From Candidatus Obscuribacteraceae bacterium (GTDB lineage: Bacteria > Cyanobacteriota > Vampirovibrionia > Obscuribacterales > Obscuribacteraceae), in contig JBGASG010000004.1 of NCBI GenBank assembly GCA_044229845.1, positions 288,001 through 352,000 on the forward strand: a stretch of 64,000 bases of DNA, read 5' to 3'. Made by a program: the position numbers and the translations under genes. Numbering within the stretch: position 1 is the stretch's first letter; every line of letters begins with the position of its first letter. The notes beneath the pieces were generated by a model, which worked only from the letters and a program-made list of their open reading frames with translations, ran no database searches and was not told the origin of the DNA. Shown here in pieces: positions 1 to 64,000 of this stretch.

Positions 1-1589
1 CGCGCCCACCACCAGATTGGCTGCGTTAGAAAGCCCGCGATAGTGCGCGGAGGCAGTGGCTTCGCGGGCGGCTGCGGCGCACTCAGGGCGCCGAGCAACC
101 AACCTGGATCTTCACTGAGTCGCGGTCGGGCGATGTCGCTTTCGTAAACGCCACGATGTCCGTGTTTGGCAAGATATGCAAGCCAGAGTTCCTGAAACCT
201 CTGATCCTCCGGAACCTGCCCGGCCAGCACGGCCGCCCGCAGCGTCGCATCCGAAGCCACGAGATCACGCAGTGGAGCCAAGTCCGTGTACATCTGACTG
301 GAGATTGTCGAGTGCCTGGCTGTGTGCTCCTCAAGTACGTTCAGACGTCGCAGTATCGCCAGTGGTGCGCTCATGGCGGCCGTCAGCGCCTGCATGTTTC
401 GCACAATAGAACAGTACAGCCATTGCAGCAGTTGCACGCATTCGCTGACCGTGCCCCGCTCTTCGCTGGTCCTGCGAAACATTTGTTCCGTGGCAGCGCG
501 GGCTCTACCGGTAGCCTGAAGTTGCGACATGCCCATCGCCAACAGCACCGGCAGTTTCCTGACCAGTCGTCCACCGTTGAGCGTATTGCCACCGTAGTCG
601 ACACCACCGATGTTTCTGGTCACGAGGGTGCTGGGCAGTCCCAGGATGCGCATCATGTCTGTGAGAAGCGAGAGGTTGATCAGCGGGCGACCGGCGAAGA
701 CCTCGATGAACGGTCGTCCAGCCGGCAGCGTCCCGTCGAATTCGCGGTAGTAATCGAAGAGCTTATCCGCGCACGACGCAATCAAACTGGTCATGAACGG
801 AGACGGCAGATCAGGCAGTATTTCGCGATGATTCGCCAGAGTGAAAGCCTCATTGCGACGGCTGTGCCGCGTGATCGGGCGAATCTGCACCAGATAGCAG
901 TGAGCACCGTTGTCCGCCCATTCGATATCCCAATCTCCCTCGCCGAACAGGAGACGCACATCGCGCAGCAACAGTTGCAACCGCTGAAGAAACGGCTGCA
1001 CGCTCGCGGACTCCGGCAGTGACTTTTCAAACGAGCGCAGCTTGGGTAGGCTCGTCGCATCACCGGCAACCTGTCCGGAAACGAGAGCTTCCGCGGTGCC
1101 CGCGCAGTAGTTGATCAGGTCGTCTTCAAAATCCCGCTCGGTGAAGGCAACCCCTGCCTTCATCGCATCCACCATGCTCATGATCATTATGTCGCGGCGG
1201 ATGCCCTGCCCGTGCGCATCGGCGGAGTGCCAGACGTCGATGAACGCGTCTCCCACGTCAGCCTGATCGACAAACAGCTTCGACTTGAAGTGCCCAGCCA
1301 TCGCGCTGCCTTGCGTATCTTCGGCAGAGAATGCGGAGCGCACCGCATACGGTTCTCTAATTCCCAGAGTGGTCAGCCTCTCCACGAGCTGCTGGGAAAT
1401 GCGTGTCAGTTTCTGGTCCAGGTCTGGAGAGCCGGCGAGCAATCCGTCAAAAGTTTCGTCCAACACGAGAATTCCATTCGGCACCATCAGGTTGGCCCGC
1501 TTAGCCCGGTCAAGCAGACGCCCCTTGTTGCCCACCGCATCGCGCTGCGCGTTTCCCGTGCCGAGAACTGCGAATTCCAGTTTGCTCAT
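1..1589 (-). CDS. PEP-utilising enzyme (PPDK_N ATP-grasp domain; rifampicin phosphotransferase/PEP synthase-like), runs off window start
   Basis: Absent from the ORF track, consistent with no stop in the window. Hand translation from ATG 1589 gives VGNKGRLL, YAVRSAFSAED..SAMAGHF, WDIEWADNG..YLVQIRPIT, then NHREILPDLPSP. ATGA overlap with the upstream hydrolase stop. Confidence 0.85.
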   Translation of the reverse strand, partial: MSKLEFAVLGTGNAQRDAVGNKGRLLDRAKRANLMVPNGILVLDETFDGLLAGSPDLDQKLTRISQQLVERLTTLGIREPYAVRSAFSAEDTQGSAMAGHFKSKLFVDQADVGDAFIDVWHSADAHGQGIRRDIMIMSMVDAMKAGVAFTERDFEDDLINYCAGTAEALVSGQVAGDATSLPKLRSFEKSLPESASVQPFLQRLQLLLRDVRLLFGEGDWDIEWADNGAHCYLVQIRPITRHSRRNEAFTLANHREILPDLPSPFMTSLIASCADKLFDYYREFDGTLPAGRPFIEVFAGRPLINLSLLTDMMRILGLPSTLVTRNIGGVDYGGNTLNGGRLVRKLPVLLAMGMSQLQATGRARAATEQMFRRTSEERGTVSECVQLLQWLYCSIVRNMQALTAAMSAPLAILRRLNVLEEHTARHSTISSQMYTDLAPLRDLVASDATLRAAVLAGQVPEDQRFQELWLAYLAKHGHRGVYESDIARPRLSEDPGWLLGALSAPQPPAKPLPPRTIAGFLTQPIWWWA

Positions 1590-2323
1590 CGGGCTGCAAG
1601 TTCCCTGGCGATGCGCGCCACCACCGTCGCGTAATCCTGTGGTTGTTCGATCATCGGCCAATGCGTCCATGCCTCGACGATCTGTGTTGATGAGTGAGGA
1701 AACAACTTCGCGAATTCCGGTGCGTGTGTCGAGGAGAGAACTCGGTCTTGCCCTCCCCATAGAATACAGGCTGGGAGCGCAATCGGCCCAAGCGACGAGA
1801 ACCACTGGTGAGTGATGAGATGAAACATCTCCTCGAACACCGAGCACGAGACGTACTCGTTGAAGAATTGTTCGACAAAGTCCTTGGGCACAGCCCTAGC
1901 GAATAGCCTGGCAGCAAAGTAGGGACGAAGCAAGCGATTCGTGAAGATCGCCTTGCCAAGCCGTGCCATGCCCGGCAGCAACATCAGCTGAGGAAACTGT
2001 CGCCTGTCGAGAAACGCTCCCACCGGCGCATGCAGAATGATTCCGTCCAGCGCATCGGGAAACTGCTGCGCCAATTGCAGCCCCAATGAACCACCGATAC
2101 CGTGTCCGAGAAGAATCCGCGGGCGAGGTTCACGCTCAACAATGGTGCGCAGCGCGTTGCCATAGTCATCGATTGTTTTTAGAGCGGCATCGCGCGGCTC
2201 CCCCGCGAATCCAGGCAATGTCGGCGCCACGAATATCACATCAGACGGAAAGTACTGAGCGGCGCGCTGAAAGCGAAATCCGCCACCACCATTTCCATGA
2301 ATCGCAATTACCGCGACGCTCAA
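1586..2323 (-). CDS. alpha/beta hydrolase fold protein with non-canonical nucleophile elbow (GHGIGG)
   Basis: IHGNGG, LPGFAG, LLGHGIGG, ILWGGQDRV and THWPMIEQP motifs. Confidence 0.85.
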   Translation of the reverse strand: MSVAVIAIHGNGGGGFRFQRAAQYFPSDVIFVAPTLPGFAGEPRDAALKTIDDYGNALRTIVEREPRPRILLGHGIGGSLGLQLAQQFPDALDGIILHAPVGAFLDRRQFPQLMLLPGMARLGKAIFTNRLLRPYFAARLFARAVPKDFVEQFFNEYVSCSVFEEMFHLITHQWFSSLGPIALPACILWGGQDRVLSSTHAPEFAKLFPHSSTQIVEAWTHWPMIEQPQDYATVVARIARELAAR

Positions 2324-2357
2324 TTTGTCACTTGAACGATTTCATTCAAAGTTTGTA

Positions 2358-2588
2358 TCACGCATTGAACTCTGGTGTGATATCCACTCCCTCGAAGGAT
2401 GGTGCATTGAAGAGGTGAGCCTTTAGTCCAGTGCTTTTGCGACTCGTTCGATTATACTCCGTCGCCGAAATGACGAAGACCTCGTCTTTGTGCCGTCGTA
2501 TCCGTTGCGGTCCTTTCGTCAGAGCAAGATTGACCACCTCAGAAAGTCTATTCTGTGCTTCGGCAAAATTCCAATCTGTCAATTGCAA
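2358..2588 (-). CDS. Phd/YefM-family antitoxin (orphan)
   Basis: WNFAEAQNRLSEVVNLALTKGPQRIRRH..VFVIS..EY pattern; no adjacent toxin gene. Confidence 0.8.
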   Translation of the reverse strand: MQLTDWNFAEAQNRLSEVVNLALTKGPQRIRRHKDEVFVISATEYNRTSRKSTGLKAHLFNAPSFEGVDITPEFNA

Positions 2589-2603
2589 TTCCTTATCAGG
2601 CGG

Positions 2604-3347
2604 TCACGGCTTTTGGAGACTAGTATTAACCGTCGAGAAAAAGGTTCCTCGTTCGATGCGCTTTAAGGCTCTTGGATGAGGCAGGCGATCATAGTCAAGT
2701 ACGCCGATCTCGCGACCGGACAGCTTATCTCGCCATTCCTGCGCTGTGTCCGCGTTCATCAATGAGATTTCCTCACCAACCTCGATATCTGCTGTAGCAC
2801 AGCTGCCTATGAACAAAGCCTTGGACCGAAATTCGGGATCACTGGCATCCAAAATTGCGTTAAACGCCTCCCCGCTACCCATGCACACAATGTACACGAA
2901 ACATGCATCAGGAGCGCCGTCCCTCCGAATGAGTTCCCCCGCTTGTCCACACTCAAAGCAAACGATAAATGTGTGGGATTCACACCCTTTAGAAAAGCGA
3001 ATTACGTGGTGAGGATTGAAGCAAAGAGCCGAATGACTGCCTGTATCAACAGCCAAACGGAAGGCTGATATTAGGACCTTCTTGGTCTCCTCCGTTTTTA
3101 TCTGAGCGTGCGCCAGAATTGGGTAGCCTTGGATGCCGCTGGGGTCAGGCTTTTCCGGATGGGCCGGAATCGCATAAAGATCGACTTGGTCGGCATGGAG
3201 CATAAACTCAATTTCTTCTTCAGTAACATGTTTGGCGATAGTTGCCTTGGGCATTTCCTCCGCTTGAGCGATGGTGGCGATCCCAAATGCAATCAGGATC
3301 GCCAGAAAAGAAGCGAAACGCACAGTAGGAATTAGGATTGAGTGCAT
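2604..3347 (-). CDS. secreted hypothetical protein with CFxPHH...CFEC motif
   Basis: Signal peptide ending AQA; CFNPHHVIRF and IVCFECG. Confidence 0.65.
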   Translation of the reverse strand: MHSILIPTVRFASFLAILIAFGIATIAQAEEMPKATIAKHVTEEEIEFMLHADQVDLYAIPAHPEKPDPSGIQGYPILAHAQIKTEETKKVLISAFRLAVDTGSHSALCFNPHHVIRFSKGCESHTFIVCFECGQAGELIRRDGAPDACFVYIVCMGSGEAFNAILDASDPEFRSKALFIGSCATADIEVGEEISLMNADTAQEWRDKLSGREIGVLDYDRLPHPRALKRIERGTFFSTVNTSLQKP

Positions 3348-3464
3348 CCGCAGAAGTTTGGGTCTCTATGAGGCGAGCATTTTGCCAGTCGGCTTCGGTT
3401 ATGGGAGTATTGTAGTATCAACAGGGCAGGTCGCGCTCTTCGCAGCGCGAATCCACGTGCAACC

Positions 3465-4100
3465 ATGACCCGAACCATGCAAGACAAAAGAAGACTTTTC
3501 TTCGGCAACCGGAAGAAGAATGTCATCGTGACAATCAGCGGCACGATAGTGATCCTCGCGCTCCTGGAATTGTGGATTGCAGCTAAAACCGTCTTGTCCG
3601 CGTTAGGCTTATCCTCAGCACTTCTAGTACTTCTAGCACCGATCGCTTTATTGTGGCGTTATCCGATTGCAATGTTTTTTGTGATGATCGGATATCCGAA
3701 TTTGACATGTAAAGTCAATTTTCTTCTCTTCAATCGCTGCTTCGGAAAACTTCCCGAACCAGGGTTAGCGCTAGGGATTCTAGTCGTTACGGTACCGATT
3801 ATTGTATCGCTTGTGCTTCCATCGACCCAGATACCACTTTTGCAATTGCAGATGCCGCCCTGGCTTGACGGCAGTTTCGTATACGCCTTCGGGTACCGAG
3901 CTGGTCTCGTCTGGCACTGTTGCGTGTGCGCATCTTGCCTGATACTCATGGATGCAGCCGGATTTTTGCTCATTCGAGCTTACTACCAAGAGAGGTTCAG
4001 CTGGTCGACATTTTGCTGGTTCGTTCTGGCAGACGTTCTATGCTCTCCATTGCTAGATTGGATCAGCATATTCTACAGAGTGTGGCCTAATGAACCCTAG
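3465..4100 (+). CDS. multi-pass membrane hypothetical protein (possible immunity protein)
   Basis: About 5 hydrophobic segments; convergent 48-nt overlap with 4053-5255. Confidence 0.55.
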   Translation: MTRTMQDKRRLFFGNRKKNVIVTISGTIVILALLELWIAAKTVLSALGLSSALLVLLAPIALLWRYPIAMFFVMIGYPNLTCKVNFLLFNRCFGKLPEPGLALGILVVTVPIIVSLVLPSTQIPLLQLQMPPWLDGSFVYAFGYRAGLVWHCCVCASCLILMDAAGFLLIRAYYQERFSWSTFCWFVLADVLCSPLLDWISIFYRVWPNEP

Positions 4101-5255
4101 CTGTTTCAGTATGGCGCTATGTTCCCTCTCTGCGACGAATTTACCCGCGGCATTGAAGTGCCCGAGTTCCTTAATCCGACCAGCTGCAACCGCCTGAGCA
4201 TGAGTACTAATATGCATTTCTGGAGAATACATAAGCAATTTGTTTTCGGGTGGAGGCGTTAGGAGGAAGCTTCTGAAGTTTGGATTGAGATTCACTAATT
4301 GGTCAGCTTGGTGAATATCGTCATAGGAAAATTCGGAATAACCCTTTCGGTGCGGGTGTGAGTGGATGATTGCATCGAGTTTATACTGATTCGTTGCCAT
4401 CTGCACCAAATCACTAGCCGTGTGATTCTCACTCTGGTCTGGGGCGGTCTCGGGAGATGTCGTGTACCACAAGCTGCTTGCCGACAGAGGTCCCCCAGAT
4501 TGGCGCCCGAAGGCGACGTGAAACTCGCCCCCTTCTGTGCGCCTGGGATCATTCAGGATCGAGTTACAGCTCTCGAGAATGCCCTGCCCCACTGAAGGCA
4601 CCGGATGAATCTCTCCATAGGATTTGCCAAACCAACCTTTTGTTACCTCTGCCGCAGGTACTCCATGCTTTTTGGTTAAGTCCCAAATGATTCCATTTAG
4701 AAAATCCGTAGGTCTCTCATCCGGTGCCGGCTTAACGTCAGCGGCATCAGATTTTTTGTCAGGAGATTTTTTGTCAGAGCTCGGGTTCAAGGCTATCAGG
4801 TCGATATCTTGTGCTCCATTGAGTTTAGTGGGCTGGGAAAAGCCCATTAGTTCTTTTGCTTTACGCATCATGTAGTCAATCGAAAAAACGCTCTGGAGGC
4901 GCTCGCGTTCCTCCGCCGTCGGGGCGTCCTTCGTGGCTGCTTGCAATCCAATTAGAAACGACAGCCGCGGGCGGTAGGAATTCTCCATACCGTGTTCGCC
5001 GCTTGCTGTGTAGATGCGCCCCTTTTCTTTATCTTCGATGGCAAACTCTGATACCGCCTGCCCTTGCTTCGAAACCGCGGAAAGGAATTGATCATTACCG
5101 CCCGAAAATGTTTTGAACTTCGGTTCGTAAGGCGCGGCTTGCGGATCGTCTGTGATGGCGTCCTTCGCTATGTGTCCGCTGAGAAGAATCGTTTCCTTCG
5201 GGTGGTCGTCAAATTTATCGCCACCGCTCCCGCTCTCCTTGCCTTTTCCGACCAT
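4053..5255 (-). CDS. putative polymorphic effector: conserved N-terminal domain plus JAB/MPN (DUF4329-like) C-terminal domain
   Basis: N-terminus shared with the gene at 14129; C-terminus EGGE...IIHSHP...FSYDD...FLLTP...LLMYSP. Confidence 0.7.
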   Translation of the reverse strand: MVGKGKESGSGGDKFDDHPKETILLSGHIAKDAITDDPQAAPYEPKFKTFSGGNDQFLSAVSKQGQAVSEFAIEDKEKGRIYTASGEHGMENSYRPRLSFLIGLQAATKDAPTAEERERLQSVFSIDYMMRKAKELMGFSQPTKLNGAQDIDLIALNPSSDKKSPDKKSDAADVKPAPDERPTDFLNGIIWDLTKKHGVPAAEVTKGWFGKSYGEIHPVPSVGQGILESCNSILNDPRRTEGGEFHVAFGRQSGGPLSASSLWYTTSPETAPDQSENHTASDLVQMATNQYKLDAIIHSHPHRKGYSEFSYDDIHQADQLVNLNPNFRSFLLTPPPENKLLMYSPEMHISTHAQAVAAGRIKELGHFNAAGKFVAEREHSAILKQLGFIRPHSVEYADPI

Positions 5256-5444
5256 ACCGCACCACCGACTGAGCTATCGTTCAGGTTATATACCCAAGGA
5301 GTGCAATCCTGGTGCTTCTTGCCCCTCAGAGTAGACCCTTCGCAGTCCAGTCGACTTTAGCATCCGGTCGCTTGTGAGTTACATACCTCTGCGTTCGTTC
5401 TGTCTTCAACGTGGAATAAATCCGAAGCCAACGGATTTGCACAC

Positions 5445-7619
5445 ATGCCCGAAGACCATACAGTGCAGCGCGACGAACAGCTCCAGTCACCGACCCAACT
5501 GCGGCGGGGCACGGTGTTGGACGGTAAATATGAGATTACCGATTACCTCGGCTCCGGTGGCATGGGCGCGGTGTACAAAGCCCGGCAGACCGACTTCGAC
5601 CGGTCTGTCGCCATCAAAACTCTGCATGCTCGGTTCACTTCTGATGTATCAGCCGTTAAGCGGTTTCAACGCGAAGCGCGCATCATCTCGCAATTGACGC
5701 ACAAGAACATCCTCGCCGTTTACTCATTTGGCGGACACCAGGATTTCATCTATCTGGCGATGGAGTATGTGCAGGGTACTTCGCTGGGACGTCTGCTGGC
5801 GGAGAAGGGCAAGATGACGCCGGAGCAGGCGCTCCCGATGCTCTTGCAAGTCTGCGACGGCATGGAACACGCCCACAAACACGAAGTGCTGCATCGCGAT
5901 TTGAAACCGGACAACGTGATGATCGTGACCTCTGGGCTTGCGGGTTCAGTTGTGAAGGTCGTGGACTTCGGGTTGGCAAAGTTGATGGATGGTCCCGATG
6001 GTCAGCGCCTGACGCGCACGGGCGAGGTCGTGGGAGATCCGCGCTACATGAGCCCGGAGCAGTGCGGGGGAGAAACTCTCGACGTGCGGTCAGATATCTA
6101 TTCCTTCGGTTGCTTGATGTACGAAGCATTGACTGGTAAGTGGCCGTTCGATGCCGATGATCCCGTAGCGATTCTGCATAAGCATATCGAACAAGATCCG
6201 GAACCATTCGCAAAACGGCTCGGGCTGCCGCCCGCCATTGAGGCAATAACTTTTACGGCAATGGCAAAAAATGCCAAAGACAGATACGAATCTTTTGGTG
6301 CAGTTGCGAAAGCACTACAGGATTTCGCCAGCAACCCGAATGCAAAGGTGGCTGCACCAGCAAGACGTGCCCGCGGGAAGAAACCTTCGAAGCTCGCTTT
6401 GGCAGGGATTGCCGTCGCTGTCGGTGTCGTCGCTGTCGGCGGCGCAGCCGCGCTTTTCGTAAGTCCATCGGATTGGTCGATTCTCCCGACCAAGTTGCAG
6501 TATCAAGCAGCAAGTTCACCCGGAGAAAAACTCAAAACCGGCATGCAACTAGGCGAGTACTACCTCGCGCACAACGCGCTTGACGAGGCGGCTGGCTACT
6601 TCACGGCAGTCAGAAAGCTGGCGGAGGCTGCCAATGACCGCGAAGCGAGTTTCTACAGCACCGCTGGGCTCAGTCAAGTTTTCGCCAAACAAGGGCGAGA
6701 GTCCGATGCGAGCAGTGCTGCAGTGTCATCCATCGCAACCGGACTCAATATGATCAATGCAGGGAACACAGACCGCAAGGTGTGTTACACAATCTGCACA
6801 GTGCTGCCGCTGTACAGCAGATCAGCGCCAGGCGACATGGTTGCCGCGGCTCACGAAGTCGCGAACGTTTACATAACACACAAACAACTGTCCAACGCGC
6901 GCACCGTGCTGGAGCAAGTGGCACCGATCGGAAACGGCGCCGCGAGGACATCAACGCTGATATTGCTCGGCGACCTCAGTCTGCGCATGAATGACAGAGC
7001 GAAGGCACAGCAATACTTCGGCGCGGCCGCCGCTATGGCGGAAAGTGCACAACCTAAGGCTGTGATACTGCAGATGGTCGGCGCCAGAGCTATGGCAGGC
7101 GGCGATGGGGAATTGGCAGCTGACTATTTCAAACAGGCATTGCAACTTACACCGAAAGCGATAGGTGCCCCTTTCGTTATGCTGCAACTACAGGTCGCGG
7201 ATTGCTACGCATCGACACAGAATTTGCGAGCAGCCAAACAGGCATACTCCGATGCGCTTGGGTACGCGCGCACTTTACCCAATGCGGAACCTCTGGTTAT
7301 CCGCAGCCTGCACGGGCTTGGTCAGGTGGAATACCACCTGGCGGATCACGCAGGCGCGGAAAACGCGTTCAAAGAAGAAGTAAGTGTTATCACTCACAGT
7401 CCAGCGCCAGATGTCGCTCAGCTAGCCAATGCAACATGCATGTTGGGCGACTCGCTAAGTAGGCAGAAAAAGTACTGCGAGGCGGCATCTCAATTCGAGC
7501 GGACCATGCAAATCATCACCGCCACTCCAAATCAGAACTCCTTAAATGAGCTGCTAGCTACGGCTACTGAAAAACATCGCACAAATGTCATCGATTGTGC
7601 CAACAGCAAGGGCAAGTAA
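5445..7619 (+). CDS. Hanks-type Ser/Thr kinase, transmembrane segment, TPR-like C-terminus
   Basis: LGSGGMGAVY, VAIK, HRDLKPDN, DFG, YMSPEQ, DIYSFG; hydrophobic segment followed by helical repeats. Confidence 0.95.
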   Translation: MPEDHTVQRDEQLQSPTQLRRGTVLDGKYEITDYLGSGGMGAVYKARQTDFDRSVAIKTLHARFTSDVSAVKRFQREARIISQLTHKNILAVYSFGGHQDFIYLAMEYVQGTSLGRLLAEKGKMTPEQALPMLLQVCDGMEHAHKHEVLHRDLKPDNVMIVTSGLAGSVVKVVDFGLAKLMDGPDGQRLTRTGEVVGDPRYMSPEQCGGETLDVRSDIYSFGCLMYEALTGKWPFDADDPVAILHKHIEQDPEPFAKRLGLPPAIEAITFTAMAKNAKDRYESFGAVAKALQDFASNPNAKVAAPARRARGKKPSKLALAGIAVAVGVVAVGGAAALFVSPSDWSILPTKLQYQAASSPGEKLKTGMQLGEYYLAHNALDEAAGYFTAVRKLAEAANDREASFYSTAGLSQVFAKQGRESDASSAAVSSIATGLNMINAGNTDRKVCYTICTVLPLYSRSAPGDMVAAAHEVANVYITHKQLSNARTVLEQVAPIGNGAARTSTLILLGDLSLRMNDRAKAQQYFGAAAAMAESAQPKAVILQMVGARAMAGGDGELAADYFKQALQLTPKAIGAPFVMLQLQVADCYASTQNLRAAKQAYSDALGYARTLPNAEPLVIRSLHGLGQVEYHLADHAGAENAFKEEVSVITHSPAPDVAQLANATCMLGDSLSRQKKYCEAASQFERTMQIITATPNQNSLNELLATATEKHRTNVIDCANSKGK

Positions 7620-7627
7620 CGGTCAGT

Positions 7628-8050
7628 TCACAGCGCTCGTTGTAAAAAGTATCTCTGATGAGAACTTGGGAAATCGTCCAGGGTTCCAAATATCGTATAA
7701 CCCAACTTCTCGTAAAACGGCAGCGCTTGAAAGCTGAAAGTGTCGAGCCATGCATGGTGGCAGCCGCGACGCCGAGCTTCATCATGAGCTGCTTCCAACA
7801 GCTTGGTTCCCCAACCAGATTTGCGGACACTTTCATCGACAGCCAAGTTTTCGATGAATAGCCAACCAAAGTACGTATGCCCCTCCAGTCCGCCGAGTAC
7901 CGTTCCCTGCGAATCCTTGAGAAGCAGTATCAGTTTCCTGAAGCTGGAGACCCCGACCTCGCTCTTGTTGTAAGCACGCAAGATAGCGAAGAACGATTCC
8001 ATCTCCTCTTTCGGAGGGGTTTCTTCGAAATGCTGTTCGAGAACTATCAC
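7628..8050 (-). CDS. GNAT acetyltransferase
   Basis: LAVDESVRKSGWGTKLL, LDTFSFQALPFYEKLGY. Confidence 0.9.
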   Translation of the reverse strand: MIVLEQHFEETPPKEEMESFFAILRAYNKSEVGVSSFRKLILLLKDSQGTVLGGLEGHTYFGWLFIENLAVDESVRKSGWGTKLLEAAHDEARRRGCHHAWLDTFSFQALPFYEKLGYTIFGTLDDFPSSHQRYFLQRAL

Positions 8051-9108
8051 TGCTCACGAGCGCCGCGCATGCTACGCAGCGGTGCAGTGATTTTCCAGGA
8101 TGTGCTATTCCGCATATCGCTCAACTGAGCCTCCAGCAATTCCCGCTCGCCCCGAGTGCGACACCTCAAATCATCGAACTGAGCAAGAACATCCGTCAAA
8201 TACCTCAGCGTTCGATACGCGAGTTCCTTATAGCCCTGCGCTAACATCCGAGCGTCGGCATAGACAGGCATTTCCAGAATCTGCGGGAGCGTTATGCCTT
8301 CGTCTTTGATCAAGTGATTTAGCTCCAGAGCGATGGTTTCGCACGCCCGCGCATAGATTTGCTCTGATGATTCGCCAAAGTCCTCGAGAAATCCTCGATA
8401 CTTCTTACCGAGCGCGAGAATGTCTAGCGCAAACAGCAATTGACTGAGGTTTTTCGACGTGCTGCTTTCCTCGTGCCGCCGAAAGCTGCACAGGACCTCG
8501 TCGATGTAGAAGTACTGAGCATCCATCAATATCCGAAACCAGTATTCGATATCTCCGTAGTGGAAAAACTGCGTGTCAAAACCACTCCCGGTTCGGTCTG
8601 CACGAAACATCACTGTACTCGGCTCGCCGACCCAGTTCGTCCATCGAAGCAGGTTGTACAGCACCACTTCGCGCCCCGAAATTTTCCGGCTACTCGGGAA
8701 CGGATGAAGCGTCTTCGTGACCGAGCCGTTTTTGTCTATCCATTGCTTTGCAGTGCTGATCAAAGTAACATCCGGGCTTTGCTCAAAGCGCGCGAGCATT
8801 CGCTCGAGCATTGAGGGCTCCAACTTGTCATCTTGCGCAAATGGTTTGATAAAAGCCCCTGTCGCACTCTCCAGACAGCGATTGTAATTAGCAAACAATC
8901 CCTTATTGGAATCATTGACCCAAGCGTTAATGCGGCTATCTTGCTTCGCATATCGGCTGATCACAGTCCAGCTATCGTCATCCGAACAGTCATCACCAAT
9001 CAAGAGTTCCCAATCCGGTGTGGATTGTGCCAACACGCTCTCGATTGCCTCTGGCAAGTAGCGAGAACCGTTGTAGACAGGCAGAAGCACAGACACACGG
9101 GGAGCCAC
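8047..9108 (-). CDS. GT2 glycosyltransferase
   Basis: VSVLLPVYN, DDCSDD, QDD; C-terminal coiled coil ending STSWKITAPLR. Confidence 0.92.
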   Translation of the reverse strand: MAPRVSVLLPVYNGSRYLPEAIESVLAQSTPDWELLIGDDCSDDDSWTVISRYAKQDSRINAWVNDSNKGLFANYNRCLESATGAFIKPFAQDDKLEPSMLERMLARFEQSPDVTLISTAKQWIDKNGSVTKTLHPFPSSRKISGREVVLYNLLRWTNWVGEPSTVMFRADRTGSGFDTQFFHYGDIEYWFRILMDAQYFYIDEVLCSFRRHEESSTSKNLSQLLFALDILALGKKYRGFLEDFGESSEQIYARACETIALELNHLIKDEGITLPQILEMPVYADARMLAQGYKELAYRTLRYLTDVLAQFDDLRCRTRGERELLEAQLSDMRNSTSWKITAPLRSMRGAREQ

Positions 9109-9111
9109 GGT

Positions 9112-10644
9112 TCACCTCGTGTTTGTACTGAGAGCTAAAATCTCGTCGTCGTGCTGCTTCTGTTTCACATCGTTTTCCAACTTCGCCACGAGCTTTTGAA
9201 GGCCCGCAGGAGTTTTTCCGCGAAACACCAAGCGACAGCAGGACAACGCTGCCTTTGCAACAGAAAGCTTCGGACGCTTCTTAATCAGCCGCCACCAGTG
9301 CCAGATGCGGAAGCGGTAGGACTTCAGATACAGCAGGTCGTAAATCATGCGGTCGTACGCAAAAAGAAATGCCTTCGCGTCGAACATCGCATCGCTCGGT
9401 TCCTTCAAATAGAGCCGATGCGGGTGCCGCGCCACAAATCGTTGGCACGCGAGTTCGTATATCTCAGCCGTTTGGCGCGCGATTTCCGTGCGTTGAAACT
9501 TATCGAGAGTCCGCTGCCGCGCGGCTTTCCCCATGGCGATGCGTTCGGCATCGTTCTCCAGCAAACGCAAAATTGCATCGGCAAGTGCATCACCGTCGCG
9601 GGGCGGGACAATAATCCCCGACTCGCCGTCCGTCACATATTCACGCGTCCCGCCCGCCGAGGTGCCCACCACGGGGCGCCCGCAGGACATCGCTTCCAGG
9701 CAGGTATAAGGCGAGTTGTCGTACACCGACGGCACCACACAAATGTCGGCTGAGCGGTAGTGCGCAGGCAGTTCCTTCAATGGGATGCGAGGAATGAACA
9801 GCAAATTGCCGGCACAACCGCGGTCGGCGATTTGCTTATCCAGTTCAGCCTTGACCGACTTCTGTCCCTTGCCGTTATTGGTGTCATCGCCGATGATGAC
9901 GAAACGGACATTGGGAAACTTCGCCACCACTTTCGGCACTGCATCGATCAGATATCTGATGCCCTTGCGTTCTTCGAGGCGACCGACAAACAGCACGGTC
10001 AGCCGACCATCGGGCTTGATAGCCTTGTCCCCGTCGGGAGAAAACTCTTGCGGGTCAATCGGATTACGGATAATCCGTATTTCGTTGCGCGGATAATGCA
10101 AATCACTCGCCACGAAGTCAGCCAGATCCTCGCTCGGAGAAGTAATCGCGTCGGAGGAAACCATCGCCACCCGCTCAAGCATGGCGACAAACTGGTGATC
10201 GAAGGTCGGCGTGACGTTGTGCAGACCTTCGGCAATGAACTTGGAATGCGGTGTATAGAGCCGCACCACCAGCGGTGCCGCTTTAGTGATGGCGGGCACC
10301 AACCCCTCGGCAAGCAGTTCGGGCGTGTCGATTACATCGAAGGGACGTTCATTGTGCAGTTCGAAAAACTTTTCCCAGAGCGCCGTCGTCGTTTGCAAAA
10401 CATAACGACTGTAGGGCATACAAAAGGCAACACAGCCCAGATTTCCGGGGATATCGGTTGGGACGACCCGGTGCACCCGGATTCCGTCTTGAACGACGGT
10501 TTTCGCCGTATCCCTGGCCAGCGCTACGACTTCGACTTCATGCCCGATCTCCTTCAGCCCATTTGCCAAATGGTTGCTGAAGGTGGCAATGCCGCCGAAA
10601 CCGGTCTCTGGCGGATATTCACGCGAGATGATGCAGACGCGCAT
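9112..10644 (-). CDS. GT4 glycosyltransferase
   Basis: EYPP..GGI, FVGRLEERKG, PSVYDNSPYTCLEAMSCG. Confidence 0.92.
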   Translation of the reverse strand: MRVCIISREYPPETGFGGIATFSNHLANGLKEIGHEVEVVALARDTAKTVVQDGIRVHRVVPTDIPGNLGCVAFCMPYSRYVLQTTTALWEKFFELHNERPFDVIDTPELLAEGLVPAITKAAPLVVRLYTPHSKFIAEGLHNVTPTFDHQFVAMLERVAMVSSDAITSPSEDLADFVASDLHYPRNEIRIIRNPIDPQEFSPDGDKAIKPDGRLTVLFVGRLEERKGIRYLIDAVPKVVAKFPNVRFVIIGDDTNNGKGQKSVKAELDKQIADRGCAGNLLFIPRIPLKELPAHYRSADICVVPSVYDNSPYTCLEAMSCGRPVVGTSAGGTREYVTDGESGIIVPPRDGDALADAILRLLENDAERIAMGKAARQRTLDKFQRTEIARQTAEIYELACQRFVARHPHRLYLKEPSDAMFDAKAFLFAYDRMIYDLLYLKSYRFRIWHWWRLIKKRPKLSVAKAALSCCRLVFRGKTPAGLQKLVAKLENDVKQKQHDDEILALSTNTR

Positions 10645-10770
10645 GGGCTAGATGTTAGCACCAACCCCTTTACGTCTCATGAGATCCAGCATAACTCGAT
10701 GCGGTCAGGGAGCCCCGGCGCTTGGAAACCAAAGCCGAAGAACCGCAAATATGAGCGCTTTCCAACAGAG

Positions 10771-12297
10771 TCAACTTTGCTCCATTCGATCCAGGAGGTC
10801 TTTGGAGTCATCAACGTCGACTCCGGGCAGAGCCCCACCCCTTGTGCGACAAACAGGTAGCCACTCAGGTTGATCGACACCGAAGGGCTGTAACTTGTCG
10901 AGTTCCTTATGCGGAAGTCCTTCGACCGTGACCGCTGGTGCCAGCTCTGTGACCCGTCCGGCTCTCGTATCGACGGTGCGCAATTTCGTCGGGAATTCGT
11001 CTTTTTCGGGAGCATCCTCGAATGCGCTCTCCGGCAATAGACCGAGATCCTGCACCCACATCGCAGTGCGCGCCAGCGAAACTTTCACATGGTAGCTGCC
11101 ACCATCCGTCGCCCGCTTCAGAAGCGCGGTCATAACCCCGCTCGCAGCCAGATAGCCTGTTAGGAAATCGTTGAGATAGAAGACCGGCGAAAACGTCGGC
11201 GCGCCGCCTCGCCCTTCCGTTGCCGCAAAACCTGTAGCGACCTGCGCGTTTTGATCAAAGCCGGGGCGCGCCTTCCATGGTCCTTCGAATCCATACGCAT
11301 TCACGGACAAACATATAATCCCCGGGTGCTCTTTCGCTAGTTCCGCAGGCGAGAGCCCGAACCTTTCCGCCACGCTAGGTCTGTAGGAGCAGGCAAACAC
11401 GTCCGCCTCACTGAGCAGTCGTTTCATTTTTTGTCTGTCTTCTTCCAGAGTGAGATAGAGGTATGCCGAGCGTTTCCCCATATTCACCAGAAGATTTTGC
11501 GAAATCGTATCTCTGTGATAAGGAGAGCTGATGTGCATTACATCAGCTCCGTACTGAGCGAGACTGCGCATACTTCTAGGTCCGGCCAGCACGTGCGTGA
11601 AATCCACGACCTTGATGCCGTCGAGAGGAAAGCTACATCCCGGCTTCAATCCGTGCGGTTGCCCATCGCCGATTTTTTCAATTTCAATCACCGGCTTCGT
11701 CAGCAGCGCTTGTCCCTGCGGGTGTCGCCGCCATTCATCGGCTTCGTATGCAATGCAGGCAGGCAGACCAAGAGCCGACAGCTTCTCCTGAAGATCTTCG
11801 GCATCGTACTTCGCAATCTCTCTGCCAATCGACTCGCGATTGTTGCCGCAGTCGAAGAAGTTGAGATAGCCGCGTTCCAGTTTCGTATACGGAGGTCCGG
11901 CTTCAGTCATGATGTAGCGACCATCCGCGCAACGAAAGATGCCGTTGGTTGGCACCAGCTCTGCGCCGACCGTCAGCGCATAACCGTTGTGCCAGAGGAA
12001 GTGCGTCGAGTGCAGTGCGTGAATTGCATCATGAACGTCTATGTCGGCTACAAGATTCTCATTCGCGGTGCCTGTGCGATGTTTCCATATCGCTGCTGCT
12101 GCAATAACTTCGAGCAACAACGTGTATGCCGTCGCCTCGGACAGATGATGTGGAGACCTCAAGATCGGATCGGCACCGGTCAGGCGCGCGTCACCGTTGT
12201 AGGCGGCATCCAGCCCCAGTCCGCGCATCAAGTTGGATAGGTCCGGCAACTTCTGACTGCGGAGCGTTCTTATCACCTGGGTGACTGGTGTTGTCAT
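10771..12297 (-). CDS. family III CoA transferase (CaiB/BaiF), long form
   Basis: LDGIKVVDFTHVLAGP, GKRS, RPGFDQ, YLNDF; GAGGAG RBS before ATG 12297. Confidence 0.9.
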   Translation of the reverse strand: MTTPVTQVIRTLRSQKLPDLSNLMRGLGLDAAYNGDARLTGADPILRSPHHLSEATAYTLLLEVIAAAAIWKHRTGTANENLVADIDVHDAIHALHSTHFLWHNGYALTVGAELVPTNGIFRCADGRYIMTEAGPPYTKLERGYLNFFDCGNNRESIGREIAKYDAEDLQEKLSALGLPACIAYEADEWRRHPQGQALLTKPVIEIEKIGDGQPHGLKPGCSFPLDGIKVVDFTHVLAGPRSMRSLAQYGADVMHISSPYHRDTISQNLLVNMGKRSAYLYLTLEEDRQKMKRLLSEADVFACSYRPSVAERFGLSPAELAKEHPGIICLSVNAYGFEGPWKARPGFDQNAQVATGFAATEGRGGAPTFSPVFYLNDFLTGYLAASGVMTALLKRATDGGSYHVKVSLARTAMWVQDLGLLPESAFEDAPEKDEFPTKLRTVDTRAGRVTELAPAVTVEGLPHKELDKLQPFGVDQPEWLPVCRTRGGALPGVDVDDSKDLLDRMEQS

Positions 12298-12333
12298 TTC
12301 ATCAATCTCCTCGTCTATGCGACGCAGCATGCA

Positions 12334-13092
12334 TCAACGATACATGCTGCGCCAGAAAAGTTCGGTACAGATCCCAAGAACCACAATTACTATAGCCACC
12401 ACAACCCATTCCGACTTCGATAGATTTTCTCTCTTCGCCTCTCCTGCTGCACTAACCATGCGCAACGCCTGAAAGGACAACAGCATTCCGCAAGTCTGAA
12501 AAATCCGAAGCGCGAAGGAAAACGTGACGGGCGAGACTGCGGACTCATGAGCCGTCGAAAGTACGAGAATGTTGGACAGAAGGGACAATCCAAGCGGCAC
12601 AACAAATGGCGCAGTCAAGCCAGTCCAGACCGTCGTCACAAAGAGGGACCGCTTCCCGTTACGATCAAACAACCCGCGGGCCAACCAACAAGAAGCGGGC
12701 AAACCGCCAATCAGCGGACAGAGCAGCGCAGATAGAAGCAGCATTGCGCGGGGGTGCACGCCCATTCCGTTATTCTTAAGTTCACTTAGCTCGAGCAAAC
12801 AATACGACACGGCTAGTCCACTCAGAAAGATTGTCACAAGCGCCAAGTTATCCGTGGTGCCGATCGCGTGCTCCGAGTGATTCTTCAGGGCTCTCGCAAC
12901 GCGACGACACCAATACAGCCACGGAAGGGAACAGGCTAGTTGGGCAAGTATGTACAAGCGGACGCCATTTGGAATAGCTGCGAAGGAGTGCAATCCAAGC
13001 GCGCCTACAATGAGTGGAACCAGACACAAAAACTGGTCCCAAGGCACCCGATGGATGTGCTTCCTATTTGCGAGTCTCTGGCTTTCTGACAC
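12334..13092 (-). CDS. multi-pass membrane hypothetical protein (candidate immunity protein)
   Basis: About 7 hydrophobic segments; start overlaps the stop of the upstream effector-like gene by 29 nt. Confidence 0.6.
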   Translation of the reverse strand: MSESQRLANRKHIHRVPWDQFLCLVPLIVGALGLHSFAAIPNGVRLYILAQLACSLPWLYWCRRVARALKNHSEHAIGTTDNLALVTIFLSGLAVSYCLLELSELKNNGMGVHPRAMLLLSALLCPLIGGLPASCWLARGLFDRNGKRSLFVTTVWTGLTAPFVVPLGLSLLSNILVLSTAHESAVSPVTFSFALRIFQTCGMLLSFQALRMVSAAGEAKRENLSKSEWVVVAIVIVVLGICTELFWRSMYR

Positions 13093-14129
13093 CCGACCTC
13101 GCCATTTCCTCGACCTTTGACCACTCTTCTTTTGTGATCGGTTGTTTCATCGTATAGATTACTTCGCCACCACCGGGAGCGATTAGCTGATAGCCTGTCG
13201 GAAGATACTCAGGGCTGCCATCGCGCTGTTTGACGGAGTGAAACACCTGCCCATTTTCTCTCGCAACTTTGTCTGGTGCTGCCAAAACGTACATCCCTGT
13301 CTTGTCAGCCATCATCGCGGCCAGACTCTTCCCTCCTTCTGGAACCGCTCCGCCGTCACACACAACTAATATCATCAACGGAGGTGCGTCGGGATGACTC
13401 TCCCGATGGGCTTTCAACGAAATATCGATTTTCTTCATAGCTTCATCTGGAGAGATTTTCGCTCCTGCCCACCACGGGATGCCACCAAACTCTTTTCAGA
13501 ATCGCACCAGGAGTGCCATGTGCAGAGACGGCAAAGATTTCGGGCGGAGCGGTAGTCTTCGGAAGTCCCATATGCAGGTCCAGCGGACCAATTGCAATGC
13601 CAATATCTCCTGCGAAATCGCAATCGGCGTTACGGACTGATCCCTCCGGCGGTCCAATCTCCACGGCTGGGTGCTTGATGCGTTCACTTGCCTCATCCTT
13701 GTTCTGAACCTCGCCAGGCAACATGAGGGTAGAAAAACGCTTCGAAACCGCAGACTGAGCCGATTCGAGCAGTCCGCTCGCCTTTCTCACAATGTAGTCA
13801 ATCGAAAAGATGGCCCTAATTTCGGCCTCTTGCTCTGGCGTTTCAGCCACCGAAAGTGCGTTTTTCAACCCTTCCATGAAAGAGTGTCGAGGCACATGGC
13901 TCTCACCACTAGCTCTATATTCTTTGCCGGCGGCCTTGTCTTCCAAAACAAATTCGGCACCTGAGCGCGCAGCGGACAGCGCCTGATCGCCAACACCCGA
14001 GAACGTCTTAAACTTGGGCTCATATCCGGCCGCCTGCTGCTCCTCCGATATGTTCTCCTCTGCGGCTTTACAGCCTGATGTCCCGTCGGGTTTCTCCGAG
14101 TTCTTATGAAAGTTTCTCTCTAGCGACAT
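13064..14129 (-). pseudogene. putative polymorphic effector (shared N-terminal domain plus His/Cys caspase/C80-like domain), frameshifted near 13495
   Basis: Likely start ATG 14129. Removing one A from CTGAAAAGAG joins SAHGTPGAILK to EFGGIPWWAGAKISPDEAMKKI...LVVCDGG..SLAAMMADKTGMYVLAAP. Confidence 0.65.
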
Positions 14130-14295
14130 TCCAACACGCTCAATACCAGTCAATAGAGATGTTCCCAGTTTCAGTTGGAGCAAAAACTGAGAATCCAACA
14201 CACGTGACGCGGAATGTCCTCTGATTCTTGACCCCAGAGCTGTTTCGCGATAACATAGCCATATAGATAGCCATCTGCAGAACTCAGCAAAATCG

Positions 14296-14577
14296 ATGTC
14301 CAAACGATACTCTATAGCCGAGGCGCGAGATAATCTTGCAGCCATCCTTTACGAACTCGAACACGAAAAGAGCGTCGAGATCACTAGGCGAGGGCAGCCT
14401 GTTGCAGTTTTGGTATCGAAGGCGGCCTATGATCGAATGAATTCCCCGGGTCAAGGTTTCTGGAACGCATACGAAGCCTTCAAACGAAGGGTGAATCTTA
14501 GTGAACTAAACATCGATCCCGACGAGGTTTGGGGTAATGTACGCGACCAGTCACAGGGGCGCAGAATCGACCTTTGA
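14296..14577 (+). CDS. Phd/YefM-family antitoxin
   Basis: YSIAEARDNLA, VEITRRGQPVAVLVS; overlaps the toxin gene. Confidence 0.9.
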   Translation: MSKRYSIAEARDNLAAILYELEHEKSVEITRRGQPVAVLVSKAAYDRMNSPGQGFWNAYEAFKRRVNLSELNIDPDEVWGNVRDQSQGRRIDL

Positions 14578-14981
14578 ACAGATTTCTGCTCGATACGAAT
14601 GTCGTTTCAGAGCCGCTCAGACCGAAGCCGAACCGCATTCTAATTGCCCGTCTGAGAGAGCACGAAACGGAATTAGCGCTACCCTCGATCGTCTGGCATG
14701 AACTCCTATTTGGCTGCGCCTCTCTGCCCGTCGGTGTGAAACGCACTGCTATAGAAGATTATCTGAATTCGATACCCTGGATCATTTTGCCTTATGATTC
14801 CGAGGCCGCAGAATGGCACGCACAAGAGCGCGCGCGTCTTCAGCGGCTCGGAAAGACGCCCACCTTCCCTGATGGGCAGATAGCCGCTATTGCGGTCACT
14901 CAAAAGCTCACGCTAGTCACACTCAACCGCCGCGATTTCCAGAACTTCAAAGGAGTGAATCTTGCCGACTGGACTCGCTAG
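14574..14981 (+). CDS. vapC: VapC PIN-domain toxin
   Basis: LLDTNVVSE, DGQIAAIA, LVTLNRRDF. Confidence 0.92.
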   Translation: MNRFLLDTNVVSEPLRPKPNRILIARLREHETELALPSIVWHELLFGCASLPVGVKRTAIEDYLNSIPWIILPYDSEAAEWHAQERARLQRLGKTPTFPDGQIAAIAVTQKLTLVTLNRRDFQNFKGVNLADWTR

Positions 14982-15005
14982 CTTATCGGAGTTCGCCACT
15001 GAAAC

Positions 15006-16541
15006 ATGAGCAAATTCAGCGAACTATCCGCCGCCAAGAAAGTGTTGCTCGTTGTGGGCGGGCTTCTCCTGCTCAACATAATTGGCTTCACGGCGCTGTT
15101 CTTTCTGCTCGGCGGTCCGCACCTGGCGCAAACCATATCCAGCATCTTCACATACAAACCAGGACCTGACGAGGACTACAGCCCCGAAGGGCGCATCAAG
15201 TCAAACTCTAAGAAAATCGCAGAGAATCCACGCGATGCCAATGCTTACGAGCAACGCGCCCAGGCATACGAAAGCCTCGATAACTACCAGTCTGCGTTGA
15301 AGGACATGAACTCCGCAATATCACTCAAAGATGGTGAAGCGGACTGGTACAAAGATCGCGCCGACATCCACGAACGGCTTGGACACTTGGACGCGGCCAT
15401 CGAAGATTACGCGCGCGCTATAAAACTAAATCCGAGCGACGACAGCTTATACGTGGATCGCGCTCATTGCTACAGCAAACTGAACAAACAAAAAGAAGCT
15501 TTCGCGGACTATGCAAAAGGGCTGGAAGTGAGCAAAAGCAAGAGCTGGATCTACTTCAACCGCGCCAGATTGTATGAGGATCTCGGTGACGACAAAAATG
15601 CGATCATCGACTACAACAAGGCGATCGATACGGCCGACAAGTCTCAGGGCGATCCGCAATCAGTGCGCAACCTGGTTGAATTGCATGATCGACTCGGCGA
15701 GACGGAGCAAGCTATAAAAGATTGCGCCCGCTGGGTGTCCATGAAACCATCCAGCTATGACGCGTACGAGATGCGCGGCGATCTCTACGAGCAATCCGGT
15801 CAGCCTGACAAAGCGAAAGCGGACTACGAACAGGCAGAGAAACTGCTCACCGAGGAGATCGAAGAAGATCACAACGCCTCCGTCCTCGACAATCGCGCTG
15901 AAATTCGGAAGAAGCTGGGTCGCATGGAAGACGCGAAAAAAGACTGGCTGCGAGCGATCGAGCGATACAAAAACAAAGAAGTCCATTTCACGGGCGACTT
16001 ATCAGAATACGACTCGATTGCCGAACTCTACGACAAGATTGGCGACACGGCATCTGCCAAGGAATGGCGGCAAAAGCATGTCGATCAGCTGTCCGAAGAG
16101 ATTAGGAAAAATCCGGAGAATGCGGATAAGTGGCACGACCGCGGCGTCGTCTATTCCGATATGAATGAGCAAGACAAAGCGCTGTCCGACTTTTCGAAGG
16201 CACTAGCATTATCGCCCTACGACGGCGACTACCACCACCACCGTGCAGTGTGCTACATCAAGCAAAAGAACTATCCACAGGCGCTCGCAGAAGCACTGAG
16301 AGCAGTCGAGTACGCCAGGGGCACCGGGAGCGATTTCCACGAAACGCTTGCCCACGCGCTTGAACTGACAGGAAGACATCAGGCTGCCATCATCGCAGCC
16401 AATCAAGCTCTAGCACGTTTTAAATCAGACGGACGCGCGCTCTATTGGCGCGCGCAAGCGGAACAAAATCTGGGACAAACCGAAGCGAGCAAGCGTGATT
16501 TCGCCCGCGCCAAGCGTTTCGGATGTGTCTCCCCGGACTGA
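15006..16541 (+). CDS. membrane-anchored TPR protein
   Basis: N-terminal transmembrane segment; repeated TPR consensus (AIEDYARAIKLNP, ALSDFSKALALSP). Confidence 0.9.
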   Translation: MSKFSELSAAKKVLLVVGGLLLLNIIGFTALFFLLGGPHLAQTISSIFTYKPGPDEDYSPEGRIKSNSKKIAENPRDANAYEQRAQAYESLDNYQSALKDMNSAISLKDGEADWYKDRADIHERLGHLDAAIEDYARAIKLNPSDDSLYVDRAHCYSKLNKQKEAFADYAKGLEVSKSKSWIYFNRARLYEDLGDDKNAIIDYNKAIDTADKSQGDPQSVRNLVELHDRLGETEQAIKDCARWVSMKPSSYDAYEMRGDLYEQSGQPDKAKADYEQAEKLLTEEIEEDHNASVLDNRAEIRKKLGRMEDAKKDWLRAIERYKNKEVHFTGDLSEYDSIAELYDKIGDTASAKEWRQKHVDQLSEEIRKNPENADKWHDRGVVYSDMNEQDKALSDFSKALALSPYDGDYHHHRAVCYIKQKNYPQALAEALRAVEYARGTGSDFHETLAHALELTGRHQAAIIAANQALARFKSDGRALYWRAQAEQNLGQTEASKRDFARAKRFGCVSPD

Positions 16542-16561
16542 TTCTAAAATCACTGACGCGT

Positions 16562-17542
16562 CTATCGCGTCCGACCCGACTCGCGCACTGAATGCGATAC
16601 CATAGGCCGCTCAGCGACAGACCCGGATTTCGATTGACCCGCTTGGGCACCGGAAGAAACAGCTGCAGCAGCCAGCGTCGGCGTGGAACCATTGCGCAGC
16701 TTGTACGCAGCAATCCGAACATAAGCCAGAGACATCAACCCGAAGGCTACGAATGGATCCAGCCACATGCGGTCTTCGCGATAGTGCTTGCGCCAGAAAC
16801 GAATCAATCCGCGGTGCGAAGAAAGGATCATCTTCGCCTTCACTTGTTTAATCGATTGACCGTAGTGATGCACGACTTTAGCGTCGGGCGTAAACCAGAT
16901 ACTCATGCCGGCTTTCTTGATGCGGTAGCACCAATCTACTTCCTCGAACAACATGAAGTAACCTTCATCGAGGGTGCCGACTTCTTCGAGCAGCGTTTTG
17001 CGAATCATCAGGCAGGCGCCTTCCGGCTGGTCGACTTCGCGGGCGTGGTCGTGCTCGAAGTCGAGCATCTTATATGAACCGAATCGCGGGTCTTTCGGAA
17101 ATAGTTTGCTGAGCCCGAGCAATTCATAGAACATGGCGGTGAATGTCGGGAATTGGCGGCAGGAGCGTTGAATAGATCCGTCCGAATTCAGCAACTGCGG
17201 TGCCACGACTGCGATGCTGGGGTTTTTGTCCAGCACCTTCATAAGCGTGCGAATCGCGCCGGGTTTCACTTCCGTGTCGGGATTGAGAAGCAACACCTTT
17301 TCACCGCGAGCGATTTCAAAAACCTGATTGTTAGCCGCCGCAAAACCGCGATTGTCTTCATTCGCAATCAGACGAACCCATGGATAATCGCGCGCCACCA
17401 TGTCGGCTGAACCGTCCGCGGACGCGTTGTCGACCACATAGACTTCCGCCGCCAGCCCATAAAGCTCATGGCGCAGGCTCTCCAGACAAGCAGCCAGGAG
17501 CGCTTGTGTGTTCCAACTAACGATGACGACGGTCAACTGCAT
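16562..17542 (-). CDS. GT2 glycosyltransferase (WbbL/rhamnosyltransferase-like)
   Basis: VIVSWN, VVDNASADGS, LLLNPD, GACLM, FEEVDWC; next to rfb genes. Confidence 0.9.
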   Translation of the reverse strand: MQLTVVIVSWNTQALLAACLESLRHELYGLAAEVYVVDNASADGSADMVARDYPWVRLIANEDNRGFAAANNQVFEIARGEKVLLLNPDTEVKPGAIRTLMKVLDKNPSIAVVAPQLLNSDGSIQRSCRQFPTFTAMFYELLGLSKLFPKDPRFGSYKMLDFEHDHAREVDQPEGACLMIRKTLLEEVGTLDEGYFMLFEEVDWCYRIKKAGMSIWFTPDAKVVHHYGQSIKQVKAKMILSSHRGLIRFWRKHYREDRMWLDPFVAFGLMSLAYVRIAAYKLRNGSTPTLAAAAVSSGAQAGQSKSGSVAERPMVSHSVRESGRTR

Positions 17543-17575
17543 GGGCGTTTTGCGTGGTATCTGAAGAATCGGAGA

Positions 17576-18202
17576 CTAATTGCCACCACGTCCGGTGAGG
17601 ACCGTGCTGACTGTAAGCGCGATTATCCGCCAGTCGAGCCAGTAATTCCAGTTGTCGCAATACCACTTATCGAAACTAACTTTTTCATCATCCGCCAGTT
17701 CGTCTCGACCATTAACTTGCGCCCATCCGGTAATGCCCGGTGGAAACCGCAGTACGCCTGCTTCCTGCCGTTTCTCATTGAGAGAAACCTGATTGTGCAA
17801 CGCCGGTCGTGGACCAACGATGGTCATGTCGCCGCGTAATACATTGATCAATTGCGGCAGTTCGTCGATGCTCGTAGCGCGAATGAATTTGCCCAAACGC
17901 GTCACAGGGCTGGGCATTTTGAGCATCTGGTCGGTGGGGATATCCGGCGTATCGCAGCGCATGCTGCGAAACTTATAAATTTCGAAATACTCGCCGAAGC
18001 GACCAAAGCGTTTTTGCTTGAAGATAATCGGCCCAGGTGAATCGATTTTTATCAATGCCGCCGTCACCAGCATGATCGGCGAAAGTGCAACCAGCGCCGA
18101 TCCCGCAAGCACTACGTCCGTCACGCGCTTGCATGTTAAACCGATCTTCGTTTCCGAATTCTTAACTGGCACCGGTGCGAGTTCACTGGAAGTGTTTCTC
18201 AT
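17576..18202 (-). CDS. initiating polyprenyl-phosphate sugar phosphotransferase (bacterial sugar transferase)
   Basis: KRVTD, YKFRSM, SIDELPQLINVLRGDMTIVGPRP, PGITGWAQVNGR. Confidence 0.93.
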   Translation of the reverse strand: MRNTSSELAPVPVKNSETKIGLTCKRVTDVVLAGSALVALSPIMLVTAALIKIDSPGPIIFKQKRFGRFGEYFEIYKFRSMRCDTPDIPTDQMLKMPSPVTRLGKFIRATSIDELPQLINVLRGDMTIVGPRPALHNQVSLNEKRQEAGVLRFPPGITGWAQVNGRDELADDEKVSFDKWYCDNWNYWLDWRIIALTVSTVLTGRGGN

Positions 18203-18262
18203 TCTACGTTGTCACGCCTTAGGTAGAATCAGCAGCCGTCACCTAAACAGGTACTTTAGCAG

Positions 18263-19339
18263 ATGAAAGGACTAATTCTAAGCGGTGGCAAGGGTACGCG
18301 GATGCGTCCAATCACGCACACCGCGGCAAAACAGCTCTTGCCTGTGGCGAACAAACCTATTTTGTTCTATGCCGTCGAAGCCATTAAAGAAGCCGGCATC
18401 AACGAAATCGGGATCATCATCAGTCCGGAAACCGGCAATGATGTGCGTGCCACCGTCGGTAATGGCGAGCGCTGGGGCATCAAAATTGAGTACATCGTGC
18501 AGGACGAACCGAAAGGTCTGGCGCACGCTGTAGTCACCGCCCGCGACTTCCTCAAAGACTCGCCTTTCGTAATGTACCTGGGCGACAACCTTATTAAGAA
18601 TGGAGTGGCTCCTCTGGTTCGTCGGTTCGATGAATCTAAAAAGGATGCGCTGATTCTTCTTAAAGAAGTACCGAATCCTGCATCGTTCGGCGTGGCTCAA
18701 TTGAGCGACGACGGCAGCCGCATCATCTGCCTGGAAGAGAAGCCCGCCAAGCCCAAATCGAATTTGGCGCTGGTCGGTGTTTATCTCTTCAATCCACATA
18801 TTCACACCGCCATCGATCAAATCAAACCAAGCAAACGCGGCGAACTGGAAATCACCGACGCCATTCAAAAGATGATCGACCTCAGCTATCACGTCGACAG
18901 CCACGTGCTGAAGACCTGGTGGCTCGACACTGGAAAGAAAGACGACATGCTGGAAGCCAACCGCGTCGTGCTCGACGAAATGGAAGACTTCTTGATGCAC
19001 GGTCAACTGGAAGGCAACACGATCATCTCCGGTCGTGTGCACGTCGGCGTCAACTCCGTACTGCGCAACTGCACGGTGCGCGGACCGGCCGTCATCGGCG
19101 ACAACTGCGTTCTGGAGAACAGCTATGTCGGACCGTTCACATCGATCGGCGACGGCGCCAAAGTCAGCCATGCGGAAATCGAACACAGCATCTTGCGTGA
19201 AAACTGCCAGATGCTGGACTTCAATGGACGCATCGAAGATTCACTGATCGGCGTCAATGTCGAACTGACTCGCGGTCACCGCAAACCAATCGCCTACAGA
19301 TTTATGCTCGGCGACGACAGCAAAGTCGAAGTCGTTTAG
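18263..19339 (+). CDS. rfbA: glucose-1-phosphate thymidylyltransferase (long form)
   Basis: LSGGKGTRMRP, KQLLPVANKP, YLGDN, RGELEITD, WLDTG. Confidence 0.95.
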   Translation: MKGLILSGGKGTRMRPITHTAAKQLLPVANKPILFYAVEAIKEAGINEIGIIISPETGNDVRATVGNGERWGIKIEYIVQDEPKGLAHAVVTARDFLKDSPFVMYLGDNLIKNGVAPLVRRFDESKKDALILLKEVPNPASFGVAQLSDDGSRIICLEEKPAKPKSNLALVGVYLFNPHIHTAIDQIKPSKRGELEITDAIQKMIDLSYHVDSHVLKTWWLDTGKKDDMLEANRVVLDEMEDFLMHGQLEGNTIISGRVHVGVNSVLRNCTVRGPAVIGDNCVLENSYVGPFTSIGDGAKVSHAEIEHSILRENCQMLDFNGRIEDSLIGVNVELTRGHRKPIAYRFMLGDDSKVEVV

Positions 19340-19353
19340 GAGGAAACTAGCGC

Positions 19354-20427
19354 ATGCAATTGCTCATCACCGGCGGACTCGGATTCATCGGCAGCAACTT
19401 GATCCGGTACATCCTGGAAAAATATCCGCAATACAAAGTGATCAATCTCGATGCCGAGACTTATGCCGGTCACCGCGAAAACGTAGCGGATCTGGAAGGC
19501 AACCCGCGCTACACCTTCGTGAAAGGACGCATCGAAGACCAAGCTCTCGTCAATAGCATCGTATCTGGTGCCAAGTTCGGTCAGGTCGACGGCATTATCA
19601 ACGTCGCCGCCGAGACCCACGTCGACCGTTCGATCACCGACCCGTCGGTTTTCGTGCATACCAACGTGCTCGGTACGCAAGTGCTTCTGGAAGCCGCCTT
19701 CGAGTACGGCATGCGCCAGAACGGCGGCAAGCCGCGCATCCGTTTCGTCAACGTGTCGACCGACGAAGTTTATGGTTCGCTCGGCCCCACCGGTTTCTTC
19801 ACTGAAGAAACCCCCTTGCAACCAAACAGCCCGTATTCTTCCAGCAAAGCCGGGTCGGATCTTCTGTGCCGCGCTTACTTCCATACTTATGGGCTGCCGG
19901 TCATGATCACCCGCTGCTCCAATAACTATGGGCCCTTCCAGCATCCCGAAAAGCTGATTCCGTTCTTCATCAACAGCCTGCTCAACGGCAAGCAAGTGCC
20001 GGTTTACGGCGACGGCTTGAACGTCCGCGATTGGCTGCATGTCGAAGACCATTGCCAGGCGATTGATCTGGCTTTCCAGAAGGGCGTGCCCGGTGAGGTT
20101 TACAACATCGGCGGCAACAACGAGCGCACCAACATGCAGATCACCCGCCTGATCCTCAGCAAGATGGGCAAGGGCGACGAAATGATCAAATATGTTGAGG
20201 ACCGTCTCGGTCACGACAAACGTTATGCCATCGATTCGACTAAAATTCAGCGTGAACTTGGCTGGAAGCCCAAGCATACCTTCGAAACTGGCATCGTCAG
20301 CACCATCGACTGGTACTTGAGCAACACCACATGGCTGCAATCGGTCGTCAAACACGCCGATCACGCACCGCAAGCGGCCCCGGTGGTCATCCCGCCAGTT
20401 CCAACCACAACCACGGCGGTCGTCTAA
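19354..20427 (+). CDS. rfbB: dTDP-glucose 4,6-dehydratase
   Basis: GGLGFIG, AAETHVDRSI, STDEVYG, YSSSK, NNYGP, RDWLHV. Confidence 0.96.
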   Translation: MQLLITGGLGFIGSNLIRYILEKYPQYKVINLDAETYAGHRENVADLEGNPRYTFVKGRIEDQALVNSIVSGAKFGQVDGIINVAAETHVDRSITDPSVFVHTNVLGTQVLLEAAFEYGMRQNGGKPRIRFVNVSTDEVYGSLGPTGFFTEETPLQPNSPYSSSKAGSDLLCRAYFHTYGLPVMITRCSNNYGPFQHPEKLIPFFINSLLNGKQVPVYGDGLNVRDWLHVEDHCQAIDLAFQKGVPGEVYNIGGNNERTNMQITRLILSKMGKGDEMIKYVEDRLGHDKRYAIDSTKIQRELGWKPKHTFETGIVSTIDWYLSNTTWLQSVVKHADHAPQAAPVVIPPVPTTTTAVV

Positions 20428-20436
20428 AGGTAGAAA

Positions 20437-21300
20437 ATGGCCAAGCGATCTATCCTCGTCACCGGGTCCGGTGGCATGCTCGGACAAGCACTCACATCGT
20501 GCCTGGAAAGCAAAGGTCACAGCGTGCGCGGCATGCCGAGGGAAGAGCTTGATGTCACAAACTTCGAGCAGGTCAATCGGCTGATCAAAGAAGCGCAGCC
20601 GGATCTGGTCATCCATCCGGCTGCGTACACGCGCGTCGACCAGGCTGAATCGGAAGCCGACCTGGCCTTCCTGATCAACGGTTATGGCACCGAAAACATT
20701 GCCGTCACCTGCAATAACCTGCACATCCCGATGATGTACTTGAGCACCGACTATGTGTTCGACGGCGTCCAGGATCGCCCCTATCAACCCTGGGACGACA
20801 CTCGCCCCATCTCAATCTACGGCAAGTCCAAACTAGCCGGAGAGCGTGCCGTCGCGCGACACCTGAAGCGTTTCTACATCGTGCGCACCAGCTGGCTGTA
20901 CGGCCCGCACGGACGCAACTTTGTAGAAACGATTCTGCAAATGGCCAAAGAACGCGATGTGCTTCGTGTAGTTTCGGATCAGTGGGGTTCGCCCACCTGC
21001 ACTCTCACTCTGTCGGAAGTGATCGCCGAACTGATCGAGCACGATCGCTGGGGCACCTACCACGCCACCGACGGTGGTGTCACTAACTGGTACGAATTCG
21101 CCAAAGAAATTCTCAAAGACCAGAACAATGTCGAAGTGGTGCCCATCGAAACACGCGAATTTCCGCGCCCGGCTACCCGTCCGAAATACTCCGTGCTCGA
21201 CAAGACAACACTCATCCACACGATCGGTCGCGAGCCGGTACCGTGGCAGCAGGCACTCGATGAATATCTCGAGTTGCGCACCGCCAGACCGACGGTCTAA
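20437..21300 (+). CDS. rfbD: dTDP-4-dehydrorhamnose reductase
   Basis: GSGGMLG, AAYTRVD, STDYVFDG, YGKSK, RPATRPKYS. Confidence 0.95.
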   Translation: MAKRSILVTGSGGMLGQALTSCLESKGHSVRGMPREELDVTNFEQVNRLIKEAQPDLVIHPAAYTRVDQAESEADLAFLINGYGTENIAVTCNNLHIPMMYLSTDYVFDGVQDRPYQPWDDTRPISIYGKSKLAGERAVARHLKRFYIVRTSWLYGPHGRNFVETILQMAKERDVLRVVSDQWGSPTCTLTLSEVIAELIEHDRWGTYHATDGGVTNWYEFAKEILKDQNNVEVVPIETREFPRPATRPKYSVLDKTTLIHTIGREPVPWQQALDEYLELRTARPTV

Positions 21301-21906
21301 CTATTTGGTTTTGGCGCCCTGAGTTTTTACGGACACGACAATCACAGACTTAGCTGCTGCGGGAGGTTTCTTCTCTTTCGTGCACGCCGGCTGATTCTTG
21401 CCGCCCACGGCATCTAGTCATAGATGGCGAGTTGGACGGACACTTCGAGTTTTGACCTCCTCCCTTTCCTCTCGGAAGGGGATTCCGGCTGGGAGTCCTG
21501 ATGGACGCCGACACGGTGGGTTCCTGCTTCATCAAAGCTGCCAGAATCTCTTCTGGTCTTGCGTCCTCTCCACAGGCTCATCGGGCGAGCCCCGCCCTGT
21601 TAGTCCCAAGCTTGTTTGCCAGGACCATACGTATGTATACCACATATATTCCGTGCATGCAACATCAGCCGTGCATCTGCCGGCTTCGCCGGCGGTGCCA
21701 ACTTCGGACCGCCCAGGCTGGGTCATCAGAGCAGTTTTTCAAGTATTTCGAGCTGGCCGCCTATGCCACCCGGGTTAAAAAAGACTGACTTTGATGTCAT
21801 GAGGCACTTCCAATGCGGTTCTCTGCCGATTCAGCTTCAAGATAGCTGGACTGGCAGCCGGTCTCACTGATATTCTTACCAACCGATAGACCGGAAACGA
21901 GCCTCA

Positions 21907-22473
21907 ATGCTGCAGCAAAAGATGAAATCCCTGACAAAAGACGCCATCGGTACGGAGTTCTCCAACGACATCTCCGTCCAGGACTACACTAAAAAGCCCA
22001 CAATCGAAGGTGTGCAGTTAATCAATCTGCAAATGTTCGTCGACGATGGCGGTTCGCTGGCGGAGATTGTCCGCTTCGACGACGACGGCTCGCTGCAAGT
22101 GATCCCCGAGTTCAAGGTCAAGCAATCGACCTTCTCGATGATGTTGCCGGGGACAATCAAAGCTTTCCACCTGCACTTCAACCAGGAAGATGTCTGGTTC
22201 ATCCTGCCGACCAGCCGCGTGCTGATCGGTCTTTTCGATGCCCGCAAAGACTCACCCACCTACCGCAACTCGATGCGCTTCGTGATGGGTGCCGGGCGCG
22301 CCCAGATTCTCTATCTGCCGCGCGGAGTCGCTCATGGTCTGGCTAACCCGTGGACCGAACCGGCTCACATGATTTACTTCGTCAACCAGTGCTTCAATGC
22401 TGACGATCCCGATGAGCGCCGCCTCCCCTGGGACGCTCTGGGCGCCGATTTCTGGGAAATCCGCAAGGGCTAA
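21907..22473 (+). CDS. rfbC: dTDP-4-dehydrorhamnose 3,5-epimerase family
   Basis: IEGV, KAFHLH, DARKDSPT, PRGVAHG. Confidence 0.88.
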   Translation: MLQQKMKSLTKDAIGTEFSNDISVQDYTKKPTIEGVQLINLQMFVDDGGSLAEIVRFDDDGSLQVIPEFKVKQSTFSMMLPGTIKAFHLHFNQEDVWFILPTSRVLIGLFDARKDSPTYRNSMRFVMGAGRAQILYLPRGVAHGLANPWTEPAHMIYFVNQCFNADDPDERRLPWDALGADFWEIRKG

Positions 22474-22661
22474 ACCGATTCATCGTTAGGCTTAGCTGCC
22501 TTACCGGCACGACGAAGTTCTTCAGCAAACTTCTGCAAGTCCATCAACTTTCGGAATCGCTGCTCCACAGTGAGCTTCAAATTTTCCCGCAAGAGAGTAA
22601 TATCGACGTCCTTTTTGTAGAACTCAATTACCGGGTCGATTTCGTGATTTTGCTCTTTCAA
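22470..22661 (-). CDS. small hypothetical protein, antitoxin-like
   Basis: DPVIEFYKKDVDITLLRENLKLTVEQR resembles small partners of nucleotidyltransferase-type modules (from recollection); GAGG RBS. Confidence 0.55.
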   Translation of the reverse strand: MKEQNHEIDPVIEFYKKDVDITLLRENLKLTVEQRFRKLMDLQKFAEELRRAGKAAKPNDESV

Positions 22662-22713
22662 GGTTTATCCTCTGTCCTAATTATGACAGGAGAAACTTAG
22701 ATGAGACCGAGCC

Positions 22714-24051
22714 TCAGTCGCGGTAATGGCGCAGCCAGGCGCGTTCGACGGCATCAGCGACATGCTGGTGCACCGAACGATCGAGAATGCTGGGTACCAG
22801 GGTGTCTTCCTTCGCCAGTTGCGAAATAGACTTGGCGGCGGCGATCTTCATTTCATCGGTAAATATCTGAGCACCGGCGCGCAGGGCGCCGCGGAACAGT
22901 CCCGGAAATGCCAGCGCGTTGTTGATTGTGCGACCGTCTGCCGCAAAACGCGCGCCTTGAGCGATAGCTACATCAGGATGGATCTCGGGATCAGGATTGG
23001 AAAGTGCCAGGATCACCTGCCCCTTCTGCACCTTCTCGGCGGGCACCAGTCCCGGGCGCCCGGTCGTCAGCACGACAACGTCGGAATTTTCCATGACACC
23101 ATCGAGAGTGGCACGCTTGCCGCCCGCCGATTCCAATCGAGCCATCGCTTCATCGCGCAGGTCGCAACCGATGATCTCTTTGACGCCGTAGGCGAGCAGC
23201 AGTTTCGCAATGCCGGTGCCGGCAGCGCCCAGTCCGACGATGCCGACCACCGAATCGGATAGCGTCGGCAGCATGCGCCGCGTAATCGTAAGCAGCGCCG
23301 CCAGTACAACCACCGCTGTTCCATGTTGATCGTCGTGCAATACAGGAATCGACAACTCGCGCTGCAAGCGCTCTTCGATATCAAAACACTCCGGCGCTGC
23401 GATGTCTTCCAGTTGAATCGCTCCAAATGTCGGCGCGATTGCCTTCACGGTTTTGATGATCGTTTCGCTGTCCTGAGAATCAATCAAAATCGGATACGCG
23501 TTGATACCAACCAGTTCGCCGAACAGGACGCTTTTGCCTTCCATAACCGGCATGCCGGCCACCGGTCCGATGTTGCCCAGTCCGAGAATGGCAGTGCCGT
23601 TAGTGACAACCGCCACGCTGTTGCCGATAGTGGTATAGCGCCGCGCCAGAGAGATGTCCTTCTGAATCAATCGACAAATCTGAGCGACGCCGGGCGTATA
23701 AATTTTGCGCATCTCGGCGATGGTCTCCAGCGGAAACCGGCTTCGCACCGCGATCTTGCCGCCCTCATGCACTTGTTGCACGGGGTCGATGATTGATTCG
23801 ATAGTGATGCCGTCTAAGTCGCGAAGCCCTTTCTCGACGTCGCGCAGATGCTGGTCGTCATCGAGCTGCAAGCTGATTTCGCGGATTATGAAATCGGGTC
23901 CTTGCGCAACGATGGTAATTTCGCCGATGTTGGCGTGCATGTTGCCGAGGAGGGTGGCAATCTGCCCTAGAAAACCGGGCTTGTCCGTGACCCGCAAACG
24001 AAAAATTCGAATCAGTTTTTGATCCGGTCGGGTTGAAACCATGCCTGCCAT
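22714..24051 (-). CDS. NAD(P)-dependent malic enzyme with N-terminal ACT domain
   Basis: DKPGFLG ACT motif; [44 protein letters not shown]. Confidence 0.93.
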
Positions 24052-24180
24052 CGTTACCTCCAGAAGGTCCCCTATTCTAGGCGGGTTTTAGGTTCTGATC
24101 GCCTCGATGGGCGCCGGTCGTTATCTTGTGTAAGAAACATCGCCTATGCGCGGCAAGAAAGGCAGCGTTTTCAAGCGAAA

Positions 24181-25500
24181 CTACTTGCGAGTTGCAGCTT
24201 GGGCTAGCAATAGAGCCTTCAACAGTTGTGCATCTGCGCACTTCGCAGTACCAGGCTCATTGAGTTCGTCCGCCAGCCACCATGGACCCTTGCTTATCAG
24301 GTCCTTGTCCGACACTACAACCAGCTCGTCGGGCTTGATGCCTTTATTGAGGATGCTTTTGCCCTTCGGCGTCGTCCACTCAGCGATGCTGATGGTGATC
24401 GCCACCCCATCGCCCAGCCGGTTGATCGCATCGATTGTGGAACTGCCCTTGGACGGTTCGCCCACAACCTGAGCGTCGGCAGATTCCTGCAAAGCAGCGG
24501 CGATTATTTCTGCAGCGGCGGCAGTCTCGCGGTTGACCAAAACGAACACGCGCCCCTTGTAAACCGGCGGCTTCTTCTGCACCTGCACGGTCTTGTAACC
24601 GGCATTGTCCACCACAGACATGATGTACTTTCCTTGCTGCACGAAGAGCATGCTCAGTTCGATCGCGTTGGACAGCAGTCCGCCACCGTTATCACGGACA
24701 TCCAGAATGACACCAGGAGCGGTGGCAATTTTCTGAAACTCGTCTCTGAACACATTCATGAAATACGTGCTGTGCATATCGTCCAGTCTTATGTAGCCAA
24801 CGCCACCGGGCAGGGTGCGCACACACAGGAGATCCGCCTCGGGTGTCGCTCCTCGTTCAGCGGTAATTTTCTTGCTTGCGCCCTTGCGCAGGACAGTGAC
24901 AGTGGTTTTTGTGTGTTCCGGACCGCGCAGCATATCGGCGGTTTCGTCCAACGACTTACCAACAACGGACTTGCCGTCGACTGCCACCAGCACATCGAAA
25001 GGTCGCACACCTACTTTCTGCGCCGGGCTGCCCGGAGTCACTTCAACAATTACGGTCGGATCTTTGTCTAACTTCTTGCGCAGCTTCAGCCCGATTCCAA
25101 AAAGATTGGGATCGCTTTTCTTGGCTGAACCGGATTCAATCAGCTTGGTGTGCTGGTTATTGAGGCTGTCCAGCATGGCTTTGATGGCGCCGCGAGCATC
25201 CTCTGTCGACTTCAACTTGCCGTCGTACTTATGTTTCCACTGCTCCCAGTCCTGCTTATTAAAGGTGCGATCGAAGTAGGTTTCGTTGATCAAGTTCCAG
25301 GCTTTTAGATAAATAGCCTGCGCATCTTGATGGACGCCGGTTTGTGCGGGGCGTGTCGTGCCGTCTTGTCTCTCGGCCCTGCCCGGCACATCCGGACGTC
25401 CGCTTTGCGACGTTGCCGGCAAAACACTGACGATCAGCGACCACGCGAGCAATCCGGAGAGCAAGGGCCGTTGCACGTTTCTCACTGGCACATTTCTCAT
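24181..25500 (-). CDS. S41/CtpA-family PDZ protease homolog with degenerate catalytic motifs
   Basis: Signal peptide, AWNLINETYFDRTFN, PDZ domain, DVRDNGGG, TPKGKSI..GIKPD; TAAAAE replaces TASASE. Confidence 0.85.
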   Translation of the reverse strand: MRNVPVRNVQRPLLSGLLAWSLIVSVLPATSQSGRPDVPGRAERQDGTTRPAQTGVHQDAQAIYLKAWNLINETYFDRTFNKQDWEQWKHKYDGKLKSTEDARGAIKAMLDSLNNQHTKLIESGSAKKSDPNLFGIGLKLRKKLDKDPTVIVEVTPGSPAQKVGVRPFDVLVAVDGKSVVGKSLDETADMLRGPEHTKTTVTVLRKGASKKITAERGATPEADLLCVRTLPGGVGYIRLDDMHSTYFMNVFRDEFQKIATAPGVILDVRDNGGGLLSNAIELSMLFVQQGKYIMSVVDNAGYKTVQVQKKPPVYKGRVFVLVNRETAAAAEIIAAALQESADAQVVGEPSKGSSTIDAINRLGDGVAITISIAEWTTPKGKSILNKGIKPDELVVVSDKDLISKGPWWLADELNEPGTAKCADAQLLKALLLAQAATRK

Positions 25501-25645
25501 TGAGTAAAACCTCGATAGTTTAACACCAGCGCCGGGTTGAGCGACTTTGTGGCAGTCTTCATCACCTTGAGTATGAGAATTAAGCCTTGGGGCGTCGGCT
25601 ATTCGTGGCCTGTGGGAACTTAGTAAATAGATCTCGGTGAGGCGA

Positions 25646-27367
25646 ATGAGCGACCACGAATCAGGGTCGGTAGTAGACGGCAGGTTCGAAATCGTGTCCC
25701 AGCTTGGCGAAGGCGGCATGGGCACGGTGTATCGCGCCATCCACCGGGAAATGGACCGGCAAGTCGCGCTGAAGGTCCTGAAAGCATCCCTGTTGTCGGC
25801 CCCGCAGCAGCAAATGCGCTTCCGCAATGAGGCGCAAGTGATCAGCACGCTCGACCATCCGAACATCGTTTCCATTTATTCCGTCGGCATAGCCGAGACC
25901 GGTGCGCCCTACATCGCAATGGAACTTCTCGAAGGCAAGCCTCTTTCCGACATCGTCAAAGAAGCGCGGTTTCTTTCCTACAAAGATGCCGTGCCGCTCT
26001 TCATCCAGGCATGTCACGGGCTGGAACACGCCCACGAACAGGGAATTATTCACCGCGACATCAAACCCAGCAATCTGGTCGTCATGCAACATGGCGACCA
26101 GCAGCCAAAGGTGAAGGTCGTCGACTTCGGCATCGCCAAAGCTCTAGAAGGCGATAGCATCACGCAGACTTCAGTCGTAATCGGCAGCGCTTTCTACCTG
26201 AGCCCCGGACAGTGCGAAGGACGGCAGGGCGATGCGCAATCGGACATCTACGCGCTCGGTTGCAGTATGTTCGAAGCTCTGACAGGCAGACCGCCGTTTG
26301 TGGGCGACTTCTATTTCGAAACCATGCAGAAACATCGCAGCGCGCCGCCGCCGAAAGTGAAGGAAACTAATCCTGATGCCGATCTGCCGGAATCTCTGGA
26401 ATCGATCATTGCCTGCTGCTTGAGCAAAAATGTTGAAGACAGATATAAATCGGTAAGCCAGGTGCGCGCTGACCTCCATAACATCTTGAACGGCAAGCCG
26501 CCGCAGCACATTCCGAAAACACCGGATAGCCAGCAGACGGCATCGACTTCAGCGAAGAAGTTTGCCGGCTCGCGCCGGCTGCTGATCACCATATGTAGTG
26601 TCATAGCCGTGACGGCGGCTCTCACCATCTTCATCGAGCGACAGTCGCATCAGCTGTCGGCGGTCCCCATCGCCGACATTGATCTGGTTGGAGAGAGAGA
26701 CCGCATCCGGCAAAAGAATGCTGCTCTCTGGCCAGTGGTCGAGCAGGGACAAATCACCCCTGAAGTGCTGCACGTACTGCTCGCTAACTGTCAGGCCGCG
26801 CACAGAATATCGTATTGCCAGGAAGAGCGGACCGCAACCATTCTGATTGGAATCGCCAGCACCAAGCTATTAGCCGCGTCGAGTTCTGATGCAGATGCAA
26901 CCAGAGCAATTCTCAAGGAAAGCGAAGAGGCTCTGCGTATGACCGTGTCCGACTATCAAAAAGCCATCCGGCTTCGCAAACTCCCTGATACACATGTCGC
27001 TCACGAGCAACTTGCTTCGCTGGCAGCAGCACTGGCCGCCTGTTATGCAAACCAAACGCGCTATGCAGAAGCCAAGGCAGCTCAGGAGATTGCTCTCGAT
27101 GCGCTCCGCAAAGCCGGCAACGACAAGCCGGGCGACCGGGAGCTGCCGGATTACATTCACAATCTCGGACAACATGTCCTCTACAGCCTCCTCGTTGATG
27201 GAGAGAAAACCTCCTTGCAGAACGTGCAGGCATTGGTGAACTACGGAAAAGCAGATCCTGTCCTGCAAAGTAATGTCACCATCGAGTTGAATAAAATCGA
27301 GGGGTTAGCTCGGCAATTCCACTACGTCAAATTCGCAGACGCGGTTGAACGCCTTTCCGCCAGGTAG
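25646..27367 (+). CDS. membrane Ser/Thr kinase (tandem copy 1)
   Basis: LGEGGMG, VALK, HRDIKPSN, DFG; transmembrane segment; GAGG RBS. Confidence 0.93.
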   Translation: MSDHESGSVVDGRFEIVSQLGEGGMGTVYRAIHREMDRQVALKVLKASLLSAPQQQMRFRNEAQVISTLDHPNIVSIYSVGIAETGAPYIAMELLEGKPLSDIVKEARFLSYKDAVPLFIQACHGLEHAHEQGIIHRDIKPSNLVVMQHGDQQPKVKVVDFGIAKALEGDSITQTSVVIGSAFYLSPGQCEGRQGDAQSDIYALGCSMFEALTGRPPFVGDFYFETMQKHRSAPPPKVKETNPDADLPESLESIIACCLSKNVEDRYKSVSQVRADLHNILNGKPPQHIPKTPDSQQTASTSAKKFAGSRRLLITICSVIAVTAALTIFIERQSHQLSAVPIADIDLVGERDRIRQKNAALWPVVEQGQITPEVLHVLLANCQAAHRISYCQEERTATILIGIASTKLLAASSSDADATRAILKESEEALRMTVSDYQKAIRLRKLPDTHVAHEQLASLAAALAACYANQTRYAEAKAAQEIALDALRKAGNDKPGDRELPDYIHNLGQHVLYSLLVDGEKTSLQNVQALVNYGKADPVLQSNVTIELNKIEGLARQFHYVKFADAVERLSAR

Positions 27368-27373
27368 GTCCAG

Positions 27374-29149
27374 ATGGGTGAAGATTTGACCGATCAACCA
27401 GGCGGACGGGCGATCGAACCTGTCGTCGACGGTCGTTTCGAAATCAAATCGCTTCTTGGTGAGGGCGGGATGGGTGTTGTATACGAAGCCTTGCACCGTG
27501 ACATGGAGCGTATGGTGGCATTGAAAGTACTGAAGTCGATGGCAGCTTCCCCAGAGCAACAAGCACGGTTCAAGCAAGAAGCGCAGGTAATCTGTAAGCT
27601 CAAACACCCCAATATCGTTTCCATTTATTCAGTTGGACTTTCGCAGAGCGGCGCACCATACATCGCGATGGAAATGTTGGATGGAAAGCCGTTGGCAGAA
27701 CTGATCAACGAGTGCGGACCGCTGCCTTGGCGGTCTGCGGTGCGATTGTTCGTGCAAGCCTGCAATGCCATCGAACACGCGCACAGCAAAGGCATCATCC
27801 ACCGAGACATCAAACCGAGCAATCTCGTGGTGATTGGCGATCCCGCGTCGGCGGACGCACAATTGAAGGTTGTCGACTTCGGCATCGCCAAGGTGCTGGG
27901 CAGCGACTCGATAACTCGCACCAACGTCATCGTCGGCAGCGCCTTCTATCTCAGCCCCGGACAATGCGAAGGACGCGCACCGGACGTGCATTCCGATATC
28001 TATGCCATGGGTTGCAGCCTGTTTGAAGTACTGGCGGGAAAGCCGCCCTTCGTCGCAGACTTCTATTTAGAAACTATGTCCAAACACCTTAGAGAAGAGC
28101 CGCCCAGAATCAAAGATGTAAATGCAAACGCCGATTTTCCCGACGATCTCGAGCAAGTGATCGCCTGTTGCTTGCGCAAAGACAGCGCGGGCAGATATGC
28201 GAACACGGCGGCGCTGCGAGAAGATCTTGAGCACGTGCTGTCCGGCACCGCTGTGCAGAACATTCCAATAGGCACCGGAAAAGAACTCCCGCGAGGGGCT
28301 TCTGTGCACCACGCTCAGCGAGTCTCGTGGCGAATTCCGGCAATTGTAATCGGCATCGCAGCTGCAATCGGACTTGGCGTTTGCGCGGTGTTCCAGAGCG
28401 TCAAAGATCGAGGTGACATGCCGGTTTCATCCGATGTCGTTCGTTCGCAAGCACTGGCGACGCTCGATCAGCAACAGCTTCAAATATACGCACTTTTGCA
28501 TGAGCAAGATCCTGAAGCATACCGGTCTGCCGCACGCGTACTGCTATCCGCAAGCAAAACGGCACAAAAACTTGGCGAGCTGGCGCAAGAGGCGGAAGTC
28601 ATGGAAACATCCGCATACGACTGGCGCCATCTGATTGACTTTGGCATGAGTACGAAGCACTCTCCTCCAGAGGCTCGCAATGAACCGCTGGCAAGAGAAT
28701 TGGAACTGAGCGTAATCGCCGCCCTGGAGCGGGTCGGAGAGAGCGCTGCGAACTCGCGCGCCTCATCTCACAAACGCCTGCACGAAAACTGCATGATGAC
28801 GGCAGGAAACATGGCTGTGGGCTACTACGAACTGAATGAAACTGAGCAAGCATCTCGACTTGCAGAACGAGCCTTGAAAGAACTGATGTATCTAGATGTG
28901 GTTCGAGATCGAGAAAATTGCCAGGACTATCAGCACATGATGCAGAATTTGATCTCCCCGGCCCTTGCTCACAATCAACCAGAGCTGGCAATCCGCCTCC
29001 TGAAAGAACGAGTGAAGTGGATGAAGCGCGCTCCCTGGGCGTCCGGCGACATGCTCGAGGTGCTGTCCCAATACGAAGCGCAGGCCAGGCAGCTGGGTCA
29101 CGTCAGAGCGGCAGCCGAGATAAGAGCCATAGCCCGCGAGATTAAATAG
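27374..29149 (+). CDS. membrane Ser/Thr kinase (tandem copy 2)
   Basis: Same motifs; kinase domain closely similar to copy 1. Confidence 0.93.
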   Translation: MGEDLTDQPGGRAIEPVVDGRFEIKSLLGEGGMGVVYEALHRDMERMVALKVLKSMAASPEQQARFKQEAQVICKLKHPNIVSIYSVGLSQSGAPYIAMEMLDGKPLAELINECGPLPWRSAVRLFVQACNAIEHAHSKGIIHRDIKPSNLVVIGDPASADAQLKVVDFGIAKVLGSDSITRTNVIVGSAFYLSPGQCEGRAPDVHSDIYAMGCSLFEVLAGKPPFVADFYLETMSKHLREEPPRIKDVNANADFPDDLEQVIACCLRKDSAGRYANTAALREDLEHVLSGTAVQNIPIGTGKELPRGASVHHAQRVSWRIPAIVIGIAAAIGLGVCAVFQSVKDRGDMPVSSDVVRSQALATLDQQQLQIYALLHEQDPEAYRSAARVLLSASKTAQKLGELAQEAEVMETSAYDWRHLIDFGMSTKHSPPEARNEPLARELELSVIAALERVGESAANSRASSHKRLHENCMMTAGNMAVGYYELNETEQASRLAERALKELMYLDVVRDRENCQDYQHMMQNLISPALAHNQPELAIRLLKERVKWMKRAPWASGDMLEVLSQYEAQARQLGHVRAAAEIRAIAREIK

Positions 29150-29248
29150 TCGAAAACTAAAAATGCTACCTTTGGCAGACGACCGACGACGAATTGTCCT
29201 AGTCCTGGGGTTTTTACTAGACCATTCTCGCGCCGCAATCCGCAAGCA

Positions 29249-31282
29249 ATGCCCTTTCCTGAATTTGAACCAACACCTCCCGCCGTCCCGGAGGCTAGTT
29301 TCGATGCTAGCCAGGTTTCGGGCGTCGAATCCACTTCAGGCTTGACCGGCGCTGAAACGCAGCTCAATGCGCCCCAGGACGTCTCCTCGGCCAGCCAATT
29401 TTTCCAGCCCGGCAGCGGCACGGCCCTGCCCGAACTGCATATTTCTGACGGTGGTGCCAGCGCTTCCTTAGGCTCCGGCGCCGAACAAATGATGATGCAC
29501 CCGACCGAAGCGATGCTCGGCTCGGGTGTCGGTCCTTCCGGTGCCGAACTGGCGGTCTCGGCACCCACCGTGCCCGGCGCCGAATCGGCCGCCCTGACCT
29601 TCGCGCCAGGTAGTGAATCAGCCGCGATGTTGGGCAGTATGGCTCCCGTACCCCCAGGTGGCGAGCCGATTTCCCCCCTCATCCAGCTGATCATGAAGAT
29701 GCCCGGCATGATGGGCGTCATCAATAACCTCTTCGAGTTCTTGGGTGCTTTGTTTGGCGGCGGAAACTTAATAGCGCTATTCGATCCTATTCTGTGGATG
29801 CAGCATGCCTCTTCGGCGATCGCCACGTTTACGATCTCCTTCGTGGAAAACCTGCCGCAGGCGTTGATGAACAACATGTTCTCGGCGAACAACAACTTCT
29901 TCTTCAACACGATGGCGGATCATCTGCAGAAGTTCGCCGTCTCATCGACATCTACACAAATCGCGCCGATCGCGTCCGAGCCTCTTGCCGGCGGCGGTGG
30001 TCTCAATTTGAACATCAGCGGACCGGCCGATCTGAATAAGCCGATGTTCGAAAATTCCGACTTGATCGCCCAGGGTCCGTCCGGTCCAAACATGTATGGT
30101 GACTGGGGTCCGCAAAGCTTCTATGCCTCCAACTCCGGACAGCAGTTGATGGGCAACTACTCGCAAACGCCTGCTTTGCCAAACACCACCACTCCGTCCA
30201 CACCGCAATTCAATCAAGGAACTCCAGCTCCGGCACACGCGCCAAACGCGCACGCCTCGACCGGGCATGCACCATCCGCGCAAGGCGGCATGCACCATCC
30301 GCGGTACCACGCTCCGGCGCCCAGCGAGACCAGCGCCGTTCAGAACGGCAACCCAGACGGCAGCCAGTTCGGCAACGCCGACGGCAGCCAGATTGCTTCC
30401 AGCGATGCTCCGGCGCAGCCGAGCGAACCTTATCAAGTACAGCAAGGCGACAACCTCTGGGATATTGCTCAAAATCAATTGGGCGACGGCACGCGCTGGC
30501 ACGAGATTTATCAGCTCAATCAAGCCACCATAGGTGGTGACCCCAATTTGATTCATGTCGGCACGCAATTGCAAATGCCTGATGCCACCAACCTGACCGC
30601 CGACGGCGGCCACTACATGGTGCAGCCCGGCGACAACCTGTGGGACATCTCCCGCCATCAACTGGGTGACGGCAGCCGCTGGACGGAGCTTTACCAACAA
30701 AATCAGTCGGTGATCGGCGACAACCCCAATCTGATTCACCCCGGACAGCAGCTGGAAATCCACGGGGGCGGCGATATGTCCGCCGTAGCCTCCAATCCGC
30801 CTTCCGTACAAGCGCCCGTACACACGCCGGTGCACACACCGATTCATGCCCCGCTGCACACAGCCGCTGCGCAGCCTATCACTCATCACGTCACCACGGT
30901 CGGTCACGGACCGCAACTGGCGCAGGCAACTCCGAACACTCACGCCATCACAACTCACGCCACCGCCACCGTACCGGCCGCGCACGCGCCGGTCACTCAC
31001 GCACCGGTCACTCAGGCACCGGTGGCTCACTCGCCGGTCAACCAGGCTTCGCCGCTCGGACAGTTGCAAGCGCAGCAACCGATGTTCGACCTCGGTCGCC
31101 AGGCGCCTGTCGATGCGGTGCCGCCACAAGCTTCGACCACCGTGCCCACTTCCTTCGCCCGCGGTGTCGGCGGCATGGGAGACGGCGGCGTCTCGACAGC
31201 CGGCTCACCCGGCGCGGGCATGGATGCCACCGGCGGCGCCGGCAGCAACATCGACCCATCCTACTTCAACAAGCAACCCTAG
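29249..31282 (+). CDS. double-LysM protein with low-complexity Pro/Ala/His flanks
   Basis: Two repeats of YxVQxGDNLWDI..QLGDGxRWxExYQxN..IGxxPNLIHxG. Confidence 0.88.
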
Positions 31283-31355
31283 CTGAGCTGACTGGCCGGA
31301 TTGGCAAATTTCTCGCATTGGAAATTGCCAATCTGGCCAGTCATCTCAGCTAGGG
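31277..31355. repeat. long imperfect inverted repeat (about 35-bp stem) between convergent genes
   Basis: CCCTAGCTGAGCTGACTGGCCGGATTGGCAAATTTC ... GAAATTGCCAATCTGGCCAGTCATCTCAGCTAGGG. Confidence 0.85.
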
Positions 31356-31463
31356 CTGGTGCAGATCAAAAAACGCCACTACAAAAACAACAACGCGCCG
31401 CACTAGGCGACGCGGGGCTGCTCAGACTTGCCACTGGTAGAGGAGAGCCGTCTGATGTTTAGA

Positions 31464-32147
31464 CTAGACGACGAAGTCCGGTGTTTCAGCAACTTTATCG
31501 TTGTGAATGACTTCGATGCGATACTGTCCGGGCCCGACATGCACGTTCGGTGCAACAATCGCGCCATCTTCATTGGTCTTGCGCGAGAACACCACACCGC
31601 GATTGACTTCGCGAATGCGCAGTTCGACATCGCACAGAGCTTCGTCTTGAGTATCTTTTGCTTGCAGCAAGATTCTCAGGTGCTCTTTATCCACCAGCCA
31701 GCCAAGGTTGATTTGCACGTTCGCATCTTCAAGCTGTTGCTGGAATGTGCCGAGCGATACCATCTGCGTACCGACACCGCGCATGGCACCGGCGGGAACC
31801 ATTTGCTGCCACGCCATACCAGCAAGCATGTCTTGCCAGGTATTGATGGCGGCTTCGCGCGATTGACCGATGAGGTCCTTGAGCTTGATGACGCCTTTCT
31901 CGACGACGTCGACCACGCTCTTCTCTTCACCAATCAGCTTGGCGGTCACTCGTTTGAGAATGCTCTCGTCATTCGACGTTAGCGGCAGATGCTCCGACGC
32001 CGACCACATGGCCTTGTCGAATTGGCTGTCTACACCGGGCAGCGGTAGGCTGTCCGCATTCTTGCTGAGAAACGATGCAAAAGAATCGGCTGCGACGTTC
32101 TCGTCGCCCGCAAGTATTCTTGCCAATTCTTCTTTCAGGTTTTTCAT
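31464..32147 (-). CDS. putative sigma-partner protein, DUF1822-like C-terminus
   Basis: WQ..P.GAMRG, beta-rich C-terminus ending GPGQYRIEV...ETPDFVV; directly downstream of the sigma-like gene. Confidence 0.55.
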   Translation of the reverse strand: MKNLKEELARILAGDENVAADSFASFLSKNADSLPLPGVDSQFDKAMWSASEHLPLTSNDESILKRVTAKLIGEEKSVVDVVEKGVIKLKDLIGQSREAAINTWQDMLAGMAWQQMVPAGAMRGVGTQMVSLGTFQQQLEDANVQINLGWLVDKEHLRILLQAKDTQDEALCDVELRIREVNRGVVFSRKTNEDGAIVAPNVHVGPGQYRIEVIHNDKVAETPDFVV

Positions 32148-32161
32148 TTTCGCCGAAGCTC

Positions 32162-32899
32162 CTAGATACGCGACTCTTCTTTTTCCAACCGTTCTTTGAA
32201 TGCCTTTAGCGTGCGAACGATTTTCTTGTCGACCGTATCTATACTCTTCGCGTCCATTTTTAGACACGAAATCAAATCTTCTCGCTTATATCCCTGCACA
32301 TACTTCAAAAGGAAGCAGGTACGGTGTATTCCGGGCGGCAGCTCTTTGATAATCCGGTTTATTAAATCCTTCAAAAGTGACTGGCTGGCCGGGTCGGAGT
32401 CTTCCTTGCCGCTCAGACTGTACTCCCAGCCGAAAACGTCCTCGGCGGACCGTCCATCATCTTCATCAAATAAGGAATCTAAGGATGTGGTCCGGAATTG
32501 TCCGGTGGACGCCGATTCTTCATCGAAGGTCTTGCCGGCGGACAGGGTCTTAACCTGCATCGATTCGCCCTCGAAAGTCCCGTCGCTTTCGCTTTCGGTG
32601 ATTTCGCTGGCCCGGGTGAGGACTTTTGTAGTGTCCTTCTTACGCAGCTGAACCTTGTGATAACGCTCGAGATTCTGCGCTATTGCCTTGTTGCAGGCTC
32701 CCAGACAGTAGAGCGCCAGGTTGGCGTCCGGATGGGAGGGGTCGAAGTGGGTCGTGACCAGAACCAGCGCATTCTGCAGGATGTCTTCTATATCCTCATC
32801 TGTCGCCAGACGCGCACGCGAGCGAATGTAACGCATCATGCGTGTGGGGGTGAAATCCATCTCCCCCTTCAGAAACGCTCGGGCTTCCTTTTGTTTCAT
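32162..32899 (-). CDS. divergent sigma-70 family (ECF-like) sigma factor
   Basis: Region 2-like DIEDILQNAL..FDP...LALY; region 4-like IKELPP..RTCFLLKYVQGYKREDLISCL. Confidence 0.7.
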   Translation of the reverse strand: MKQKEARAFLKGEMDFTPTRMMRYIRSRARLATDEDIEDILQNALVLVTTHFDPSHPDANLALYCLGACNKAIAQNLERYHKVQLRKKDTTKVLTRASEITESESDGTFEGESMQVKTLSAGKTFDEESASTGQFRTTSLDSLFDEDDGRSAEDVFGWEYSLSGKEDSDPASQSLLKDLINRIIKELPPGIHRTCFLLKYVQGYKREDLISCLKMDAKSIDTVDKKIVRTLKAFKERLEKEESRI

Positions 32900-33100
32900 C
32901 CGTAACTCGGTGCCAACTGCCAGTGGTCCGCATAAATTGTATCTACACAAATTCCCAAATTTCAGGATAACGGCAAAAATATTGCCCACAATCTGTCTTT
33001 CGGCATTTGCCATCCGGATGCCAAGAGTCCGGAATGAGCCCTGTGTCAGCGTCAGGAAAGCTTTTCGTGCCAAACTTACGCCCTTAAGGAAACTCCTCGT

Positions 33101-34306
33101 ATGCCATTGACTGCAACAAAGCACCCCAAACCGTTCAGGGACATCCGACTCTCACGGCGGCGCAGCACCCCCCTGCACGATTTCGGCAGACACGTCTGGA
33201 GCGATATTCTCGAAGCCGTCACCGGCAAGGCGCTCCCCACATTCCCCAACCTCATTCAAAGAGCGCAGGCCAGCGGCCTGCCCATGGACGACTTTCAGGA
33301 AGCCCTGGAGGCTGGAGGCGAGTCCGGACAGAACTCTGACGCCGATATCGCCACCGAGCTGCTTTCGATAGCGCGCGGACACTATGGCAAGGGCTCGTAC
33401 TGGGCAGAGCTGGGAGTGAAGACCCAGGCTCGCGACCATTACTTGATGTCCATGCTCTGGTGCTCATACGCCGAACTATTTATAGAAGAGCCCTTCCTGC
33501 GTGCTCGGGTCCATCCTCTATATCAAGAGGCGTATCGCAAAGTCGCGCACCTGTTTGCCAGTCCAGCCCGGCTGGTTTCGGTAGACATCGGACACGGCCA
33601 GGGCATTCTCGAAGGCTACCTGCGCCTGCCTCCGTCGAGCCAGGGCGGGCGCAAGAAAGGCGTACCATGTGCGATTCTGGTAAACGGACTGTCCAGCACC
33701 AAGGAAGAGCTGCACTTCACCGAAAACGCCCTTTTGGCGGCCGATATCGCAACGCTATCGTTTGACTATCCCGGTATTCATGAAGACACTTCGGAAGCGC
33801 TGCACCGACTTGATGTGGATGCGCTCGCTTATGCACTCTGTGCGCTGGTGGCATCTCAGATTGAAGTAGACATTACGCGCGTGGCGCTCTACGGAGTTTC
33901 TTTCGGAGCGCGTCTGGCACTGCATATGGCGACAGAGATGCCGGAAAGATTCAAGGCGGTGGTTGCACTTTCCGCGCCATTCGATATGCTAGCGGACGTG
34001 GATACCCTGCATGCAACACTAGAACAGGAAGCAGCTATCTACCCCGGCACTACAACATCGGCACTGGCAGACTTCGCCAAGAAGACCCCTCTTGCAAACA
34101 GACTGGACAGGATCACGGCACCACTTTTAGTGGCAGGCGGCGGTCGCGACTTGATCGCGCTGCCCGAAGAGACCTCCTTCATCTATGAACTGGCAGCCTC
34201 GGCAGACAAAAAATTGATTCTCTGCCCTAGCGCCGGCCACGTCTGCAGCGAAATGATGCCTTCTTTGCGGCATGAAATCGCGCAATGGATCAAGCAGCGG
34301 ATATGA
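33101..34306 (+). CDS. alpha/beta hydrolase (FrsA/DUF1100-like)
   Basis: GYLRLP, NGLSSTKEE, FDYPG, GVSFG nucleophile, GGRD, AGH. Confidence 0.85.
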   Translation: MPLTATKHPKPFRDIRLSRRRSTPLHDFGRHVWSDILEAVTGKALPTFPNLIQRAQASGLPMDDFQEALEAGGESGQNSDADIATELLSIARGHYGKGSYWAELGVKTQARDHYLMSMLWCSYAELFIEEPFLRARVHPLYQEAYRKVAHLFASPARLVSVDIGHGQGILEGYLRLPPSSQGGRKKGVPCAILVNGLSSTKEELHFTENALLAADIATLSFDYPGIHEDTSEALHRLDVDALAYALCALVASQIEVDITRVALYGVSFGARLALHMATEMPERFKAVVALSAPFDMLADVDTLHATLEQEAAIYPGTTTSALADFAKKTPLANRLDRITAPLLVAGGGRDLIALPEETSFIYELAASADKKLILCPSAGHVCSEMMPSLRHEIAQWIKQRI

Positions 34307-35781
34307 CATCGGGCATACGGTTGCAGCTGTGCACCGGAATATGCATCGCATTGTTGGCGTTTTCGCACGCCCTCCCCTCCAACGCACAGCAACCAAATCC
34401 GGCATCCAGCACCATGCCCGCCGGGTCCGGTAAGCAAGTGGCGCAAGCACTGCCGATGGATCCCGATGCTCCGATTCTCCTGCCGCCGATCGCGCCCTCG
34501 ACAAACTCGTCAGGCAGCAGCTTCCCCAACATTACGGTGCCCGGCGGCAGCACGTCGTCACCGGCCATGCCTCCGACGTTGAACCCGGTGGGAATTCTCG
34601 AAGCCTTCGATGAAGGACTGGTGAAGAGTCCACGGGCAGCGGCGGCGCGCGCCCAGATGGGTATCGCCAAAGCCTCGATGGCAGCGGCCTGGACCCTGCC
34701 CAACCCATCGTTCCTTTTATACAACGGTATGCGGGCTGAACAGACCTACCAGAAAGGCGTGTCCCTCAATCTAGAACCGCCATGGAAACTGGTTACTCGC
34801 ATTATTCAAGCGAAGCGCCAGATCAAGCAAGCCGACATCGAAATCATGCAGAGTCTCTGGACGTTGCGCAGCTCAGTGCGCCGCGCTTATCTGGAAGCAG
34901 TAGTTTCGGAAGCCACTTATGAAACTCTGCAAGAACTCTTCGACCTCTCCGACAAACTCCTGAACGTTGCACAGAAGCGCTTTCAGGCAGGCGACGTGCC
35001 CGAACTGGACGTTCTTAAAGCCCGCCTGGCTACGTCGCAGGCACAAATCGATCGCACCCAGGGCGACCGGCGCGTTATGCAAGCCAAACAACAGCTGGCC
35101 ATCATTCTCGGCAGGTCGCACAATCAAGTGGTCGACGTCAACAAACTGCCCACCTTCAACTTGCACGTCGAGAAGAACGACCTGCTCCCCGACTTCGACA
35201 AGCCGGTGCCGCCGCTGGACCAGTTTATCGCTGAAGCTAAAAAGAACCGGTTGGAGCTGAAGCTGGTCAATCAGCAAATCGCCGTCAACGAAGCTGCATT
35301 GAAAAACACCTACGCTAATATCATCCCCAACACGCAAATGAACGTCGGTGCCTCGGCCACCGGCAACCCGCCCACCGGACCGAAGATCAAGAACGGATGG
35401 TTCATGGGCTTCTCACAAGAATTACCGATCGGCAACTGGCAGCAGGGTGACATCTTCAGGCTGAAAAGCACGATCAAACAATTGAAGATGGAGTTCACAT
35501 CACAGGAGAACCAGGTGATTGCCCAGGTTTCGTCCGCGTATCAAAAACTGATCGCCGCTCGCGACAGAATTCGTGCCTATCAAGAGCACGTGCTGGCCGA
35601 CTCCAACGAAGTCGCTCGCCTGGCGCGGCGCAGTTACGAAGTGGGGCAGTCGGACATCACGTCAACGCTTGCCGCCCAGCAAGCCAATATCCAGATTCGC
35701 AGCCAGTATCTCGATGCCGTGCAGGACTACCAGCAAGCATTCGCGGATCTCGAACAGTCCATCGGTCGCCCGCTGGAATAA
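34303..35781 (+). CDS. TolC/CzcC-family outer membrane efflux protein
   Basis: Signal peptide; RFQAGDVPELDVLKA, SYEVGQSDITSTL; ATGA coupling to the hydrolase gene. Confidence 0.9.
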   Translation: MTSGIRLQLCTGICIALLAFSHALPSNAQQPNPASSTMPAGSGKQVAQALPMDPDAPILLPPIAPSTNSSGSSFPNITVPGGSTSSPAMPPTLNPVGILEAFDEGLVKSPRAAAARAQMGIAKASMAAAWTLPNPSFLLYNGMRAEQTYQKGVSLNLEPPWKLVTRIIQAKRQIKQADIEIMQSLWTLRSSVRRAYLEAVVSEATYETLQELFDLSDKLLNVAQKRFQAGDVPELDVLKARLATSQAQIDRTQGDRRVMQAKQQLAIILGRSHNQVVDVNKLPTFNLHVEKNDLLPDFDKPVPPLDQFIAEAKKNRLELKLVNQQIAVNEAALKNTYANIIPNTQMNVGASATGNPPTGPKIKNGWFMGFSQELPIGNWQQGDIFRLKSTIKQLKMEFTSQENQVIAQVSSAYQKLIAARDRIRAYQEHVLADSNEVARLARRSYEVGQSDITSTLAAQQANIQIRSQYLDAVQDYQQAFADLEQSIGRPLE

Positions 35782-35783
35782 GC

Positions 35784-38700
35784 CTATTGCAGTCCGGGGC
35801 TTTGCAGGTCAGACAGGCGGTATTCGCCGGTCAGGCGGGTGTGTTCTTCGTATTCTTCTTCCTTGCCGACGCCGCCCGGCTGCCCGTTGGCAGGCGGCTT
35901 GTTGATCCAGGCATACACCGCCGGCAATACCAGGAGAGTGAGCGCCGTCGCACTCACCAGTCCCCCCAGCACGACAATTGCCAGCGGGCGCTGCACCTCG
36001 GCACCGGTGCCGCCCGAGATAATCTTGGGCAAAAGGCCCATAATCGCCACGGTTGCCGTCATCAAAACCGGTCGCAATCGCGTCATGGCGCCGTCAGTGG
36101 CCGCATCTACGACGTTCATGCCCCGGCGCTGCAACTGCGTGATGTAGGTGACCATAATGACGCCGTTTTGCACCGCCACTCCAAACAAAGCGATAAACCC
36201 GATAATCGCCGGCACCGAGATGGTCTGGTGTGTGATGAACAAGCCGACAAATCCGCCGATCATGGCAAAAGGCACGTTGAGCATGATCAGGCTGGCGTTC
36301 CTCAAAGAGTTAAAAGAAGCGAAGAGCAACACGAAGATCAATAAGAGCACGATCGGCACCACCACGGCCAGACGTTGCATGGCGCGCATCTGGTTTTCGA
36401 AAGTACCGCCCCAGACAACCCGATAACCGCGTGGCAGTTGCACTTCTTTGGACACCCGCTCTTGCGCCTCGGCAACGAATCCGCCCAGGTCGCGTCCGCG
36501 CACATTAGCCAGAACGGCGGTGCGCCGCTGTCCATCTTCACGGTTGACCATGACGGTGCCGCGTTTGATTTGAATGTCCGCCAGGTGCTTGAGCGGCACG
36601 CGCGCACCGGACGGCGTCGCCACCAAAATCGCCTCGATGTCTTCTTCCGAATCGCGATACTCAGCCGGGTATCTCACCGAAATCCCGAAACGCTGCGTAC
36701 CTTCGAGAACATCCGAAACCACTCGCCCGGCGATCGCGGTGTTGATAATCTCTTGCACATCGCTGACATTCAGCCCATAGCGCGCAATCACATCGCGCTT
36801 AAGCGAGATGTTCATTTGCGGCAATCCCAGAATCTGCTCACGCTGCATATCGGCGGAACCACGCACGCCCCTGACGATGCCCTGAATCTTGGCGGCGATG
36901 GCATCGATTTTTTCCAGGTCGTCGCCGAAAACTTTGATACCCAGGTCTGCTTTGATGCCGGCCACGAGATCATCAATCATGTCGGCAATCGGTTGGGAGA
37001 AGCTGTAAATCAGCCCCGGCACCTTGTCCAGCTGTGCCGCCATGCGATTGACCAGCTCTTCTTTATTGTGCGTGGTGCGCCATTCGCTGTTAGGTTTAAG
37101 TCCGATGTAGATGTCGGCATTGTCGACGCCTTCCAGATCGGAGCCCATTCCGGAGCGACCGATTTTAGAAACAACGACGGTCACTTCAGGAAACTCCTTG
37201 ACGATCTCCTCGACGTGACTGATGATGCGCCGCGATTCTGTGTGGCTGACGCTCGGCGAAAGTTTCGTGCGCAAAAGTATTGAACCCTCATCGAGGGTTG
37301 GAATGAACTCAGAGCCCAAAAACGGGATCAGGCAGAAGCTCACCAGCAAAGCGCCAAGCGACACCACCAGAGTGCGTTTGGGATGCTGAATAGCGCTCTT
37401 CAGGGCGGGTGTGTAGACCCTGACCACAGCATCCAAAATCGGATTGTGTTTTTCCTCGATATTGCGCCCTCTGAACATCCAGAAGCAGAGCACGGGAATC
37501 AAAGTCAACGACACCAGCAAGGCGCCGAGAATGGCATAAATAAAGGTGAGCGCCAGAGGGTGAAACATCTTGCCTTCGATGCCTTCCAGCGTAAACAGCG
37601 GGATGTAGACCGAGACAATAATGAAAATTGCAAAAACGATCGGTCGCCCGACTTCCTGAGCAGCCTGTGTGACAATCGGCAGGATGTCGATCTTCTGCCC
37701 GATGCCGCGCGCAACGCCTGGCAGGTCGCCAGAGGCGTCGGAGGAAAGTTTCGACCGCGCGTGCGCCACCTGGCGGAAGATGTTTTCCACCATCACCACG
37801 CCGGCATCGACAATCACGCCGAAGTCGACCGCCCCGAGAGTCATGAGATTGGCCGAAAGTCCAGTGAATTTCATGAGGATGAAACTGAACAGCAGCGAGA
37901 GCGGAATGATGACGGAGACAATCAACGCGCTGGGGATATCGAGCAAAAAAGCGAACAGCACAATCACTACCATGCCGCCCGAAAACATCAATATCTCTTT
38001 GACGGTGTCGATGGTCTTGTCGACAAGTTCGGTCTGGTTGTAGTAGGGATAAATCTTCACACCCTCAGGCAGTTCGCTTTCGATATCGCGCAGTTTGGCT
38101 TCTACCTGGTCAACCACCGCCTTGGTGTTGACGCCTTTGCGAGTCATGACGACGCCCGTCACCGCTTCACCCTTTCCGTTCATCGAAGCTGATCCGCGTC
38201 GGAAGGCGGGCCCGATCTTCACCTCAGCCACCTGTCTGATCGTCACCGGCGTTCCGTTTACTGATTTGAGTACGATGTCGGCGATGTCTTTCTCGTTGTG
38301 GATGCGACCCAGTCCGCGAATGATGATTTCCTCGCCGCCTTGCTCGATGAAGTTGCCGCCGGCATTGCTGTTGTTTGCTTCCAGCGCCTTAACGACATCG
38401 CGCAGTGTCAGGTCGTATCCTTTTAAGCGATCCGGCTGCACAACCACCTGATATTGCTTTACGAAACCGCCATAGGACACGACATTGCCGACACCCGGCA
38501 CCGCCCGAAAGCGCCGCGCCACCTGCCAGTCTTGAATGGTGCGCAACTCGGTGAGATCGTGCCGGTCGGAGGTCAGATAGTAGGCGAACACGTTGGAGAA
38601 GCTGGAGACCAGAGGTCCAAGTTGCGGTCTTGGTGCGCCTTCCGGCAGGTCGAGCTGGTTGAGCAGCCGCTGCTGGATCAGCTCGCGCGCAAAATAGGGA

Positions 38701-39005
38701 TCTGTATCGTCTTCGAAAATAGCCGTGACCACTGACAATCCGAAGCTGGAATTAGAGCGGATGTGTTTGATCTTGGGCACGCCGCTGAGCGCGCTCTCGA
38801 TGGGAAACGTAATCTGGCGCTCGACTTCGTCGGTAGCCATGGTCTCCGGCTCAGTGATGATCTGCACCTGAACGTTGCTGCAGTCAGGGAACGAGTCGAT
38901 CGGAATGTTGAGAATCGACCAGATACCGGCGACTGACAGGATGACGAAGAAGCCGACGGTGACCAGCCGTTGTTGCAGGGCAAAAGCGATGATGCGATCG
39001 ATCAT
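35784..39005 (-). CDS. CusA/CzcA-family heavy-metal efflux RND permease
   Basis: 1073 aa; GAVDFGVIVDAGVVMVEN, GSEFIPTLDEG, RLRPVLMTA, EVQRPLA. Confidence 0.95.
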   Translation of the reverse strand: MIDRIIAFALQQRLVTVGFFVILSVAGIWSILNIPIDSFPDCSNVQVQIITEPETMATDEVERQITFPIESALSGVPKIKHIRSNSSFGLSVVTAIFEDDTDPYFARELIQQRLLNQLDLPEGAPRPQLGPLVSSFSNVFAYYLTSDRHDLTELRTIQDWQVARRFRAVPGVGNVVSYGGFVKQYQVVVQPDRLKGYDLTLRDVVKALEANNSNAGGNFIEQGGEEIIIRGLGRIHNEKDIADIVLKSVNGTPVTIRQVAEVKIGPAFRRGSASMNGKGEAVTGVVMTRKGVNTKAVVDQVEAKLRDIESELPEGVKIYPYYNQTELVDKTIDTVKEILMFSGGMVVIVLFAFLLDIPSALIVSVIIPLSLLFSFILMKFTGLSANLMTLGAVDFGVIVDAGVVMVENIFRQVAHARSKLSSDASGDLPGVARGIGQKIDILPIVTQAAQEVGRPIVFAIFIIVSVYIPLFTLEGIEGKMFHPLALTFIYAILGALLVSLTLIPVLCFWMFRGRNIEEKHNPILDAVVRVYTPALKSAIQHPKRTLVVSLGALLVSFCLIPFLGSEFIPTLDEGSILLRTKLSPSVSHTESRRIISHVEEIVKEFPEVTVVVSKIGRSGMGSDLEGVDNADIYIGLKPNSEWRTTHNKEELVNRMAAQLDKVPGLIYSFSQPIADMIDDLVAGIKADLGIKVFGDDLEKIDAIAAKIQGIVRGVRGSADMQREQILGLPQMNISLKRDVIARYGLNVSDVQEIINTAIAGRVVSDVLEGTQRFGISVRYPAEYRDSEEDIEAILVATPSGARVPLKHLADIQIKRGTVMVNREDGQRRTAVLANVRGRDLGGFVAEAQERVSKEVQLPRGYRVVWGGTFENQMRAMQRLAVVVPIVLLLIFVLLFASFNSLRNASLIMLNVPFAMIGGFVGLFITHQTISVPAIIGFIALFGVAVQNGVIMVTYITQLQRRGMNVVDAATDGAMTRLRPVLMTATVAIMGLLPKIISGGTGAEVQRPLAIVVLGGLVSATALTLLVLPAVYAWINKPPANGQPGGVGKEEEYEEHTRLTGEYRLSDLQSPGLQ

Positions 39006-39017
39006 TTGATTGTCGCC

Positions 39018-40451
39018 TTACTGCCTGGATGCCTGCTGGTAGGTGAGTTCCGATTTGAGGAGCAAACTGCCCTGTGTCGCTACCTTTTCACCAGCGGCAA
39101 GACCAGCCGTCACTTCGTAAAACTTCTCAGTGTCACTGCCCAGCGTCAGACTCCTCTCGACGAAACCATCCGGCGTCTGCACATAAACGACTCTTTTGCC
39201 GTCCCGCTCCTGCACTGCCGTCTTTGGAACAGCCAGCAAGAGCTTGGGCTGCCCTTTCAGATCGATTTGAGCGAACATGTTGGTTTTGAACTTGTGCAAT
39301 TTGTTATCGAGACGGGCTCTGATAGCCACCGTGCGCGTTTCAGGGTTGACGTTTTCACTGATGAAGCTGACGTAGCCCTGGAATTTTTCACCGGGATAGC
39401 TGGCTATGGTCACGGTCACCGGCGCGCCCAGCTGCACGCTCTGGACGTCGACTTCTGGAATATCGGCGTTGACTACTACCTCACTGAGATCTGTAATCGT
39501 GAAGGCATGTTTGCCGGGTCCGATGATTTCGCCGGCTGCCACATCGAAGTGCGTGACCACTCCCTGCCCGGTCGACACGAGCGGCACAACACCCATGACC
39601 TCATTTGTATCAAGCACGTTCTGCACCATTGCCGGTGTCATTCCGATAAATTTCAAGCGCTGCTTGAGCGTCGCCATCTGTTGTTTGGCGCGGGCAGTCT
39701 CAGCCTGAGCCAGCTGCAGGTCGCGCTTCAGCATGGCTTTGTTTTTGTACAACGCTTTCTCGCGCTGCAGTTCGGCAGTCGCCTGGCTGAATGCCAACTT
39801 GGCTTTAGCCAGTTCGGCCTGCGCTTCCATGAAATTCTTCTGTGAAGTAATCTTTTCGCGATAAAGTCCTTGCTGGCGGGAAAACTCGGCCTGCGACAGT
39901 TCCAGTTGCACTTTCGTTTCATCGTGGCGCGTTTGAGCCGCAATCAACGAGGGTGGGCGCTGCAAATATTCACTGTAAATCTGTTTCTCGCGCTCTTCGT
40001 GAGCCAACGCAATTACCAATTTTGACTTGGCTTCCAGAAGTTCGGCCTGCAGGTCACTATTTTCCTGGCTGTCCACTGTAGCCAGAACCTGCCCCGCCTT
40101 CACATGCTGACCGAGCACCACGTTTACCTTGACCACGCGACCTGAAAAGCGCGCGGTGACGTCTCTTTCCTTCGTAATCTCGGCGCGAATCTGTCCTGTA
40201 ACGTGCAGATTATTAGACAGCAGGCGCTTTTCTACCGCCTCTGTCTGCAAATCTATACGTTTGGCGAAGTCAGGCGTGATGCGGATCAGGTGCACATCCG
40301 GGGATTTATGCGTGGGCGCGGCTTCCACGGTATCGTTGCCCGCCGGCGACGTGGCAGTTTGAGTCGAGCACCCAGAAAGGGCAAAAAGGCTGATTAGCGC
40401 GGCGCCGAGCCCGGCAACGGCGCAGGTAGCAATAGTAGGAACACTCTTCAT
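39018..40451 (-). CDS. RND periplasmic adaptor (CzcB/CusB-like) lipoprotein
   Basis: LSGC lipobox, GQHVKAGQVL, NPETRTV, LAAGEKVATQG; alternative start 40508. Confidence 0.92.
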   Translation of the reverse strand: MKSVPTIATCAVAGLGAALISLFALSGCSTQTATSPAGNDTVEAAPTHKSPDVHLIRITPDFAKRIDLQTEAVEKRLLSNNLHVTGQIRAEITKERDVTARFSGRVVKVNVVLGQHVKAGQVLATVDSQENSDLQAELLEAKSKLVIALAHEEREKQIYSEYLQRPPSLIAAQTRHDETKVQLELSQAEFSRQQGLYREKITSQKNFMEAQAELAKAKLAFSQATAELQREKALYKNKAMLKRDLQLAQAETARAKQQMATLKQRLKFIGMTPAMVQNVLDTNEVMGVVPLVSTGQGVVTHFDVAAGEIIGPGKHAFTITDLSEVVVNADIPEVDVQSVQLGAPVTVTIASYPGEKFQGYVSFISENVNPETRTVAIRARLDNKLHKFKTNMFAQIDLKGQPKLLLAVPKTAVQERDGKRVVYVQTPDGFVERSLTLGSDTEKFYEVTAGLAAGEKVATQGSLLLKSELTYQQASRQ

Positions 40452-40562
40452 TCTTTCGTGCGAGGATATAACCTCACTAGCGCTTGTTTGCTCAGGATAA
40501 CACCTCAATCTTGGTCGGGCGCAAAAATTCAGACGTTGTTATTACATAGAAGGTCTTCGCAA

Positions 40563-40865
40563 TTGAGAATCGACAAGTGGCTTAAGGTATCTCGCATCAT
40601 CAAACGCCGCACAGTGGCTCAGATGGCGTGCGATCAAAGTCGAGTCTTCCTTAACGATCGCATCGTCAAAGCCGGTGCAACTGTTAAGCAAGGCGACAAG
40701 GTCCACGTCGAGCTGGGAGCCCGCGCCCTCACTGTCGAAGTCTTGGAAGTGCCGCAGAAAGCCCCTTCCATTCAGGAAGCCGCCAATTTGTACAAGAAAC
40801 TCGAAGAGATAAGGCGGCCGCCGGAGAAGTTGGATTGGCTTCCTGACGGGGAAGATTTCGAGTAG
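40563..40865 (+). CDS. S4-domain RNA-binding protein (Hsp15/RqcP-like)
   Basis: RIDKWLKVSRIIKRRTVA..AC, VKQGD; TTG start. Confidence 0.9.
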   Translation: MRIDKWLKVSRIIKRRTVAQMACDQSRVFLNDRIVKAGATVKQGDKVHVELGARALTVEVLEVPQKAPSIQEAANLYKKLEEIRRPPEKLDWLPDGEDFE

Positions 40866-40889
40866 AAGTGACAGCAGTATTGCAGTGAC

Positions 40890-41897
40890 ATGAGGCGGAG
40901 ACCCACTTTGCGCATTCGAGCTATTTCTCTTTCGATTCTGGCGACGATCATTTTGCTGCCGGCAGCAGTCACCGAATCTGGTGGCGCCGACAAAAAAGCG
41001 GCCGCAGGCGCGGCCAAACCCGGAGTTTATTCCATAGGCAGCGAAGGCGCTTCCGGCATTATGGGCTGTAGCGGTGTACCCGCGGCGGTGGTGACCAGAT
41101 CTGGTACGCGGCGCGGATTTTTCATGACGCGCGCCCAGGTCGACGGCATGTGGCGCTCGATGGGACTGGCGCCTGGAGATGTGCTTTTGACTTTGGACAA
41201 TCGCGTCATCTGCAGCGGCAGCGACGCAGACGCGTGCCTGCGTTCCATGAAACCGCACTCGGTCGACCTGCAATTCATGCACAAAACAGGGGATGACGGA
41301 CAGTACTCGCTGAAATCGCACCGCTTTCTCTACAGCGGACCGGGAGCCGCCGCGGTTATGAGCTCGTCCGGTTCGTCCGCATCTTCGTCCGGCACGGTCA
41401 ACTACGGCAACACCAATCTCGGCACCAGCCAGGCTTCCAGTCCGGGCGCCATGAATACAGGCAATTCATCGGTAAGCGAACTGGAAAGCTATATGCTGGG
41501 ACTGGTCAATCAGGACCGGCGCGGCGTCGCGCATGTCAATTCGGTTCCTATGGATTCCAGGCTCAGTGCGGCTGCCCGCGCTTACGCCGAAGACATGCTG
41601 AAGCGCAATTTCTTCTCCCACACTGACCCGAGCGGCAAGGGACCGCAGGAAAGAGCCAAAGACGCCGGTATCAGATGCGGTATCTATGAAAATCTGTCAT
41701 TCCAACAAGGGCGGGGCTGGCGCACCGACAAGCAAATGGTGGCGGCAGCGGAAGCCGAGATGATGAGCGAGCCGCCCGACCAGCACAACCATCGCTACAA
41801 TATCCTGCATCCCAGTCACGTCGCTTGCGGCATTGGTATCGCCCGCGATGGCACGACCGTGACCATGGTCCAGTGGTACACAGACTCGCCGCCTTGA
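40890..41897 (+). CDS. secreted CAP/SCP-domain protein with PDZ-like N-terminal region
   Basis: GLAPGDVLL; LVNQDR, AEDMLKRNFFSH, ENL, HRYNIL, GIGI. Confidence 0.85.
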   Translation: MRRRPTLRIRAISLSILATIILLPAAVTESGGADKKAAAGAAKPGVYSIGSEGASGIMGCSGVPAAVVTRSGTRRGFFMTRAQVDGMWRSMGLAPGDVLLTLDNRVICSGSDADACLRSMKPHSVDLQFMHKTGDDGQYSLKSHRFLYSGPGAAAVMSSSGSSASSSGTVNYGNTNLGTSQASSPGAMNTGNSSVSELESYMLGLVNQDRRGVAHVNSVPMDSRLSAAARAYAEDMLKRNFFSHTDPSGKGPQERAKDAGIRCGIYENLSFQQGRGWRTDKQMVAAAEAEMMSEPPDQHNHRYNILHPSHVACGIGIARDGTTVTMVQWYTDSPP

Positions 41898-41918
41898 CAT
41901 TTTCATTTTAGACATAGG

Positions 41919-41927
41919 TGATAGAAT
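41919..41927 (+). promoter_or_regulatory. possible extended -10 promoter (TGnTAGAAT)
   Basis: TGATAGAAT about 30 nt upstream of the start at 41959. Confidence 0.3.
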
Positions 41928-41958
41928 CACGGCCGTGTCTGGCTGAGGAAAACACCTT

Positions 41959-42641
41959 ATGAACGAAAAGCCCGTGCCCGCTGAAGTTCGAGGCTGGAAC
42001 TGGGGCGCCTTCTTTCTCACCTGGATCTGGGGAATCGGCAACAAAGTTTGGATTTCGCTTTTGTGCCTGCTTCCGCTTGTGAACATAGTGATGATTTTCG
42101 TGCTCGGCATCAAGGGCAACGAGTGGGCCTGGAAGTCCGGCAACTACGCCAACGTGGCGGAGTTTCACAAAGTGCAGAAAATCTGGGGCATAGTCGGCGT
42201 TTCGGTGTTTCTCCTTTGCTTCATCCTGGGCGGAGTCATGGGGCTGGGTATAGTCGGCACCGTATTTACAGTGATTAAAGAGAGCGAGCCCTACAAAATC
42301 GGCTTGCAACGCGCCCAACAATCACCGCAGTTGAAAGAAGCGTTGGGCGAGCCTATTAAAGACAACTGGTGGGTGTCGGGCGAAACAGAAATGAGCAACG
42401 GCGAAGCCGATTGCAAATTGCAGATACCCATTCTGGGTCCGAAGGGCACAGGCACGGTCTACGTCGACGGCGAGAAACACGCCGGGGGAGACTGGCAATT
42501 CAGCCGACTAACTGCGAAGCCCGACAATGGTGGACAGGAAATTGATCTGAACGTCGGCGCCGGCACACCAGCGGTCGCGCCGAAAACCGAGCCAAGCGAC
42601 GACTCGTTGACCGATACTTCCAGCGATACTTCCAGCGACGA

Positions 42642-42645
<4 letters not shown>
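41959..42645 (+). CDS. membrane protein: WNWGAF N-terminal domain plus Coa1-like domain
   Basis: [24 protein letters not shown]...[13 protein letters not shown]. Confidence 0.7.
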
Positions 42646-43720
<1,075 letters not shown>

Positions 43721-43724
<4 letters not shown>

Positions 43725-45634
43725 GCTGTCGTCTCCAGTAACAGGGCATCCACTTTTAGTTTCACTTGTTCCAAGTCGTTTTGCGTTTGAACGGCGGGCA
43801 ACTCGTTTTGTTCGAGATGTTTCAACCTTAATATTCTACTCTGCAAATCCGTAGCTTCCTCTTCCGAGGTTGCTTGTTGCAAACGAATACGGAGCTTGGG
43901 TTTTTCAATATTCAGGCGCTCCAGCAGTATCCTGGCTCGCGCTTCTTTAAGAATAACCTCCAGAGGCGGATTCTGCCTCTGTATCTCCTCGACCTTGTAG
44001 ATGATATCCACCAGGCTGCGCGATACTTCCGGGTCGGCAGCCACACGATCCATCAGCTGCAGCTGGAAGTCCTGTCCACTGACAAATTTTCCGATGCCTT
44101 CGATCTCCTCCTTAATTCGTTGATGGCCGGCATCGATAAATCTGTCTTCCTGGAGAATATCTCGCAAATGCTCGAAGTATTGCTTCGACACGAGATAGAG
44201 AGCCAGGAGTTGGCGTTCTGCCTCTATATACCCGGATTTAGGCATGTTCTGAAGTTTGGCTCGTTTGGCAAGCTCAGCCTGACGTGGGTCTGGAGCAATG
44301 CCGCTGCGCATGCGGCGTCTTTGTTCGCCAACATCGGAAACCAGGTCTTCGTCACGCACACCGAGACGCAACGCCCACGAACGAAGATATTCGCCGCGGG
44401 CAATCGAATTTTGAATCTCAGCCAAAATCGGCACAATCGCCTTGGCCGCATCAATGCGCCCAATGTGTGTGTGCAGCTCGTGTCCTGTGATTGCCCGTTC
44501 TAATCGGTAGTCAATCAGCAACGGAGCCGACTCGATTGCCTGCTTGAACGCCTCCGGACCCTCGTCCTCTGAACGCAGGCACTCATCAGGATCTTTGCTG
44601 CCCGGCACGCGAATGACCCGCAAAGAAACGCCTATGCCCTGAGCAATGCCGTTCAAGGTTTCCATGCCGCGATCGACAGCCTTTTCGCCCGCCGTATCGG
44701 AATCGAAACACAAGTAAACTCGCTTGCTCTCCGTGTAACGAATTAAGAGCTTGGCTTGCGATTCGGTGAGGGCCGTCCCCAGCGTCGCCACCGTTTCAGT
44801 AAACCCATATTGATGAGCTGTGATGGCATCGAAGTAGCCCTCAACAACGATCACTCGATCTCTCTCTTGAATCGCTTCTCGCGCCTGATCAAACGCGTAG
44901 AGCGTCTGCCCTTTGTGATAAACGGGCGTCTCCGGCGAGTTGAGATACTTCACTTGATCGTCGGCCAGCGTCCTGCCACCAAAGGCGATGACCCGTCCGC
45001 GCTCATCGACGATTGGAATAATCAGGCGGTTGCGGAAAAGATCATAGTAGCTTTGCGATTCCGGCTTGCGCCGAGCCAGACCCGCCTCCACCAGCGTGTC
45101 CGGCGCCACTTTGTTGGCTTCGGTCAAATAGCGAAGGAGCCCGTCCCAACTGCCCGGAGCGTATCCAAGCTTAAACTTTTCGATAGTATCGTCAGTGATA
45201 CCACGGCGGCGCAGGTATTCGCGTGCCACTTCGCCCTCGCGCGAATCTTTTAATAGCTTGCCGAAGTAGAGACAGGCTTGTTCGCAGAGCAGCAAAAACA
45301 GTGACCGGCGATCGTTTTCGCGCCGGTCGACTTCCGTCTCCACCAGCGCCACGCCGTATCGCTGCGCCAGCTCACGCACGGCATCGTAGAATTCCAGTCG
45401 TTTGGTTTTGCGGACGAATTGAAAAACGTCACCGCCCTCTCCGCATCCGAAGCACTTGAAGATGCCCTTGTCGGGGTTGACGTGGAAAGACGGCGTCTTT
45501 TCGGCATGAAAAGGACACAGTCCTTTGTATTCCTTTGTACCGGCTCGCTTGAGCGCCACCACATCAGAGATTACTTCCAGCAAGTTGGCTCTTGCTCGAA
45601 CATCAGCAATCACGTCCGGAGTGACGCCTTTCAA
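43721..45634 (-). CDS. dnaG: DNA primase
   Basis: CPFH..CFGC zinc finger, [30 protein letters not shown] plus TTG start. Confidence 0.97.
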
Positions 45635-45952
45635 GCCTGGTGTACCTCCCGGCCGAAATGCCAGAAAAAGAGGGAAAATTCCTGCGCTTTTGGCGCTTGG
45701 AAAGCGCCTTCTGCCAGCTTTCTTTTTTAGCATGTTCCAGCCTGTTGAGTGGGCATTTCAACAGGTAGTCCGACGTTAAATGCTGATTCTTGACAAGATG
45801 GTATTTATTTCTGTTGCCTTATATATACGTTTCGGGATATATTGAGCGCCACTTTCGCCAAAGCGGAACCAAGACAGGCGCCTCTTTCACTCGGCAACCG
45901 GCGCCGCTTACAATTCCGAGACTGCATCCTACGCAATGCGAGGCCTTGCCAC

Positions 45953-47368
45953 ATGAGTGTGCTTATCAAAAACGGAAGAATCGTCACAGCAGTCGATGAC
46001 TACTTTGCCGATATCTACATCGAGAAGGAAGCCGTCACCACCATCGGTCACAAGCTCGATGTGAAAGCCGACAAAGTGCTGGATGCCCAGGGGAAGCTGG
46101 TGCTGCCCGGCGGCATCGACCCACACACTCACATGGACATGCCGTTTGGCGGCACCACCTCTGCCGATGATTTCAAAACCGGCACCCTTGCCGCCGCCCA
46201 TGGTGGCACTACCACAATCATCGATTTCGCCATTCAAACCAAAGGCGACTCGATTTTGAAAGCACTCGACACCTGGCACCAGAAAGCTGACGGCAAATGC
46301 GCCATCGACTACGGCTTCCACATGATCGTCACCGATCTGTCACCCAAAGATCACGTCCCCGAAATGCGCAAGCTGATGTCGGACGAGGGCGTACTTTCGT
46401 TTAAGATGTTCATGGCATACCCGGGCGTGCTGCTTGTCGATGATGCCACCATCTTCCGCGCCATGACCGTCGCCGGTGAACACGGCGGGCTCATCTGTAT
46501 GCACGCCGAAAACGGTGTCGTCATCAATGAAATCGTGGCGCGCGCGCTTGCCGAGGGTAAGACCGCACCTAAGTATCACGCCTTGACGCGCCCGACCAAA
46601 GCCGAGGCTGAAGGCGTCTTTCGCTCCATCGCCCTGGCCGAAATGGCCGGATCGCCCGTCTATATCGTCCACCTTTCCTGCCACGATGCACTCAAGCAAG
46701 TGAAGCTGGCTCGCAATGAGGGCGTGCCGGTGTTTGCCGAAACCTGCCCGCAGTACCTCTTCCTCGACCACAGCTATTACGAAAAGCCCGGCTTCGAAGG
46801 CGCCAAGTACGTAATGACGCCGGCTCTGCGCGAGAAGTGGAATCAAGATGAGCTCTGGACCGGGTTGCGCATGAACGATCTGCAAGTAGTCTCAACCGAC
46901 CACTGCCCCTTCTGTTTCAAAGATCAAAAACAGCTGGGCGTCGATGACTTCAGCAAAATCCCCAACGGCGGTCCTGGCGTAGAAAACCGCATGAGCCTCG
47001 TTTACAACGGGGGCGTCAAAGCCGGTCGCATCTCCCTCAACCGATTTGTGGAGATTACCTCCACGTCAGCAGCCCGCATATTCGGACTCTTCCCGAAAAA
47101 AGGCACCATCGCCGTCGGCTCCGATGCCGATATCGTAATTTTTGATCCAGAAAAGAAAATGACGATATCCGCTAAGACACACCACATGAACGTCGACTAC
47201 AATTGTTATGAGGGCATGGAAGTTACCGGCGTAACCGAAACCGTCCTCAGCCGCGGAAAGGTCGTCATTGAGAACGGCCAGTACGTGGGCAAGCCCGGCG
47301 ACGGCAAGTACCTCAAGCGCAGCAATATTCAACAAGCAATTCGTCCGCTGGCATCCGCCCGCGCGTAA
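45953..47368 (+). CDS. hydA: dihydropyrimidinase / D-hydantoinase
   Basis: PGGIDPHTH, SFKMFMAY, HAENG, STDHCPF, GSDADIV. Confidence 0.93.
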   Translation: MSVLIKNGRIVTAVDDYFADIYIEKEAVTTIGHKLDVKADKVLDAQGKLVLPGGIDPHTHMDMPFGGTTSADDFKTGTLAAAHGGTTTIIDFAIQTKGDSILKALDTWHQKADGKCAIDYGFHMIVTDLSPKDHVPEMRKLMSDEGVLSFKMFMAYPGVLLVDDATIFRAMTVAGEHGGLICMHAENGVVINEIVARALAEGKTAPKYHALTRPTKAEAEGVFRSIALAEMAGSPVYIVHLSCHDALKQVKLARNEGVPVFAETCPQYLFLDHSYYEKPGFEGAKYVMTPALREKWNQDELWTGLRMNDLQVVSTDHCPFCFKDQKQLGVDDFSKIPNGGPGVENRMSLVYNGGVKAGRISLNRFVEITSTSAARIFGLFPKKGTIAVGSDADIVIFDPEKKMTISAKTHHMNVDYNCYEGMEVTGVTETVLSRGKVVIENGQYVGKPGDGKYLKRSNIQQAIRPLASARA

Positions 47369-47387
47369 ACACAGGAGACCCCTACAA

Positions 47388-48302
47388 ATGAGTCAAACCG
47401 CCGAATTCAAAAGAATGATGACGGAGGAACGGAATCCTCGCACCATGGATCTGGACGTTCTGGAAACTCAGGACCTGGTGGAGAGAATTCAGACGGAAGA
47501 TCGGGAGATCGTCAACTGTGTGCAGCAATGCATACCGCAAATCTCGAAGGCGGTCGATGTCGCGGCTGAGCGCCTGCAGCGCGAAGGGCGCATGATTTAT
47601 TTCGGCGCCGGCACCAGCGGTCGTCTGGGCGTGCTGGACGCCAACGAGTGCCCGCCCACCTTCGGCGTCGACTCACATGTTGTACAGGCTTACATCGCCG
47701 GCGGTCGCGAAGCGATGTTTCGCGCCTTTGAAAACGCCGAAGACTCAACCGAGCTGGGCACCGCCGATGCGGCAGCGGCTGAGCTTACCGAACGCGATGT
47801 CGTGGTCGGCATCAGCGCCTCCGGTCGCACACCATATGTGGTGGCAGCCATAAAAGCGGCAAAAGCCGCCGGTTGCGCCACGGTATGCATCGTCAACAAC
47901 CCCAATTCCGAGTTGGAAACCATTTCAGACATCAGCATCGTCGCCCTGGTAGGCCCGGAAGCCATCACCGGTTCGACTCGCATGAAGTCCGGCACCGCTC
48001 AGAAGATGATCCTCAACCTGCTTTCGACCTGCACGATGGTCAAACTCGGCAAGGTCTACGAAAACTTGATGATCGATTTGAAGCCCACCAATGAGAAACT
48101 GCGCGAGCGCGCGCTTTCGATCATTTGCGCGCTCTGCGAAGTGCCGCGTCACGTCGCCGAGGGTTCGCTGGTCGCTTCCAATAACCGCGCCAAAACAGCC
48201 ATCTTGATGATCAAGCGCAAACTGGGCCGCGCGCAAGCCGAGCAGTTGATCGCACGCAGCAGCAACTCGCTGCGCCGTGCTTTGACCGCCGAAATCAACT
48301 AG
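47388..48302 (+). CDS. murQ: N-acetylmuramic acid 6-phosphate etherase
   Basis: TEERNP, GAGTSGRLG.LD..ECPPTFG, GSTRMKSGTAQK. Confidence 0.95.
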   Translation: MSQTAEFKRMMTEERNPRTMDLDVLETQDLVERIQTEDREIVNCVQQCIPQISKAVDVAAERLQREGRMIYFGAGTSGRLGVLDANECPPTFGVDSHVVQAYIAGGREAMFRAFENAEDSTELGTADAAAAELTERDVVVGISASGRTPYVVAAIKAAKAAGCATVCIVNNPNSELETISDISIVALVGPEAITGSTRMKSGTAQKMILNLLSTCTMVKLGKVYENLMIDLKPTNEKLRERALSIICALCEVPRHVAEGSLVASNNRAKTAILMIKRKLGRAQAEQLIARSSNSLRRALTAEIN

Positions 48303-48323
48303 TCAGCGACATCGCACCAAAAC

Positions 48324-48671
48324 TTACTGGGTCTTCTGGACGGGTGCTTTGTGTCCTGTTTTCGCGTGGGGCACCAGTGCCGGATGTTGCCCAGATTTGT
48401 TGTGCCGCACTGCCTGCACATGCACCGCCGCCGCCGGCTCGACGGCAGTCGTGACCCATGGCGGCGCCGGATGGCTGGTTGACTGCCAGAACGCCCAGAC
48501 AACGAAACCCACAAGCACAAGTCCAAAACCGACCAACATGGCGTTGAATTCGAAGTTTCTCCACCAGAGCTCATGGCGCTCGTTGCTTTGCAGGAAATCG
48601 AACCAATCGCCGCCTCGTTCAATCGTCTTGAGCAGGATGACCACAAGTACAATCCAACCAATCCATTCCAT
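48324..48671 (-). CDS. small membrane hypothetical protein
   Basis: Two hydrophobic segments and a polar tail. Confidence 0.45.
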   Translation of the reverse strand: MEWIGWIVLVVILLKTIERGGDWFDFLQSNERHELWWRNFEFNAMLVGFGLVLVGFVVWAFWQSTSHPAPPWVTTAVEPAAAVHVQAVRHNKSGQHPALVPHAKTGHKAPVQKTQ

Positions 48672-49193
48672 CGCTAGTGAACAAACCTTCGTGTGCGGGA
48701 TTTCTGCATCATACCGACAGATCGCTTGACAAGCTCCGCTTTTCAACGTGTCTTAAGCATGCGCTCCTGAATGAGGATGTGTTTCCGGTCCACTCGCGCA
48801 GCTTGGAAGGCTGCGGCAGCTCTCTCAACTTGGCAATCGGTGAGAGCGGCTGCCCATCCCCCACCGGGGCTTAGGCTCATGCGCATTCGCTAGCGCAATT
48901 TGCCCGGGCAGCAGTTTCTTCAGAATTTCTACCACATCGCAAAAGGCGAACTGCGCGCAGGCTCAGGCGTTCCAGCCATGGTGCGCGTCGCCAACTGGTG
49001 GGGTGGCTTTCGGGATAAGCAATCTCAGAGACTAATTGCCTAATCGTAGTCCACGACTTTTCCTCGACTCCCATCACTCAAACCTAACCGCGCACGCCAA
49101 CCCGGAAAAGAATTTCTTCTGCTCACGCAGAGGGTATTGGACTACGAGCGTGCGCCTGCTTTCGCGCGAACTTGCGCAGAGAGGAACCAACAC

Positions 49194-49796
49194 ATGGACA
49201 TGAATCACATGGACCACATGCATCATCATATGCATGACATGGCCTTCACCCTTCCCGAGTGGCTGCTCTACAGCCTGGGCGCCTTCTTCCTCGCCGGCAC
49301 CGTCTTCTACCTCATGCGCCTGATCAACGGTCGCAAGCTGCAGGCGGTGAACGGCTACTTCGACCCCGAGAACGAAGCGTGGCACATGATCTGCCTCGCC
49401 GGCATGGCTGCAATGCTCGCTCCCATCGCGCTGCAGCCGCCCGTTCTGATCTGGCAGATCCTCTTCCTCGTAGGCGCCGGCTGGTACGCCATCCGCGCCC
49501 GCACCTGGGGCAAGACGATCAAGTACAACAAGCAGTGGTACGACTGGGCGCACTGCGGCATGCTTTTCGGCATGTGGTGGATGTTCGCCTCGCCGATCAC
49601 CGGCACCATCCCTATGGTGCTCAACATCGCCTTCTGGACCTGGTTCTCGGGCTACTACGTCTACCAGACGTTGACTGACCTGCGCGCCAAGCCCACCTTC
49701 TGGTCGCTCGGTCAGGACATCGCGCATCTTTCGATGGGCCTCGTCATGATCGGCATGACCGCCTGGCCGCACGCCTGGATGACGATGGCGATGTAG
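49194..49796 (+). CDS. membrane protein with His/Met-rich N-terminus (DUF5134-like)
   Basis: MDMNHMDHMHHHMHDM; repeated H..M...M..M helices; GAGG RBS. Confidence 0.75.
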   Translation: MDMNHMDHMHHHMHDMAFTLPEWLLYSLGAFFLAGTVFYLMRLINGRKLQAVNGYFDPENEAWHMICLAGMAAMLAPIALQPPVLIWQILFLVGAGWYAIRARTWGKTIKYNKQWYDWAHCGMLFGMWWMFASPITGTIPMVLNIAFWTWFSGYYVYQTLTDLRAKPTFWSLGQDIAHLSMGLVMIGMTAWPHAWMTMAM

Positions 49797-49840
49797 TCTT
49801 CCGGATCGCAGTCAAGCGGGCCCTGAAGACAAATTTCATC

Positions 49841-49911
49841 ACAGCGCCACTGCGGCCGGATGCGAAAATGGGCTTTCTCAGCCCGTTTCCATCCGGCGCG
49901 CAGGGCGCTGT
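49841..49911. repeat. long imperfect hairpin upstream of copA
   Basis: ACAGCGCCACTGCGGCCGGATGCGAAAATGGGCT pairs with AGCCCGTTTCCATCCGGCGCGCAGGGCGCTGT. Confidence 0.7.
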
Positions 49912-49982
49912 CGTTGCCTACGAAACGCTCACCGAGGGGAATCACAGGTTCTCCATCTCCATAGACAAGGAGGACATCGAGT

Positions 49983-52331
49983 ATGACGACGGAAGGAAAA
50001 CATTCCTGCTGCGGGGGCAGTAGTGCACATTCCGCACCAGCGGCTCCCAACCCCAGCATCGCCCCCGAGACCGCCATCGACCCCGTCTGCGGCATGCGCG
50101 TGACGATCTCGGATACATCGCTTTTCTTCGATTTTCAGGATCGCCGGTATGACTTTTGCTGTCAGGGCTGCCGCACCAAATTCAGTACCAGTCCCGGCTA
50201 CTACCTGAGCGGTGCCGCTGCTGCGCGCCCCCGGCGCAAGGCAGTAAAGGCTCGCTACGAGTGCCCGATGCATCCGGATGTCGTGTCCGACAAGCCAGGC
50301 GACTGCCCGGCTTGCGGCATGCCGCTGGAGGCGTCGGTACCCACCGCCGATGACGGCAACGCGGAAGTGAAAGAACTTGCTCATCGTTTCGGCTGGTCGG
50401 CTCTGCTCTCGTTGCCGCTTCTAATCGTCAGCATGAGTGAGATGTTCGGCTTCTCGCTCTTGCCTGCTACCGGCGCCTGGCACCTGGTCAGCTGCTGGCT
50501 GCAAGCGGCGCTGGCAACGCCGGTCGTGTTCTACCTGGCGCGCCCGCTGTTCAGCAAAGCGCTGGCATCGGTGCGCAGCAACAATGCCAACATGTTCACG
50601 CTTCTGGCGCTGGGCATCGGCATTCCCTACGCCTACAGCCTGGTCTCGCTGGTCATCGCCAGCCTCTCCGGTGCTGACGGCGGCACGCACCACCACATGG
50701 TGTACTTCGAGTCGTCGGCTTTGATCGCGACGCTCGCCTGGCTTGGTCAGTATCTGGAGGCACGCGCTCGGCATCAGAGCGGCAGCGCCTTGCGGGCACT
50801 GGTCAAACTGGCACCGGACGACGCCACAGTGCTGATGCCGGACGGCTCCGAGAGCCGCGTTCCGGTCAAGCACATCGCTCCCTGGGCGCGCCTTCGCATT
50901 GCTCCCGGCGAGCGGCTCCCAGTGGACGGCATCGTCATCGACGGTCGCAGCACCGTCGATGAAAGCATGCTCACCGGCGAATCGGTTCCCGTGCTTAAGG
51001 AAACCGGTTCGCAAGTGGCGGCCGGCACCATCAACACGACGGGCAGCCTGCTCGTGCAAGCGCAGCAGGTCGGCGAAGACACGATGCTCTCGGGCATCAT
51101 CAGGCTGGTCAGCGACGCACAACGTTCGCGGGTGCCGATTCAGCAACTGGCAGACAAGGTGGCATCCATCTTCGTCCCTGCCGTCTTGCTGGTGGCCGCT
51201 ACGACAGCCATCAGCTGGCTGGCACTGGGCTTCCCCCTTGCCGACGCGTTGGCGGCAGCCACCGCAGTGCTGGTCGTTGCCTGCCCATGCGCTCTCGGGC
51301 TGGCGGTGCCGATGTCGATCATCGTCGCTTCCGGTCGGGCCGCTCGCGAGGGCGTCCTCTTCAAAGAAGCGCGCTCGCTGCAGACACTCTGCCGCGTCGA
51401 CACCCTGGTGATCGACAAAACCGGCACGCTCACGGAGGGCAAGCCTTCGGTGCAAGCGATTCAACCGGTGCCCGGAACCGACGCTGACGCCTTGCTGGCG
51501 CTGTGCGCGGCTGTCGAGCAGCAGAGCGAGCATCCGCTGGCGGCAGCCATTGCGCAAGCGGCGAAGGCGCAAGCCGTAGCCGTTTCTCACGACTGCCGTG
51601 ACTTCCAGAGCGAAACCGGGTTGGGTGCTCGCGCCACCGTCGACGGCAAGACCGTTCTGGTCGGCTCGCGCGCCTATCTGGTCAAGCACGGTATCGCGGT
51701 GCCTGCCACCGAGGATGCCACCACCACCGTCCACGTCGCCAGCCAGGGCGACTACCTCGGCTCAATCCAATGTGCCGACAAGCTGCGCGACACGAGTGCC
51801 GCGACCATCGCCGAACTGCAAGCCGCCGGCATCTCAGTAATTCTGGCCAGCGGCGACAGTGAAAGCGCCGTTGCGCTCGCCGCCACCGCCTCTGGTATCA
51901 CAACCAGCTATGGTCGCCTGTTGCCCAGCGAGAAGTCGGCTCTTGTCGAGCGGCTCCAGGCTGACGGGCACCGGGTCGCCATGACCGGCGACGGCATCAA
52001 CGACGCGCCGGCTCTGGCTCGGTCCGACGTTGGTATCGCACTGGCCTCCGGAACTGACGCCGCACTGCACACTGCCGACATCGTCCTGGTGTCCGGCGGT
52101 CTGGAGGGCATCGTCAGGGCGCGGAAACTTAGCTTTGCCTTGATGCGCAACATCAGGCAGAATCTGTTTCTCGCGTTCGCCTACAACCTCGTCGCCATCC
52201 CGGTGTGTGCGGGGGCTCTATCGCAACTGGGCATCACTGCGGTGAACCCGGTGGTGGCAGCGCTCGCCATGTGCTTCAGCTCTGTGGCGGTTGTCGCCAA
52301 CGCGCTCAGGCTGAAGGGACAGGCTGCGTAA
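49983..52331 (+). CDS. copA: Cu(I)-translocating P1B ATPase with YHS and CPMHP metal-binding domains
   Basis: DPVCGM, YECPMHP..CPACGM, TGES, CPCALG, DKTGT, SEHP, GDGINDAP, YN and MxxSS. Confidence 0.93.
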   Translation: MTTEGKHSCCGGSSAHSAPAAPNPSIAPETAIDPVCGMRVTISDTSLFFDFQDRRYDFCCQGCRTKFSTSPGYYLSGAAAARPRRKAVKARYECPMHPDVVSDKPGDCPACGMPLEASVPTADDGNAEVKELAHRFGWSALLSLPLLIVSMSEMFGFSLLPATGAWHLVSCWLQAALATPVVFYLARPLFSKALASVRSNNANMFTLLALGIGIPYAYSLVSLVIASLSGADGGTHHHMVYFESSALIATLAWLGQYLEARARHQSGSALRALVKLAPDDATVLMPDGSESRVPVKHIAPWARLRIAPGERLPVDGIVIDGRSTVDESMLTGESVPVLKETGSQVAAGTINTTGSLLVQAQQVGEDTMLSGIIRLVSDAQRSRVPIQQLADKVASIFVPAVLLVAATTAISWLALGFPLADALAAATAVLVVACPCALGLAVPMSIIVASGRAAREGVLFKEARSLQTLCRVDTLVIDKTGTLTEGKPSVQAIQPVPGTDADALLALCAAVEQQSEHPLAAAIAQAAKAQAVAVSHDCRDFQSETGLGARATVDGKTVLVGSRAYLVKHGIAVPATEDATTTVHVASQGDYLGSIQCADKLRDTSAATIAELQAAGISVILASGDSESAVALAATASGITTSYGRLLPSEKSALVERLQADGHRVAMTGDGINDAPALARSDVGIALASGTDAALHTADIVLVSGGLEGIVRARKLSFALMRNIRQNLFLAFAYNLVAIPVCAGALSQLGITAVNPVVAALAMCFSSVAVVANALRLKGQAA

Positions 52332-52359
52332 CCATCACTCAAATCACGGGAACACACAG

Positions 52360-52863
52360 ATGAGCGAGGAGCTTGCCATCTTACTGCCGATTGCCCTTTT
52401 GGCGCTGGTTGTCGGCGGTTATTTACTGACGGTCTTCGAGCCGTACTACGCCTTGCGCACCAGCGAAGGCGCGGAGTTGCTCGAATATCACCGCCAGGAT
52501 CCGAAGCTGCGCGCCATTGCCGCGTGGTGGGCGCAGCGCCTCGTCGACCCCGGCAGTCGCTGGCTCGACGAAAGCAATGCGTCGGTTGTGCGCGTGCGCA
52601 ACAGCGTGCTGGAAGCGCTGGTCCGCCACCGTTTCCTGACGGGCGACGATCCGTCCAAACTGCGGTACGGTGCGAAGGTTTCGCCGGTGCTGCAGCGCGC
52701 TTTTGCGGAATGCGGGCTGGTGCCTCCGGCATCCGCCGTCACACCGCGGGTCGAGATGCAGATCTCGGCGCGCGAAGTGCGGGTCATGAACGGTGAGTTG
52801 GTCTGGAGAGGCAGACCAGCTGAGTACAAGTCGCGCTTCTGCGACTTCTACCCCGAACCCTGA
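52360..52863 (+). CDS. membrane-anchored hypothetical protein
   Basis: N-terminal transmembrane segment; lies between copA and the terminator. Confidence 0.55.
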   Translation: MSEELAILLPIALLALVVGGYLLTVFEPYYALRTSEGAELLEYHRQDPKLRAIAAWWAQRLVDPGSRWLDESNASVVRVRNSVLEALVRHRFLTGDDPSKLRYGAKVSPVLQRAFAECGLVPPASAVTPRVEMQISAREVRVMNGELVWRGRPAEYKSRFCDFYPEP

Positions 52864-52878
52864 GCCCGTCGCCCACTC

Positions 52879-52920
52879 AAGAAGAAGCAGGGACCCCTCG
52901 CCCTGCTTCTTCTTTTTTTT
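52879..52920 (+). terminator. intrinsic terminator
   Basis: AAGAAGAAGCAGGG-loop-CCCTGCTTCTTCTT followed by a T run, between convergent operons. Confidence 0.85.
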
Positions 52921-52938
52921 GGCCCTTACCCCTTGACA

Positions 52939-54273
52939 TCATGCGTCTAAACGCGGGTACTTTGCGGTCAGTGTAAGCCCCTCGCGCTGCTTCGGCAGAA
53001 ACGGCACCGCGAGCAAGCAGGCGGCAGTGAACACGGCTGACAGCACGGCGAGTGGTTGAATCATCCCGTGCGCCAGGGAAGTGAACACGTTGGCGCCGAT
53101 AATCGCGCCCAGCTGGGACCCTATGTTGTACACCGCAATCACCAATCCAATCGTCGTCGCAGTGGCGCGCTTCGGGCAGACATCGGCAGCGTACCCATAG
53201 ATAGTCAGGATTGCCACCATGTTGGTCAGTCCGCGCGCAAATTCAAGAACACTCGCACTTAATCCGTCGTTGCACAGCAAGTAGCCGAGATTGGAAGCCA
53301 CACCGGCAAGGACGGCGATCACTGCTTGCCGCCGATGGTCCGGTTGCACCAGCGCCAGCAGCCTAAAGACGCCGGCTCCGCACAGCATTCCGAATGAATT
53401 GATTGCTGCCAGCTGCCCAATGAAACCCTGATCGAATTTGAGATGCTGCGTGAAGTAGAAGTACAGCGGGGTTCCGAAGCTCGGGCTGAGGTTCCACAGG
53501 AACGTGAACGCAGCCACTCCCTGAAATTTTCGCGATCGCACGGTGGCAAAAATCACGCGCGCGTAGTTGCGCAGGCTCTGGCGGGACGCCACCGTCGTTT
53601 CTTCAAGGCGCAGACTGAAGAGAAACACCGCGGCGGTGATCACTGAACACAAGAACGCGGCACCGCGCAACGCATCGACGGGATGGAACTTCTGGCAAAG
53701 ATAGCCGCCCAATAATCCGGATCCGATGCTGGCGGCATAATAAGCACCCGCCTGCAACGCAAACAGCTTGCGTCCCCGCGCCGGCTGACGATGGGATTCG
53801 GCGGCGACCAGGGCACACAGCACGACCGTCGATAGCGCCATTGCCGTCGAGGTGATAGTCAAGGAAATCAATGTGACTATCATGTGGTGGTGGTCTTGCG
53901 TCAGAAGTGACGCCATAGCGAGAAATCCGAGCGACGCCGTGACTGCGGCAAGCAAGAGGTACGAACGCCTGCGCGTTCCCCACAAGGGCAGGAAGTCGCT
54001 CACGATGCCGAAGACGGGTTTGACGATCCACGGAATCATCAATATCGAGAGGAACCAAGCCACCTGGGCCGCGTTGTACTCTTCGTTCTTGAGCAAGAAA
54101 TACTCAAGCGGCTGCGCGATCAGACAGAAGTGCTGCGCAACGCCCTGTCCGAAATAGGCTGCCACCAGATATAGCGGCAAATATGCCGCCGACTGAGCGC
54201 CTGCAGGCTGAGCGTCTACCGCTGAGCGACCGGCGGCTTGCGCGCTAGGAAGTTGACTTCCGTGGATTGCCAT
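52939..54273 (-). CDS. MFS transporter (BT1/folate-biopterin-like)
   Basis: IPWIVKPVFGIVSDFLPLWGTRRRSYL; about 12 transmembrane segments. Confidence 0.85.
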   Translation of the reverse strand: MAIHGSQLPSAQAAGRSAVDAQPAGAQSAAYLPLYLVAAYFGQGVAQHFCLIAQPLEYFLLKNEEYNAAQVAWFLSILMIPWIVKPVFGIVSDFLPLWGTRRRSYLLLAAVTASLGFLAMASLLTQDHHHMIVTLISLTITSTAMALSTVVLCALVAAESHRQPARGRKLFALQAGAYYAASIGSGLLGGYLCQKFHPVDALRGAAFLCSVITAAVFLFSLRLEETTVASRQSLRNYARVIFATVRSRKFQGVAAFTFLWNLSPSFGTPLYFYFTQHLKFDQGFIGQLAAINSFGMLCGAGVFRLLALVQPDHRRQAVIAVLAGVASNLGYLLCNDGLSASVLEFARGLTNMVAILTIYGYAADVCPKRATATTIGLVIAVYNIGSQLGAIIGANVFTSLAHGMIQPLAVLSAVFTAACLLAVPFLPKQREGLTLTAKYPRLDA

Positions 54274-56111
54274 AATACATCTTGTCCATCAAGCTCGATT
54301 CGCTCGCGATAGGGAGCGGTTTCGAGCACTTCGATACTCCAATTTCGGAAAACTCCTTCCAATAACTCGACTGCTTGAGTTGCCGTCAGCGGGGTCTCCA
54401 CCTTAGTTTCCACAGGCTCGCCGGTGACGGCGTCCGCAACATTGCGTCCAGTGGAGGTTGTAATCAACACGCGTCCGCCGGCTCTGGTTGCGCCTGCGAT
54501 CTGCGACAGCAGACGGCGCAGCGTCGGCATTGAGCCAACGTGCTCGATAGCGGATACAGCCAAGATCAAATCAAATGAATCGGCTTCCAACGCGAATTCT
54601 TCCATCTCACTGCATATCGCGAGGACCCGCTCGCTCACCCCATGCCGGCTTGCATATGCCGTCAGTTTCTCGATTGCCGACGGCAGAATATCCACGGCGG
54701 TAACGTGCGCGCCACAGCGTTTTGTCAATTCAATAGTGTTGCGCCCGACGCCGCATCCGAGATCCAGCACTCGCGATTCCGCTGTGAGACCGGCTGCCAG
54801 TGCCGGCAAACGCGGATCAGATTGAGCCAGCCATGAACCAGGTGCATACAATTCGTGTCGCCCGTAGTACTGTTCATGGTAATCGCGGGTGCGCTCGCGG
54901 GCGGCGTTGAGCGCCGAGCGCTCACGCAGATCGGCGGCGACGGTATGGACAATGGCGCCCGTTATGTTAGCCGGATAGCCATAGATTTTGATGACGGAAT
55001 TGGTTTCGCCCGGCAACGGATTGCCAGCGGCAACCGACGGCTGCACGTATTGCATGGTGAAGACATCGAAGAAGGAGCGCGTTTCTTCATTCCAACCGTA
55101 CAGCGGCAAGAAACTGTGAAATGCAAAACCCATCTCCCGCAGCCGCTCCGTCAGTGCCGGACAGATGCTGCTGTTAGCTGGAATGCGCACTGCGATGAAA
55201 CGCTTCTTCAAGGAAAGCAATTCTCTGACTGCGTTCTCGACCTGCGCCACATCGCTGCCGGTCAGCTGCTCGGGGCAAATCACATAGCCGTGCTCATAGC
55301 CGTCATTGCGCTGAACAACCAGTTGGGCGAGAGTGAGGCTCTGGGCTCCGGGTTCCGCTTTGGCTTCGGGCTTAGCGTCTCCGCTGTCCGCAAAGTGATA
55401 TGCGAGAAGTGGCTCGAACTGTTTGGCTATTCGCCGACAAATCGCGTCATAGCGCGGAGCGACGAAGACTGTGCGTTTCTCTTTAATGCTCCGCAAGAGG
55501 CGAGCAACCTCGGTGTCTCTCTTTGGCTGTTCGGCAAGCGCTTCTCCGTAGGCGCGCCAGGTCCACAGCACCGACTCGGGGCGGTCGGCGAAAAACACGT
55601 TGGGATAGTGGCTGTATCCAAATCCGCAAAAAGCCCCATACCCATCGGCGACGTGAGCAGCCTGGGAAGCCAGGCTATGCGTCACCAGCTCGGTGCAATT
55701 GATCATCAAGTCTTGCCGCGACAGGTAAGCCGACACGCCGCGCATGAGCAGACTGCCGATGCCGCGTCCTCGCAGGTCGCGTCGCACCGCCATGCAGTTG
55801 TTTTCGATCTGGTAAGGTCCCAGAACATCCAGAGTGATAGCACCAGCCACGATACCGGTCGCGACAGCTTCTACCAGGACAAGAATACGTCCTGCCGCCA
55901 GATTCTCCGCCATGCTGGGCACGTCAAAGAGCGACGGATCGGGATAAGGCTCGCAGCCGGGCGCGCCGACACCGCCTGCACCGAGCGCGGCTTCGAACAT
56001 CTCAACCAGCGGCTGTGCGTCCGCGGCGAGCGCCAGACGCGCCAAGTATTCACCATCGGTAACCAACGTCTCAGCAGTGGAAACAGCTGCGCAAGCATTA
56101 CTTGACGACAT
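54216..56111 (-). CDS. GNAT acetyltransferase-class I SAM methyltransferase (TehB-like) fusion
   Basis: AVRRDLRGRGIGSLL; VLDLGCGVGRN, VTAVD, FDLI; GGAG RBS before ATG 56111. Confidence 0.8.
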   Translation of the reverse strand: MSSSNACAAVSTAETLVTDGEYLARLALAADAQPLVEMFEAALGAGGVGAPGCEPYPDPSLFDVPSMAENLAAGRILVLVEAVATGIVAGAITLDVLGPYQIENNCMAVRRDLRGRGIGSLLMRGVSAYLSRQDLMINCTELVTHSLASQAAHVADGYGAFCGFGYSHYPNVFFADRPESVLWTWRAYGEALAEQPKRDTEVARLLRSIKEKRTVFVAPRYDAICRRIAKQFEPLLAYHFADSGDAKPEAKAEPGAQSLTLAQLVVQRNDGYEHGYVICPEQLTGSDVAQVENAVRELLSLKKRFIAVRIPANSSICPALTERLREMGFAFHSFLPLYGWNEETRSFFDVFTMQYVQPSVAAGNPLPGETNSVIKIYGYPANITGAIVHTVAADLRERSALNAARERTRDYHEQYYGRHELYAPGSWLAQSDPRLPALAAGLTAESRVLDLGCGVGRNTIELTKRCGAHVTAVDILPSAIEKLTAYASRHGVSERVLAICSEMEEFALEADSFDLILAVSAIEHVGSMPTLRRLLSQIAGATRAGGRVLITTSTGRNVADAVTGEPVETKVETPLTATQAVELLEGVFRNWSIEVLETAPYRERIELDGQDVLWQSTEVNFLARKPPVAQR

Positions 56112-57681
56112 AAGAGAACTCCTGCTTCGTTTTGATTTTGCCGGCGGCATCATCCGCCAAGATCTGCTGCGCACAGTTGTATCCGGGCGCTCCATTGACG
56201 TTGCCGGCAGGATACGTGCCTGCACCGCAGACATAGAGCGCGGGGATTTGTGTGCGATGTCCGGAGGCACCGCTGAAATTGCGCTTGTCTGCAAGAAACT
56301 GCGGCGCCATCGGCAGGTGCCAGCAACTGGCTCCAGACAGGCGAAACTGATTGCGCAATTCTGTAGGTCCGACGGCTGCGGCTTCGACGACGCACTCGCG
56401 GATATCGCTTGCATGCGCACTTAGATCAGTCAAAACCTTCTCCACCAGCGCCTCGGCAGAGATGTCGCCGGCGCCAGGCAGGTAGTGAATATCGACGGTC
56501 AAAAGATGTTTGCCGACAGGAGCGATGGTATCGTCCATGGTGGAGGGAAAGCACATCGTCATCATCAATTGAGATGGCATGGCACCGGCGTGCACGCGCT
56601 TCGCATCCTCAATAATCGACTCTAAGGGCGGAGCCACGACAATAACACCTTGATAGTTATGTTGCAGCTCGTCGAGCACAGCGAATCGGGGCAGGCGGCT
56701 GAGCGCCAGGTGCACCTTGCCCGCGGAGACAGTGGGCACTTCCGTCTGCAGTCGTTCGCGCAGCTGAGCGCCGGTGCCGGCAGCGAGGCTCTCCCCGTCC
56801 AAGAGGCGCCCAAAGGTCTGCCACGGATCGGCATTGGAGATCACGCAATCGAATTCCATTAAGGCGCCGCTTTCAGTCAGAATGCCGGTGGCGCGACCGT
56901 TTTTGGTCAGCGCTTTCTCAATCGGGCAGTCCAACATGATCTGGGCACCGGCAGCCAGCGCTGCTTGAGTCATGGCTTCGGTAATCGCGCCCATGCCGCC
57001 CTTGACGAAGCCCCAGGCGCCCGGCTGCCCGGCTGTGACAGCAGTGCCGTGATGAATGCAACCGAATATGGTGCCGGGAAGGTTTGAAAAACCAGGTGTG
57101 CAGGTAGACGCGGCGGCTTTGAACGCCGGATTCTCCACATACTCGCCGAGCAAGTCGAGCAGCGAACGCTCGAACAGCCCATCTGCGATAGTCGGCAATC
57201 CGGCTGCCCTCAGCGCCTCTTGCAGTTCTTTCTGACCGACAGGTGGACGCATGTAGAACGGGCTGAGCACGGCTGCCGCGCGCGCGATGTCGCCCCAGAA
57301 CGCCGACCAGCCTTGCACGTCGGCATCGGTCAATCCATTTATTCTGTATCTGGAGCCGCCGCCTTCACGCGGCGTATAAGAATACTGCCCGTCAGGCAAG
57401 AGCACGATCTCTATGGGATCGGCGAGGTACGTCTGCAGTCCCCAGGTTTCCAATTCAAGATCCCGCGCGATTTCTTCACGCAGCATGCCGTAATAGGACG
57501 CAACGGTGGATACGCGAAATCCGGTGAAGAGCTCCTCGGTGACGCAAAGACCGCCGGTCTTCGAACGGGCTTCGAACAGAGTCACCTCGTGCCCTGCAGA
57601 GGCCAGGTAAAACGCGCAAACGAGCCCATTATGGCCCGCTCCGATGATGGCTATTTGCAGTGGTTTGGTGTCGGCGTTCAC
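56098..57681 (-). CDS. phytoene-desaturase-like FAD oxidoreductase
   Basis: IIGAGHNGLVCA, GGMGAI, LYVCGAGTYP..NGAPGYNCA. Confidence 0.88.
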   Translation of the reverse strand: MNADTKPLQIAIIGAGHNGLVCAFYLASAGHEVTLFEARSKTGGLCVTEELFTGFRVSTVASYYGMLREEIARDLELETWGLQTYLADPIEIVLLPDGQYSYTPREGGGSRYRINGLTDADVQGWSAFWGDIARAAAVLSPFYMRPPVGQKELQEALRAAGLPTIADGLFERSLLDLLGEYVENPAFKAAASTCTPGFSNLPGTIFGCIHHGTAVTAGQPGAWGFVKGGMGAITEAMTQAALAAGAQIMLDCPIEKALTKNGRATGILTESGALMEFDCVISNADPWQTFGRLLDGESLAAGTGAQLRERLQTEVPTVSAGKVHLALSRLPRFAVLDELQHNYQGVIVVAPPLESIIEDAKRVHAGAMPSQLMMTMCFPSTMDDTIAPVGKHLLTVDIHYLPGAGDISAEALVEKVLTDLSAHASDIRECVVEAAAVGPTELRNQFRLSGASCWHLPMAPQFLADKRNFSGASGHRTQIPALYVCGAGTYPAGNVNGAPGYNCAQQILADDAAGKIKTKQEFSYVVK

Positions 57682-57700
57682 GGTTGGTCGATTGGCGTTC

Positions 57701-58936
57701 CTATAACTCGCTTTGCAAGACCTCGATCAGGCGGTCGATTTCATCGCGGCTGTTGTAGACATGCAGGCTAATACGCAGGAAATCATCCGCTTCAGCGCTT
57801 TTTCCTTTGCACAAATTTCCGGAGCGCACCATAATGTTCTCGCTGTCCAACAAGAACGCGACATCGGCTGATTCCGCTTGCTGAAAGCGAAATGCCAGAA
57901 TGCCGTAACCGCCAGGGCAGCCGCAGATGCCTGGTCCGGGAGCGAACTCAATTCCGGGCATCCCGACTAATTGGTCATACAGATACTTTGTCAGTGAAGA
58001 AACATGCGCTTCGATATGTTCGACACCGATGCTCTGGATGAAGGAAACGGCTTCGCCCAGTCCGAGAATAGCCGGCGTGTCGTAAGTGCCCGCTTCACAG
58101 ATCTCTGCAAAGGTTCCATTGAACGAAACCTCCAGCGCGGCGCCATCGCCTTCTGAAATCACGCATTGGGTGCCGCCGCCGATGCGCACCGGTTTCATCT
58201 CCCGCTGCCGATTCCGGCGCGCCCAGAGAGCGCCGACACCGGTCGGTCCAAACATCTTATGTCCGGAGAACGAAATGAAATCGACGGGCAATTCGGAGAC
58301 TTTGACGGCAGTGTGTCCGATGCTCTGGCTGGCATCCAGACTGATAACGACCGCATCTCCGACAATGTCGCGCACCTCCTGGACCTCCATCTCCAGTCCG
58401 TACACGTGGTGCACGTGCGTCATCGCCAGCACGCGTGTGCGCTCGCTTACGCCTGAGCGAATGCTCTTCAGGTCGTAGTCGCCGACTTCGTGGATGGCGA
58501 AGGGCACGACTTTGACATGCTTGCCGAATTGCTTCAGCGTCTGCACCAGAGTGAGCCAGGGCAAAGTCGCGCTGCGGTGGTCGTCCAGACACAACATGAT
58601 TTCGTCGCCGTCATTGAGGTTGAGCAATCCCCATGACAGAGCAACGAGATTGAGGCTATCGGTGGCACCGCCGGTGAAGGCAATGTCAGCGGCATCCGCG
58701 CCGAGCAATTCAGCGACCGCTCCCCGCACCCGCTCAATACCGGCGCGGGCACGCGTCGAGAGACCGGAGACTCCGCGTCCAGCGTTGGCGCATTCGCTTT
58801 CGTAGAAACGCACCATGGTTTCCACAACCCTCGCCGGCTTCTGCGTTGTCGCGGCGTTGTCAAAGAAGATCGTTCCCGGTCGAGACACGAACGCCGGAAA
58901 CTGGCAACGCACATCCGTCTCTAAGACAGTTACCAT
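57701..58936 (-). CDS. class V PLP enzyme, SufS/cysteine desulfurase-like
   Basis: FDNAATTQKP, DASQS, SGHKMFGPTG, EAGT, VRSGNLC. Confidence 0.88.
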   Translation of the reverse strand: MVTVLETDVRCQFPAFVSRPGTIFFDNAATTQKPARVVETMVRFYESECANAGRGVSGLSTRARAGIERVRGAVAELLGADAADIAFTGGATDSLNLVALSWGLLNLNDGDEIMLCLDDHRSATLPWLTLVQTLKQFGKHVKVVPFAIHEVGDYDLKSIRSGVSERTRVLAMTHVHHVYGLEMEVQEVRDIVGDAVVISLDASQSIGHTAVKVSELPVDFISFSGHKMFGPTGVGALWARRNRQREMKPVRIGGGTQCVISEGDGAALEVSFNGTFAEICEAGTYDTPAILGLGEAVSFIQSIGVEHIEAHVSSLTKYLYDQLVGMPGIEFAPGPGICGCPGGYGILAFRFQQAESADVAFLLDSENIMVRSGNLCKGKSAEADDFLRISLHVYNSRDEIDRLIEVLQSEL

Positions 58937-60282
58937 TACTTGACTCCAGCCAGTTGCTTGCCGGCGGCGACGCCGCGTTCACAGGGCTTGCCCGCATCAC
59001 GCCACTCGACAAATCCGCCAATCAAGCTAGCGCACTCAATTCCCTTTGCCCCGAAAAACGCGGCGAAACGGCGCGATTGATCGCCTGTCGGGCAGACAAA
59101 GAGAACGCGGTGCGACTTGGAAAACGGCACACCGTTTTCCGCCATGTCAGCGAGCGTCTCGGTTGCGATATTGATCGAATTGGGGATGTGCGAGGCTTTG
59201 AACGCCAGCGCACCACGCATATCGACAATCATTGGGGCATCGCCACGCTGCAGCCAATCTTGAGCTTGCTCGACATTGACTTGCACAGCTTGCTCGATTT
59301 GCTCATCGGAGAGATCGCGCACGCTTTCTTTTTTGGCAGCCATGCCGAACAGCTCGGGACGGCACTTTTGCAGATAGGATAGATACCACTCGACGCGATC
59401 GCAAACGATAAATACGGCATTTTGCTTTTCAGTCAGCGTCTCGTCAATGCCGCGCAGATATTTAAGAGCCGCCGCCAGACTGCCGCCGCCCGTTGGACCT
59501 GCGAGCACACCGGCGCGACGAATGAGCAGAAGCATTGCATCGATAGATTCATCGATATCGACTTCAACAATGTCGTCGTAGAAGTCTTTGCGGAAGAGAC
59601 CGACTTCATACATTTCATCGACGTTGCGGATGCCGGGCAGCAAATGCCCCTTGGAGGCAATCACGCCGATATTCTTGACGCCCGGGTTCTTTTCTTTAAG
59701 GAGCGAGCCTGTGCCGCGGGTGGAACCGGTCGTTCCCAGCCCACCAATGAAAAAGTCGACGCGGTCGAGATCTTCCATGATCTCTTTGCCGGTGGTGTTG
59801 AAGTGCGCTTCGATATTGCGCTCATTCGTGTACTGCGACGTGTGGAAATACTTGCCGGGCTCGCCCAACATGATTTGTTCGATAAACGTGATCGGGTCAT
59901 TGGGATCAGTCGGGTCGGGGCATTCGCTGAGCCCCGGCAGCTCGTCCACTTCGGCGCCCAGCAGTTGCAGAATCTGTTTTACCTCACGCACCTTAATTCG
60001 GTTGGTGACGATCTTGAACGGCACCCCGTGCAGCGAACACAATATCTGCATGGCTTTGGCCATGTTGCCGCTGGACGACTCGATGACCGTCTTGCCTTCG
60101 GCGGCAATGCTTTCGATGTCGTGACGCAGCACGTTCCACGCGCTCTTGTCCTTGACCGACCCAAACGGGTTGAGCAATTCGAGCTTGGCGTAGAGATTGA
60201 TGTTCTTCAGCCCGTGCAGCTCGGCGGGCAGCTCGAGCAAAGGCGTGTTACCGATGACTTCGGTGATGTTGGAAACGAGCAT
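58936..60282 (-). CDS. cysteine synthase-family PLP enzyme fused to a rhodanese domain
   Basis: GNTPL, NPFGSVKD, SSSGN, GLGTTG; C-terminal IVDMR, HIPNS, CPTGDQS. Confidence 0.9.
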   Translation of the reverse strand: MLVSNITEVIGNTPLLELPAELHGLKNINLYAKLELLNPFGSVKDKSAWNVLRHDIESIAAEGKTVIESSSGNMAKAMQILCSLHGVPFKIVTNRIKVREVKQILQLLGAEVDELPGLSECPDPTDPNDPITFIEQIMLGEPGKYFHTSQYTNERNIEAHFNTTGKEIMEDLDRVDFFIGGLGTTGSTRGTGSLLKEKNPGVKNIGVIASKGHLLPGIRNVDEMYEVGLFRKDFYDDIVEVDIDESIDAMLLLIRRAGVLAGPTGGGSLAAALKYLRGIDETLTEKQNAVFIVCDRVEWYLSYLQKCRPELFGMAAKKESVRDLSDEQIEQAVQVNVEQAQDWLQRGDAPMIVDMRGALAFKASHIPNSINIATETLADMAENGVPFSKSHRVLFVCPTGDQSRRFAAFFGAKGIECASLIGGFVEWRDAGKPCERGVAAGKQLAGVK

Positions 60283-60285
60283 TGT

Positions 60286-61803
60286 TTATTGTTCTCCCGT
60301 TTTGGTTTCCCAGAGGGGCCAGTACTTTTCGTCGGCACACCAGCGAAACTGGCTACCGCGCTGGCTCAGCGCCACTTTTTTGGCAACCGGCTGCATGATC
60401 GATTCGCTGGCGCTGAAGTCCATGAAGTAACCGGCAGTGTTGAGAAACACAACCAGATCTCCCGGTTTTGGCAGCTTCCGCAAGTATGTCTTGTGTCGAT
60501 AAATGAGATCGCTTTCCAGGCAAAGGTTGCCCGAGAAGTAGACAGCGACTGGTTCTTCATCGGCGCCAGCCGGTTCTTGCTGATAGATGATCACCGGGTC
60601 TACAAAGATTTCCTGGTCAAGAAACGAGATGTCTTGCCGCTTCATGCGCAGCGAAACCAGCGTGTCCCCATTGCTGGAATCGCGCACAGAGAGAACCTCG
60701 GCGACGGTTAAGCCGACCTGGTCGAGAAGCGCGCGCCCCGGTTCTATCCAGAGCGCAATCATGTTGTCGCGAAGAAACTCCGCAGCAGTGACATCAGGAT
60801 TGTCGGGAAGCGGCTGCCGCAACATGTCGACGAGAAACGCCGGGCCGGTCGTGCCGTCGAAATAGTTGTAGCTGTTGAAGTTTCCTCGCAGCTTGCCCTG
60901 TTCGACATACATGCCGAAAGTGTTGCCCTGCCAGGCGAGCGTCGGACGCTGACCGAGCACTCCTTCTTTCAAGGCACTGGTGTAGGCATTCCACTCATTC
61001 TCGTCAGCCAGATAATTGACTTTGTAGCCGCCGCCGATGTTCAAAACACTGGGCTCGAAGCCGCGCGCCACCGCTTCTTCGAAGAGCTGCACGCAGTTTT
61101 CAATGGCGATCATGCGCTCTGGAACGCTCACCGTATCCAGGTGGAACGAGAAGCCCAGGAAGCGCAATTGCTCGCCGGACTCGGTCAATATGTCGAACGC
61201 CTCGCCCACCTTATCAATGCTGATGCCGAAGCGGCTGCCTTTGTTGAGGAAACGGGTGTGTGACGAGCGAAACCCGCAGAGTCTCAGCAAAATTGGCGTG
61301 CTCGGAGCCTGAGGCAATGACTTGCGCAGCGTGAGCAAGAGCTTAAGCTCTTCGATGCTGTCGATAGAAACTGTCACGCCGTGCTGGATGCATACAAAAA
61401 GAAACTCCGGAGTCTTCGGTCCGGTCGCTTCAATGCGCTTACCTTCGAATCCGGAAGCGAGGGCATGCCCGAGCTCATTCACCGAAGAAACATCAATGCA
61501 GGCATCGGATGAAAGCGCCAGCTGCCTGACGACGGAATCCGAGCGGTTGCATTTGTGCGCGAAGAACACGCGCCCCTGCAGTTGCAGTTTCTTGAATGCG
61601 TCCTTGAAGCCCTGGACATTCGCAGTCACCAACTCGGGCAGCAAGACATTGAGCGGGCTGCCCAGCGCGCCGGTCAATTCGGTGAGCAACCGGCGATTGT
61701 CGAGCACAGCGCTGACACCAGGGACAACCCTGGCAGTCAGCGGCAATGCCGACTGCTTTGCCGCTTCTTCTGTCGCGACGCACTTTTCGTCCAACAAAGT
61801 CAT
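60286..61803 (-). CDS. fold-III PLP decarboxylase (Y4yA/LysA-like)
   Basis: FAHKCN, DVSS..EL, SRFG, FHLD, NIGGG, EPGRAL, GNLCLESD, NTAGY. Confidence 0.85.
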   Translation of the reverse strand: MTLLDEKCVATEEAAKQSALPLTARVVPGVSAVLDNRRLLTELTGALGSPLNVLLPELVTANVQGFKDAFKKLQLQGRVFFAHKCNRSDSVVRQLALSSDACIDVSSVNELGHALASGFEGKRIEATGPKTPEFLFVCIQHGVTVSIDSIEELKLLLTLRKSLPQAPSTPILLRLCGFRSSHTRFLNKGSRFGISIDKVGEAFDILTESGEQLRFLGFSFHLDTVSVPERMIAIENCVQLFEEAVARGFEPSVLNIGGGYKVNYLADENEWNAYTSALKEGVLGQRPTLAWQGNTFGMYVEQGKLRGNFNSYNYFDGTTGPAFLVDMLRQPLPDNPDVTAAEFLRDNMIALWIEPGRALLDQVGLTVAEVLSVRDSSNGDTLVSLRMKRQDISFLDQEIFVDPVIIYQQEPAGADEEPVAVYFSGNLCLESDLIYRHKTYLRKLPKPGDLVVFLNTAGYFMDFSASESIMQPVAKKVALSQRGSQFRWCADEKYWPLWETKTGEQ

Positions 61804-61814
61804 TGCGCTTCTCC

Positions 61815-62807
61815 TTAGACGGTCACGAGGTTTGCCGACGATGCCTGCATGATGGCTTTGTCGAGCGCCACCGCGTAGGAAAACTCGGCATCGAGGTCGG
61901 CATCGAGAGCGGTGCCGTAGTAGTCGTTGTACCAGTCGGCGCAGACCTTAGAGTGCGTAGTCTGCAAGAGCTCGAGATACTGATCCCAATCGCGCGTGCG
62001 CTCCGTCAAGATTTGCAGGCACTTCTCGAAAGCCTGTTCTTGCTCTTTGTGGAAGCGCTCCAGCGCCGCGCTGTCACCCTGCTCGAAATGCTTGAGATGT
62101 TTGGAGTTCGGAATGTATCCGATGACGCGATCGGCTGGTACATGCGACTCGATAAACGCTTTATCTTCCTCGCTGTCGACCTTGTTACCGATGACATAAA
62201 CGCGGTCAGCCAGTTGCGGAGCGATGGAAAGAAAGTCCTGGTAGACCTTCAAAGATTTCAAAGTCGGCTCGACAACAAAAACGTTGAGGTCATAGGCGAA
62301 CGAGAGCGAAGTCGCGACGTTGTCGGTACCGGCTGTCGTGTCGGCCACCACCATGTCGGTCGGACGATCGAGCATGTGGTGCATGATCGCCGCCAATCCG
62401 CGCAGCTTGGTGTGATAACAGGAGCCGCCGACGTCGGATTCTTTATATGTACCGACGGTGAGAAGCGAGATGTTGCCGCTGCGCAGCGCGTATTGCGACA
62501 CGAACGGATCGCGCTCGCTGACCATCACAAAATTCGATTGCATCGAAGGGGGAGTCGTACCTACCATGGGGCGCTCGCCCAGGTCGGCGCGCTGCCCGCG
62601 CAGATGTTCGAAAATCTGTTCGCAGACCTCGCCCAGTTCTTGCTTCTCGCCGACCACGTCGCTCAGGCTGAGAGCGCTCAACAAATGTGCATTAACGTCG
62701 GCGTCAATCGCCAACACAAACGGGAAGCGCGCCGCGACGAACTTCACGAACCCGGCAGCAGTAGTGGTTTTTCCGGCGCCACCTTTTCCCAAAAACGCAA
62801 CTCTCAT
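61815..62807 (-). CDS. CooC/MinD-like P-loop ATPase
   Basis: Deviant Walker A GKGGAGKTT, IDAD, GGSCYH, DTTAG, VVEPT, GNKV. Confidence 0.85.
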   Translation of the reverse strand: MRVAFLGKGGAGKTTTAAGFVKFVAARFPFVLAIDADVNAHLLSALSLSDVVGEKQELGEVCEQIFEHLRGQRADLGERPMVGTTPPSMQSNFVMVSERDPFVSQYALRSGNISLLTVGTYKESDVGGSCYHTKLRGLAAIMHHMLDRPTDMVVADTTAGTDNVATSLSFAYDLNVFVVEPTLKSLKVYQDFLSIAPQLADRVYVIGNKVDSEEDKAFIESHVPADRVIGYIPNSKHLKHFEQGDSAALERFHKEQEQAFEKCLQILTERTRDWDQYLELLQTTHSKVCADWYNDYYGTALDADLDAEFSYAVALDKAIMQASSANLVTV

Positions 62808-62822
62808 GTTTCCTCCGAATCT

Positions 62823-64000
62823 CTATGGATGACTGTGCAAAACTGAAAACCACGGCAGCAGCACTGCATCAGTAAAGTGATACGAGGCGCGCGGTTTCAA
62901 AATGGTGTGGGGATTTTCTTTTATGTGTTTGTAGATGCCGTGGTGGCAGGCAAGAATTGCCTGTCCGCTGTCGTACGTTTCTTTCTGAACAGCGCCGGAC
63001 AGATACTCCGGTAGGGGCACCACCGGGATGTTGAGAATTGCCGACCGCGCCCGCAGAATGGGACGCAAAGCGGCATCCAAGCGTGACGCTCGTTCTGGCT
63101 CGGCAAGAAACGAGGACAGATGCGACATCAACTCAAATGCCAGGGCAGGCGTCGGCTTCTCGCGCTCGACAAACTCCGCCATCCGCTCCTGGAAGGAGCT
63201 TTCGGTCAATGACCAGGTTTCGTTCTGGCAGAAGTGGAGCGCATTCCAGAGCCAGCAGGATGTGAGGCGGTGATTGCCGTCGGACACGGTGTCGTATTCA
63301 TTTATGACAATCGGAGCAAACTTTGTCTGCCCGAGATTGAGCAGCTCTTCGAAAAGCCGGGTGTTCTCGCAGCGCTCAGTGAGCTGGATTTCTTTCAGGC
63401 GGCGCGAGAGCACGGTGACGAAGTTGCCATCAAACCAGGAAGCAAAGATCGAATCGCGTTGTTGTTGCATGGCCGAGAACGAAAGAAAGGCATCGATTTC
63501 GAACGCGGCCGCAGCCAACACATCGCGGCGGGTGAGCGCCGGAATCAGACTGACCAGCGAACGCAGTTGCGCAACGTGCAGATCAAATTGCCGCCCCTCG
63601 ACCGGCGCCGCATCCCAGCTGACGCGCACCAGATTTAAAGTCTCCAGTAATTTTTCCGCAGTGCCGGACACGCGAGCCGACCGCATAGACTGAACAATCG
63701 CATCGATCTGCTCTGCCCACTGCTGCGCACAGGAAACTTCGGCTTCGCTTGCGGGAAGGCATTGCGCTTCGACTTCGCACAATTCGGGAGCCGGCGCGTG
63801 GGTCCATGGCCAGCTCGCAGCCAAGTCGGACGAACAGCTGCCGGACAAGAGGACAGCCTGGCTCCAGCGAAATCGCGCGTCGCGCATCGCCATCGATTGC
63901 GCGAAAAATGAGGCACCGCGATCGCGGCTGATCGACTTGCGTCCGGGCGCGGGCACATATCGTCCCGGATAGATACCGGGAGGTTCAGCGCCTGCGACCA
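62823..64000 (-). CDS. hypothetical protein with ParB/sulfiredoxin-like motif, frame open to window end
   Basis: PIVINEYDTVSDGNHRL; no in-frame stop between 63956 and 64000. Confidence 0.55.
   Translation of the reverse strand, partial: VAGAEPPGIYPGRYVPAPGRKSISRDRGASFFAQSMAMRDARFRWSQAVLLSGSCSSDLAASWPWTHAPAPELCEVEAQCLPASEAEVSCAQQWAEQIDAIVQSMRSARVSGTAEKLLETLNLVRVSWDAAPVEGRQFDLHVAQLRSLVSLIPALTRRDVLAAAAFEIDAFLSFSAMQQQRDSIFASWFDGNFVTVLSRRLKEIQLTERCENTRLFEELLNLGQTKFAPIVINEYDTVSDGNHRLTSCWLWNALHFCQNETWSLTESSFQERMAEFVEREKPTPALAFELMSHLSSFLAEPERASRLDAALRPILRARSAILNIPVVPLPEYLSGAVQKETYDSGQAILACHHGIYKHIKENPHTILKPRASYHFTDAVLLPWFSVLHSHP

Follow-up and report, generated by a model that had tools for sequence, protein, structure and literature searches.

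A family of probable rival-killing proteins in the Obscuribacterales that may be injected by an order-wide secretion machine

The window analysed here is a stretch of 64,000 nucleotides from a Candidatus Obscuribacteraceae genome (contig JBGASG010000004.1, positions 288,001 to 352,000), in which two minus-strand loci encode a common N-terminal domain. ORF and domain comparison found that the first of them, member 1 (4053..5255, minus strand), is an intact gene, as the first-pass annotation had read it. It encodes 400 aa with a charged leader, the shared domain, a linker and a JAB/MPN metallo-enzyme tip (4056..4640, minus strand) with its E near 4526 and its HxH at 4364 (alignment A4); the Prok-JAB match of the protein (E 0.0068) was under the cut-off. 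Short pieces in two RNA runs (X16 and X17) lie on member 1 and elsewhere; they are contigs and so no proof of transcription. A 5-TM ORF (3465..4100, plus strand), a candidate partner or immunity gene for which no homolog was found besides itself, is convergent with member 1 and overlaps the JAB stop. A Ser/Thr kinase-TM-TPR gene (5445..7619, plus strand), whose ectodomain belongs to a small cassette-enriched subfamily, is divergent from member 1.

Next to the 5-TM ORF lies a relic (3337..3426, minus strand) in which ~30 codons from the very end of a caspase-like tip survive; it matches the C-terminal end of P0027 with 60% identity (E 9e-5 in a genome-wide tblastn). It overlaps the gene of a 247-aa protein with a signal-peptide-like start (2604..3347, minus strand). 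Homologs of this protein were found in 7 of 103 other family genomes, and the two best homologs with flanks abut caspase-like tips; the same pairing of tip and partner is present in the window and in two other genera. We interpret the relic as the tip of an earlier occupant, and the 247-aa protein as the orphan partner of that displaced caspase-like tip.

Member 2 had been annotated as one ORF (13064-14129), but it consists of two pieces in different frames, 14129-13443 and 13495-13064. The first piece (13443..14129, minus strand, 228 aa) contains the leader, the domain and the start of a caspase-like tip with its His-Gly (13526); the second (13064..13495, minus strand) contains the rest of the tip with the conserved Cys (13360) and is 43% identical to the intact homolog P0009. 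The break near 13490 was also found in the sister genome G001, which is 99.95% identical over 16 kb, and the two DNA runs that carry no flag as possible sources (X14 and X15) both have contigs that span it without any difference. Therefore, the break is not an assembly error and the gene is a real pseudogene. Member 1 is probably the live toxin of the window, and member 2 a dead one. A co-oriented 5-TM ORF (12334..13092, minus strand), again a candidate partner or immunity gene, overlaps the end of member 2. The reported overlap of each member with a membrane gene is thus correct, but at member 1 the membrane gene is on the opposite strand. The Phd genes noted near the members were rejected as partners: the one at 14296 goes with a PIN toxin gene at 14574, in an ordinary VapBC-type Phd/YefM-PIN pair (14296..14981, plus strand; PF02604, E 1e-11; PF01850, E 5e-12), and the one at 2358 is an orphan under the cut-off. 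We judge both to be incidental and outside the system. The TM-TPR gene at 15006-16541 was rejected from the kinase-ectodomain subfamily, to which it has no similarity.

The two domain copies were first placed at 4857-5129 and 13779-14024. Their alignment has 91 columns with 49% identity (tblastn, E 1e-19). In the decapeptide YEPKFKTFSG common to both, 8 of 10 codons differ synonymously, as the first-pass annotation had counted; it had read this as conservation of the protein and not a recent DNA repeat. Both copies are where they had been reported, but alignment A1 showed that the conserved part starts ~17 residues N-terminal of YEP, and the copies were extended to 4836..5180 (minus strand, ~113 profile positions) and 13758..14078 (minus strand, pairwise comparison and A1). 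The domain of ~110 residues was N-terminal in 98 of 98 scored members, ending by residue 260. A signal-like stretch was found in only one of the 98, and scoring confirmed that neither window member has a signal peptide. The alignment and an AF2 model revealed a leader that is charged and modelled at low confidence, and after it short conserved motifs split by variable inserts. The domain has invariant F, S, G, Y and K residues; copy 1 was modelled as a beta-hairpin plus a helical hairpin (pLDDT 69). A fold search with this model returned generic helical hairpins only (best Z 5.7), and a new fold is not implied by the missing match. There was no usable match to the domain in Pfam, NCBIfam, PDB or ESM Atlas, and no housekeeping family matched it in the Pfam, NCBIfam and ESM Atlas scans. 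As the first-pass annotation had stated for most of these families, the trafficking domains of RHS, LXG, WXG100, PAAR, MuF, CdiA, MafB and PVC/DUF4157 were absent from the scanned members (Pfam, NCBIfam). The domain is probably a trafficking domain without a name, and would join the few by which classes of polymorphic toxins are told apart.

The domain is lineage-specific as proposed: of the 104 genomes of the family, 30 gave matches, against 0 of 300 from elsewhere in the phylum; at the level of the order, 28 of 107 genomes had matches. There are 8 copies in this genome (G000) and 12-13 in G001. Among 1.84 billion proteins, 57 clusters with the domain were found, two of which were dropped as unrelated (P0042 and P0045, removed ahead of counting). 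With a profile built from near members only, reversed decoys scored at most 9.7 bits and 20 distant members 14.6-47.7 bits. A metagenome locus scan with alignment A1 gave 79 pattern matches, 0 of them confirmed. Relatives bear the names Candidatus Obscuribacterales/Melainabacteria, and Obscuribacterales occur in sludge and biofilm communities.

Behind the domain, 71 members fell into 24 tip clusters, 12 of them with several members. The tips include JAB, caspase-like, papain-like, kinase-like, CDI-type nuclease, BECR RNase, lysozyme-like and NlpC/P60-like classes; those matched by DUF6883, PF21111, DUF4329/Prok-JAB or a clan CD-like fold were assigned on these matches, and the remaining labels are motifs read by eye. 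The giant members also contain annexin (PF00191). In the 13 JAB tips aligned (A4) E, HxH, S and D are invariant, a signature equal to that given for Tox-JAB-2 in PMC3482391. The caspase-like tips have an invariant Cys and kept His-Gly in ~7 of 11. The four best tip-spanning structural matches of this tip were three clan CD peptidase structures and a T6SS effector complex (Z 5.8). The clan CD structures were TcdA CPD (Z 6.7, rmsd 3.4, 135 aligned), RtxA CPD (Z 5.6) and CHAT (Z 5.5), all below the caution line of Z 8; Foldseek with the P0009 model gave nothing at E 0.001 and weak nitrilase rows only. A CDI REase-like tip matched PF21111 (E 3e-7), and a DUF6883 tip (E 4e-15) is followed by a DUF4926 gene, a combination described as a toxin-immunity pair (bioRxiv 10.64898/2026.08.28.747851). 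The two window proteins have unrelated tips, JAB-like versus His/Cys, and the claim of a constant N-terminus with swapped toxin-like tips withstood the search of this genome and its relatives, in which no housekeeping family appeared, the tips were varied and the short JAB/caspase cassettes had linked partners. The polymorphism is not universal: some single-copy members in genera g16 and g45 look constant and are without a co-oriented small partner, with tips 78-96% identical between one g45 member and 9 relatives. The same tips and bodies were also found behind other N-termini.

In all 14 short JAB/caspase cassettes examined, an envelope-targeted gene comes after the member, in line with the linked partners proposed earlier. 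Partners of JAB and caspase-like tips are all membrane, TM-TPR or signal-peptide proteins; those of nuclease, RNase and kinase-like tips are small or kinase-fold soluble proteins. Most have no mutual similarity; one partner of a JAB tip, from G001, is similar to the partner of a caspase-like tip (E 1.7e-6) and is not tip-specific. Partner ORFs are under purifying selection (pN/pS 0.16-0.39 in all three informative ortholog pairs). The ~2300-aa orthologs of G000 and G001 are 95-100% identical up to residue ~1800 and 41-58% beyond. Behind them, the first downstream gene of G001 is 94% identical to the fifth of G000, and the second of G001 is 98% identical to the first of G000. We read this as a tip swap with a matching partner swap, in which orphan partners were retained. 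Tandem copies at C15 have ~89% DNA identity in the first 270 bp and then JAB versus caspase-like tips, and a 7.9-kb cassette of G001 corresponds to an empty site in G000. Five tandem kinase-fold genes are found at C8, and a broken second copy at L020.

These data, all drawn from comparison of sequences, make it quite likely that this is a polymorphic antibacterial toxin family of the Obscuribacterales, used mainly against kin, with candidate toxicity, immunity and export. At the level of sequence, tips are replaced by recombination behind the constant domain; the incoming tip brings its own partner, and old partners and tip relics remain as orphans. The domain would act as a recognition or trafficking tag for export, the tip in the neighbouring cell, and the partner would neutralise the tip. 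The JAB and caspase-like tips are most likely peptidases on the envelope or periplasmic side, because every one of their partners falls into the membrane, TM-TPR or signal-peptide classes; the nuclease, RNase and kinase-like tips, whose partners are soluble, would act in the cytoplasm. With periplasm-facing partners, the disputed function of toxin-JAB domains (nuclease or peptidase) becomes directly testable.

Polymorphic toxin systems as described in PMC3482391 (RHS, CdiA, LXG, MafB, MuF) similarly combine a constant N-terminus, a variable enzymatic tip and an adjacent partner. Their tips include Tox-JAB-2/DUF4329, Tox-Caspase, TGase/papain, REase and BECR, and orphan tips, homogeneous polyimmunity arrays and an annexin accessory domain are likewise shared. 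The present family differs in that its domain matches no known trafficking domain, its genes are dispersed and export genes are not linked, a partner gene often runs towards the toxin gene and overlaps its stop, multi-pass membrane orphans and kinase-fold proteins are frequent among the partners, and receptor-like kinases ride in the cassettes. It would be the first such system found for non-photosynthetic cyanobacteria; no paper on one was found in main texts, and supplementary tables of toxin surveys could list the domain already. The domain offers a handle for mining new families of toxins and of immunity proteins, among them partners of the kinase-fold and multi-pass membrane kinds.

A chromosomal T4SS-like machine was found in almost the whole order. 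Of 107 order genomes, 106 have its VirB4-like gene, for the most part at 82-90% identity; 95 genomes from the rest of the class gave 0 matches to it at E 1e-100. A coupling-like ATPase is present in 93 of 107, and the gene order is conserved in three genera. The parts are VirB4, two VirB6, PrgI/VirB3-, VirB8- and VirB10-like proteins and VirD4-like coupling ATPases, with labels from Pfam, NCBIfam and Atlas mostly below curated cut-offs. Two coupling-like ATPases lie at C18:238264 and 242661, and a HerA-like ATPase was also recognised. Against the X-T4SS components, VirB4-, VirB6-, PrgI-, TrbI- and VirD4-like proteins were recognised and the remaining components were not; no VirB11 and no pilin turned up in the locus. 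Searching PDB sequences with A3 and with A5 gave 0 matches. Solo TrbI-like paralogs at C12, C22 and C19 were ruled out as T4SS clusters by their context. T3SS, T6SS, eCIS sheath and WXG100 were not found in 5 genomes, where divergent forms can escape, as the VirB4-like gene did from the PF03135 profile; PF04984, PF00771, PF05943 and PF06013 were absent from all 5 with controls detected, and PF06841 was absent with its control likewise undetected. Given the toxin reading, this machine is the most likely export route, at a little short of an even chance. No T4SS-like gene lies beside the domain in the fetched loci, and since the machine occurs in 106 of 107 genomes and the domain in 28 of 107, co-occurrence does not discriminate. 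A predicted complex between the coupling-like ATPase (A5) and the domain (A6) scored 0.00, with the partner fold uncertain, and speaks neither for nor against binding. The machine could instead serve DNA uptake or transfer; relaxase PF03432, the single family tested, was absent from G000 and G031 and present in the other three of 5 genomes, which does not decide the matter. Its conservation suggests an unrecognised contact-dependent lifestyle.

A fuller scheme is possible but rather doubtful, in which this minimal, vertically inherited T4SS injects protein, the domain is its N-terminal tag, JAB and caspase-like peptidases acting on the envelope are kin-killing cargo, kinase-fold proteins confer immunity to some toxins and the kinase-TM-TPR proteins of the cassettes are receptors sensing incoming toxins. 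Such a tag would mirror the C-terminal XVIPCD of the X-Tfe/X-Tfi pairs of Xanthomonadales described in PMC6536674. These also have a chromosomal T4SS, dispersed effectors with one domain of ~110-120 residues, lysozyme-like, NlpC/P60 and HExxH tip classes, envelope immunity and frameshifted relics. However, XVIPCD is C-terminal with immunity upstream, whereas here the domain is N-terminal with partners downstream; coupling-protein binding was shown for XVIPCD and is only presumed here, and the machine resembles minimal VirB4/PrgI/TrbL systems and not the 12-subunit class A X-T4SS. XVIPCD had no match in Pfam scans of members. In the same bacterial class, a T4SS was proposed to deliver enzymes in Vampirovibrio chlorellavorus (PMC4451040), but that system is T-type and partly plasmid-borne.

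Colicin- and pyocin-type bacteriocins have no signal peptide, a disordered leader, a C-terminal killing domain and an adjacent immunity gene. An equally doubtful reading is that the domain is a colicin-like uptake module, released by lysis or vesicles with no injection machine, whose leader and motifs bind a receptor or Ton/Tol of kin. The charged low-confidence leader with motifs between variable inserts, the unlinked secretion genes and a lineage restriction that fits a lineage-specific receptor are consistent with it. However, no lysis gene was seen beside the cassettes, no bacteriocin family matched the scanned members (Pfam, NCBIfam), the range of tips is far wider, and proteins headed by the domain range in length from 240 to 2319 aa and include annexin repeats as well as hydrophobic helices in their interior.

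The kinases also raise the improbable reading of kin-recognition or signalling cassettes, in which the exported peptidases serve the linked kinase-TM-TPR receptors and membrane proteins as ligands or as processing enzymes, and the kinase tip of the giant works in a cascade with the kinases downstream of it. Kinase-TM-TPR genes stand next to member 1 and to the C15 array and ride in both G001-specific inserts, against a background of 2.75% of genes adjoining such a kinase. The ectodomain subfamily has 5 linked and 2 unlinked proteins (58 G000 ectodomains plus queries), and the kinase-fold genes downstream of the giant retain the HGDLKP loop. But tips such as nucleases, lysozyme-like and NlpC/P60-like enzymes and the BECR RNase paired with DUF4926 are no signals; the orphan partners that persist agree with a protective role, and at C3 a TPR gene without its kinase occupies the immunity position.

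Effector-associated domains (EADs) act as adaptors in NTP-dependent ternary systems. An intracellular defence role, with the domain as such an adaptor recruiting caspase or JAB on phage infection, would fit a small helical domain fused to caspase-like and JAB domains without signal peptide in mobile loci; yet members had no EAD or PADLOC match, the fetched loci no linked NTPase core, and both the partners (signal-peptide and membrane proteins) and the wall-lytic-like tips suggest an outward role, making this very unlikely. A use against eukaryotes (protist grazers, hosts or prey), in which JAB would be a deubiquitinase and the kinases would modulate the host, is just as unlikely: elsewhere, domains of the JAB, caspase-like, kinase-like, annexin and papain-like kinds have eukaryotic targets (PMC3482391) and the classmate Vampirovibrio was proposed to attack algae via a T4SS (PMC4451040), but a swapping, tip-linked partner is needless if only eukaryotes are targeted, as PMC3482391 argues for JAB toxins.

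Comparison of the two window genes upheld the homology proposed in the first-pass annotation: the N-terminal domains of member 1 (4053-5255, minus strand, JAB tip) and member 2 (14129-13064, minus strand, caspase-like tip) aligned over 91 columns with 49% identity (E 1e-19), and 8 of 10 codons differed synonymously in the decapeptide common to both. Member 1 is intact. Member 2, previously read as a single ORF, was found to be split near 13490 into pieces 14129-13443 and 13495-13064, both of which matched one intact homolog, P0009. The break was also present in the sister genome G001, and contigs from both independent DNA runs (biofilm and activated-sludge metagenomes), neither of them flagged as a possible source, spanned it with zero differences. 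Therefore, member 2 is a true pseudogene. The Phd gene at 14296, earlier noted as lying near member 2, is half of a VapBC-type pair.

Profile searches of this and related genomes, suggested earlier as a check, recovered a family of many copies, with 8 domain copies at 5 to 6 sites in the genome at hand (G000) and 12 copies plus one broken in G001. A near profile built from 14 near copies matched in 28 of 107 order genomes; a wider profile matched in 30 of 104 family genomes, spread over 9 of 37 genera, and in none of 300 other genomes sampled across the phylum. Distant members retained mainly the second half of the domain and outscored reversed decoys, and the weakest one used (L105) aligned with the near profile with 87% probability (E 3.7e-6). 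Among 1.84 billion representatives, the family was picked up in 57 clusters, two of which were unrelated and dropped; the relatives bearing names were Candidatus Obscuribacterales or Melainabacteria, and a single match bore a Cryomorphaceae record label. The domain gave zero matches in Pfam, NCBIfam, PADLOC, PDB sequences and Atlas. An AF2 model (pLDDT 69) predicted a beta-hairpin and a helical hairpin after a disordered charged leader.

The domain was always N-terminal, ending by residue 260 in all 98 scored members, one of which had a signal-like start (the set is partly redundant). Clustering of the final 170 residues of 71 members gave 24 tip clusters, 12 with several members and the singletons partly fragments, which bears out a constant N-terminus with variable C-termini; tips of the single-copy members of genera g16 and g45 were constant. 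Tool-supported tips included a CDI-type REase; JAB, with E, HxH, S and D invariant, the residue set given as the Tox-JAB-2 signature in PMC3482391; and DUF6883 followed by a DUF4926 gene, a BECR toxin-immunity pair according to bioRxiv 10.64898/2026.08.28.747851. The caspase-like/C80 tip had an invariant Cys, and its top structural matches were clan CD peptidases, with modest Z. The 2300-aa giants carry annexin repeats, and there was one weak CHAP match. From motifs judged by eye, we take other tips to be papain/C39-like, transglutaminase-like, kinase-like, RelA/SpoT-like, HopA1-like, lysozyme-like or HExxH.

Linkage to partner genes held in all 14 short cassettes surveyed (ortholog pairs included): a 3-5-TM ORF directly followed the toxin gene in 11, a TM-TPR gene stood between the toxin gene and a 3-TM ORF in two, and a single-TM protein came next in one. 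pN/pS was 0.16-0.39 in all three informative partner pairs. Simple immunity fared less well, as one JAB partner is similar to one caspase partner, a homolog search with the ORF 1 partner returned none, and the single-copy g16 and g45 members do not vary in their tips. Partner genes are often convergent, their stops abutting or overlapping the toxin stop (window 3465-4100; L090, L093, L097, L101, L106, L107, L162). Degenerate Ser/Thr kinases of ~322 aa (HGDLKPEH, DPG) occupy the immunity position (G000:C8:656259-661132, L022; L019; L099:11651-12721; G000:C14:21031-22032), and one relative lies near a member with a presumably HopA1-like tip; immunity via phosphorylation or decoy is possible.

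Up to residue ~1800, identity between the G000 and G001 giant orthologs is 95-100%; past that point it drops to 41-58%. Behind them are tandem ~322-aa kinase-fold genes, five in G000 and three in G001; the first of G001 is 94% identical to the fifth of G000, and the second of G001 98% to the first of G000. Evidently, the partner beside the giant tip differs between the two genomes, and the one used by either genome is retained in the other as an orphan. On C15, three tandem copies share the first ~270 bp and then diverge into JAB or caspase-like tips; behind each lies a 4-TM gene of its own. A 7.9-kb cassette of G001 corresponds to an empty site in G000, and a second G001 segment is replaced relative to G000. 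In the window, a caspase-like tip-end relic (3337-3426, E 9e-5) overlaps a signal-peptide ORF (2604-3347), homologs of which adjoin caspase-like tips in G014 and G082 (two of seven homolog loci; the other five had none inside 1.5-kb flanks). The member 1 site thus formerly bore such a tip. Judged from sequence, turnover of family members is rapid. A second JAB member (G000:C3:260318-261798) is frameshifted in G000 and intact in G001 (L016); the reverse holds for the C16 giant and the C34 JAB copy of G001, truncated or deleted there and intact in G000.

Kinase-TM-TPR genes lie beside member 1 and beside the C15 array, and both G001-specific segments contain them as well; the background is 2.75% of G000 genes adjoining one. 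On C3, a JAB gene is directly followed by a kinase-less TM-TPR gene with 37% identity to the window kinase ectodomain. Ser/Thr kinases account for 80 of 4289 called G000 genes, 58 having a TM and large ectodomain, and the cassette-linked ectodomains are mutual best matches among these 58, plus two unlinked relatives. Immunity, sensing and chaperoning are candidate roles.

Concerning export, sheath, T3SS/flagellar, T6SS and WXG100 models matched in none of five genomes. Secretins and Tad genes were present; the family proteins, however, are without signal peptides. The PF03135 model gave zero matches; a P-loop survey exposed an ATPase resembling VirB4/TraC (E 9e-22 to PF19044; E 5e-58, under the cut-off, to the NCBIfam VirB4-like model). 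Its chromosomal locus (G000:C17:20254-35079 with C6:277566-285843; L122, L154, L155) contains two VirB8-like genes, VirB4, PrgI- and TrbI-like genes, two TrbL/VirB6-like membrane proteins (Atlas 0.92), a lipoprotein and two TPR genes, and is syntenic across three genera, the G031 locus being without the VirB6-like pair. The VirB4-like gene was found in 106 of 107 order genomes (mostly 82-90% identity) and had no match at E 1e-100 in 95 genomes that belong to the class but not to the order; a solitary second paralog is located at G000:C13:100296-102914. Elsewhere, two VirD4-like coupling ATPases and an adjoining HerA-like ATPase (G000:C18:219081-247888, L123; G031 L158) lie directly upstream of giants of 1345 aa (LysM) and 3443 aa, near a ribosomal protein operon, a layout kept in G031; a coupling-like gene occurred in 93 of 107 order genomes. 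This T4SS-like machine was the sole injection-type machine found. Xanthomonadales T4SS substrates with a common ~120-residue tag (PMC6536674) provide a precedent for a shared domain combined with such a machine. The toxin genes are not linked to the T4SS-like genes, and the machine is commoner than the domain across the order; the connection between the two is thus one that we infer. Given the toxin reading, we put the chance that this machine is the export route slightly below even.

Other leaders occur on the same tips and bodies and may be further tags. Large proteins with papain-like or annexin-like bodies and other disordered N-termini (G000:C1:959714, C8:79235, C3:42095, C3:45866, C1:447790, C1:778774; L101:1883-7867), each with a ~180-260-aa gene downstream and one, of 1994 aa, with PGDYG and Zeta-toxin domains, are probably further effectors.

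Genome comparison demonstrates a constant N-terminal domain, exchange of tips and partners, orphans and a conserved T4SS-like machine. We consider it quite probable that the family represents polymorphic toxins, and it would form a new class inside that known kind of system. The shared domain would serve as an export tag, and the toxin would reach neighbouring kin; JAB and caspase-like tips would cut envelope targets, because the partners face the envelope, and the partners would neutralise them. PMC3482391 lists lipoprotein immunity for Tox-JAB-1, yet proposes nuclease activity. A search of mainly open-access literature on Obscuribacter/Obscuribacterales, Melainabacteria and Vampirovibrionia found neither the domain nor the machine described.

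Distant members adjoin relaxase/MobC, integrase-like, transposase and RadC-like genes (L092, L093, L095, L102, L103, L107; relaxase and NikA labelled via Pfam, the remainder by eye), suggesting that cassettes move on mobile elements. Glycosyltransferase, sugar transferase and rml genes, identified by eye at window 8047-10644 and 16562-21300, place the cassettes inside a surface-polysaccharide region, and the C15/C34 cassettes likewise adjoin glycosyl- and acyltransferase genes. A GGGTATATA box ~25-30 bases upstream of several members' starts (window 5256-5300; C3, C8 and L012 copies) is likely a -10 promoter element. The window and G001:C9 (L011) are 99.95% identical over 16 kb, other G000/G001 loci being 89-98% identical, which reflects either recent exchange of the region or shared binning.

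Follow-up and report, generated by a model that had tools for sequence, protein, structure and literature searches.

To our knowledge, few bacterial zincophore pathways are known. The [S,S]-EDDS pathway uses a cysteine-synthase-like and a DAP-decarboxylase-like enzyme, and needs an argininosuccinate-lyase-type enzyme that adds fumarate. SbnH is the fold-III decarboxylase of the staphyloferrin B pathway, and in the mycobacterial CysM-CysO system protein-bound sulfur is added to an aminoacrylate derived from O-phosphoserine (OPS). EDDS of Amycolatopsis japonicum is a Zur-regulated zincophore made without an NRPS or NIS synthetase (PMC4993170). Aspergillomarasmine A synthetase (PDB 8H4H/8H4Q) and Fda4 of Fusarium poae are fusions of a CysK-like domain and a rhodanese with a loop Cys, and both use OPS (entry title; PMC12751119). 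The two characterised CysK-rhodanese fusions use amine nucleophiles. Aspergillomarasmine A chelates zinc, and is described as inhibiting metallo-beta-lactamases by zinc stripping (PMC7586795).

Here we describe an operon at the end of the window, the whole analysed stretch of 64,000 nucleotides of a Candidatus Obscuribacteraceae genome (G000), which carries the same fusion with the loop Cys. Like the operon, the Fda cluster contains an FAD oxidoreductase, an acetyltransferase and an MFS transporter (PMC12751119). In contrast, the fungal aspergillomarasmine A synthetase lacks Cys121 of the operon enzyme and is only 23-24% identical to it, the accessible text on the aspergillomarasmine and Fda clusters mentions neither a desulfurase nor a decarboxylase, and Fda4 feeds an NRPS (PMC12751119), whereas no NRPS lies near the operon. 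With staphyloferrin B (SbnI, SbnA, SbnH) the operon would share a ParB-fold serine kinase (PMC12704722), and also a CysK-like OPS enzyme, a fold-III decarboxylase and an MFS exporter. It differs in having no IucA/IucC synthetase and no visible SbnB-type partner, in the added rhodanese fusion and desulfurase, and in being likely zinc- rather than iron-regulated. Compared to the EDDS pathway it has a desulfurase and a rhodanese, and Pfam/NCBIfam profiles found no lyase of the EDDS type among its eight genes. Structures of the CysM-CysO system (3dwg/3dki) appear among the structure matches, but the operon has no ThiS/MoaD carrier or MoeZ. Since a decarboxylase and tailoring enzymes follow in the operon, cysteine is, unlike in CysM-CysO, an unlikely end product.

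Gene content and boundaries of the operon

Eight open reading frames lie co-oriented on the minus strand in 52939..64000 of the window, listed here in the direction of transcription.

62823..64000, minus strand: ParB/Srx-fold protein of about 454 aa, predicted free serine kinase (SbnI/SerK-like) from fold model and motif; start 187 nt beyond the window (G000:C19:352,187)
61815..62807, minus strand: CooC-like P-loop ATPase; CbiA domain, PDB match 3kje
60286..61803, minus strand: fold-III PLP decarboxylase, Y4yA family, core gene; PF02784 (Orn_Arg_deC_N)
58936..60282, minus strand: CysK-like beta-replacement enzyme fused to a rhodanese, core gene; PF00291 (PALP) and PF00581 (Rhodanese)
57701..58936, minus strand: SufS-type cysteine desulfurase-like enzyme, core gene; PF00266 (Aminotran_5)
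56098..57681, minus strand: FAD oxidoreductase, CrtI/CrtO-like, accessory; Amino_oxidase/CrtI-like domains
54216..56111, minus strand: GNAT acyltransferase-SAM methyltransferase fusion, 631 aa, accessory; GNAT (E 2e-5) and methyltransferase domains
52939..54273, minus strand: MFS transporter, BT1 type, likely exporter, accessory; PF03092, PF07690 (BT1/MFS_1)

The first-pass annotation had proposed an unrecognised operon of at least eight genes with its 5' end outside the window. The start of the first gene does fall outside, by about 187 nt (G000:C19, about 352,187), a placement based on homologues whose alignment begins at residue ~19 in the long frame; upstream of this gene lie a short ORF and then a divergent KefB-like antiporter; thus the locus holds exactly eight genes. 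A recount of the ORFs reproduced the gaps of 15, 11, 3, -1 and 19 nt. The gap of -14 nt holds given an ATG at 56111, and the final overlap, between the last two genes, measures 58 nt. The domain assignments were likewise confirmed by Pfam/NCBIfam profiles, a PDB match and fold comparison.

An upstream NIS or NRPS gene would have made this a known cluster, but none was found in the 20 kb upstream. No IucA/IucC gene was detected there either, and PF04183 had no match in genome G000, which is 88% complete. An unrecognised, syntenic biosynthetic operon without NIS, NRPS or PKS genes nearby is therefore supported. A literature search, with subscription papers and supplements outside its scope, found no publication on this gene set. 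In two RNA runs, 5-7% of the words were present, as scattered short contigs whose sparse cover was too thin to read expression from.

Distribution of the core

The operon is conserved throughout a non-photosynthetic family of cyanobacterial kin, and also in Streptomyces. The gene set recurs across loci of other genomes, so the alternative that it is not syntenic elsewhere failed. The Y4yA decarboxylase and the CysK-rhodanese are neighbours in all 31 loci retrieved with the CysK-rhodanese, and the desulfurase and FAD enzyme are present in 30 of them, so the grouping is not due to chance. In a set of 47 loci, from Obscuribacterales and two Streptomyces, most of them close kin and two (L041 and L071) from one genome, the decarboxylase lies within 9 kb of the CysK-rhodanese in every case and the desulfurase in 46; the sole locus without it stops at a contig edge. 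The five genes outside the core are accessory, and several loci carry the three-enzyme core alone. The kinase is absent from 14/47 loci, and an MFS gene is near the core in 15/47 and absent from 32/47. Most main-type loci contain an oxidoreductase, an acyltransferase, one or two methyltransferases and a hydroxylase; one query with the hydroxylase gave no match in G000.

At E<=1e-60 the CysK-rhodanese was found in none of 300 other Cyanobacteriota genomes, sampled outside the host family, and 24 genomes from other families likewise lacked a close decarboxylase homologue. Core-only copies form a clade (support 100/99) that stands behind a copper ATPase in three of four loci. These copies follow the copper ATPase and a DUF5134 gene, and for one of them a CsoR-family gene lies immediately upstream. 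A His-rich protein (44% identity) adjoins the core in Obscuribacterales and Streptomyces alike.

The three core enzymes

The decarboxylase, named 'Y4yA family' in the source annotation, contains the PLP Lys84 and Cys428 motifs. In the CysK-rhodanese we identified Lys44, Cys121 and Cys397, the two cysteines being present in 47/47 homologues. Its top four Foldseek matches are aspergillomarasmine A synthetase (8h4q/8h4h; 23-24% identity), whereas the SbnA equivalog TIGR03945 gave 154.6 bits, below the cut-off of 349.95. The rhodanese Cys is retained in 8h4q, without any known sulfur transfer, and Cys121 is absent from it. As this nearest solved enzyme, with the same fusion and Cys, makes C-N bonds, the rhodanese fusion alone is no argument for sulfur chemistry.

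The desulfurase has the PLP Lys227 and, at the catalytic position in the mobile loop, Cys376. It scored 297 bits against the SufS model TIGR01979 (cut-off 475), and by sequence it represents a divergent subfamily. The catalytic Cys is kept in 46/46 cluster desulfurases, 41/41 of the SufS type and 5/5 of the IscS type, and G000 encodes five other class V homologues besides the cluster enzyme. A predicted complex of desulfurase and rhodanese scored 0.56 against 0.00 for the best control, the runs sharing at least 94% of contacts with a partner pLDDT of at least 83; since scores up to 0.60 held only 18/157 solved complexes and both of the 2 passing mismatches (of 215) in calibration, the model supports this pairing weakly. 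For selenium, also considered earlier, there was no pointer among the findings, and the SclA model gave 110 bits against a cut-off of 525.

The ParB-fold protein and the CooC-like ATPase

The ParB-fold protein had no Pfam/NCBIfam match and no PDB sequence match, its Atlas matches were all below 0.9, and Foldseek returned nothing at E<=0.001. Its model (pLDDT 90) shows a ParB/Srx-type fold. In a VIA search the best 2 of 48,161 chains were SbnI (Z 7.4, 131 aligned, 3.2 A) and SerK (Z 7.2, 128 aligned, 3.0 A), at 12-15% identity and followed by a chain at Z 4.8; a Z of about 7 is moderate, and the search tool warns that such a score can reflect a common fold arrangement. As in SbnI/SerK, the ParB/Srx catalytic fold occurs without the HTH and dimerisation domains. 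A D303-G-N-H-R307 motif is invariant in 51 sequences, and we predict from the model a free serine kinase of the SbnI/SerK type.

The sole PDB match of the ATPase is CooC (3kje, E 4e-18). It carries C-x-H where CooC has C-x-C, and C-[YF]-H occurs in 61/61 homologues at E<1e-20; the enzyme likely handles metal. A ParA/ParB partition system was rejected, the ATPase being CooC-like and the ParB-fold protein SbnI-like.

Operator and regulator

Upstream of the first-gene start, at a distance of 20-40 nt and outside the window, stands a palindromic operator of the Fur family (Zur-like; G000:C19:352,207-352,227). Just three sites with at most 3 mismatches to the palindrome exist in the 5.16 Mb genome, and they precede this operon, a TonB and Fur-family gene pair, and a TonB-dependent receptor. 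A matrix built from 20 sites of relatives ranked the same three sites first, at 32.2 (this operon), 30.5 and 28.5 bits, followed by 20.5 bits. Sites above 16 bits were detected in 40/53 loci (17 of the 40 supplied training sites), compared to 0-8 with 20 permuted matrices; none above 16 bits was found in 2/5 IscS-type and 3/31 main loci. As an independent test, a site of at least 26 bits was found upstream of the receptor in 12 of 14 genomes, the other two being cut by contig ends. The receptor also occurs in genomes without a close decarboxylase homologue (G002, G005, G016) and may thus not be product-specific.

The best PDB matches of the Fur-family regulator, encoded at G000 C1:928,667, include actinobacterial Zur structures: 2o03, whose entry names a zinc uptake regulator, and 3mwm/7vo0, which we take to be Zur. 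In NCBIfam its best match was Bacillus Fur (92 bits, cut-off 220), enterobacterial Zur scored lower, and all were below cut-off. ZigA, above cut-off, stands beside one homologous cluster (L059). A Streptomyces cluster (L078) immediately follows type-B L31, above cut-off, along with S14, L33 and a COG0523 GTPase, and in L062 a COG0523 GTPase stands behind an operator box. None of these zinc-starvation markers lies beside the window's own operon copy. For COG0523 in G000, the PF02492 matches were weak, 60 bits at best, and all lay away from the three top operator sites. A cluster type that is more distant has a different palindrome and a flavodoxin, and looks like the iron system. We concluded that the palindrome is probably a Zur (zinc-starvation) operator and that a lack of zinc probably switches the operon on, because the operator is shared with a Zur-like regulator and a receptor, and homologous clusters stand beside ZigA or zinc-free ribosomal proteins.

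Discussion

We observed the gene content and its synteny, the conserved residues and folds, and the operator with its shared regulon; from these we infer the metal, every substrate, the product, the transport directions and all chemical steps of the following route. With a probability of roughly 0.5, the operon makes a sulfur-containing, aminoethyl-type zincophore without an NRPS or NIS synthetase, behind a likely Zur operator. The SbnI/SerK-like kinase would form OPS, a supply proposed because of the fold of the ParB-fold protein. The desulfurase would draw sulfur from cysteine onto Cys376 and hand the persulfide to rhodanese Cys397, and the CysK domain would convert OPS to the PLP-aminoacrylate and then add sulfur, perhaps via Cys121. 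A single transfer from cysteine to a serine skeleton would give back cysteine; the route therefore requires repetition or another acceptor, and the addition may be repeated as in aspergillomarasmine synthetase. Y4yA would decarboxylate the beta-substituted alanine unit to an aminoethyl-thio arm (a cysteamine/thialysine-like N,S ligand), which the FAD oxidoreductase, acyltransferase and methyltransferase would tailor. The MFS transporter would export the product, the co-regulated TonB-dependent receptor would import the metal complex, and the CooC-like ATPase may move or unload the metal.

The first-pass annotation had left a small amine, a metallophore or a cofactor as options; given the operator, the regulator and the gene neighbours, a metallophore is now favoured, and the chelator logic follows from aspergillomarasmine A synthetase being the nearest structure. 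The proposed incorporation of sulfur is plausible, and rests on the ever-present desulfurase, the invariant Cys121 and the copper-ATPase-linked copies.

A zinc-starvation operon could also yield an aminopolycarboxylate without sulfur, comparable to aspergillomarasmine A or EDDS. Here CysK would add amino-acid nitrogen to OPS, and decarboxylation by Y4yA would generate an ethylenediamine unit. The desulfurase would play a side role, either activating the enzyme through persulfidation or removing sulfur from an N-linked cysteine. The top structural match forms C-N bonds from OPS and keeps the rhodanese Cys. Fda4, a CysK-rhodanese, condenses OPS with alanine in a cluster with an FAD oxidoreductase, an acetyltransferase and an MFS transporter (PMC12751119), and EDDS is a Zur-regulated zincophore of neither NRPS nor NIS origin (PMC4993170). 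However, a desulfurase with its catalytic Cys accompanies 46/47 loci and comes from two subfamilies, Cys121 is an additional invariant residue, and the fungal enzyme is only 23-24% identical. We consider this product unlikely, though it is the most probable of the alternatives. Sulfur use is favoured because the desulfurase, from two subfamilies, always keeps its Cys despite five other class V homologues in the genome.

Less probable still is an intracellular thiol/persulfide buffer, or else a bypass of sulfur amino-acid metabolism that does without zinc, serving zinc shortage and copper stress. It would suit the core-only copies behind the copper ATPase and DUF5134, one with the CsoR-family gene directly upstream, the exporter missing from 32/47 loci, the His-rich protein (44% identity) beside the core in Obscuribacterales and Streptomyces, and the receptor found without the cluster; the tailoring enzymes of most main-type loci, on the other hand, suit a stable specialised molecule, and the operator is common to operon, TonB and receptor. 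A siderophore pathway of the staphyloferrin B type, regulated by iron (Fur) and with its NIS synthetase elsewhere, would account for the SbnI-like kinase, the TIGR03945 match (155 bits, cut-off 350), the fold-III decarboxylase, the TonB-dependent receptor and the regulator's best NCBIfam match, a Fur. It is very improbable, as the 88% complete genome has no IucA/IucC match, zinc markers adjoin homologous clusters, and the distant cluster type with another palindrome and a flavodoxin looks like the iron system.

More tentative than the sulfur-containing zincophore is a general reading, in which the desulfurase/CysK-rhodanese/Y4yA module relays persulfide sulfur into phosphoserine units to form aminoethyl-thio chelators, under zinc-starvation control in some genomes and copper-stress control with CopA in others, and has spread between Melainabacteria and Actinobacteria. 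If true, this reading would mean a new class of metallophore chemistry; it would give Obscuribacterales their first assigned specialised metabolite, and this Y4yA subfamily its first role beyond NIS clusters. Beta-replacement fed by a persulfide would also be new to enzymology, and it would be unusual for a single module to serve both zinc uptake and copper defence. A bacterial, possibly sulfur-containing aspergillomarasmine A analogue would, if real, be of practical interest.

New here are the palindromic operator with a Zur-like regulon, the SbnI/SerK-like fold and the likeness to aspergillomarasmine A synthetase, in an operon without the signature synthetases that mining tools seek. The same core occurs in culturable Streptomyces and is thus immediately testable. 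In relatives outside this genus, the GNAT and the methyltransferase are encoded by separate genes.

Operon layout and extent

Reading the ORFs of the window reproduced all eight co-oriented genes of the first-pass annotation, with spacings of 15, 11, 3, -1, 19 and -14 nt and a last overlap of 58 nt. The gene labels agreed with protein family scans; among the matches listed, none of the eight proteins passed an NCBIfam equivalog cut-off. The 5' end had been placed outside the window, and on the contig the first gene indeed starts about 187 nt past the window end; next to it come a short ORF and an antiporter gene of divergent orientation. An upstream core synthetase was not found: no NIS-, NRPS- or PKS-like ORF was recognised by reading among ORFs of at least 150 aa in the next 20 kb, and PF04183 had no match anywhere in the genome (88% complete), which sets the operon apart from NIS siderophore clusters. 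The features are as follows.

near 48858: C/G-tract palindrome 5' of the following pair, resembling a CsoR operator motif
49137-52331 (+): DUF5134 membrane protein and copper-type P1B ATPase (TIGR01511 above cut-off; CPC, YN and MxxSS motifs), convergent with the operon's 3' end
52360-52863 (+): ORF of 167 aa separating the copper ATPase gene from the MFS gene, with no Pfam or NCBIfam match
52939-64000 (-): the operon
57701-58936 (-): SufS-type desulfurase of the operon
20-40 nt 5' of the first gene, just past the window end: near-perfect palindrome, a putative operator

Conservation of the gene set

With CysK-rhodanese as the query 31 loci were retrieved. The decarboxylase was present in all 31, the desulfurase and the FAD enzyme in 30 each, the ParB-fold gene in 29, the ATPase (often in two copies) in 28, a Fur-family gene in 25 and MFS in 12. 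The GNAT-methyltransferase fusion was limited in this set to the genome of the window and its congener. Twenty more regions, picked to cover divergent matches, and two matching Streptomyces replicons were added. In the 47 loci with CysK-rhodanese, mostly kin and with one genome entered twice, the decarboxylase lay within 9 kb in all 47 and the desulfurase in 46, so the expected synteny was borne out. Because these two genes were near-universal and the others patchy (ATPase 35, GNAT/methyltransferase 35, ParB-fold 33, FAD enzyme 32, MFS 15), what is conserved is a core of three enzymes, accompanied by a changing set of accessory genes. At E<=1e-99, a close decarboxylase was found in 24/36 genomes of the same family and in 0/24 of other families; CysK-rhodanese had no match at E<=1e-60 in 300 other genomes of the phylum, a sample without further members of the family. 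PALP+rhodanese clusters listed in the ESM Atlas were mostly from Actinomycetota.

An Asp/Asn beta-hydroxylase-like 2-oxoglutarate oxygenase gene occurred in 28 of the 31 loci and stands at the operon start in relatives (L039:4890-5786 and 27 other loci), whose clusters also carry a second ATPase and a second methyltransferase. The genome of the window lacks all three (the oxygenase on a search with a single query), and products therefore probably differ between genera. Two records titled Flavobacterium and Cryomorphaceae (L028, L045) contain the cluster at about 72% identity; they may be mis-binned contigs, since L045 groups inside Obscuribacterales in the tree. Five loci (L058-L062) have a four-gene version, consisting of IscS-type desulfurase, ATPase, Y4yA and CysK-rhodanese, with adjoining MerC and COG0523 genes.

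Operator and regulon

Allowing up to 3 mismatches, the palindrome was found in three copies in 5.16 Mb, preceding the operon, a TonB and Fur-family gene pair, and a TonB-dependent receptor. A scoring matrix was built from 20 sites of relatives; it is partly circular, because these were chosen by resemblance to the site in this genome. The three sites scored 32.2, 30.5 and 28.5 bits, the next best 20.5, and a control scan with five permuted matrices yielded 0-1 sites above 22 bits. Sites above 16 bits were present in 40/53 loci (17 of the 40 being training-site donors) vs 0-8 for 20 permuted matrices, and in 28 of the 31 main loci, mostly immediately 5' of the first cluster gene. As an independent test we used 14 receptor genomes; 12 had an upstream site of at least 26 bits, and contig ends cut the other two. 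The TonB, Zur-like regulator and receptor genes with two operator copies (C1:928,238-932,240) probably serve for uptake within this regulon.

We infer zinc as the metal from the regulator's PDB matches and from neighbours of homologous clusters. The best PDB matches comprised two entries of Streptomyces Zur (3mwm, 7vo0), together with 9ire, which is labelled ferric uptake regulator, and 2o03, labelled zinc uptake regulator. ZigA above its cut-off adjoins one cluster, and the box is also followed by MerC genes and a further COG0523 GTPase gene; in Streptomyces sp. NBC_01237 the genes for S14, L33, type-B L31, a COG0523 GTPase and a His-rich protein directly precede the core. Against zinc, Bacillus Fur ranked first for the regulator on NCBIfam, with all scores under cut-off, and no zinc marker (ZigA, COG0523 etc.) was found near this genome's own operator sites. 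His-rich repeat proteins of 100-114 aa, 44% identical, adjoin the core in an Obscuribacterales genome (L073:8531-8875) and Streptomyces (L078:9518-9820); neither had a family match in the one library scanned for each.

Predicted chemistry

A Foldseek search with the ParB-motif protein model (pLDDT 90) gave nothing significant. Compared with 48,161 chains it matched SbnI (Z 7.4) and SerK (Z 7.2) best, the next at 4.8; both are free serine kinases according to PMC12704722 and PMC5120207. The nearest structure to the CysK-rhodanese model (pLDDT 83) was aspergillomarasmine A (AMA) synthetase, one entry of which has bound O-phosphoserine (OPS). AMA synthetase and Fusarium Fda4 couple OPS to the nitrogen of an amino acid, as described in PMC12751119. 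Both structure matches agree on OPS as the predicted electrophile. In the decarboxylase the motifs with the PLP lysine and the cysteine are retained. SbnH-type enzymes decarboxylate beta-substituted alanine units. The ATPase resembles CooC only, with C-x-H in 61/61 homologues.

The proposed incorporation of sulfur was upheld in part. Rhodanese Cys397 is invariant in 47/47 homologues but does not decide the matter, because the fungal AMA synthetase keeps the same Cys. Sulfur is favoured by the near-universal desulfurase, which belongs to two subfamilies (SufS-type in 41 loci, IscS-type in 5), has an intact catalytic Cys in 46/46 and is redundant with five other homologues in this genome. It is also favoured by Cys121 of the CysK loop, invariant here and absent from AMA synthetase 8h4q. 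A predicted complex of the desulfurase dimer with the rhodanese domain lends weak support, scoring 0.56 vs 0.00 for the best of 3 controls (contact agreement >=94%, partner pLDDT >=83), where passing scores of 0.60 or less came from 18/157 solved complexes, and the only 2 mismatches to pass (n=215) also fell in this range. The weak point of the sulfur route is that one transfer onto a serine skeleton would just give cysteine back, and therefore a true acceptor or an iterative step has to be assumed. An additional C-x-C (Cys338, Cys340) in the SufS-type enzyme is invariant in 25/25 aligned Obscuribacterales copies and not evident in the Streptomyces copies.

Alternative readings

We concluded that this is a real biosynthetic operon, likely regulated by zinc, and a metal-ligand pathway under zinc-limitation control is well favoured. 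The full reading, a zinc-controlled operon placing sulfur in a secreted chelator, has a probability of about 0.5. The operon's predicted mode of working is like that of OPS-based chelator pathways. A sulfur-free product similar to AMA or EDDS would fit the AMA-synthetase likeness, but is unlikely given the desulfurase, and an EDDS-type lyase is absent from the eight genes. Rather less probable is an intracellular thiol buffer. An iron siderophore, to which the Fur-like scores of the regulator could point, is very improbable beside the zinc-related neighbours of homologous clusters and the lack of a PF04183 match in the 88% complete genome. A published description of the gene set was not found in the literature searched.

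Copper-linked copies and a distant cluster type

Four core-only copies, all without the box, form a well supported clade in the tree. Three lie downstream of a copper-type P1B ATPase and the fourth stops at a contig edge; a CsoR-family gene is directly 5' of one. Copper(I) prefers sulfur ligands, and the copper link of these copies also counts in favour of sulfur in the product. DUF5134 and copper ATPase genes are on the same strand as the core-only copies in L056, L068 and L069; in L069, where the membrane protein lacks a Pfam match, the DUF5134 likeness was judged by reading.

A third, distant cluster type (L055:3744-13423; also L063-L067) encodes a fusion of 900-950 aa of Cys/Met-lyase-like and CysK parts, Y4yA (27%), an SDR, a cystathionine-lyase-like enzyme, D-amino-acid-oxidase-like enzymes, a MOSC protein, MFS, another Fur-family protein and a flavodoxin. 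It is possibly an iron-regulated sulfur metabolite pathway. In three of its loci a different palindrome lies 5' of the first gene.
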